Assembly (NCBI RefSeq): GCF_000092105.1
Contig: NC_014148.1
Span: 1,890,001-1,922,000 of the forward strand
DNA from: Planctopirus limnophila DSM 3776
Lineage (GTDB): Bacteria; Planctomycetota; Planctomycetia; Planctomycetales; Planctomycetaceae
DNA length: 32,000 nt
Direction of reading: 5' to 3'
The notes under the pieces were generated by a model. The model searched no databases and had not been told where the DNA came from. It saw nothing but the letters and a program-made list of their open reading frames with translations. A program made the translations under genes and the position numbers. Every line of letters begins with the position of its first letter. Within the stretch, counting starts at the first letter, position 1. Below are positions 1-32,000 of this stretch, piece by piece.

Positions 1-484
1 CGGGCGTCGGGCCATTCCAACCCGGACCAGAGATCATATAGGTGCCCGCACCGTTGCCTGTTGCCCGGCTGCCGATGTAGCCGTAATTACAGGTATACAT
101 GTCAGCGAGCATCACGGAGTAATACCGATCCTTCTGCACTTCCGGAACGCTCAACACGAGGGGTTCGGTACGAAGGTCGGCCCATACGAATGAGTAGGGG
201 GTGTCGCTGTTGGGCGTTACAACAGCCGTATCCTCTGGTGTGTAGACTCGCGCGGTGTTGTAGATCTGGTTGAATGCGGCTTTGTACTGGCCGGACTTCA
301 CATCCACTGCATACTCGTATAAAATCCCGTAACCCATGACCATTGGAAAGCTGTAGATAAAGGCCTCCTCTGTGATCGCCTTAATCTCTTCGACGGAAAG
401 TTTTTCCTGGGCCATACAGGGCTGAGCCTCCCGCATCATGAAAGTCACTAAGAGGGGTATCGCTGCCAATTTCAGCAATTTCAT
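1..484 (-). CDS. DUF1254 domain-containing secreted protein, N-terminal part (rest of gene lies left of the window)
   Basis: My own minus-strand translation; it is absent from the ORF track because it runs off the edge. Sequence: MKLLKLAAIPLLVTFMMREAQPCMAQEKLSVEEIKAITEEAFIYSFPMVMGYG...VVTPNSDTPYSFVWADLRTEPLVLSVPEVQKDRYYSVMLADMYTCNYGYIGSRATGNGAGTYMISGPGWNGPTP. A signal peptide is followed by the PN-DT-Y...W-DL..EP..L.VP....RYY...D..T.N.GY.G.R.TG pattern typical of DUF1254. ATG at 482-484 is in frame with a second ATG at 413-415. Confidence 0.75.
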   Translation of the reverse strand, partial: MKLLKLAAIPLLVTFMMREAQPCMAQEKLSVEEIKAITEEAFIYSFPMVMGYGILYEYAVDVKSGQYKAAFNQIYNTARVYTPEDTAVVTPNSDTPYSFVWADLRTEPLVLSVPEVQKDRYYSVMLADMYTCNYGYIGSRATGNGAGTYMISGPGWNGPTP

Positions 485-1149
485 AGTCATGGTCCACATT
501 GAGGGGGTTGCTCAGGATTTTGATGAGCCCCGAACTGCACTCGCCGACGATTCTTGGCAGCGTTTTTAATTTCACGCACACCTAGTAATTAACGTTTTAA
601 CGTAAATTCTACCGGATTCGCGGAAGCCGGCCAACCGATTGCATGTTGTTTGGAAAAAACAAGAAAGTGATTGCTGCAAGATCCCATAATGTCATATTGC
701 AGTGAAATCGTTCAGCACAACATTGCTGCCGCGGAATCGGAGGACAAGACGGCAACTGATTTGATCTCGCTGGTTTCCCGGTTGGACACTCGCGATATCC
801 CACTTGTGCATCGTAATCGAAAATGGAGATTTCATTGAGTAATGTGGGATGGCCATTTAAACTTTGGTCTCCCATGAGAAGTCGCCAAGATACTTTACCA
901 CACAGGAGCGATCTTATAAGGCCGGTTTGACCAGGCTTCGCGGTAGATGCCTGGGCAACCCAGTCACAGGCGATGTCAAGGATGCCTGGTTGTTGAGGAT
1001 ATGGCCATCCGAATGGTTCCCGACGACCATGGCGATCTTGTCGAATCGAAACTCGGCGTATTTCTGGGCATATTGGAGTCGGTGTCTGCTGCCCGTGATT
1101 AACAGGACTGCGAACGCAGGGTTGCCAGCAGCGGGGGGAGTGCCCATTG

Positions 1150-1189
1150 GAAAATGAGAAAGCCCTTCGACGTTCTCGCCGAAGGGCTT
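1150..1189 (-). terminator. Intrinsic-terminator-type hairpin just downstream of tRNA-Pro
   Basis: Perfect 10-bp stem AAGCCCTTCG (1160-1169) / CGAAGGGCTT (1180-1189) with a 10-nt loop. Read on the minus strand it is followed by the T-rich TCTCATTTTCC. It lies 15 nt past the tRNA 3' end. Confidence 0.6.
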
Positions 1190-1201
1190 CTTTCTGAAAA
1201 T

Positions 1202-1278
<77 letters not shown>

Positions 1279-1634
1279 AGTTGAACGAAGTTTAACGGTG
1301 ATGGTCTGGCTGGTCAATTCGACCGAGGGGGAAAGATCTGCGGGAATTGCCGGTGGGGTAATTCCTGGGGGAGTGCCGGTTTCTGGAGATCTGCCGCCAC
1401 CTGGTAAGCTGCTGGCCACTTCTGTTCAGAGAAAATCTGAGTTTTGGGTTATGCTGTTGGCCTGCAAGGAATTGCAGCCGGTCATGCAAGGCTCAGACAA
1501 TTTCGCAAGGCAAGCTGTTTATTTGTGTGGAAGAACTCTTTGAATTCATGTCTCCAACGTGTATTCCCGGTATTCTGCTGTTCTCTCCAGAAAAATGGTA
1601 AGCTCAACGGCCCGACGAATTTTCACCCGCAGGA

Positions 1635-2627
1635 TTGATCATTATGCGATTTTCGCCCCGCGATACCTCACACCGCCTCAGTAATCATGCTTTGGCGAAG
1701 GGCCTGTTGTTCAATCTGTTGAGCTCACTTCTCGTGATGTCGGGGTTTGGTCTGATCACTGATGTGGCGGTTGGGGCTGATCTCTTCGATAAGCACGATT
1801 TCTCATTGGTGAAGCAAGCTGCGAGCGAATTGTCTCCTGTGGCCCGGATATCGATGCAGGATGCTTCCAAATTGAAGCCACTCTCGGCGACGATCAGTAC
1901 GCCGTGCCTCATTGTCAAAACGAGTGAAGGTAATTTTGCCAAGATGCTCGTCAGTTGGGGGTTTCGCAAGCATGGTGAAGATCGCCTGCCAGTCTTGTTG
2001 ATTGAGCGCTTCGTGACTTATCGGGGTGATCGCCCCGATATGACGGCTGCAACGGGGAAGGATGTTCTCCTGTTCGCCGGGTTCGAGTTTGATTTTGATA
2101 TTGGTCAGGTCGTGCCTGCCAAAGCCGGTGGTGACATTTCGTTCTCCGCAGAGAGTGTGCTAGAAGCCGTTCCGCCCGCAGCACTATTTACGTTGTCGAA
2201 ATCACTTGTTTCCAGCGAAGGAACGTCCACAGCACCAGGAGGGGCTTCGAACGGACAAGGTTTCGCTGGTGAGTGGATAGTGAATGCTGACGATCGGTGG
2301 AATGGAGAGTGGTCACTCAAAGTTGATGGTGAGGGACGCATCCTGGGTAAGTTTGTTTCTGCAGAATCCCAAAACGCATACGACATCACCGGGAATGTCT
2401 CGGGGTTGCCGCACCAGGCGAGATTAGAAATTTTTCTGGCGAATACTCAAGTTTCTGTGGAGGCCTACCTCTGGTCGAATACTCAGAACGATATGGCCGG
2501 CGTGGTGACTGTGGCGGGGCGGAAATTTGGATTCTTCGCCCGCAGGGCTCAGGCAGATCGGGCAGCACCTCAGACGAAAGCTGAGAAGCAGGAATCAGCC
2601 CTAGGGAAAGGGGCTGGCGACAAGTAA
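1635..2627 (+). CDS. hypothetical membrane-anchored or secreted protein
   Basis: 330-aa ORF (TTG at 1635, first ATG at 1644). It has an N-terminal hydrophobic anchor LLFNLLSSLLVMSGFGLITDVAV. I recognise no family motif. The TAA stop at 2625-2627 is 2 nt before the bioF ATG, suggesting co-translation. Confidence 0.6.
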   Translation: MIIMRFSPRDTSHRLSNHALAKGLLFNLLSSLLVMSGFGLITDVAVGADLFDKHDFSLVKQAASELSPVARISMQDASKLKPLSATISTPCLIVKTSEGNFAKMLVSWGFRKHGEDRLPVLLIERFVTYRGDRPDMTAATGKDVLLFAGFEFDFDIGQVVPAKAGGDISFSAESVLEAVPPAALFTLSKSLVSSEGTSTAPGGASNGQGFAGEWIVNADDRWNGEWSLKVDGEGRILGKFVSAESQNAYDITGNVSGLPHQARLEIFLANTQVSVEAYLWSNTQNDMAGVVTVAGRKFGFFARRAQADRAAPQTKAEKQESALGKGAGDK

Positions 2628-2629
2628 TC

Positions 2630-3838
2630 ATGACATTTCGAGCCCTATCTGCTTTGGAGCAATGGCAGGATTCCCTCCAGGAGGACCTGCATCAACTGGA
2701 GGTGGGGAATCTCCGGCGTTATCGGCGGACTTTTGAACTGTTGCCTGATGGAAGTCTGCTGTCTGACGGGCAGCGTCTCGTAAACCTCTCGGGGAATGAT
2801 TACCTCGGATTATCATACGAACCGCGTGTGATTGCCGCTGCCACGAAAGCGATGGAATCGACGGTCGGAGCAAGAGCCAGTGCTTTGGTGAGTGGTCGGT
2901 CCCATTGGCATGCTCAGTTGGAGAAGACAATTGCCGAGTTTGAAGGATGTGAAGATGCCCTCGTTTTCCCGACAGGGGTCGCTGCCAATGTGGGTGTGCT
3001 GACTGCACTGATCGGTGAAAATGATGTTGTCTATTGTGATCGACTGAATCATGCCAGTCTGGTCGACGGCTGCCGGCAGAGCGGAGGTCGATTCCGCATC
3101 TATCATCATCACGATCTGTCGAGTCTCAAGCGGCAATTGATGCAGCCGTTTGATGGTGGTCGCAGGTGGATTGTCACTGATGGTGTCTTCAGCATGGATG
3201 GAGATATTGCTCCACTGAGAGAGCTTTGTGAACTTGCTGAAGCATATGATGCTCTGGTGGTCGTGGATGAAGCTCATGGGACTGGAGTATTCGGCGAGCG
3301 GGGAAGAGGTGTCTGCGAATATCTGGATGTTGAGGATCGAGTCGCCTTAAAGATCGGGACACTCAGCAAGGCCATTGGTGCTCTGGGCGGGTTTGTGACT
3401 GGCAGGCGAGTGTTATGCGAATATTTGCTCAATCATGCCAGGACGCAGATTTATTCGACGGCTTTACCACAAGCAATCTGCGCAGCGGCTACGACAGCAA
3501 TCGAGATTATCGGTCAGGAGCCAGAACGCAGACAGCGGTTGTGGCAACGGGTGGACTTTGTTCGCGAACGCATGATTGGCCTGGGCCTGTTGTCAGAAAA
3601 GAGTTTTCGCAGTCCAATTCTTTCATTAGTGCTGGCGGAGCCAGCTCATGTCGTGGAAGTGGCTCGCCAACTGGAGGTCGAAGGCTTTCTCGTCGCTGCA
3701 ATTCGCCCGCCCACAGTTCCTCGGGGAACATCGCGTCTGAGGCTCAGTCTGCACAGTGAACTGAGCATTTCTGATCTGCAACAACTGAGTCAAGTTCTGG
3801 CTGGGATCCTTTCGAATGGATCAGAGCGAGTGAATTGA
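2630..3838 (+). CDS. bioF: 8-amino-7-oxononanoate synthase (PLP-dependent alpha-oxoamine synthase family)
   Basis: 402 aa with the motifs GNDYLGLS, SGRSHWHAQLEKTIAEFEG, FPTGVAANVGVL, DRLNHASLVDG, VVDEAHGTGVFGERGRG and the PLP-lysine motif GTLSKAIGALGGFV. The GTLSK variant and the N-terminal LRRYR pattern fit BioF better than KBL or SPT. Confidence 0.85.
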   Translation: MTFRALSALEQWQDSLQEDLHQLEVGNLRRYRRTFELLPDGSLLSDGQRLVNLSGNDYLGLSYEPRVIAAATKAMESTVGARASALVSGRSHWHAQLEKTIAEFEGCEDALVFPTGVAANVGVLTALIGENDVVYCDRLNHASLVDGCRQSGGRFRIYHHHDLSSLKRQLMQPFDGGRRWIVTDGVFSMDGDIAPLRELCELAEAYDALVVVDEAHGTGVFGERGRGVCEYLDVEDRVALKIGTLSKAIGALGGFVTGRRVLCEYLLNHARTQIYSTALPQAICAAATTAIEIIGQEPERRQRLWQRVDFVRERMIGLGLLSEKSFRSPILSLVLAEPAHVVEVARQLEVEGFLVAAIRPPTVPRGTSRLRLSLHSELSISDLQQLSQVLAGILSNGSERVN

Positions 3839-4595
3839 CGGAAATGTCAAAGAGGTTGCAGGAAATAGCCTTCCGGACTGGAAACAGCAGGAAATTTCGT
3901 GTGATTTTGAACAATCGAAGAGTTTCTGGGAATTCAGGACTATTCAGCCACAATTTTTGGCGATAATCTCTCAGATGAAATTGATCACTGTCTGAAGTTT
4001 GCCTCTGAGTTCGTTTGGTATCTGTGGAACGAGTCGAAAATTTATTTCGACAATTTCCTAAAGATGATGCCGGGCATGTTTGATGCCCGACTATCCAGCA
4101 CCGAGTTGCTTTGCGAGCAGTTGAGTTCGCCCAGCAATCTCTGAGAACAATGCACCACTTTCAGCCGTATCGATTATTTAATTGCTCCTCCTCAGGGTGG
4201 AGCTAAGGCTGTCTGGTTGAGTGCCTCAGGTCGTGCAAAAAGCGTTTTCTTCAGCTGTTAACTGCAGTTTACTGTTTGTGAAGCCAATTGTGAGTCGTTG
4301 CGGCTTGCAGTGGTGGAGCACCACAGTAGCGATCATTTTGCTGGTCAAGCTGGCTCTGCTGTTCAATATGTCAGCGGGGAATCTGTCAGTCGGACAGGGT
4401 TTTCCTTGTGCCTCGGTTGATGATCAGGCTGCTATTCATCTGATTCAAATGTCTGTTGTCCTTGCATTAACCGCAGGACTTTTCGAGATGTTCTTTCCCG
4501 ACTTCATGAAACGGAAGAACATGTTTTCTCGCCACATGCGCCATGTGGTTCCTTTGTGTTTGGCAATGCTTTGCAGGCATTGTTCATCTCGTCGT

Positions 4596-4626
4596 CAAAG
4601 CGATTGTCGCTTTGGCCGTTTTTGTG
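4596..4626 (+). terminator. Attenuator/terminator-like hairpin inside the long leader of the RRM gene
   Basis: Stem CAAAGCGA (4596-4603) / TCGCTTTG (4607-4614) with loop TTG, followed by GCCGTTTTTGTG. It sits 72 nt upstream of the ATG at 4698. Confidence 0.3.
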
Positions 4627-4697
4627 TCGAGTCTCGCAATGACCGGTCCATCAGGATGTCGGCACTGCAGGCCGTCTCTTAGTCAGGACTGTCAGTC

Positions 4698-5012
4698 ATG
4701 GGTACGAAGCTTTACGTCGGTAATTTGACTTACGATGTCAACAACAGTGGTCTTGAGCAGCTCTTTTCGAGCTTTGGCGAAGTTCGCTCAGCTCAGGTCG
4801 TCATGGATCGTGAAACTGGCCGCTCCAAGGGTTTTGGCTTCGTCGAATTCGGCGATTCACAATCTGCCAGCGACGCCATCAACGCGATGAATGGTAAGGA
4901 CGTCAATGGCCGTGCCTTGACCGTTAACGAAGCTCGTCCACGCGAAGAACGCAGTGGTGGTTTCGGTGGTGGTGGTGGTGGTGGTGGAAGCCGTTTCGGC
5001 GGTCGCCGCTAA
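4698..5012 (+). CDS. RRM-type RNA-binding protein with glycine-rich C-terminal tail
   Basis: 104 aa with RNP-2 LYVGNL, RNP-1 KGFGFVEF and the C-terminal tail SGGFGGGGGGGGSRFGGRR. It is followed by a strong terminator. Confidence 0.92.
   Translation: MGTKLYVGNLTYDVNNSGLEQLFSSFGEVRSAQVVMDRETGRSKGFGFVEFGDSQSASDAINAMNGKDVNGRALTVNEARPREERSGGFGGGGGGGGSRFGGRR
4965..4985 (+). repeat. (GGT)7 in-frame trinucleotide repeat encoding the poly-Gly tail
   Basis: Seven consecutive GGT codons followed by GGA, read directly from 4965-4988. Confidence 0.9.
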
Positions 5013-5079
5013 GGTTTCCGGCTGGTGCTTAGCGATGGATTCATGACAGATTCCTTCGATCCAGGCATAGTCAAAAATC

Positions 5080-5120
5080 AAAGCCTGCAGTAGGACTTGT
5101 TTCCCACTGCAGGCTTTTTC
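5080..5120 (+). terminator. Rho-independent terminator of the RRM gene
   Basis: 12-bp stem AAAGCCTGCAGT (5080-5091) / ACTGCAGGCTTT (5106-5117). The T run at 5115-5119 overlaps the 3' arm. Confidence 0.8.
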
Positions 5121-5326
5121 CGTTTCGAAGATCGCTCCCGGCTCAGTGAGCTCTGGGAGTTGAGCCAGGCCGACGTGGCTTGGTGCCGGGAGGGAGCCGC
5201 TTCGTTTCAAAGTTCGCTTCGGTTGTGGGAAGGACGATATTATTCTTCTTGTTTTAAGGCTGTTTCGAGGAATCTGGTTTCGCGGACGAAAGTATCAAAA
5301 GTGACTACCAGGGTTGTCTGGCGGAC

Positions 5327-5830
5327 GTGTTCCTCATTCAAGTTCACAGAGGGTGGTTTGTGATTGCACCTTTGTTGCATGTGGTTCTTTACCAGCCTGA
5401 CATTCCGCAGAATACGGGGAACATCGGCCGAACTTGTGTGGCTGTGGGTGCCAGGTTATGGCTGATCAGACCGTTGGGTTTTGTACTGGATGCCCGCCAT
5501 TTGAAGCGTGCCGGGATGGACTACTGGCCAATGCTGGATTACGTCGTGGTCGATTCGTTGAATGATGTGCGAGAGCAGTTACCCGGCCACGACTTCTGGT
5601 ATGTGGAGAATCCTGCACCGCGCAGAATCTGGGAGGCCGAATTCAAGCCCGGTAGTGTGCTGGTGTTTGGCAGCGAGTCGCGTGGATTGCCGCCGGCCGT
5701 GATTGAAGAATGCCGTGGCCAGATGATTGACCTGCCGATGAGGCCTGAAGTTCGCAGCCTGAATCTGGCCAGCACAGTCAATACAGCCGTCTATGAGGCC
5801 ATCCGTCAGATCGGGCATGTGGGTTTGTAA
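5327..5830 (+). CDS. trmL: tRNA (cytidine/uridine-34 2'-O)-methyltransferase, SpoU/TrmH family (TrmL-like)
   Basis: Motifs LHVVLYQPDIPQNTGNIGRTC, GFVLDARHLKRAGMDYW, VLVFGSESRGLP and IPMRPEVRSLNLASTVNTAVYEAIRQ align end to end with E. coli TrmL as I recall it. The homology begins near LHVVLY, so the true start is probably GTG 5360 rather than GTG 5327. Confidence 0.85.
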   Translation: MFLIQVHRGWFVIAPLLHVVLYQPDIPQNTGNIGRTCVAVGARLWLIRPLGFVLDARHLKRAGMDYWPMLDYVVVDSLNDVREQLPGHDFWYVENPAPRRIWEAEFKPGSVLVFGSESRGLPPAVIEECRGQMIDLPMRPEVRSLNLASTVNTAVYEAIRQIGHVGL

Positions 5831-6103
5831 CCAACTTCGCCGCCGTAGCTCACTTTCGAGCAGGATTGCGGGAAAAAATTCCGATGCTTCGGATTTCTCA
5901 CGGCAAAAAGTTCTGACGTATTCAAGTTAGGCTTTCTAGCGATGAGTCTTTCTGACTTGCCGTTGAATACTGCCGAGTTGGCGAATTTGCCGGTTGACAG
6001 TTATCGAGAAACAGATTGAGAAAATCTGCTTGAACTCGACATGTGAGCTAGGATTGCCACAGACTGAGATCTCATTGAAATCATCATTGCTGGAACATCT
6101 GCT

Positions 6104-8347
6104 GTGAGCATGCTGAGTCATTTTCGCAATCTGCTGCCTTCGTTTCTCAGACGGAAAGGCCAAGGTGCTGAGCTTTCCAGAGTTTCCAGCCGCACGTTGC
6201 ATCGCACAGGAATGTTTTTGAGTCAGCACCTTTGGGTCTGGCCGATCATGGCCATCGTGCTGCTGATGGTGCTGGGATTTACAGTTCGGGTGGCAGTCGA
6301 ATCGACCATGATGGCCAGCCTGCGATCGCAGCTGGAAACATTGCGGGATGTTGAAGCGGAAATGCTTTCGAATTGGCTGGATTCACAGCATTCGCTGGTT
6401 CTGACTCAGGCAAATGATCCCCAGTTACGGCAGATGATCTATCAGATTCTGAAGACTCGCCAGGCGGATTCGACGACAGCAGCGAAAGCCCAGGCATCGA
6501 TCTCTTTGGGCGAACTGCGGGATCAATTGAAGCAGGAACTGCATCCAGCGATGTCAGCACAGAGATATACGATGTTTTCAGTCATCGATGACGAAGGAAA
6601 AGTGCTCATTTCTTCGCAACCGGAACTCGAAGGTGTTGATGATCTGGTGCCGGATCGATCGGTGATTCGGAAATTGTTCGACGGCAAAACGGTCGTGACA
6701 CCACCGTTTCGAAGCCGTCACTCTTTACGAAATGAATCGGGAGAGAGGCTTACCAATCAGCCCACAATTCTGGTTTGTGCGCCAGTGCGTGATGCCAATT
6801 TTCAGGTGGTGGCAGCGCTTGTATTTCGAGTGGATCCTCGGGGTGAGTTCACCCGTATCATGCAATTGGGACGCATGGGACGGACAGGTGAGACGTATGC
6901 CTTTACCAAAGAAGGGGTCATGGCATCCAAGAGTCGATTCGATCCCGAACTGATGTTGCTGGGGCTCTTGCCAGATGAGAAAGATGCTGAGTCGCTGCTC
7001 TACCTTCAACTCAAAAATCCCGGCGGCGATATGACACGCGGATTTCGACCCAAAGTCAGACGTAGCGAATTGCCATTGACCTACGCCGCATCGGAAGCAA
7101 TCGAAGGTCGTACTTTAAGCAATGTTGATGGAGTACCTGATTACCGCGGTGTCAATACCGTCGTCGCGGTGACATGGCTGCCAAAGCATGAATTGGGAAT
7201 CTGCACCAAAATCGATGCGGACGAAGCGTATGGGCCGCTGATTATCCTTCGCTGGACAGCCTGGACGCTCTATGGACTCTTTGGCTTATCAACGATAGCG
7301 ATCTTCGTCTTCACGATCATCGTCGCAAGATTAAATCGCAAGGCTCGTGAAGCAGCCCTCGATGCCAAACAGATTGGTCAGTATCGGCTGGAGGAAAAAT
7401 TGGGTTCAGGAGGGATGGGGACGGTTTACAAAGGACAGCACGCTCTGTTGAGACGTCCCACAGCCATCAAGATGCTGAGTTTTGAGAAGACGAACGAGAC
7501 TTCGATCGCCCGGTTCGAGCGTGAGGTGCAAATTACCTGCCAACTGAATCATCCCAATACCGTGGCAATTTATGATTATGGAAGAACACCCGAAGGAATC
7601 TTCTACTATGCCATGGAGTATCTGGATGGCATTGATCTGCAGCATTTAGTTGAGCGATATGGTCCACAGCCCGAAGGTCGCGTCGTATCGATCCTGAAGC
7701 AGGCCTGCGGTTCATTACAGGAAGCACATACACAAGGGCTGGTTCACCGCGATATTAAACCCGCCAATTTGATGTTGAACAGGCGCGGGGGAATTCCTGA
7801 CTTGCTCAAAGTCCTGGACTTCGGATTGGTGAAGGCTATTGATGAAGACCGCCAGGCGAGCTTAACAGCTCATTCGGCTCTTACCGGGACACCACTCTAT
7901 TTATCTCCGGAAGCGATTCAAACGCCGAATCTGGTCGATCACCGGACAGATATCTATGCCTTAGGGGCTGTTGGATATTTCCTGTTGACTGGAAAGCCAG
8001 TCTTCATGGGAGAAAATCTGGTGGATCTGTGCCGGATGCATATCAGTGAACCACCAGTTCCACCCTCTGAAAAACTGGGACAGCCGATCGATCAAACACT
8101 CGAACTGTTGATCATGTCCTGTCTGGAAAAGCAGCCATCCAAACGCCCCCAGTCCGCTCGGGAAATGTGCGAAAGGCTGGAACGTGTGGTGGCAGCGACA
8201 GAATGGGCCCTTATCGATGCAGAAACCTGGTGGGCCCGGCATTTAAGAATGACTGGAAAGGAATCCACGGGCTCATCGGCCAATTCGACATCGCAATACG
8301 GTACCAGTGGATCATCCTCTCAGTATGAGCGGACGATCATTTCCTGA
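6104..8347 (+). CDS. Receptor-type Hanks Ser/Thr protein kinase with N-terminal periplasmic Cache-like sensor
   Basis: 747 aa. Kinase motifs are GSGGMGTVYKG, AIKML, HRDIKPANLML, DFGLVK and GTPLYLSPE. Two TM helices (WVWPIMAIVLLMVLGFTV and LYGLFGLSTIAIFVFTIIVA) flank a segment of about 330 aa ending in the Cache-like PDYRGVNTVVAVTWLPKHELGICTKIDADEAYGP. GTG at 6104, first ATG at 6110. Confidence 0.9.
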   Translation: MSMLSHFRNLLPSFLRRKGQGAELSRVSSRTLHRTGMFLSQHLWVWPIMAIVLLMVLGFTVRVAVESTMMASLRSQLETLRDVEAEMLSNWLDSQHSLVLTQANDPQLRQMIYQILKTRQADSTTAAKAQASISLGELRDQLKQELHPAMSAQRYTMFSVIDDEGKVLISSQPELEGVDDLVPDRSVIRKLFDGKTVVTPPFRSRHSLRNESGERLTNQPTILVCAPVRDANFQVVAALVFRVDPRGEFTRIMQLGRMGRTGETYAFTKEGVMASKSRFDPELMLLGLLPDEKDAESLLYLQLKNPGGDMTRGFRPKVRRSELPLTYAASEAIEGRTLSNVDGVPDYRGVNTVVAVTWLPKHELGICTKIDADEAYGPLIILRWTAWTLYGLFGLSTIAIFVFTIIVARLNRKAREAALDAKQIGQYRLEEKLGSGGMGTVYKGQHALLRRPTAIKMLSFEKTNETSIARFEREVQITCQLNHPNTVAIYDYGRTPEGIFYYAMEYLDGIDLQHLVERYGPQPEGRVVSILKQACGSLQEAHTQGLVHRDIKPANLMLNRRGGIPDLLKVLDFGLVKAIDEDRQASLTAHSALTGTPLYLSPEAIQTPNLVDHRTDIYALGAVGYFLLTGKPVFMGENLVDLCRMHISEPPVPPSEKLGQPIDQTLELLIMSCLEKQPSKRPQSAREMCERLERVVAATEWALIDAETWWARHLRMTGKESTGSSANSTSQYGTSGSSSQYERTIIS

Positions 8348-8383
8348 AGTCTCTTGAGATCGTTTGTTTCGAAATGCAAAGAC

Positions 8384-8419
8384 GGTGCGAAGAATGCTGA
8401 GTCAGGAACACTTCGCACC
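8384..8419. terminator. Hairpin between convergent kinase and aldehyde dehydrogenase genes
   Basis: Perfect 9-bp stem GGTGCGAAG (8384-8392) / CTTCGCACC (8411-8419) with an 18-nt loop. There is no clean U tract on either strand. Confidence 0.45.
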
Positions 8420-8451
8420 ATCTGTCTGCAATCGATATTACGAATTGTAAT

Positions 8452-10035
8452 TTATTGAAGCGTGAGTGGATCTCGCGTCCATTCCCCATTCTGCAGTCTC
8501 AAAAGACCGAGTGGATTCTGGTTTTGCAGGGCTGGAGGGAGCCGGTCGTCGCGGACATTGTCAAAACAATGCAGTGCCGCGAAGCGAGTGATTGACGCTG
8601 GCAGTCCGACAGCAGTAAATCCGGGATGCCCCGTCGCTGGAAACGGCCCGCCATGGTTCATCGCCGGAGAGACGGCAACGCCAGTCGGCATTTTATCGTT
8701 GAGCAGTCGTCCCACTTTCTGGCGGAGAATGCCGGCCAATTGAGTGTACGCCGCTTCGTCTTCTGTTGAGGACGTGGCCGAATAAATGGCCCCTGTCAGG
8801 TTACCTTCCAGAGCTTTCAGGCAGGCGGAAATCTCGGAGAGGTTTTCACACATCACAAAGAGAGCACCGTTGCCAAAGATCTCCGTCTGAAAGCCGGCAG
8901 CATTGGCCACGAATTGTTGTCCTGATACTTGCAGCAGCGTGTTCTCGCAAGTACAGGGGTTTGGCCCCGCACTACCACCGCAAAGAAGTTTGGCACCCAG
9001 GCTGGATAACGTTTCGACTCCTGAAAGGAAACTCCGTTGCACCCCCGGCCCAAGCATCGGTTGCGGAGTATTTGCCGTGAAAGATTTCACAACATTGGCG
9101 ACAAACTGATCGGCGGTTGAATCAGAGATCAGGAATACGACACCGGGGTTGGTGCAGAACTGGCCCGAACCCATCAGGCAACTGGCAGCATATTCTGTGG
9201 CTAAAGCCTCGCCGCGTTCTGCCAAGGCACCGGGCAGGAAGACAACAGGGTTCACACTCGATAACTCGAGATAGATTGGCTTACCGACAGCATCAGCGGA
9301 AGATTTCAAATACAGCCCCGCATGCCGGCCACCGGTATAGCCAATAGCTCCCAAAAGTGGATGCGAAACCAGTTGTGCGCCATCCTCGTGGCTGGTTCGG
9401 TAAATCAATTGAACAAAGCCACTGGGCATGTGTGTTTCTTCAGCGGCAGCCTGGGCTTCTTCTGCGAAAAGCTGCGTCGTCCGAGGGTGAGACGAATGTC
9501 CTTTGGCAATTACAGGGTTCCCTGCGGCAACGGCTGCAGCAAAATCACCGCCTGCGATACTGTTGAAGGCAAAGGGGAAATTGTTGGGCCCAAAGACGGC
9601 CACCGGTCCAATCGGTGCCAGCGTCGAACGGATGTTGAGTTTGCCATCGATTGTGGGACGCATCCATGAACCTTCACGAGCCCAGTGAGCAGCCAGCTTG
9701 AGCTGGCTGACCGTGCGCGGAAGTTCGGCATCCGCGAGACGTGGTTTGACCGGCAGGGCAGTTTCGGCATGGGCAGCTGCGATCAGATCTTCCGCTCTGG
9801 CTTCAATTCGCTCGGCATAGCGCTCCAGGAATGCGGCAAAACGCTCACCGGGCCATGCTCGACACTCTTGAAAAGCGCGATCCGCAGAATGCAGGGCTTT
9901 ATCAACTTCAAACCACGGACTGACTGGGAATTTCTCTTCCAAAGTTTCCCCAGTGCGAGGATTCATCGCATGGAATGTGGCGGCTCCTTCACTGGAAATC
10001 CAATGTCCGTCAATCAGCACTTTGGCAGTTGGCAT
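8452..10035 (-). CDS. NAD(P)+-dependent aldehyde dehydrogenase (alpha-ketoglutarate-semialdehyde / 2,5-dioxovalerate dehydrogenase-like)
   Basis: 527 aa with the ALDH superfamily motifs KGHSSHP, YLELSSVNPV (general-base Glu region) and GQFCTNPG (catalytic Cys). The length and FCTNPG variant fit the KGSADH/NADP-ALDH subgroup. Confidence 0.85.
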   Translation of the reverse strand: MPTAKVLIDGHWISSEGAATFHAMNPRTGETLEEKFPVSPWFEVDKALHSADRAFQECRAWPGERFAAFLERYAERIEARAEDLIAAAHAETALPVKPRLADAELPRTVSQLKLAAHWAREGSWMRPTIDGKLNIRSTLAPIGPVAVFGPNNFPFAFNSIAGGDFAAAVAAGNPVIAKGHSSHPRTTQLFAEEAQAAAEETHMPSGFVQLIYRTSHEDGAQLVSHPLLGAIGYTGGRHAGLYLKSSADAVGKPIYLELSSVNPVVFLPGALAERGEALATEYAASCLMGSGQFCTNPGVVFLISDSTADQFVANVVKSFTANTPQPMLGPGVQRSFLSGVETLSSLGAKLLCGGSAGPNPCTCENTLLQVSGQQFVANAAGFQTEIFGNGALFVMCENLSEISACLKALEGNLTGAIYSATSSTEDEAAYTQLAGILRQKVGRLLNDKMPTGVAVSPAMNHGGPFPATGHPGFTAVGLPASITRFAALHCFDNVRDDRLPPALQNQNPLGLLRLQNGEWTRDPLTLQ

Positions 10036-10240
10036 TCATATCCCTTTGAAGGTCATGAGCGAATTCGGCAAATCGTTTTGCAGCTGTCGAAAATAGATTA
10101 ACGGATTGCAGGCGCTTTGGGGTTCTTTACGGGCTGTTTTCTTGGACATTGGCCCCGCAAACTTGCATCTGTCAAATCGATAGTTGTGGATGCGATGTGG
10201 ATTGTTTGCTTTTCAAAATGTTTACAAGGGCCGCAAGTTG

Positions 10241-11017
10241 TTATTTCAGGAAAAAATAAATCGAGACGATGAAGCCTGTGAAGATCACGAACCAGCGAAT
10301 CAGTGAGCGAGGGAGTTTGCGTCCATAAGCTGCACCGAGCCAGCCGCCAATTGCCGCAGCCAGAATCATCGGCCAGGCCCAACCCCAGTCGATCTTGCCG
10401 CTCAATATGAAGATGATGACTGAGATGCCGTTGATGACAGAAGCGAGAATCGTTTTCAGAGCATTCATCTGGTGAATGTCCGGTATCCCCAGAAGTGAGA
10501 GCGAGCTCAGCATGAGAATGCCAATTCCTGCACCGAAGTAACCGCCATAAGTGGCCACAAGGAATTGAAAGACAAGCACGCCGCACAGCGTCCAGCCATG
10601 TGGCCTGGCGTGCGGCAGCCCGATTCCCATGACACGTGAGAGTGTCGGCTGCAGCAGAAACAGAAGCGTGGCCAAAAGAATGAGCCATGGAACAACGGTT
10701 TTGAAGAAAAGTTCAGGAAGCAGAATGAGCAGGAGTGATCCCGCTGCACCGCCGAGAATGCTGGGACCGAGGAGCAGCGCTCGCCATTCCCGGATCTCAG
10801 CCATTTCCCTGCGGTAGCCATAAGCACTTGCTATCGATCCGGGGAAGAGAGCCACCGTACTGGTCACGTTCGCGATCTTTCCTGCCTCAGCAGCCGTGCC
10901 CAGCACATTGGTCAACGTGGGGAAAGTGATCAACGTTCCGCCACCGGCAACGGCATTTACGACTCCCGCAGCGAGTGCTGCAGCGCTGAGTGAGATGAAA
11001 TTCCACAGTTCTTCCAA
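10241..11017 (-). CDS. TauE/SafE family anion exporter (DUF81)
   Basis: 258 aa and hydrophobic throughout (about 8 helices). It has the N-terminal signature AAGVVNAVAGGGTLITFPTL and a second-half repeat GAGIGILMLSSLSLLG. Confidence 0.85.
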   Translation of the reverse strand: MEELWNFISLSAAALAAGVVNAVAGGGTLITFPTLTNVLGTAAEAGKIANVTSTVALFPGSIASAYGYRREMAEIREWRALLLGPSILGGAAGSLLLILLPELFFKTVVPWLILLATLLFLLQPTLSRVMGIGLPHARPHGWTLCGVLVFQFLVATYGGYFGAGIGILMLSSLSLLGIPDIHQMNALKTILASVINGISVIIFILSGKIDWGWAWPMILAAAIGGWLGAAYGRKLPRSLIRWFVIFTGFIVSIYFFLK

Positions 11018-11213
11018 GCAGGTGCCTCTTTACGAAAATTGCATGCATCGAGCAGGGACTGAATCGCAGCAGATCACTTTGGTGATGAATTCAAATCCCC
11101 GCAACCGAGGCATTCGTCGGTCGATCGAGAATGTAATCCAGATCTTACGAGTATTTCCCGGAACTTTCAGTGGCGGGTTCATGCCAAGGCATTACAGGCA
11201 CAAATGATGTTTA

Positions 11214-11252
11214 TGCAAAATTGTTGCAAAACTGTTTTGGTTGCGATATGTT
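11214..11252 (+). promoter_or_regulatory. Candidate promoter plus operator upstream of the CobW-family gene
   Basis: Tandem 11-mers TGCAAAATTGT (11214-11224) and TGCAAAACTGT (11225-11235). A perfect palindrome CAAAAC-T-GTTTTG lies at 11227-11239. A possible -35 TTGCAA (11224-11229) and -10 TATGTT (11247-11252) are spaced 17 bp apart. Confidence 0.3.
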
Positions 11253-11292
11253 ACCATGAGCGAGGTTGGTGGTGTGCAATAAAGGGTTGGTC

Positions 11293-12519
11293 ATGACTTC
11301 AAAGCTGCCTGTTACGGTGCTTTCCGGATTTCTGGGTGCGGGGAAAACAACACTTCTGAATCATGTACTGAGGAATCGAGAAGGGATGAAAGTCGCCGTC
11401 ATCGTCAATGACATGGCGGAGATAAATGTCGATGGACAACTGATCAAAACCGGTGGGGCCGAGCTTTCGAAAGTTGAAGAGAAGCTGGTCGAATTCTCGA
11501 ATGGATGTATTTGTTGCACATTGCGAGAAGATCTGTTGGCTGAAGTCAGCCGCCTGGCTCGTGAAGGGCGTTTTGATTATCTGCTCGTCGAATCCACGGG
11601 AATTTCTGAGCCGTTGCCTGTGGCTGAGACCTTTACGTTTGTCGATGAGCAGGGGGCTTCGCTCAGTGAAGTCGCCACGCTGGATACGCTGGTGACAGTG
11701 GTCGATGCCGTCAATTTTCCCAAAGAAATAGAATCCATCGAGACTCTCGCTGAACGCCGCATGGGGCTTGGTGATGACGATGATCGTGACGTCGCCCAAT
11801 TGCTGATGGATCAGATCGAGTTCGCAAACGTGCTGATCATCAGCAAGTGCGATCTGGTAACAGCCGCGCAGTTGGAAGGGCTGGAATCGCTCCTGCACCA
11901 GCTCAATCCTGATGCGCGAATTGTGCGTGCCACACGTGGGCAGCTCCCTTTGAATGAGATCCTGAACACGCAGAGATTTTCGATGGATTGGGCCGGGCAA
12001 TCGCAGGATTGGCTGGTTGTTCCTCGGGGTGCTGAAGTTTCGGAAAGTGAAACCTATGGCTTTGACAGCGTGATTTATCGTGCCCGGCGACCCTTTCACC
12101 CGGCTCGACTCTTCGAAGCCATACAAAGCCCGCTGTTTGACAGTATTGTGCGTTCGAAGGGAATTGTCTGGCTGGCCACAAGGCATGATTATGCCGGGCA
12201 ATGGTCGCAAGCGGGAGGAGTGTTTGCTCTCGATCCTGCCGGAACATGGTTTGCCGCGATCGGTGGTCTCGATGATGTGGAAGATCCTGAAGAGCGAGCC
12301 GTCCTAGAGTGCCAATGGCAGGAACCTTTTGGCGATCGCCGACAGGAGCTGGTCCTGATTGGTCAGGGGCTGTCTGAGGAGGCTGTCTCGGAACTCCTTG
12401 ATGATTGCTTACTCACAGATGAAGAAATCGAAGCAGGAAGTTCTGTCTGGTCGGCCTGGGAAGATCCTTTCACCCCATGGAATTTTGTGGACCAGGATGT
12501 GACAGGCTCGGACAAGTAA
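11293..12519 (+). CDS. COG0523 / CobW-family GTPase metallochaperone (zinc-chaperone-like)
   Basis: Motifs are the P-loop [15 protein letters not shown], the metal-binding motif GCICCTL (CxCC), [16 protein letters not shown] and a C-terminal CobW_C-like domain ([20 protein letters not shown] ... ELVLIGQG). The ORF is open from GTG 11266; ATG 11293 ([12 protein letters not shown]) fits family N-termini better. Confidence 0.88.
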
Positions 12520-12660
12520 CAGACACTGGGGCGTGGCAGGCTCGATGACTTCTCGATTCAGGCCATTCTGAAAAGCATGCCTCTGCTTTAGTGCGATGAG
12601 ACTTGTTTTCTTTGGTGGGATCGTGCCGTTCCAGCAGGTCGTTTCCCTCGGTATGAGGTC

Positions 12661-13413
12661 GTGGTGCGCAAACTCATCGATAAGTCAAAATATCTGGGAG
12701 TTTCCAAAGAACCGCAACTTGCAGAGGTTGGGAGTATTTTTCGGCGGTTATGGTTGAGCTCGTCGGAAAGACAAACTCTTGATCGTGAACCGGGCTTGTC
12801 GCAAGGGGCGACATTCGATGAATCCAGAGCGATCGACCGTCAGCTTCGCGACTCACAGAAATTCATGATGAGTAAGTGCGGAGAAGAATTCGTCTCGGAG
12901 GTCTCGGAGCTTCTCGACTATTATTTGTGGTGCCTGGGTCAGGATATTCGCACAGAAGGGAATCTGTTACTGCGGGCCGGTGGACGAAAAGTTCCTTGCC
13001 CCAGGCCTCATCCCTGCAGCAGCCGCTATGAGTGGAACTTAGGTGAGAATCTGCTCGTACTGTGGGGCTTTGGAGTCTGCTTTGGAAATCCACATGATGG
13101 TCGGGTGATGCTGCGCCGATCAGGATTGGCACCACTCTTTCTGGTGGATGCTCGACGGATCGATTTTGGCTGGTCCACGGAAGAAATGCCCCCGCAAAGA
13201 ACGGCCACAGAGGGTGAATGGCCGGCACTCAAAATGTTGTTAGGACGTCTCTTTGTTGCGCTCGCCGAACTCGAAAAATCGATCCTCTCCCAGGCTCTGC
13301 CAACCCATCGCGAGACCTGTTTTTCGAAATGGGACAAACGCAAGTTCTCAAACCCTCTGCAGCCCGGCCCCCAATGGTTGCGGCATGACATAACTCTTCA
13401 ATCAATTGAGTAG
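12661..13413 (+). CDS. hypothetical protein (no recognisable family)
   Basis: 250-codon ORF from GTG 12661; the first in-frame ATG is at 12865 (MMSKCGEEF). Composition is protein-like (LWGFGVCFGNPHDGRVMLRRSGLAPLFLVDARRIDFGW). I recognise no motif. Confidence 0.5.
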   Translation: MVRKLIDKSKYLGVSKEPQLAEVGSIFRRLWLSSSERQTLDREPGLSQGATFDESRAIDRQLRDSQKFMMSKCGEEFVSEVSELLDYYLWCLGQDIRTEGNLLLRAGGRKVPCPRPHPCSSRYEWNLGENLLVLWGFGVCFGNPHDGRVMLRRSGLAPLFLVDARRIDFGWSTEEMPPQRTATEGEWPALKMLLGRLFVALAELEKSILSQALPTHRETCFSKWDKRKFSNPLQPGPQWLRHDITLQSIE

Positions 13414-13666
13414 TATTCTTGTGGTCACATGGATGACGTTGATTCAAGGACTTCAGGGGACGTGTTATCCCGAATACTTGAGTTATACCGATTATGCATG
13501 ATTACGTTGGCATGTGTTGGTGGTTTGGGGTCTGTAAGAAAACTGCGAAGATGGTGCAGACCCTAATTGACGTAGCGTGTTTGACGACTTCATACTGCGA
13601 GATCGTCAGGAGGGCGATGCACCTGCATGGAGGCTTCATCGAAAAGCCAACAGATCGTGATCGCAG

Positions 13667-15268
13667 ATGCTGCTTCCGCTCATTGTGACTTTGTTGTTCG
13701 TCACTCTGGTCAACACTGTATTTCAGTTGACCCAGTTTGATCTCGCTTATCGCTATTGGCGCAGTGTTTGGAAGAAACAGAAGCCAACATCCAGGCCGAT
13801 TGATCGCGAGCATTTGCCAGCCGTCACGATTCAGTTACCGATGTTCAATGAATCGATCATTGCACCCAGGATTCTCGAAGCCGTTTCGCGAATCGATTAT
13901 CCCCGGGATCGACTTCAGGTTCAGATTCTTGATGACTCGACAGATCATTCTCCGGAGATCATTGCGGGGATCCTGGAGGAATTGCGCCAATCTCAGCCGG
14001 AACTCAATATTGAGTATCTGCACCGCACCGATCGGCAGGGCTTCAAGGCGGGTGCTCTGCAAGCCGCCATGCCACTTGTGACAGGCGAGTTTATTGCGAT
14101 CTTTGATGCTGACTTCATCCCTCAGCCCGATTTTCTAACCCATCTGTTGCCTTACTTTGATTCCCCCGAAGTGGCGGTCGTGCAGAGCCGATGGGGCCAT
14201 TTGAACGCCCATGATTCTGTGCTGACGCAGGCTCAACAGTTCTTTCTGGATGGTCATCACTCCGTCGAACAAAATGGCCGTAACCGGGCTGGGTATTTTA
14301 TTACCTTTAACGGAACAGCCGGGATCTGGCAACGCTCTGCTATGGAGGCCGCTGGTGGCTGGAGTGCCGATACGCTCGTGGAAGATCTGGATCTCAGCTA
14401 CCGCACGCAAAGTCTCGGGTACCGGATTGTCTATGTCGAAGATTATGTCACTCCCGGAGAGCTCCCCAATTCCGTTTCAGGATTGCGGGTGCAGTTGTTC
14501 CGCTGGTTCAAGGGGAATGCCCAGGTCGGCTTGAAGATTCTGGGAAAAGTCTGGAAGCAACCTCTGCCACTCTCTGTCAAGATTCATGCGACAGCACAGC
14601 TCTTCGCACCATTTACGATGCTTTCAAGCTTGGTCATGCTGCTGATTACCGGTGCCTTGCCATTAATCCTTCATGCAGCACCCGAACATGCTGGTCTGGT
14701 CAAGCTCTGTTATATGGGTTTCGTCTGGGTTCCGGCCGTTCTGCTGGTTTATGGAACCCCCCGCATTCGCTTTGATGAAGGCCCATGGTATATAAGGCTC
14801 GCAAAGCTGGTACCACGTACTTTTGTCTTTATGGCGATGATGACAGGGCTTTCCTGCCAAAGCAGTATCGCTGTCCTGGAAGCTGTCTTTAAGCGTGCCA
14901 ACCAATGGGTGGTGACTCCCAAGGGATTCAGCCAGCAGAGCAGTAAAAAGAAAGTACGTCGCAAACTGGCCTGGTATGTATGGCCGGATGCGTTTGTCAT
15001 TATTTACCTGATGGCATCAATTGTCATTGCCTGGAAATTCGAATTCTATGCACTGTTAGTGATCGAGGCGACATGGCTGGTGGGGTATCTATGGCTGTTT
15101 GGAGGAGCTGTCTGGGAGGCTTACGGAACGCCTGCGGCACCCTCCGTTGTCAAAATCAATCAACCCGAGAATGCCACAGTTGAAGGCAGGACGCTCCTCG
15201 AGTATGGAGTCGGTTCGGAAGGTGATAATGAATCAGTGACGACTGCACCAGCAGGAGCCACATTATGA
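13667..15268 (+). CDS. Processive family-2 glycosyltransferase, cellulose-synthase-like (CslA / CESA_CaSu_A2-type)
   Basis: 533 aa. An N-terminal TM helix is followed by a GT-A core with VTIQLPMFNE, ILDDSTD, DADFIP, VQSRWGHLN, FNGTAGIWQR, VEDLDLSYR and QLFRW (QxxRW), then about 5 C-terminal TM helices. Confidence 0.88.
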   Translation: MLLPLIVTLLFVTLVNTVFQLTQFDLAYRYWRSVWKKQKPTSRPIDREHLPAVTIQLPMFNESIIAPRILEAVSRIDYPRDRLQVQILDDSTDHSPEIIAGILEELRQSQPELNIEYLHRTDRQGFKAGALQAAMPLVTGEFIAIFDADFIPQPDFLTHLLPYFDSPEVAVVQSRWGHLNAHDSVLTQAQQFFLDGHHSVEQNGRNRAGYFITFNGTAGIWQRSAMEAAGGWSADTLVEDLDLSYRTQSLGYRIVYVEDYVTPGELPNSVSGLRVQLFRWFKGNAQVGLKILGKVWKQPLPLSVKIHATAQLFAPFTMLSSLVMLLITGALPLILHAAPEHAGLVKLCYMGFVWVPAVLLVYGTPRIRFDEGPWYIRLAKLVPRTFVFMAMMTGLSCQSSIAVLEAVFKRANQWVVTPKGFSQQSSKKKVRRKLAWYVWPDAFVIIYLMASIVIAWKFEFYALLVIEATWLVGYLWLFGGAVWEAYGTPAAPSVVKINQPENATVEGRTLLEYGVGSEGDNESVTTAPAGATL

Positions 15269-17181
15269 TGCACGCGTCGGGATCGTTGGCGACAGCCTTA
15301 TCGATCGACAGCTCAAATGAATTATTGAGCAAGCAGGGAGACCTGAGTTCAACCAATCGGGAAGTGAGCTCCAAAAGCGCAGGCGAAGTTTACTCTCAGG
15401 ATCATGGCGAACAGACAAGAATTGACTGGTCAAAATTCTGTTACCTGATGCTCCCATTCTGGCTTTTGCAACTGGTTCTGGTGTGTTTATCGAATGGCGC
15501 GTACCATGATGACGATGTGAGTCATTACATCATCTCCCGCAGAGCCTGGTCTCAACCCGTGCTGTTTCTCAATGTCTGGGGACGACCTGGGTTTACAATC
15601 CCGTATGCACTCACTGCAATCATCGGTTCGCCGCTGACAGGTTGGCTGGCTTGCCGTCTTCTGAGTGTGGCGATCTGTACGCTCACAGCGATTCTGACAA
15701 CGAAAGTGGCGGCACGTTTGAACTTCAGATACCCGGAATGGTGCGGGCCACTGTTCATGCTGATTCCTCTAAACTTTCAGCTCTCGATTACTACATTAAC
15801 TGAGACCATCTGCGGGCTCTATTTCATCTTGGCGACATGGCTTTTCATCGAAAAGCGATGGTACCTCGCTGCGATTGTTCTGGGACTGACCATGCTGTCC
15901 CGTCACGAAGCAATTGTGACCGTAGCAGCCGGGTCGCTTATTCTCATCAGCTTAAGGCAGTTTGGCCCGGCGCTCATGGTCTGGCTCCCAGAACTGGTGT
16001 GGAATGCAGCCTGTTATCGCTTTCAGTCATACGATATGCCCATCAACAGATATTTGTCGGGAAATGCGAACCATAGCTACGGAAGTGGTGGGCTGGTGCA
16101 TGGCTTCTGGATGTGGGCTGAAGCTGCTGGTACTCCAGCAATCGTACTCATTGTCGTCGGTGGAGTCCTGTTACTCATCAGATCCATGTCCGAAACTTCA
16201 TTTCAATCCGCTTGGATTCAGTCATCGGATGCCCCGAAAAGTCGTTCATTGATAAAAATATTCTGGCGGGCAATCTCTGAGAAAAACACCATCTTTCTAG
16301 GTTTATGGCTGGTTGTCGTCGGTGCGTGGGGAACTGTGCTCCTCAATACGGCATTGTATTCACTCAACTTTTTCGCCAGCGGTGGCTACGGTCGTTTTCT
16401 TGTGCCAGCCGCACCATGGATGGTGCTATGTATTCATGCCGCTCTTGCAGAGCTGGCCGAGTCGATGAAATCAGAAACTGTAGTAGCAACTTCTCACTCA
16501 GGTGGTCTTGTAAGGAATGTTAATCATACCTTGAGGCTGGTGGTCTCTCCGTTGGGACTGGCTGTCCTGATGTGGCTGGCAGTGATCTCCTCAATCATCT
16601 TGATGTCATTGCAGACGGATCGCTGGTTCTTGAACTACTTGGTGTCCTATATTCTTTCGCCCGCTGTCACAATTGTGGCTGCTTGTCTATTTGTAATGAT
16701 GTTCTGTGTGAGAAATAAGAACTCTCAGTTTTCTGGACTGCTCGCTAAGTCGGCATGTCTTGTTGGCAGTCTCGCCTGGGCCATGGCCTTTGTGGGAGCA
16801 TCACAACCACTCAGACTGACTCCGACTCAAGCCCTCTACGCAGATGCAGTGCATTGGATTGAGCAGAGAGAGTCGGACGATAACGTCTATGTCACCGCGA
16901 ACTCCCCTTTAGGTGAGGTCTTTGCTGCAGAGGCCGGGTTTCATGATATTTCTATTTATACACTTCCGTGGCTCAAGCAGCCATTTTATCTGTTGGTCGA
17001 TACGCAGTGCATGATGGAAAGAGAACGTAAAGATCTCTTAGAGAGATATAAAGCTCACAAAGTTCATGAAGTGGTAACGACAGAGCGAATCTCTCAGACG
17101 ACCGGTGAATCGTCTCATGCTGTAGAGATCTATTATGCCGGGATCCAGGAATCACAGCTTGCAAGTTATGCCGCACCGTAA
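15265..17181 (+). CDS. Polytopic membrane protein, candidate GT-C-fold (PMT/ArnT-like) glycosyltransferase
   Basis: 638 aa. Its ATG overlaps the upstream stop (ATGA at 15265-15268). By eye it has about a dozen hydrophobic helices. An acidic motif YHDDDVSHYIISRRAW directly follows TM1, as in the first periplasmic loop of GT-C enzymes. A C-terminal soluble domain of about 110 aa follows. The family call is by architecture, not alignment. Confidence 0.6.
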   Translation: MMHASGSLATALSIDSSNELLSKQGDLSSTNREVSSKSAGEVYSQDHGEQTRIDWSKFCYLMLPFWLLQLVLVCLSNGAYHDDDVSHYIISRRAWSQPVLFLNVWGRPGFTIPYALTAIIGSPLTGWLACRLLSVAICTLTAILTTKVAARLNFRYPEWCGPLFMLIPLNFQLSITTLTETICGLYFILATWLFIEKRWYLAAIVLGLTMLSRHEAIVTVAAGSLILISLRQFGPALMVWLPELVWNAACYRFQSYDMPINRYLSGNANHSYGSGGLVHGFWMWAEAAGTPAIVLIVVGGVLLLIRSMSETSFQSAWIQSSDAPKSRSLIKIFWRAISEKNTIFLGLWLVVVGAWGTVLLNTALYSLNFFASGGYGRFLVPAAPWMVLCIHAALAELAESMKSETVVATSHSGGLVRNVNHTLRLVVSPLGLAVLMWLAVISSIILMSLQTDRWFLNYLVSYILSPAVTIVAACLFVMMFCVRNKNSQFSGLLAKSACLVGSLAWAMAFVGASQPLRLTPTQALYADAVHWIEQRESDDNVYVTANSPLGEVFAAEAGFHDISIYTLPWLKQPFYLLVDTQCMMERERKDLLERYKAHKVHEVVTTERISQTTGESSHAVEIYYAGIQESQLASYAAP

Positions 17182-17279
17182 GAGAACGATACAAACTCTT
17201 TGGATATCTGCTGAGTCGTTGTTCCTGACGTTTAAATTCAGTTTGTATGAATCTTGCGAAAAGTACTCGGAGCGAATGA

Positions 17280-18368
17280 ATGTTGTTAAACGATATGTGT
17301 GCGATTTCTCCGGCAACGAAGAACCAGCGTGGATTTACGCTCATTGAGTTGCTGGTTGTGATTTCGATTATTGCTGTGCTGATTGCGCTGTTGCTACCTG
17401 CTGTCCAACAGGCTCGTGAAGCTGCCCGGCGCACACAGTGCCGTAATCACTTGAAGCAGTTGGGATTGGCGATTCACAATTATCATGATGCCTCCCGAAT
17501 GCTTCCCCCACGTCAGACCGGCCCGGGGACTCCGGCGTTATCAGCTTCGACTGGAGCCAATCGCTGGAGTGGTTTTGTGGCGCTACTGCCGTTCATTGAT
17601 CAGGCACCACTGTTTTCTCAAATCCAGTCGGTCAATCAGGTTCCCTGGGGAGGGAATGCTGTCTGGCAGGCAAAAATTCCTTCGCTGGTGTGTCCCTCCG
17701 ATTCCACCGGCATTGATCCTTCGGGGTCACCGAATCAGCAGGGGTACTTGAATTATGTTTTCAGTGCGGGTGACACCCTTTCTTCGTCCGGAAGTAATTC
17801 GACCTCAACAACACCCGTAATTGTTGGTTCCCGTGGTGGTTTTGGATCTCTGAAGTGTTACCGTCTGGCAGATATCACAGATGGCAGCAGTAACACCATT
17901 GCTATGTCAGAGGGAGTCAGGCCAACGAGAATTCGAGAAATTGGTATTCGCACTGAGTTAGCCGACGGGACCAATCCGACATCTTGCCAGATTCAATTGC
18001 CATCGGGTTCCCGTGAGTACAGCAGCGTCATACCCGTCTATCTGGGCGATACCGCCTTTGGTTATCGTTGGGCAGATGGTGCTGCATATTTTACGTCGTT
18101 TTCGACAATTCTCCCCCCCAACTCAGCCTCCTGTTTTGTGACCGCTCCAGATCACTGGGGGACTGGTTTTTTTAGTGCCAGCAGTCGTCATACAGGTGGG
18201 GTCCATGTCCTGATGCTGGATGGCTCTGTGAGATTTGTCTCCGACAACATCGATACAGGGACTTTGTCGAGCCAGCCTCCTCAACCAGATACCGGGACAG
18301 CTTCTCCTTACGGTGTCTGGGGCCGCCTGGGTTCTCGTTCAGGGGGGGAAGTGATCGGTGAGTTCTAA
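17280..18368 (+). CDS. DUF1559 / H-X9-DG protein with prepilin-type N-terminal cleavage/methylation signal
   Basis: Class III signal KNQRG|[52 protein letters not shown]. The C-terminal [16 protein letters not shown] matches H-X9-DG. This is a planctomycete hallmark family. Alternative start ATG 17295. Confidence 0.92.
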
Positions 18369-18457
18369 TGGGTGTCATCTGGAATATGTTCTGACCTGAT
18401 TTTCTGTGGTGTTACTTTTTCGGCACAGTTGCCAGATCTCTAGGCATTGAAGTCTTT

Positions 18458-19696
18458 ATGTACTATATCGCTGGCGGATTATTACTGCTCTCGATGGCTA
18501 TGGTGCTCATTCACATGGTGATTGCGTACCGTGTGCTGAGATCGTTGAGTCATTGCGCACAGCCTCCTTATCCGGATGAGCAATGCCCCAAAGCGATGGT
18601 CGTGATGTGCCTGCGTGGCTCAGATCCTTTTCTGGAAGCAACACTACGTTCCATCTTTGCACAGGATTATCCTCAGTATGTCGTGAAGCTGATCGTGGAT
18701 TCTGTTCACGATACAGCTTGGGAGATCGTGCACCGCATCAAGGCAGAACTCCATGCCAGTCATGTGACGATACAACCTCATCTGAAGCGGAGAGCGGGTT
18801 GCAGTCTGAAGTGCGGCAGCCAGATTGAAGCGCTGGAAACGATCGACCCGTCGATAGAAATGCTGGCATTTCTTGACGCGGATACAGTGCCGCACGCGAC
18901 CTGGTTGCGAGAATTGGCCGCGGCTTTAAATCAACCGGGTGTTGGCGCAGCGACGGGAGGACGCTGGTATGCACCGGAAGCTGCCACACCTGGGGCGGTC
19001 ATGCGCTATCTGTGGAATGTGGCAGCACAGGCCTTGATGACGGAGCTGCATATTGCCTGGGGTGGCACTTTGGCATTTCGCCGGGAGGTTTTTGATCAGT
19101 TGAAACTGGCTGAACGATGGAGCAAAGCCATCTGTGAGGACACGATGACACAGGATGCCTTACGAGAGATGAATCTTAAGGTACAGTTTGTCCCTACGTT
19201 AATGATGGTGAATCGAGAAGATATCAGTGTGAATTCCTTCCGCCGGTGGGTGACCAGACAGTTACTCAATACCAGGCTTTATCACTCGAACTGGTGGTTT
19301 GTCTTGTTGCATGGCCTGTCTGTCTTCCTGGTGGTCGAGGGCTCGTTGATCTTCTCTGTAGTGGCAGCTCTGCGTGGATATGGAAACGAGGCCTTAATGG
19401 CGATTGGTGCTGCCGTGTTGTTCCAATCGACGCTGTGCCTGCTGCTGTTATTGCTGGAGAGAGCGGTTCTGAGTCTTTCCAGCCCGCGTCGAAGGCTCTG
19501 GGGAGCATGGTGGGTCTGGGCTTTGATACCGGTTTGGATGATGTTTGTCCAAACCATGAATCTCTGGTGTGTCCTGCGAGCTCAATTTGCTCGTCGGATC
19601 GAATGGCGAGGGGTGACTTATGAAGTCTTGTCACCCTTCCAGATACGCATTGTCGAAGAGACGGAAGTTATTGTGTCGGCCACCCAGTCGATTTGA
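18458..19696 (+). CDS. Membrane-embedded family-2 glycosyltransferase (GT21 / ceramide-glucosyltransferase / HpnI-like architecture)
   Basis: 412 aa. An N-terminal TM helix is followed by a GT-A core with MVVMCLRGSDPFLEATLRSIFAQDYP, LAFLDADTVP, GGTLAFRREVF, CEDTMT and FRRW, then three C-terminal TM helices. Confidence 0.8.
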   Translation: MYYIAGGLLLLSMAMVLIHMVIAYRVLRSLSHCAQPPYPDEQCPKAMVVMCLRGSDPFLEATLRSIFAQDYPQYVVKLIVDSVHDTAWEIVHRIKAELHASHVTIQPHLKRRAGCSLKCGSQIEALETIDPSIEMLAFLDADTVPHATWLRELAAALNQPGVGAATGGRWYAPEAATPGAVMRYLWNVAAQALMTELHIAWGGTLAFRREVFDQLKLAERWSKAICEDTMTQDALREMNLKVQFVPTLMMVNREDISVNSFRRWVTRQLLNTRLYHSNWWFVLLHGLSVFLVVEGSLIFSVVAALRGYGNEALMAIGAAVLFQSTLCLLLLLLERAVLSLSSPRRRLWGAWWVWALIPVWMMFVQTMNLWCVLRAQFARRIEWRGVTYEVLSPFQIRIVEETEVIVSATQSI

Positions 19697-19701
19697 AGTG
19701 A

Positions 19702-21219
19702 ATGCTTTTTGTGATCATGGCCTTGCAGGTGCCGACCGCAAAAGTCGCGTATGCGGTTCAAGTAACGATCGAGAAAAACAGAACTGTCACTCGGCATCGG
19801 TGTGTCCAGTTCAATATGTTTGGAAATCAGCTGGCGATCATGGTGAACTCGATGGAAACTGAAATCGAAACGAGTCAATTCCTGACTGTTGATGATCGAC
19901 TTGGACGTTTGATCCCTTTGGAAAGTTCTGAATTGACCGGGTCTGGTGAAACTCTGAGTGGATTGATGGGTTCGATTCGCCCATTAGCTTTTGAACCCGA
20001 ACTGGTTCCGAAGGTCTGGGGAGGATGTAAACTGCTCGAGCACGCCGCGCGAAAGCAGAAGACCTCTGACTATTCGTCATTGGTTAACGGCAATGAGATT
20101 TGCCGGATTGGCGAATCGTGGGAGATCTCAGGCGTCGAAGGAAAATCGTCGCGTCTCAAGATGGTCGGCCAGCATCCATCGGAAAGTGGTCAGCAGGAGA
20201 TCTGGACACTGCAGCAACTCTGGCAGAAATTTGGGGCATCGCTCGCCGGCTCTTCGTTCGCAACGGAGCAATCTGATGAGCAACCACCTGAGTTTCCGTG
20301 GCTGGTGAAGCATCTGGAATGCAACGACTGGCTCTCGCTGCAGGTCCATCCCGCTGTAATTCCTGGATGTAACTCCGGTGGATTGCCTGAAAAAGAACAA
20401 CTGAGGCTGTTCAATCCGGATTCAGCTAACAACAAAGAGACATCAGAAAGTCCTACCGAGTCACTTGATGAAGTGCGAGGAAAGAACGGCAAATTTGAGT
20501 TCTGGCTCGTGGTGGAAACTGCGATTGATAGTGAAATTATTGTTGGTCCCGTGAGAGAAGATCAGCGGGAAGAGTTAGCACAACAGGTCGAAGCGGGAGC
20601 GCGTGAGCATGAACTTCTGGAAGCTGGCTTGTTGACACGACTTCCAGTCGAGGCAGGACAATGGGCGATTCTGCCTCCGGGAAGTGTTCATACTGTTCGT
20701 GGAGTGACCATTCTGGAGGTTCAGACTCCAGTCGATGTGACCTACCGAATTGATGATTATGGGCGGCGTGGAAGTGATGGCGAACTGCGTACGCTGCATC
20801 CGCGGGAGGCTGCCCGGGCGATCCGTTCGGGAACTGGACTTCCACAGGTTTCACATTCGTTACTCTGGGAAAGCCATTCGATAAGTCATGTCGATCAAAC
20901 GACACAGCATGAGCCGTCATCGAGATTGATTCGGCATATCACGGCTCCCCACGATCCATTTCAAATTCGCTTTCGAAAGATTGGAAACGATCTTCAATTC
21001 CTGAATCTTGAAGAAATGACCGTCTTGTGTGTCATTGATGGTGAGCTTGAATTAATCTGGGAGCATGGCACAGAACTCCTTGCGCCACGGGATGTTCGAT
21101 TGCTTCCGGTTGATCTGAGAGAAGTATCGCTCAGGTCAAAAGGAGCATCGGTATCAATTTTGCTGCTGACATCGTCTTCCTCTCTCGGTTGCAACTCACC
21201 AGCGAGTGTCCCACGATAA
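19702..21219 (+). CDS. Type I phosphomannose isomerase-like cupin protein
   Basis: Motifs LVPKVWGG, IGESWEISG, FPWLVKHLECNDWLSLQVHP, GKFEFWLVV, PPGSVHTVRGVTILEVQTPVDVTYRIDDYGRR and LRTLHPREAARAI follow the bacterial class I PMI pattern. Family-like N-termini start near MGSIRPLAFEP (ATG 19966), so the 88-codon extension from 19702 is doubtful. Confidence 0.75.
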   Translation: MLFVIMALQVPTAKVAYAVQVTIEKNRTVTRHRCVQFNMFGNQLAIMVNSMETEIETSQFLTVDDRLGRLIPLESSELTGSGETLSGLMGSIRPLAFEPELVPKVWGGCKLLEHAARKQKTSDYSSLVNGNEICRIGESWEISGVEGKSSRLKMVGQHPSESGQQEIWTLQQLWQKFGASLAGSSFATEQSDEQPPEFPWLVKHLECNDWLSLQVHPAVIPGCNSGGLPEKEQLRLFNPDSANNKETSESPTESLDEVRGKNGKFEFWLVVETAIDSEIIVGPVREDQREELAQQVEAGAREHELLEAGLLTRLPVEAGQWAILPPGSVHTVRGVTILEVQTPVDVTYRIDDYGRRGSDGELRTLHPREAARAIRSGTGLPQVSHSLLWESHSISHVDQTTQHEPSSRLIRHITAPHDPFQIRFRKIGNDLQFLNLEEMTVLCVIDGELELIWEHGTELLAPRDVRLLPVDLREVSLRSKGASVSILLLTSSSSLGCNSPASVPR

Positions 21220-21329
21220 ACCTGAACAGATGGTTCATGATCGAGAGCGGATTGTTCAATACTTAGGCCCAGACAAGTCGGTGTGAACTGCACAGGATTA
21301 TTGGTTTAAGGGCTATCAGGACCACAGGT

Positions 21330-21938
21330 ATGATTCAGACAACGGGCCAGCAAAAGACAGTTTCATCGACTGAAGATTTCTCTGGTCGTAGCCCTGGTAT
21401 CGCCCTAGATCCAGTGCATCGTAGTCCATTACCTGATCCTGGTGATTGGCATTTGCTGCCAGATCTGATTACCGCTGATCAAATTCATACTGTGAATCCT
21501 CAGCGTTTTGAGATGCATCAGCTCGATGGAATCCTTTCCATCGATGATGATCGGCAGGAAATTCTGGGCTATCGGCATCTGGCAGACAACCCTTTTGCCT
21601 CTGAGATCAATGCGAAGACTGTTGGTCAGGGAACCATCCAGGCTGGGCCACGCTGGACGGAAGTGGCGGCTCAGGTGAGTGCGTACTATCTCAAGCGTCT
21701 CGATTTTGGAGGCATGGGGATCAATTTCGGAATCGGTGGAATCTATGGCCTCGAATTTCATCACGCAGCCCTGACCGGTCACCGATTATACGTGCTTTCG
21801 CGAGCTGTAAGTGTTGATGCCCCAGTTTCGGCCCGCATGGAATTTGAAGGCTACGTCGATTCGACCCCATTCTTCAGCGGTGAAATACTTCTGATGCCGC
21901 TGAAGTGCCTCGATCGCAGTGCAGGTCGATCAGTTTGA
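21330..21938 (+). CDS. hypothetical protein, possibly hotdog-fold (FabA/FabZ-like)
   Basis: 202 aa. After a disordered-looking N-terminus, the segment IHTVNPQRFEMHQLDGILSIDDDRQEILGYRHLADNPFA resembles the xPxRxPxxxxDxV...G entry motif of FabZ-type dehydratases. The resemblance is weak and no catalytic His motif is evident. Confidence 0.45.
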   Translation: MIQTTGQQKTVSSTEDFSGRSPGIALDPVHRSPLPDPGDWHLLPDLITADQIHTVNPQRFEMHQLDGILSIDDDRQEILGYRHLADNPFASEINAKTVGQGTIQAGPRWTEVAAQVSAYYLKRLDFGGMGINFGIGGIYGLEFHHAALTGHRLYVLSRAVSVDAPVSARMEFEGYVDSTPFFSGEILLMPLKCLDRSAGRSV

Positions 21939-22028
21939 TTCAACTGGCCTGCACTGCAGGATCTGGTCTTCTCGACAAGTAATAATCAAACGGTAGCGTT
22001 AGGACGAAATCGCTCGATGGACAGAAGA

Positions 22029-22093
22029 GCGTGGGCTCTCGGCGCGGCCCAAGAGCCCACGCAGCGACTGCCCCCAGGGGGGCGGCAGGTCGC
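22029..22093. other. GC-rich twin hairpin element in the convergent spacer
   Basis: Hairpin 1 is an 11-bp stem at 22029-22039 / 22052-22062 (core GTGGGCTCT/AGAGCCCAC). Hairpin 2 is directly adjacent at 22064-22093 (GCGACTGCCCCC AGGG GGGCGGCAGGTCGC, about 12 bp with two bulges). Local GC is visibly much higher than the flanks. Confidence 0.6.
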
Positions 22094-22478
22094 AGTACCC
22101 TTGCTTGCGGCTAACGTCTCAGGATGTGCAATTCAATGACGCATGAAAACGTAGCTTTCTTCGAGTGAAGGTCAAAAGATAACCCGAGCTTTAGCACGGG
22201 AATTCTGCCATTGCTGAACGTTGAATCAAAAATACAACATGGGCTGTTGAGGTTTATTGACGATTGTGGAACTCCTGCAACAGATCTCTTGAGTGCAGCC
22301 GTCTCCGAGAGAGTTACATGTGAGCTTTTCGCGGAGGGTTGGCCGATGGGAGTGAGTTGTTCGCCTCGCTTCCGCACGAGCGCCGATTATCTCGCCATGG
22401 CAAGAGATCAAGAGCGCGTCGCGATGAGGTCAATCATTAACCACTCGCCAAAGACATTTGAACTTGCCCTCATCCCGG

Positions 22479-22536
22479 CCTTCTCCCGTCGGAACGGGAG
22501 AAGGGGCAAAATGCTTGCCTGCTTATCATCGGCAAG
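22479..22536 (-). terminator. Two hairpins immediately downstream of the coiled-coil gene stop
   Basis: Perfect 11-bp stem CCTTCTCCCGT (22479-22489) / ACGGGAGAAGG (22494-22504) with tetraloop CGGA. A second 6-bp stem is CTTGCC (22514-22519) / GGCAAG (22531-22536). No U tract. Confidence 0.5.
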
Positions 22537-22546
22537 TCCGAACGAC

Positions 22547-24016
22547 TCAATCCCGGGGTGGCGTTCCAAGAAATCGCCGCCAGCGTCTTTCGGCAGATTT
22601 CGTATTGTGAACTGCTGGTGTGGGATCTTCCTTCTGAGCGGAATTGGGTCTGTCCCGCATGATTTCCTGCTGCTGACGAACCTTCGCCTGATCGCGTGCA
22701 CAGCGGGCTCGCTCCAGCGAAAGTTCGACTTCAGCCAGGCGTAAATGTTCCTCCAGGCGAACCTGTAAAGAACGCAATTCATCGACAAGTTCTGTCGGTG
22801 CGTGTTCCAGAGCAGCCCAGTTGGGTGGCCCACCAGAGATTTCGCGGGCTCTCAATCGCCGAATCAGCCAACTGATGTAAGCGTCGCGCTGATTGATCGC
22901 TGTTTCAAACTCCTGTTGCTGGCAATCTTCGATGTTAAAAGGGAGTGGGACTTCTGGTTCGGTAAAATCGGTCTCAACCAGCGATTCGACACCCGATCCA
23001 CTCGTTCCTTCTTCGAAAGTATCAGGTGGTTCATCGACAGAGAGCATCTGCGATTTAAGACTCTCCCAGAGAACACTGTTTCCTTCAGATGAGGATTCGT
23101 GATGAGCAGTTTGTTCGTCAGCCAGCAGCGAATCTAAAGTCTGGTCAACTGCTGCATTGAGCGATGACAACTGAGACGTTGACCCCATATAGAAGGCATT
23201 TTGGCTTTTCAGTTGTTCAAACTGGTCGGACAGATAATCCCGAATGTCTGCCAGGCGAGAATCCAGTTGTCCCAGCAATACAGCAGGTTGCATGGCATCC
23301 CACTGTTCAAGAAACCTTTGCATATCTGCCGTTAATGTGGCATGTCGATCAACACTGGCACCAAATGATGAGCTGACAACCTTCCGATCTGCCCCGGTGC
23401 GATGCAGTCGATCAAGCTGTTCAGCAGCTTGTTCCAGCCGTTCAGTGAGTGCCTGGATCAGGCTGTTCTTGTTTTCCAGCTCGATTTCAAGGGATTGAAT
23501 TCGCGAAAGGGCAGCAGCTTTGAAGTGCTCGTTCGCGCGTTGCTGCTCCTCAAGGATTGACCGTTCTTTCCGGTGACGTCCATGCTCAGTGGCAACACCC
23601 CGATGGGCAGGATTTGCAACCGATGCTGGATGCATGCGCTGCTTTGATATCTGGAGTTCTGTAGTGATTTTGGGAGACGTGATCTGGCCTTCCGGGAGGT
23701 GATCCAACGAGGAAAGGTGAACGTCCTCACTCCAGGTCTGCTCAACAGAGTGATCACTCAACGGTGTTTCGGCTGTTCGTGCGCGGATCAGATCCTCGAA
23801 GTCTTGTGCAGAGATCTCTGCCGTCTCAGGTGACCTTTCCCAATTCGCGGGAAGACCGGAGAAATGCTGCCCGGCACTGGGCGTCTCTGTCGATTGAATG
23901 TCGGTCGGATCGACAGAGTCTGCTGATGAATCCATTTCAAACAAAGATTTCTCAACTTGCTCGAGATTTTCGAACAGTCGGTCTTCATCGACTGGAAGTT
24001 CTGATTCATTCCGCAT
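22547..24016 (-). CDS. Acidic coiled-coil protein of unknown function
   Basis: 489 aa. The N-terminus is very acidic and Ser/Glu-rich (MRNESELPVDEDRLFENLEQVEKSLFEMDSSADSVD). Heptad-like stretches include SLEIELENKNSLIQALTERLEQAAEQLDRL and LQVRLEEHLRLAEVELSLERARCARDQAKVRQQQE. The C-terminus is basic. There are no enzymatic motifs. Confidence 0.65.
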   Translation of the reverse strand: MRNESELPVDEDRLFENLEQVEKSLFEMDSSADSVDPTDIQSTETPSAGQHFSGLPANWERSPETAEISAQDFEDLIRARTAETPLSDHSVEQTWSEDVHLSSLDHLPEGQITSPKITTELQISKQRMHPASVANPAHRGVATEHGRHRKERSILEEQQRANEHFKAAALSRIQSLEIELENKNSLIQALTERLEQAAEQLDRLHRTGADRKVVSSSFGASVDRHATLTADMQRFLEQWDAMQPAVLLGQLDSRLADIRDYLSDQFEQLKSQNAFYMGSTSQLSSLNAAVDQTLDSLLADEQTAHHESSSEGNSVLWESLKSQMLSVDEPPDTFEEGTSGSGVESLVETDFTEPEVPLPFNIEDCQQQEFETAINQRDAYISWLIRRLRAREISGGPPNWAALEHAPTELVDELRSLQVRLEEHLRLAEVELSLERARCARDQAKVRQQQEIMRDRPNSAQKEDPTPAVHNTKSAERRWRRFLGTPPRD

Positions 24017-24679
24017 GACATGCCTGTCGTGTTGTGCGCTGCGCTAGCCTGTTGAGCAGCGAACAAATCTTTGAATGTTCTCACACGCTGTGTCGAGAAC
24101 TTCGTTCATCGCCTTTCGAGAAACAACTTTCGTTTTCAGAAAAATCATCTGATCCGATTGGTGAAATCGAATTCACACGAGCCGAGTTGATCTCTGATAC
24201 TTTTCAATGATTCTTCGGATCATGAATCAATCACAAGACCGATTCTACAGACTCTGTTTTGACCACAGCCTGTGATTGATCATCCAGCGGGTTACTTCCT
24301 CACTGGGAAACATAGCACACGATTCCGCAGCTCAATCGAGGCGGGAACTCGCGACTGCTTGAATTACAGTAAGCACTGGACGGTGCAATCCATGCAACCG
24401 TTAAAGCTGCACTGTAAATCTGAACCGGGCAATGGGTCGAAAGTGCTCGGAAGTACGGTTAGACCGGTTCAAGATCCCTGGAAAGTTCAGGCTCGTTGCT
24501 AAGGAGAGTGACATTCGCAGGAGCCATATGGATGGTGTATCTGTACTCTGCACTGCCATCCGTAAGCCAAGCTCTGGAATAGCACCGTCGCACTCTGTCA
24601 GAAAATGCCAGCCACTCGTGGCGTCGGTCTTAATCCAACATTTTCAACAGAGGGGCTGCCAAATTAAGTTGAAGAAAAT

Positions 24680-25387
24680 TCACTCGGCAATGACTTCAGA
24701 GTTCTCGGCACGGAATCGATAACCAACTCCACGCACTGTCTCCACAATATCTGCCAGTGCCCCCAGCTTCTGTCTTAACGAACGCACATGAACATCAATC
24801 GTTCGTTCGAGTGCATTGGCATCTTCACCTCGGCAACGATCCATCAATTCATTTCGGCCAAAGGGTCGGCCAGGTGAACGTGCCAGAGTCCAGAGCAATC
24901 GAAATTCGGTGGGTGTCAGATGCAACTCTTCGCCATTCAGGCGAGCCGTATGATTGATCCGATCAATCTCGATTCCTCTCGTCACAATCACATCTCGTGA
25001 TTGCTCACCCGCCTGAGATCGTCGCAACAGAGCCTTGATTCGATGAATCAGGGGCTTCACTTTAAACGGCTTGGCCACATAATCATCCGCCCCCATGTTG
25101 AAGCCGACAATCTCGTCAACTTCCTCTGCTCGGGCAGTGAGCATCAAAATCCTGCAGTTCGGTAGCTTTGGGTCACTGCGTAGCTGACGGCACACTTCAA
25201 GGCCATCGATCACAGGGAGCATCAGGTCAAGAATCACCAGATCCGGCGTCATGGCCTGTGCTCGCCGCAGACCATCCTGACCATCAGAGGCCGACGTGAC
25301 TTCGAACCCCTCTTTTTCAAGATTGTAAGTCAGAATATCGATCAGAGATCTTTCATCTTCGATCAAAAGAACTTTCGGCTTGGCCAT
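24680..25387 (-). CDS. phoB: Phosphate regulon response regulator, OmpR/PhoB family
   Basis: Receiver domain KVLLIEDE...DLVILDLMLPVIDG...MLTAR...GADDYVAKPF. Winged-helix domain LTPTEFRLLWTLARSPGRPFGRNELM...RTIDVHVRSLRQKL...IETVRGVGYRF. It sits in pst/phoU/phoR context. Confidence 0.9.
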   Translation of the reverse strand: MAKPKVLLIEDERSLIDILTYNLEKEGFEVTSASDGQDGLRRAQAMTPDLVILDLMLPVIDGLEVCRQLRSDPKLPNCRILMLTARAEEVDEIVGFNMGADDYVAKPFKVKPLIHRIKALLRRSQAGEQSRDVIVTRGIEIDRINHTARLNGEELHLTPTEFRLLWTLARSPGRPFGRNELMDRCRGEDANALERTIDVHVRSLRQKLGALADIVETVRGVGYRFRAENSEVIAE

Positions 25388-25701
25388 ACAACCCCAATGA
25401 TGACGACTGAGACAAGAACTCGTTGGTCAAATGAGTGGATTCTGAAGAATCAAGTAGCCAGAAACATTTCTCCGTTTGCCAGGCAATTTAAGCTGCAGGC
25501 AACTTCCGAAGATTACCGTATAAATACCTCAAATCTTTTTTGCGTAAGAATAGCCGAAGGATTCTCGCCGTCACTCGCTGGAAGTGGGTGAAAGTGTTTA
25601 TTCACAAGAACTTCATCAACTGACTGTGCGAATTCCCCGTGACATATTTTTTCAACGACCTGAGATTTTCAGTGACCTGAGATCTTGTCGATGGCGTTGC
25701 C

Positions 25702-26376
25702 TTACGCAGGGCCTGTCTCCAAGCGGTTGCGATGTCGGATGATCTCACCTTCGACAAGATAAACCACATCTTCGGCAATATTTGTCGCGTGATCAGCAAC
25801 TCGCTCGATCTGTCGGCACACACTGAAAAGGTGCATGTGCAATTCAATAAGTTGTGGCTGCCGCTGCATCCGCAGAATGAGATCGTGAATAATCTCTCTA
25901 TTGAGGTTGTCAACGCGATCATCTGTCTGGCAGACATCGCGGGCCAGCTTGACATCCATGTCCACATACGAGTCGATACTGCGATGCAGCATGCTCAGTG
26001 CCAGATGTGACATCTCGCGAAAATCGTCCGGTACGTGGACTTCACCACAACGGATAATAGAAAGCGCACGCTCAGAGATATTCACCCCCAGATCAGCGAC
26101 TCGCTCGAGCTCACCAGAGATCTTCATCACGGTCGTAATTCGTCGCAGGTCGACGGCCACTGGCTGATGCAGTGCGAGGAGTTTGAGACATTCCTCCTCG
26201 ATCTGCACGTCCATGCGATCGATTTCGTCATCTTGAGCCGGGATCTCCTCGGCCTTCTCGTAATCCCGGCGGTGCAGGGCATCGACGGCTGAATCAATCA
26301 GTTCCTCAACGCGGGCACACATCGTGAGCACGTTTCGATGCAGAGCATCAAGGTCGCGAATGAGGTGAATCGCCAT
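25702..26376 (-). CDS. phoU: Phosphate signalling complex protein PhoU
   Basis: 224 aa with two PhoU repeats (DDEIDRMDVQIEEECLKLLALHQPVAVDLR and DDRVDNLNREIIHDLILRM ... ERVADHATNIAEDVVY). It lies directly downstream of pstB. Confidence 0.92.
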   Translation of the reverse strand: MAIHLIRDLDALHRNVLTMCARVEELIDSAVDALHRRDYEKAEEIPAQDDEIDRMDVQIEEECLKLLALHQPVAVDLRRITTVMKISGELERVADLGVNISERALSIIRCGEVHVPDDFREMSHLALSMLHRSIDSYVDMDVKLARDVCQTDDRVDNLNREIIHDLILRMQRQPQLIELHMHLFSVCRQIERVADHATNIAEDVVYLVEGEIIRHRNRLETGPA

Positions 26377-26450
26377 AGACCACGCCCTTAAGTACTGACT
26401 GGAAAAAGGACTGATAATTCATGTTTTACATGCAGTTACACCAGAAATGA

Positions 26451-27332
26451 TTAACCAAATCGACCGGTAATGTAATCTTCCGTCTCTTTTTCCCGAGGCT
26501 TGAAAAAGAGTTGCTTCGTCAAACCGACTTCCACCAGGCGACCCTGGCAGAAAAAGGCAGTCCACTCACTGATACGGGCGGCCTGCTGCATGTTATGAGT
26601 CACGATGACGATTGTATAATTCTGCTTCAGCTCGATGATGAGATCTTCAATGCGGGCTGTTGAAGCAGGATCCAATGCTGAAGCCGGTTCATCCATCAGC
26701 AGTACTTCAGGATTCGTGGCCAAGGCCCGGGCAATGCACAATCTCTGCTGCTGTCCACCCGAGAGAGCCATTGCTGAATCTTTGAGCCGGTCTTTGACTT
26801 CGTTCCACAGGGCGGCCTGTTGCAGGCAGCGCTCGACGGTTTCCTGCACGAATGAGCGATTACGGATGCCGGCAATCCGCATTCCGTAAGCGACGTTCTC
26901 AAAGATGGACTTCGGAAACGGAGTTGACTTCTGGAAGACCATGCCCACGCGTTTTCGCAAGGCCACCACATCGATACGTGGTGCGTAGATATCCTGTGAA
27001 TCCAGTAAAACATCCCCGGTATGCCGGGTGCCTTCGATGATGTCATTCATGCGGTTGAGTGCCCGCAGATAAGTACTCTTGCCACAGCCCGAAGGGCCAA
27101 TCAGGGCGGTGACTGCACGTTCTGGAATTTTCAGATTGATGTCGAATAGCGCCTGGTGGCTGCCGTAAAAGAAGTTCATGTGTCGGGTTTCGATCTTCAA
27201 CTTCTGTTGTTTATGATCAGAAACCGTAGCAGTGGACGTCGAGGAATGAGTTTGACCCGCAACTGGCGGTTGGAGTGGCTGAGGCATTGTGGTGGCCTGT
27301 GCGAAGCCCGCTTGTGGTGGTATCAGATTCAT
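26451..27332 (-). CDS. pstB: Phosphate ABC transporter ATP-binding protein PstB
   Basis: Walker [17 protein letters not shown], signature LSGGQQQRL, Walker [12 protein letters not shown] and H-loop VTHNM. A non-conserved N-terminal extension of about 40 aa means the start may be internal. Confidence 0.95.
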
Positions 27333-27340
27333 AAGTTGCC

Positions 27341-28405
27341 CTACCAGCGAACTTTCTTCTGGAAGTGCTGGCGAATAAAGATTGCCAGACCATTGGAGAT
27401 CAGCAGGATGACAAGCAGCACAAGAATGGCTGCCGCCGCAACATGCTGGAATTCAGGTTTTGCTTCGTTGATCCAGCCATAGATCTGCATCGGAATTGTG
27501 GTAAACGAATCAAAGGGAACTTGAGCCAGCTTGTCTGGCCTGGTGATTGCTTCAGAGACGGAATTGAGACGCCCAGGTGTGAAGGTGATGTAGGTTGCCG
27601 CACCGATAGCCACAAGCGGTGCTGTTTCACCAATGGCTCGAGACATGGCGAGAATCACTCCGGTCATCATTCCCGGAAGAGCTGAGGGCAGAACCTGATG
27701 CCAGATGGTTTGCCACTTTGTGGCTCCCAGAGCTAATGAAGCATGACGCAGGCTCGGTGGAACGGATCGCAGTGCTTCCTGGCTGGCAATGATCACGACT
27801 GGCAGGCTCAAGAGCGCCAGTGTCAATGCACCCGAGATCACTGTGCGACCGAAAGGGAGTGTCAGCTGCAGGCTTCCTATCCCCAGATTAATGAGGTACT
27901 CACTTTTCGCGAGGCCGAACATTCGCACAAAGGCGGTGAATCCAAGAATGCCATAAACTATCGAAGGAACACCGGCCAGATTCGCGATATTCAGCTGAAT
28001 GAATTTCGTCAGCAGTGTCGGCTTAGAGTATTCTTCGAGGTAAATTGCAGCACCAACCCCCAGGGGGACTGATAAAATTGCCGTGAGCAGGATCAGCCAG
28101 AATGTCCCGACAATACCCGGTAGAATCCCTGCATCAGCCGGATTTCTACGGGGCATCGAAACGAGAAACTTTGGTGTCAGCCATCCCATGGCCTGCCAGG
28201 CCATCGTCGCAATCAGCACGCCGAGGATGACGACTGATCCCCACGTGGCCAACCAGCAGACCCATTCGAAGATCATGCCATACCGATGACGGCGTGCCAG
28301 TTCCGAGTCAAAACTTTCTTCAATGAGCTTTGTGCCGGCAGACGTGCTCTCAAGAGGCATTTGAGGTGGCTCGGCGGATGTTGGTGCTGAGGTCTGTGGG
28401 TTCAC
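27341..28405 (-). CDS. pstA: Phosphate ABC transporter permease PstA
   Basis: 354-aa polytopic protein with the EAA-type loop [19 protein letters not shown]. It is the second permease in pstS-C-A-B order. Its GTG start overlaps the pstC stop (28402-28405). Confidence 0.9.
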
Positions 28406-29433
28406 TGGTACACCTCACGATAACGTGCAAGCACCAGCTGGGAGATCAGATTCATCGTCAACGTGGTCAGAAAGAGCACCAGAGCGACGGCATACAGACT
28501 TTTATATTCAATCGTGCCCACTGGCGTATCGCCCGACATGACATTCACCACGTAGGCTGTCATCGTTTCAATCTGGCTGAGGGGATTGAGTGTTAACGTT
28601 GGTTTTTGACCGGCAGCAATCGTCACTGCCATTGTCTCGCCGACGGCACGAGAGATAGCGAGCAGAAATGCTGCGATGATCCCGGAAAGTGCAGATGGAA
28701 TCACCACGCGCACACAAACATCAAACTTTGTCGAACCCAGTGCGTAACCAGCTTCTCGTAAGGTTCGCGGTACTGCACGAAGAACATCTTCGCTGAGCGA
28801 GCAGACCGTCGGAATGATCATCAATCCCACGACAATCCCGCCACTCAATGCATTGAAGCCATCGACCGGAATACTCCACAGCCAGTCGACACCAAAGAAT
28901 TCGGCAGGTTTGAGAATAGGCCGTATGACGTATGGCGTCACAATCCTCAGGCCAAAATAGCCATAGACGACTGTGGGAACACCAGCCAGAAGTTCAAGAA
29001 TTGGCTTGGCGATCGAACGAACGCGTGGTGATGCATATTCCGCCAGATAGACAGCAGCCAGCAATCCAGTCGGCAATCCAATGATCGCGGCGATGATCGT
29101 GATGAGGAACGTTCCGCAGATCAGTGGCCAGATGCCGAACACGGGGGGGCTGTATTGCGGAGCCCACCGGGTTTCCAGGAAAAACTGAGAGAGGCTGATC
29201 TCTTGAAAGAAGGCTTTTTCCGGGGGAATTCCAAAGATCGCCTCACTGACCAGTACGAAAATAATGGCCAGTGTTGTTAACACCGAAAGGAGAGCACAAA
29301 GAAACAGCAACATTTGAATGAAGCTTTCACGGAGCCTATGCCACGTGAAGCGATAGGCCAGACCGGAGGCCTCCAGATTCGTGCGGTCGATGACCGAGTC
29401 GGTACTCGCGGGCTTTTGTTCGACCACAGACAT
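28402..29433 (-). CDS. pstC: Phosphate ABC transporter permease PstC
   Basis: 343-aa polytopic protein with the EAA-type loop [25 protein letters not shown]. It is the first permease after pstS. Confidence 0.9.
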
Positions 29434-29652
29434 GTGCCGTTTACTCAGTTAATCGGTCACTAGTGCTGTGAACGCTGATCTGAACAATCAGCAAACACGG
29501 CACCGAAGACATGTAAGCTCAACAACATACTTCAGAGGAATCGAAAATTCGATCTTCCAGCCCAGTAGACCCTCAGGATCAGGCCAGAAGATCGCATTTT
29601 TCAGTTCACATTCTGATCTTTTTAACGACAATTCCTATGAGATCTGCCTGCC

Positions 29653-30669
29653 TTACTTGAGAGCATCGGCCAATCGCTGCTGCATGGTTTCTTTGACCGA
29701 TTTGGGAACCTTAATGTACTTCACTTCTTCAACCAGCTGGTCGCCCTTTTCTGACAGCAGGAATTTAATAAACTCTGCGACCTCAGGACGCTTCAGTTTG
29801 GCTTTCGTCGTGTAGATGAACAGTGGTCGAGAGAGCGGTGTGTACTCGCCGGATTCAATCGTTGCAGGTGTGGGTTCAACACACACAGCTTTCTTGCCGT
29901 CAGAAATTTTGACAGCCTTCAGCTTGGAAGCGTTTTCTGCAAAGTAAGCATACCCGAAGTAACCCAGAGCCCCCTTCGAATCGACGACGCCTTGAACAAG
30001 GATGTTATCATTCGAATTGGCCGTATAGTCCGAGCGACTGGATTTCGCCTTCCCATTGATCACTTCAGTAAAGTAATCAAAAGTTCCCGAAGCTGTGTCG
30101 GCTCCAAAGAGTTGGATCGGTTCGTCGGGCCAGCCTTCGCGAACTTCACTCCACTTGGAAACTTTGCTGTCAGCGGCCCAGATCTTGTTCAGTTCAGCCA
30201 CTGTCATGCATTCGGCGAAGGTGTTGGCAGGATTGATGACCACTGTCAGGCCATCAATGGCCACCTGAAATTCAACGTAATCGATTCCCTTGGCTTTGCA
30301 CTCAGCGGCTTCCTTCTCGGTGATCGGTCGGCTGGCACCAGTCACGTCGATTTCCTCCGCGATAAATTTCTTGAAGCCGCCACCTGTGCCAGACATGGCC
30401 ACAGTCAGTTTCACTTCTGGAAACTTACCTTCAAATTCTTCAGCCACTGCCTGAGAGATTGGAAAGACGGTGCTGGATCCATCGACGGCAATCGTTCCCG
30501 AAATCGATGGCGTTGCCGCATTCATCCCCTCTGTTGACGAATTAGTCTTTTCGCTGGTTGAAGCCGCTTGATCGGCTGACTTCTTCTGGACGCAGCCGGA
30601 CAGCGAGCCACACACAGTCCCAAACAACGCGATCAGTACCAAGACATATCGGGGACGTAAAAATGGCAT
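29653..30669 (-). CDS. pstS: Phosphate ABC transporter substrate-binding lipoprotein PstS
   Basis: Lipobox LSGC follows the signal peptide MPFLRPRYVLVLIALFGTVCGS. PstS-family motifs are IAVDGSSTVFPISQAVAEEF, AMSGTGGGFKKF, DVTGASRPI and FGADTASGTFDYFTE. Confidence 0.9.
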   Translation of the reverse strand: MPFLRPRYVLVLIALFGTVCGSLSGCVQKKSADQAASTSEKTNSSTEGMNAATPSISGTIAVDGSSTVFPISQAVAEEFEGKFPEVKLTVAMSGTGGGFKKFIAEEIDVTGASRPITEKEAAECKAKGIDYVEFQVAIDGLTVVINPANTFAECMTVAELNKIWAADSKVSKWSEVREGWPDEPIQLFGADTASGTFDYFTEVINGKAKSSRSDYTANSNDNILVQGVVDSKGALGYFGYAYFAENASKLKAVKISDGKKAVCVEPTPATIESGEYTPLSRPLFIYTTKAKLKRPEVAEFIKFLLSEKGDQLVEEVKYIKVPKSVKETMQQRLADALK

Positions 30670-30780
30670 TCCAGCAGCTCCAGTCTTCTATGTTCATCGT
30701 TGATCAAGAATTGATGCCGGATATGTTTTTCCGACGACCGAGGGAGCCTAAGGACTCTCTGTGAAAATTCCAACCAGCCT

Positions 30781-30805
30781 ATTGTTAAGATTGTCTTAAT
30801 TTAAG
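30781..30805 (-). promoter_or_regulatory. Candidate Pho box (direct repeats) upstream of pstS
   Basis: Read on the gene strand: TTAAGACAA TC TTAACAATAG. These are two TTAA(G)ACAA-type direct repeats about one helical turn apart, roughly 115-135 nt upstream of the pstS ATG. The consensus for this phylum is unknown to me. Confidence 0.3.
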
Positions 30806-30957
30806 TGCGGCAATGGGTTGCGTTCAAGTGAGGCCACACGATTGTCCTTTGAATCCAGCCTTTTTCGGTGGAAAAGCTTAGCCAATTCGGGTTTTCCTGA
30901 ATCAGGATTATTGGGCTTGTATTTCATCTGATAGGCAATGCACAGCAAATTCGCAGT

Positions 30958-32000
30958 TCACATCCATGTCTGGCCATTCGAGTTTTGACCGTTCTTCAGC
31001 AGGACCGTGAATTGACTGCCAGAGCCCACCTGACTGGTGACACGGATACTTCCCCCAAAAACCTGGCAAAGGTGCTTCACAATCGAAAGTCCCAATCCAG
31101 TACCGCCGACCTCGCGGGAGCGGGCTTTATCGACCCGGTAGAATCGCTCAAAAATTCTGGCCTGATGCTCGCGAGGAATCCCGACACCGGTATCTTCCAC
31201 ATCGATTCTTGACCACTCACCGTCCCGTCTCCAGCGGACTGTGACCTGGCCGCCCGCAGGAGTGTAGTTCAACGCATTGTCGAGCAGGTTGTCGATAATC
31301 GTCTGGAAACCATCACTGTCGGCAATGACTTCCATCTCGTCATTCGGAGCGACCGAGATCAGTTCAATCTGCTTGCTCTTGGCCACACCCTGATGTTCGT
31401 CAATGCTTTTTTGCAGGATGTAAGTGGCGTTGACTGGTTCAAGCTCGAAGGCCTGTTCAATCGAATCCAGCCGAGCCAGAGCAATCAGATCGGCAATCAG
31501 CTTGTTGAGCCGTTCGGCCTGTTCCTCAATTCTCTGCAGGAAAGTCCTGCAGGTCTCTTCATCTTCCATTGCGCCATTGAGCAAGGTTTCTGCATAAGCA
31601 CTGATGGAAGTGAGTGGGGTCTTCAGTTCATGAGAAACATTGGAGACAAACTCTCGTCGCAGATTTTCAAGACGCCTGAGATCTGTGACGTCATGCAGAA
31701 CCAATACCGCACCGGTTGCCGGTTCGCCGGGCAAGGGGGAGGCCACCATGGCCAACGTTCGCTGTGTGCGTGCGACGTCGAACTCGACCTTTTCCGAGGG
31801 TTGACCACTGAGTGCCGCTTGAACAATTTTTTGTACTTGCGGATGTCGTACGGCTTCCCAGATCGGTCGGCGCATAAAGCTTTGCGGCTGAACGTCCAAC
31901 AGTTGGAACACCGTATCGTTGGCAAAAAGAATCTGCTCTGAGCGGTCAACAGCAATGACACCTTCAATCATCGAGCGGAGGACCGTCGCCAGTTGTTCAT
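30958..32000 (-). CDS. phoR: Phosphate regulon sensor histidine kinase PhoR (C-terminal part; N-terminus lies right of the window)
   Basis: H-box SHELKTPLTSI, N-box LLDNALNYTP, and G-boxes DTGVGIP and GGTGLGLSIVKH. The frame stays open upstream of the listed Met up to the window edge (EQLATVLRSMIEGVIAVD, PAS-like). Confidence 0.88.
   Translation of the reverse strand, partial: EQLATVLRSMIEGVIAVDRSEQILFANDTVFQLLDVQPQSFMRRPIWEAVRHPQVQKIVQAALSGQPSEKVEFDVARTQRTLAMVASPLPGEPATGAVLVLHDVTDLRRLENLRREFVSNVSHELKTPLTSISAYAETLLNGAMEDEETCRTFLQRIEEQAERLNKLIADLIALARLDSIEQAFELEPVNATYILQKSIDEHQGVAKSKQIELISVAPNDEMEVIADSDGFQTIIDNLLDNALNYTPAGGQVTVRWRRDGEWSRIDVEDTGVGIPREHQARIFERFYRVDKARSREVGGTGLGLSIVKHLCQVFGGSIRVTSQVGSGSQFTVLLKNGQNSNGQTWM

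Follow-up and report, generated by a model that had tools for sequence, protein, structure and literature searches.

Does the locus Plim_1478–1483 of Planctopirus limnophila DSM 3776, in which six genes follow one another on the + strand, encode one pathway, and if so, of what kind? A preliminary description of the window (the whole stretch of DNA that was analysed, 32,000 nucleotides) had taken the six genes for a self-contained pathway making a mannose-containing glycan or glycoconjugate, with steps on both faces of the cytoplasmic membrane. The analysis presented here supports the view that these are glycosylation genes. Because of the gene neighbourhoods found in relatives, the locus is best read as a real, modular envelope-glycan system centred on gene 1 (Table 1), rather than as a fixed, self-contained six-gene mannose pathway.

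Gene layout and transcription signals

Table 1. Genes and candidate transcription signals of the locus (positions within the window).
Feature	Position	Strand	Description
Gene 1 (Plim_1478)	13667..15268	+	533 aa, predicted membrane-integrated GT2 with BcsA-type processive synthase fold
Gene 2 (Plim_1479)	15265..17181	+	638 aa, predicted GT-C-fold glycosyltransferase
Gene 3 (Plim_1480)	17280..18368	+	362 aa, type IV pilin-like DUF1559 protein
Gene 4 (Plim_1481)	18458..19696	+	412 aa, second membrane GT2, GT21/HpnI-like build
Gene 5 (Plim_1482)	19702..21219	+	class I phosphomannose-isomerase-like cupin
Gene 6 (Plim_1483)	21330..21938	+	202 aa, without Pfam, NCBIfam or PDB match
Candidate sigma-70-like promoter	13567..13596	+	70 nt upstream of gene 1; consensus match at 9/12 hexamer positions
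Candidate bidirectional terminator	22029..22062		G+C-rich palindromic hairpin, 14 bp

The coordinates of the six co-directional open reading frames agree exactly with those first described. Direct reading confirmed the ATGA at 15265–15268, in which the start codon of gene 2 overlaps the stop codon of gene 1, and from gene 2 onward the genes are separated by gaps of 98, 89, 5 and 110 nt. The 5-nt gap depends on the start of gene 5: if translation begins at ATG 19852 (M51), the equivalent of the annotated start in the P. ephydatiae orthologue, the gap to gene 4 would become 155 nt. The upstream promoter is only a candidate, because shuffled versions of the same region give more sigma-70-like matches than the region itself. 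The hairpin lies between gene 6 and a convergent gene, 22547–24016(−), and is a candidate for closing a transcription unit after gene 6; no comparable hairpin was found in the gaps between genes 2 and 3, 3 and 4, or 5 and 6, and this lack of a strong hairpin inside the cluster, with one after gene 6, supports such a unit. In published Tn-seq data all six genes are non-essential, i.e., the product of the locus is dispensable for laboratory growth.

The glycosyltransferases encoded by genes 1 and 2

Gene 1 was described as a processive GT2 synthase with transmembrane helices on both sides of its motifs, and this description holds. The protein matches Pfam Glyco_tranf_2_3 (6e-25) and has hydrophobic helices at residues 1–24 and 309–478. 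The motifs D89-D90-S91, D147-A-D149-F, E239-D240 and Q276-LFRW280 are invariant across 46 homologues, the invariant residues being D89, D90, D147, D149, E239, D240, Q276, R279, W280, T417, P418 and K419. The closest PDB sequences are BcsA (1e-23) and PcManGT (2e-20), and a search of the AF2 model (pTM 0.86) with Foldseek returned BcsA first (4e-21, TMq 0.62 over ~500 columns), followed by PcManGT, hyaluronan synthases, CesA and Chs1. Gene 1 shares with BcsA a GT-A domain bearing the D, DxD, TED and QxxRW motifs, a gating-loop-like xVTxK element (here WVVTPKG) and a transmembrane bundle. Thus, by its motifs and predicted structure, gene 1 is a membrane-integrated GT2 that belongs to the BcsA/CesA/HAS type and has all the catalytic motifs. 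It differs from BcsA in several respects: it scores 118 bits on the CelA model (cut-off 699), is 533 aa long as against 730–870 aa, and has no PilZ domain, and the locus lacks BcsB, BcsC and BcsZ, whereas its GT-C and pilin-like partners are absent from bcs operons.

Gene 2 encodes a polytopic protein that comprises a disordered N-terminus (1–54), ~12 transmembrane helices and a small C-terminal α/β domain (540–625). The acidic motif YHDDDVSHY noted earlier is present at residues 80–88, in the loop following the first helix, and its D83, D84 and H87 are retained without exception in 44 homologues, as are W105, R107, P108, G109, T177, T179, E180, R213, G373, G374, Y375 and R377. The fold check was positive, as the AF2 model (pTM 0.85) matched ArnT best (5e-6), then AglB/STT3, ALG9/12, EmbB, AftD and PimE. 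From its predicted fold, gene 2 is therefore assigned to the GT-C enzymes; its first extracytoplasmic loop carries the invariant acidic motif. It has no Pfam match, and its 44 homologues have only sporadic ones; the family, which numbers about 1,250–2,750 clusters at 50% identity, is an unclassified GT-C family covered by no Pfam model. With the GT-A domain of gene 1 predicted on the cytoplasmic face and the acidic loop of gene 2 on the periplasmic face, steps on both faces of the membrane are plausible.

A membrane GT2 gene beside a GT-C gene with an acidic first extracytoplasmic loop recalls the three-component periplasmic glycosylation systems (ArnC/ArnT, GtrA/B/C, CsbB/GtcA/YfhO), the more so as ArnT is the best structural match to gene 2. 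In contrast to those systems, the GT2 of this locus has the fold of a polymer synthase and gave no PDB match to the small GtrB/ArnC/DPMS type at E<=0.001; the locus has no GtrA/GtcA-type flippase, and no Pfam GT-C family includes gene 2.

Neighbourhoods of gene 1 in relatives

Gene 1 homologues have bit scores of 1175 and 868, then of 572–529, after which the scores fall to 381, a drop that bounds the orthologue subclade (47–75% identity; 12 loci in about 7 arrangements). These loci are not fully independent, because several share ancestry. Orthologues of gene 1 keep genes 2, 3 and 4 as neighbours despite rearrangement: a DUF1559 gene is present in 11/12 loci, the gene 2 GT-C in 7/12, a gene 4 homologue in 6/12 and genes 5/6 in 5/12, with the order of the partners shuffled. 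The order from gene 1 to gene 6 is found in three Planctopirus loci and in one relative (L167, 75% identical), and nowhere else is the set complete, so that the six genes do not form one co-conserved unit. In L082, genes 1 and 2 are followed by the start of a DUF1559 gene. A DUF1559 gene follows gene 1 in L081, L168 and L173, with gene 2 convergent in the first two and the contig ending at the DUF1559 start in the third. In L169, gene 1 stands between two DUF1559 genes; L170 has a GT87 GT-C, a GT2, methyltransferases and a DUF1559 gene before gene 1; L171 has a DUF1559 gene, gene 1 and genes 4–6 without gene 2; and L172 has gene 1 followed by gene 4 only. No partner is obligatory, because L171 lacks gene 2 and L172 lacks both gene 2 and DUF1559. 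The module has gene 1 as its conserved core.

It could be argued that the six genes have no joint function and are unrelated envelope genes that happen to follow one another in one direction, held together in Planctopirus only by recent common ancestry. The full order is confined to close relatives in which the flanking cobW and hypothetical genes are shared as well; distant homologues of genes 1 and 2 are not neighbours; and the breadth of conservation is uneven, spanning 2 to 37 of 45 Planctomycetes across the six genes, with 4 for gene 1, 2 for gene 2, and 18, 19 and 33 for genes 4, 5 and 6, respectively (PMC10632474 Suppl. Data 6). Nevertheless, this explanation is very unlikely, since the partners of gene 1 recur in changed order and orientation among different flanking genes, the 4-nt overlap of genes 1 and 2 recurs in L082 at 52%/35% identity, and DUF1559 genes are enriched far above background. 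Prepilin motifs number 10 in 147 kb of subclade loci, compared with 7 in 1.18 Mb and 1 in 0.92 Mb of control loci, none of those in the controls being of DUF1559 type. Of the 4258 CDS of P. limnophila, 68 are DUF1559 paralogues (PMC10632474); one would fall within ±2 genes by chance in 6% of cases, and at least 6 of 7 arrangements would show this with a probability of ~4e-7, several loci sharing ancestry. Random juxtaposition is thus not what the neighbourhoods indicate.

The DUF1559 protein itself, gene 3, is type IV pilin-like as first described: it matches N_methyl and DUF1559 (3e-52), and has an 11-residue prepilin N-terminal motif and an H-X9-DG motif (H304-X9-D314-G315). In L167, L168 and L081, orthologues with 60–83% identity lie beside the orthologue of gene 1, whereas the DUF1559 genes of L169, L170 and L171 are only 28–40% identical to gene 3 and may be different paralogues. 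Gene 3 could be the substrate of gene 2, glycosylated in the periplasm with a lipid-linked donor built by the GT2s. In Pseudomonas aeruginosa, group IV pilins are arabinosylated in the periplasm by TfpW, a GT-C whose gene adjoins the pilin gene, an established pattern of adjacency; here, GT-C and pilin-like genes adjoin in the window, L167, L081, L168 and L082, a 15-residue Ser/Thr-rich patch is common to gene 3 orthologues, and the protein-modifying AglB and STT3 are among the best structural matches of gene 2. Pilin glycosylation is nonetheless judged improbable. The steadiest pair is GT2 with DUF1559, not GT-C with DUF1559, as L171 and L169 illustrate; gene 1 has the fold and gating-loop motif of a processive synthase, not those of a polyprenyl-phosphate-sugar synthase; and a flippase is absent. 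The TfpW system, moreover, lacks a BcsA-fold synthase and acts on a true type IVa pilin, not on a DUF1559 protein.

Gene 4, described as a second membrane GT2 of GT21/HpnI-like build, indeed matches Glyco_tranf_2_3 and Glyco_transf_21, and its homologues (48–75% identity) adjoin those of gene 1 in L167, L171 and L172, directly so in the last two. Its alignment with HpnI spans the full length, and ceramide glucosyltransferase gives a weak match; as HpnI itself, gene 4 was rejected (78 bits, cut-off 310). These matches could point to a glycolipid or lipoglycan pathway: a hopanoid, ceramide-like lipid or diacylglycerol of the membrane would be glycosylated by gene 4 and/or gene 1 on the cytoplasmic side, and the GT-C would extend the flipped glycolipid on the outer side, as PimE and MptB do in mycobacterial lipomannan, with the DUF1559 gene a bystander or handler. 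PimE, EmbB and AftD are among the structural matches of gene 2, GT-C partners in the wider gene 1 family match MptB/GT87 models, and the PMI-like gene 5 would suit a mannolipid. This pathway, too, seems unlikely: like polymer synthases, gene 1 retains QxxRW, a gating-loop motif and a complete channel-forming bundle of helices, no hpn genes were found nearby in the window, and the strong DUF1559 linkage is left unexplained. Gene 2 is only marginally related to the GT87/MptB-like neighbours (hhalign probability 38%), and the actinobacterial donor synthase, Ppm1, is of the DPMS type rather than a BcsA-fold enzyme.

A possible synthase-type envelope glycan

From folds, motifs and gene neighbourhoods, we tentatively propose, with a confidence just short of even, a modular synthase-type envelope-glycan system around gene 1. 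On the cytoplasmic face, gene 1 would polymerise a nucleotide sugar into a β-linked glycan, which it would thread through its own channel. Gene 2, presumably produced in step with gene 1 via the ATGA overlap, would work at the periplasmic face on the chain as it emerges, drawing on a polyprenyl-phosphate sugar whose synthesis is encoded elsewhere in the genome, and would either add side residues or move the chain onto an acceptor. The DUF1559 protein may be a dedicated periplasmic partner, anchored by its pilin helix, that holds or passes on the glycan; gene 4 might, at a guess, supply a lipid-linked primer or a second sugar.

The pairing of GT2 with GT-C is independently supported by the wider gene 1 family, in which a GT87/MptB-like GT-C lies directly downstream in 19/80 loci, although no gene 2 homologue or DUF1559 gene was found near these 80 distant homologues and distant gene 2 homologues lie in unrelated contexts. 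Against the proposal, no BcsA-type synthase is known to require a GT-C enzyme. A GtrB/DPMS-type polyprenyl-phosphate sugar synthase, a flippase, a periplasmic scaffold and an outer-membrane channel or other export component are all absent nearby, which also argues against a self-contained pathway. The whole window likewise contains no Wzx/Wzy, co-polymerase, OPX or secretin genes, and the PstSCAB phosphate system is the only ABC transporter in it.

The role suggested for the DUF1559 protein follows that proposed for the cyanobacterial hps locus, in which glycosyltransferase and pseudopilin genes are co-conserved and the pseudopilins are proposed to aid the exit of a synthase-type polysaccharide from the cell (PMC12475490). 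Gene 3 has a faint match to the HpsC pseudopilin model (E 0.003), with homology shown only for the pilin N-terminus. The hps locus differs in having 13 genes, with soluble-type glycosyltransferases and four pseudopilins, and in lacking a BcsA-fold synthase, a GT-C and a DUF1559 domain. The recurring combination of gene 1, DUF1559, GT-C and gene 4 points to a previously undescribed, non-essential route to a cell-surface sugar polymer.

Genes 5 and 6 would be lineage-specific add-ons; in the loci examined they never accompany gene 1 outside the Planctopirus-like synteny block, in which gene 6 travels with genes 4 and 5. Gene 5, the sole basis for calling the product mannose-containing, retains all the residues that are invariant in class I phosphomannose isomerases but scores below the curated cut-offs (TIGR00218, 64.8 against 116.2; Pfam, 20 against 22) and has an N-terminal extension and an insertion of ~45 aa; it might, as a guess, feed mannose-6-phosphate into GDP-mannose. 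Because gene 6 matches nothing (Pfam even at E<=10, NCBIfam or PDB sequences), the label "hotdog-like" given to it is unsupported. Beyond the Planctomycetes, gene 6 occurs in 0 of the other prokaryotes surveyed (PMC10632474), and its homologues in L167 and L171 are 62–64% identical.

The locus and its surroundings

Genes 1 to 6 (Plim_1478 to Plim_1483) are six open reading frames (ORFs) on the + strand, and their coordinates agree exactly with those of the preliminary description. The same is true of the ATGA at 15265-15268, in which the stop codon of gene 1 overlaps the start codon of gene 2; the gene 2 protein and Plim_1479 of Planctopirus limnophila DSM 3776 are identical. The gaps between the subsequent genes (98, 89, 5 and 110 nt) were also as reported, with the proviso that the gap of 5 nt hinges on the choice of start codon for gene 5. 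In P. ephydatiae, the annotated orthologue of gene 5 (455 aa) has its start codon at the position that corresponds to ATG 19852 (M51); the 50 codons that precede this position in the gene 5 ORF (19702-19852) lie outside that orthologue and are poorly conserved. ATG 19852 may be the true start of gene 5, in which case the gap to gene 4 would be 155 nt.

The rest of the window contains none of the Wzx/Wzy, co-polymerase, OPX or secretin genes, and no riboswitch or other known RNA was found upstream of gene 1. Plim_1486-1490, in the region of the Pho/Pst block, were scored as essential in a published Tn-seq study (PMC10632474). The 177-aa ORF listed in the table shows weak conservation, confined to the DNA level, and is probably not a gene.

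Features of the window and of loci carrying homologues of gene 1 (loci with L-numbers are from genomes or metagenomes)
Sequence	Coordinates	Strand	Identity	Feature
Window	11266-13413			CobW-type GTPase (Plim_1476) and Plim_1477 (250 aa, no family match), directly upstream of cluster
Window	13667-21938	+		Genes 1 to 6
Window	17280-18368	+		Gene 3
Window	22211-22744	+		177-aa ORF, no family match, overlapping 3' end of next feature
Window	22547-24016	-		489-aa gene, convergent
Window	24680-31971	-		PhoB-like response regulator, PhoU, PstB, PstA, PstC, PstS, PAS histidine kinase
Window, outside genes 1 to 6				tRNA, aminotransferase, SpoU methylase, Ser/Thr kinase, aldehyde dehydrogenase, TauE, CobW, two unassigned genes
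L167			75%	Whole block of genes 1 to 6, with upstream cobW and hypothetical genes
L082			52%	Genes 1 and 2 with the same 4-nt overlap, then DUF1559 start
L082	1-10004			Upstream of module: 897-aa GT2-Wzy_C fusion, ABC ATPase, SIS-domain protein, large methyltransferase
L081, L168, L173			52-53%	Gene 1, then DUF1559 gene (contig of L173 stops at DUF1559 start)
L169				Gene 1 flanked by DUF1559 genes on both sides
L170				935-aa GT87 GT-C, GT2, two methyltransferases, DUF1559 gene, gene 1
L171	234-9475		47-82% (genes 4 to 6); 35%, 50% (pair)	cobW flank and genes 4 to 6; divergent DUF1559 -> gene 1 pair; without gene 2
L172	1602-4572		51% (gene 1); 48% (gene 4)	Gene 1, directly followed by gene 4 homologue; nothing else of the set
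L101	10001-12758			GT2 and GT87-like GT-C pair
L112	7483-10278			GT2 and GT87-like GT-C pair
L125	10019-12772			GT2 and GT87-like GT-C pair

Folds and motifs of the six proteins

The locus consists of parts of known kinds: a synthase-type GT2, a GT-C and a pilin-like protein. Gene 1 matches Pfam Glyco_tranf_2_3 (6e-25) and, among PDB sequences, BcsA (1e-23) and the archaeal mannosyltransferase PcManGT (2e-20), for whose product a literature search found no characterising paper. The AlphaFold (AF2) model of gene 1, calculated from 46 sequences (pTM 0.86), has E. coli and Rhodobacter BcsA as its best Foldseek match (E 4e-21, TMq 0.62, about 500 columns), followed by PcManGT, hyaluronan synthases (HAS), plant CesA, chitin synthases (Chs1) and cyclic glucan synthase; the top 40 matches are all BcsA or proteins of these types. 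The model and its matches reveal a channel-forming transmembrane bundle together with interface helices. In the 46 homologues, the GT-A motifs (D89/D90, D147xD149, E239-D240 and Q276xxR279W280) are invariant, as are T417, P418 and K419 of the segment W414-V-V-T417-P418-K419-G, which contains the xVTxK motif that we take, from BcsA, to mark the gating loop. Gene 1 was previously called a processive GT2 synthase, which is borne out at the level of fold and motif, and it would be expected both to form a polymer and to translocate it. The protein stops after the last helices and is without a PilZ domain. Assignment to a bcs or pga operon type was rejected: the NCBIfam scores are all sub-threshold (CelA 117.7 vs 699, BcsA 95 vs 992, PgaC 94.8 vs 422), none being at equivalog level, and PilZ, BcsB, BcsC, PgaA, PgaB and PgaD are absent from the window.

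For gene 2, no match was found in Pfam, nor among PDB sequences even with a 44-sequence profile, and NCBIfam yielded only a faint NF046093 (17.7 bits vs a cut-off of 150). The AF2 model (pTM 0.85) comprises a disordered N-terminus, a first helix (55-75), a loop directly after it whose short helices carry Y80-HDDDVSHY-88 and W105-GRPGFT, about 11 further helices and a small alpha/beta C-terminal domain. Among the Foldseek matches, all those of probability 1.0 are to GT-C enzymes, ranked as ArnT (5e-6, TM 0.44-0.52), then AglB, STT3, ALG12, ALG9, EmbB, AftD, ALG6 and PimE, which confirms the GT-C fold proposed earlier for this 638-aa protein. The first extracytoplasmic loop has H81-D-D83-D84-x-x-H87, in which D83, D84 and H87 do not vary among 44 sequences. 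From the modelled fold, we infer that the donor is probably a polyprenyl-phosphate-linked sugar.

Placement of gene 2 in a described GT-C family (PMT, PMT_2, GT87, GT22, ArnT etc.) was rejected, given the missing Pfam match and the sporadic contacts of its relatives with Pfam, where GT87, PMT, DUF2079 and GT22 are each touched by just 2-3 of 44 family members. When 1.84 billion representatives were searched with a profile, 1,251 clusters matched at E<=1e-30, a number that rose to 2,752 at E<=1e-3; this is a family of more than 1000 sequence clusters that is described by no domain library. The genome loci collected for it are mostly from Planctomycetota, with a few from Herpetosiphon, Myxococcales and Chthoniobacterales. 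One member, P0364 (1051 aa), has the family domain at 533-1047, which is therefore fused to an unknown N-terminal half.

Gene 3 has all the features of a DUF1559 pilin-like protein: N_methyl (1e-9), SBP_bac_10 (DUF1559; 3e-52), TIGR04294 (5e-11) and the C-terminal motif H304-X9-D314-G315. In a PDB sequence search, solved pilins were matched at the N-terminal helix only, and not in the DUF1559 domain. A Ser/Thr-rich patch at residues about 160-176, the character of which is kept in orthologues at 60-83% identity (L167, L168, L081), is possibly an O-glycosylation site or a flexible linker. With 68 copies, DUF1559 outnumbers every other paralogous family of P. limnophila; it is apparently confined to Planctomycetes and is without an assigned function (PMC10632474).

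Gene 4, a membrane GT2, can be aligned with HpnI over the full length and weakly matches ceramide glucosyltransferase. Identification as HpnI itself was rejected (77.9 bits vs a cut-off of 310; no hopanoid genes in the window). Gene 5 had been described as type I phosphomannose isomerase (PMI)-like; the cupin core is indeed conserved, but the score of the curated families is not reached (TIGR00218, 64.8 vs 116.2; PF20511, 20 vs 22). The protein matches B. subtilis PMI 1qwr (2.9e-12) and retains every invariant column of typical 320-aa PMIs. Comparison with five typical PMIs and three close gene 5 orthologues found Q214, H216, E266 and H330, presumably the metal ligands, to be invariant along with other PMI motifs. 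An N-terminal extension and an insertion make gene 5 130-180 aa longer than typical PMIs. Gene 6 has no Pfam match at E<=10, no NCBIfam match and no meaningful PDB match; as it matches no family at any threshold, the label "hotdog-like" given to it is unsupported.

Partners of gene 1 in other genomes

The orthologues of gene 1 form a subclade of 12 loci in about 7 arrangements (see table), the limit of which was set at the break in the bit scores of the gene 1 search (1175, 868, 572-529, then 381). Inside this subclade, the partners of gene 1 persist: a DUF1559 gene is present in 11/12 loci, gene 2 in 7/12 (an eighth locus has a different GT-C), gene 4 in 6/12, and genes 5 and 6 in 5/12. The DUF1559 genes that follow gene 1 in L081 and L168 are 61-63% identical to gene 3, and gene 2 is convergent in both of these loci, which are the two with contigs of sufficient length among L081, L168 and L173.

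Prepilin motifs number 10 in the 147 kb of subclade loci, compared with 7 in 1.18 Mb and 1 in 0.92 Mb of the controls, where none was of the DUF1559 type. The chance of encountering a DUF1559 gene within two genes is 6% (68 DUF1559 among 4258 CDS; PMC10632474), so that the probability of at least 6 of 7 arrangements including one is about 4e-7, a figure which serves as a guide only, since the arrangements are not fully independent. Mere juxtaposition of the genes is very unlikely beside such figures. A pilin-type system, in which gene 2 glycosylates gene 3, would fit a GT-C and a pilin-like protein being neighbours; it is an unlikely alternative, weakened because the link between the GT2 and the DUF1559 gene outlasts gene 2, surviving at loci where gene 2 has been lost.

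Individual loci illustrate how the partners are exchanged. Counterparts of Plim_1476 and Plim_1477 are still found directly upstream in L167 and L171 (identity 81-82% and 46%), and in L171 the part with gene 1 and gene 3 seems to have been swapped as a cassette within a conserved locus. L172 has a different context, with SpoVR downstream and neither a DUF1559 nor a GT-C gene, and ties the two GT2 genes together independently of the Planctopirus synteny block. The genes upstream of the module in L082 suggest that it is there part of a larger surface-polysaccharide region. These neighbourhoods speak for a module centred on gene 1, the partners of which are interchangeable, and not for a pathway of six fixed genes. 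In the neighbourhood test named in the preliminary description, the gene 1 subclade thus retains its partners, and the six genes are not co-conserved as a unit.

Beyond the subclade, the picture differs for each gene. Among 77 genome loci with members of the gene 2 family, homologues of genes 1, 3, 4, 5 and 6 occur within 10 kb in Planctopirus only; the neighbours at two distant loci seen in detail are IspF/VKOR or serA-type genes. The gene 2 family as a whole is therefore untied to the cluster, and only its closest branch is tied to it. Prepilin-type genes that are not DUF1559 lie 2-4 kb from the gene 2 homologue in four loci (L010, L019, L026, L062) on contigs of Phycisphaerae/Tepidisphaerales type.

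The 80 metagenome loci with gene 1 homologues at 35-46% identity contain no gene 2 homologue and no DUF1559 gene. In 19/80 of these distant gene 1 loci (L087-L166), a GT87/MptB-like GT-C gene is present on the same strand as the GT2, nearly always immediately downstream of it. These partners are polytopic proteins of 440-480 aa with an S-D-D-x-Y-R-F-x-W-D-G loop, and match the GT87 and MptB models. The possibility that they and gene 2 are one family was rejected, the kinship being at best marginal (hhalign probability 38%, E 3e-4). As the two are distinct, a BcsA-fold GT2 beside a GT-C recurs with two GT-C families. No published description of the GT2 and GT87-like GT-C pair was found. The MptB-like partners, together with gene 4, would fit a pathway to a glycolipid or lipoglycan; the channel-type fold of gene 1 argues against such a pathway, which we consider improbable.

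A possible synthase-dependent glycan system

The folds, motifs and linkages observed can be read as a glycan system, each biochemical step of which we infer; our confidence in this reading is tentative, falling somewhat short of an even chance. Gene 1 would make and translocate a beta-glycan, on which the gene 2 GT-C would act at the outer face, drawing on a lipid-linked sugar supplied from elsewhere. The DUF1559 protein (gene 3) would be a dedicated periplasmic partner, a role that can be likened to that of the pseudopilins encoded at the hps locus of cyanobacteria (PMC12475490). Gene 4 could contribute a primer, or else a second sugar; genes 5 and 6 would be lineage-specific. That a BcsA-fold synthase, a GT-C and a DUF1559 protein constitute a kind of synthase-dependent glycan system not described before is doubtful on present evidence; no paper describing this cluster was found in the literature.

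The preliminary description had put forward a self-contained pathway to a mannose-containing glycan. Its observations were largely correct, and its interpretation was right in part. "Self-contained" does not hold, because a donor-lipid synthase, a flippase and an outer-membrane route are all missing, and the support for "mannose-containing" comes solely from gene 5.

If the three proteins do form such an undescribed system, DUF1559 would gain its first functional foothold, as a periplasmic protein that handles or accepts glycan. The pairs of "cellulose synthase family" GT2 and GT87-like GT-C in other phyla would then follow the same principle, namely that a GT-C completes, outside the membrane, what a polymer synthase has produced. 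Textbook schemes of polysaccharide assembly (Wzx/Wzy, ABC, and synthase with BcsB- or PgaD-type partners) do not include a BcsA-fold GT2 paired with a GT-C. One DUF1559 lineage keeps a conserved link to a polymer-synthase-type GT2 through rearrangements, from which a concrete, testable hypothesis can be framed on the function of at least some DUF1559 proteins. The main value of the locus is in a function hypothesis for a DUF1559 protein, in a GT-C family that lacked a description and in the recurrent pairing of GT2 with GT-C; without a common phenotype, the cluster would be merely a set of uncharacterised envelope genes.

Matches to genes 1 to 6 are present in 4, 2, 37, 18, 19 and 33 of 45 Planctomycetes, respectively, and thus genes 4 to 6 are far commoner than genes 1 and 2 (PMC10632474 Suppl. 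Data 2 and 6). In P. limnophila Tn-seq, none of the six genes is essential (insertion indices 0.04-0.11; same source). As P. limnophila is also genetically tractable, deletion of the genes followed by glycan analysis is feasible.
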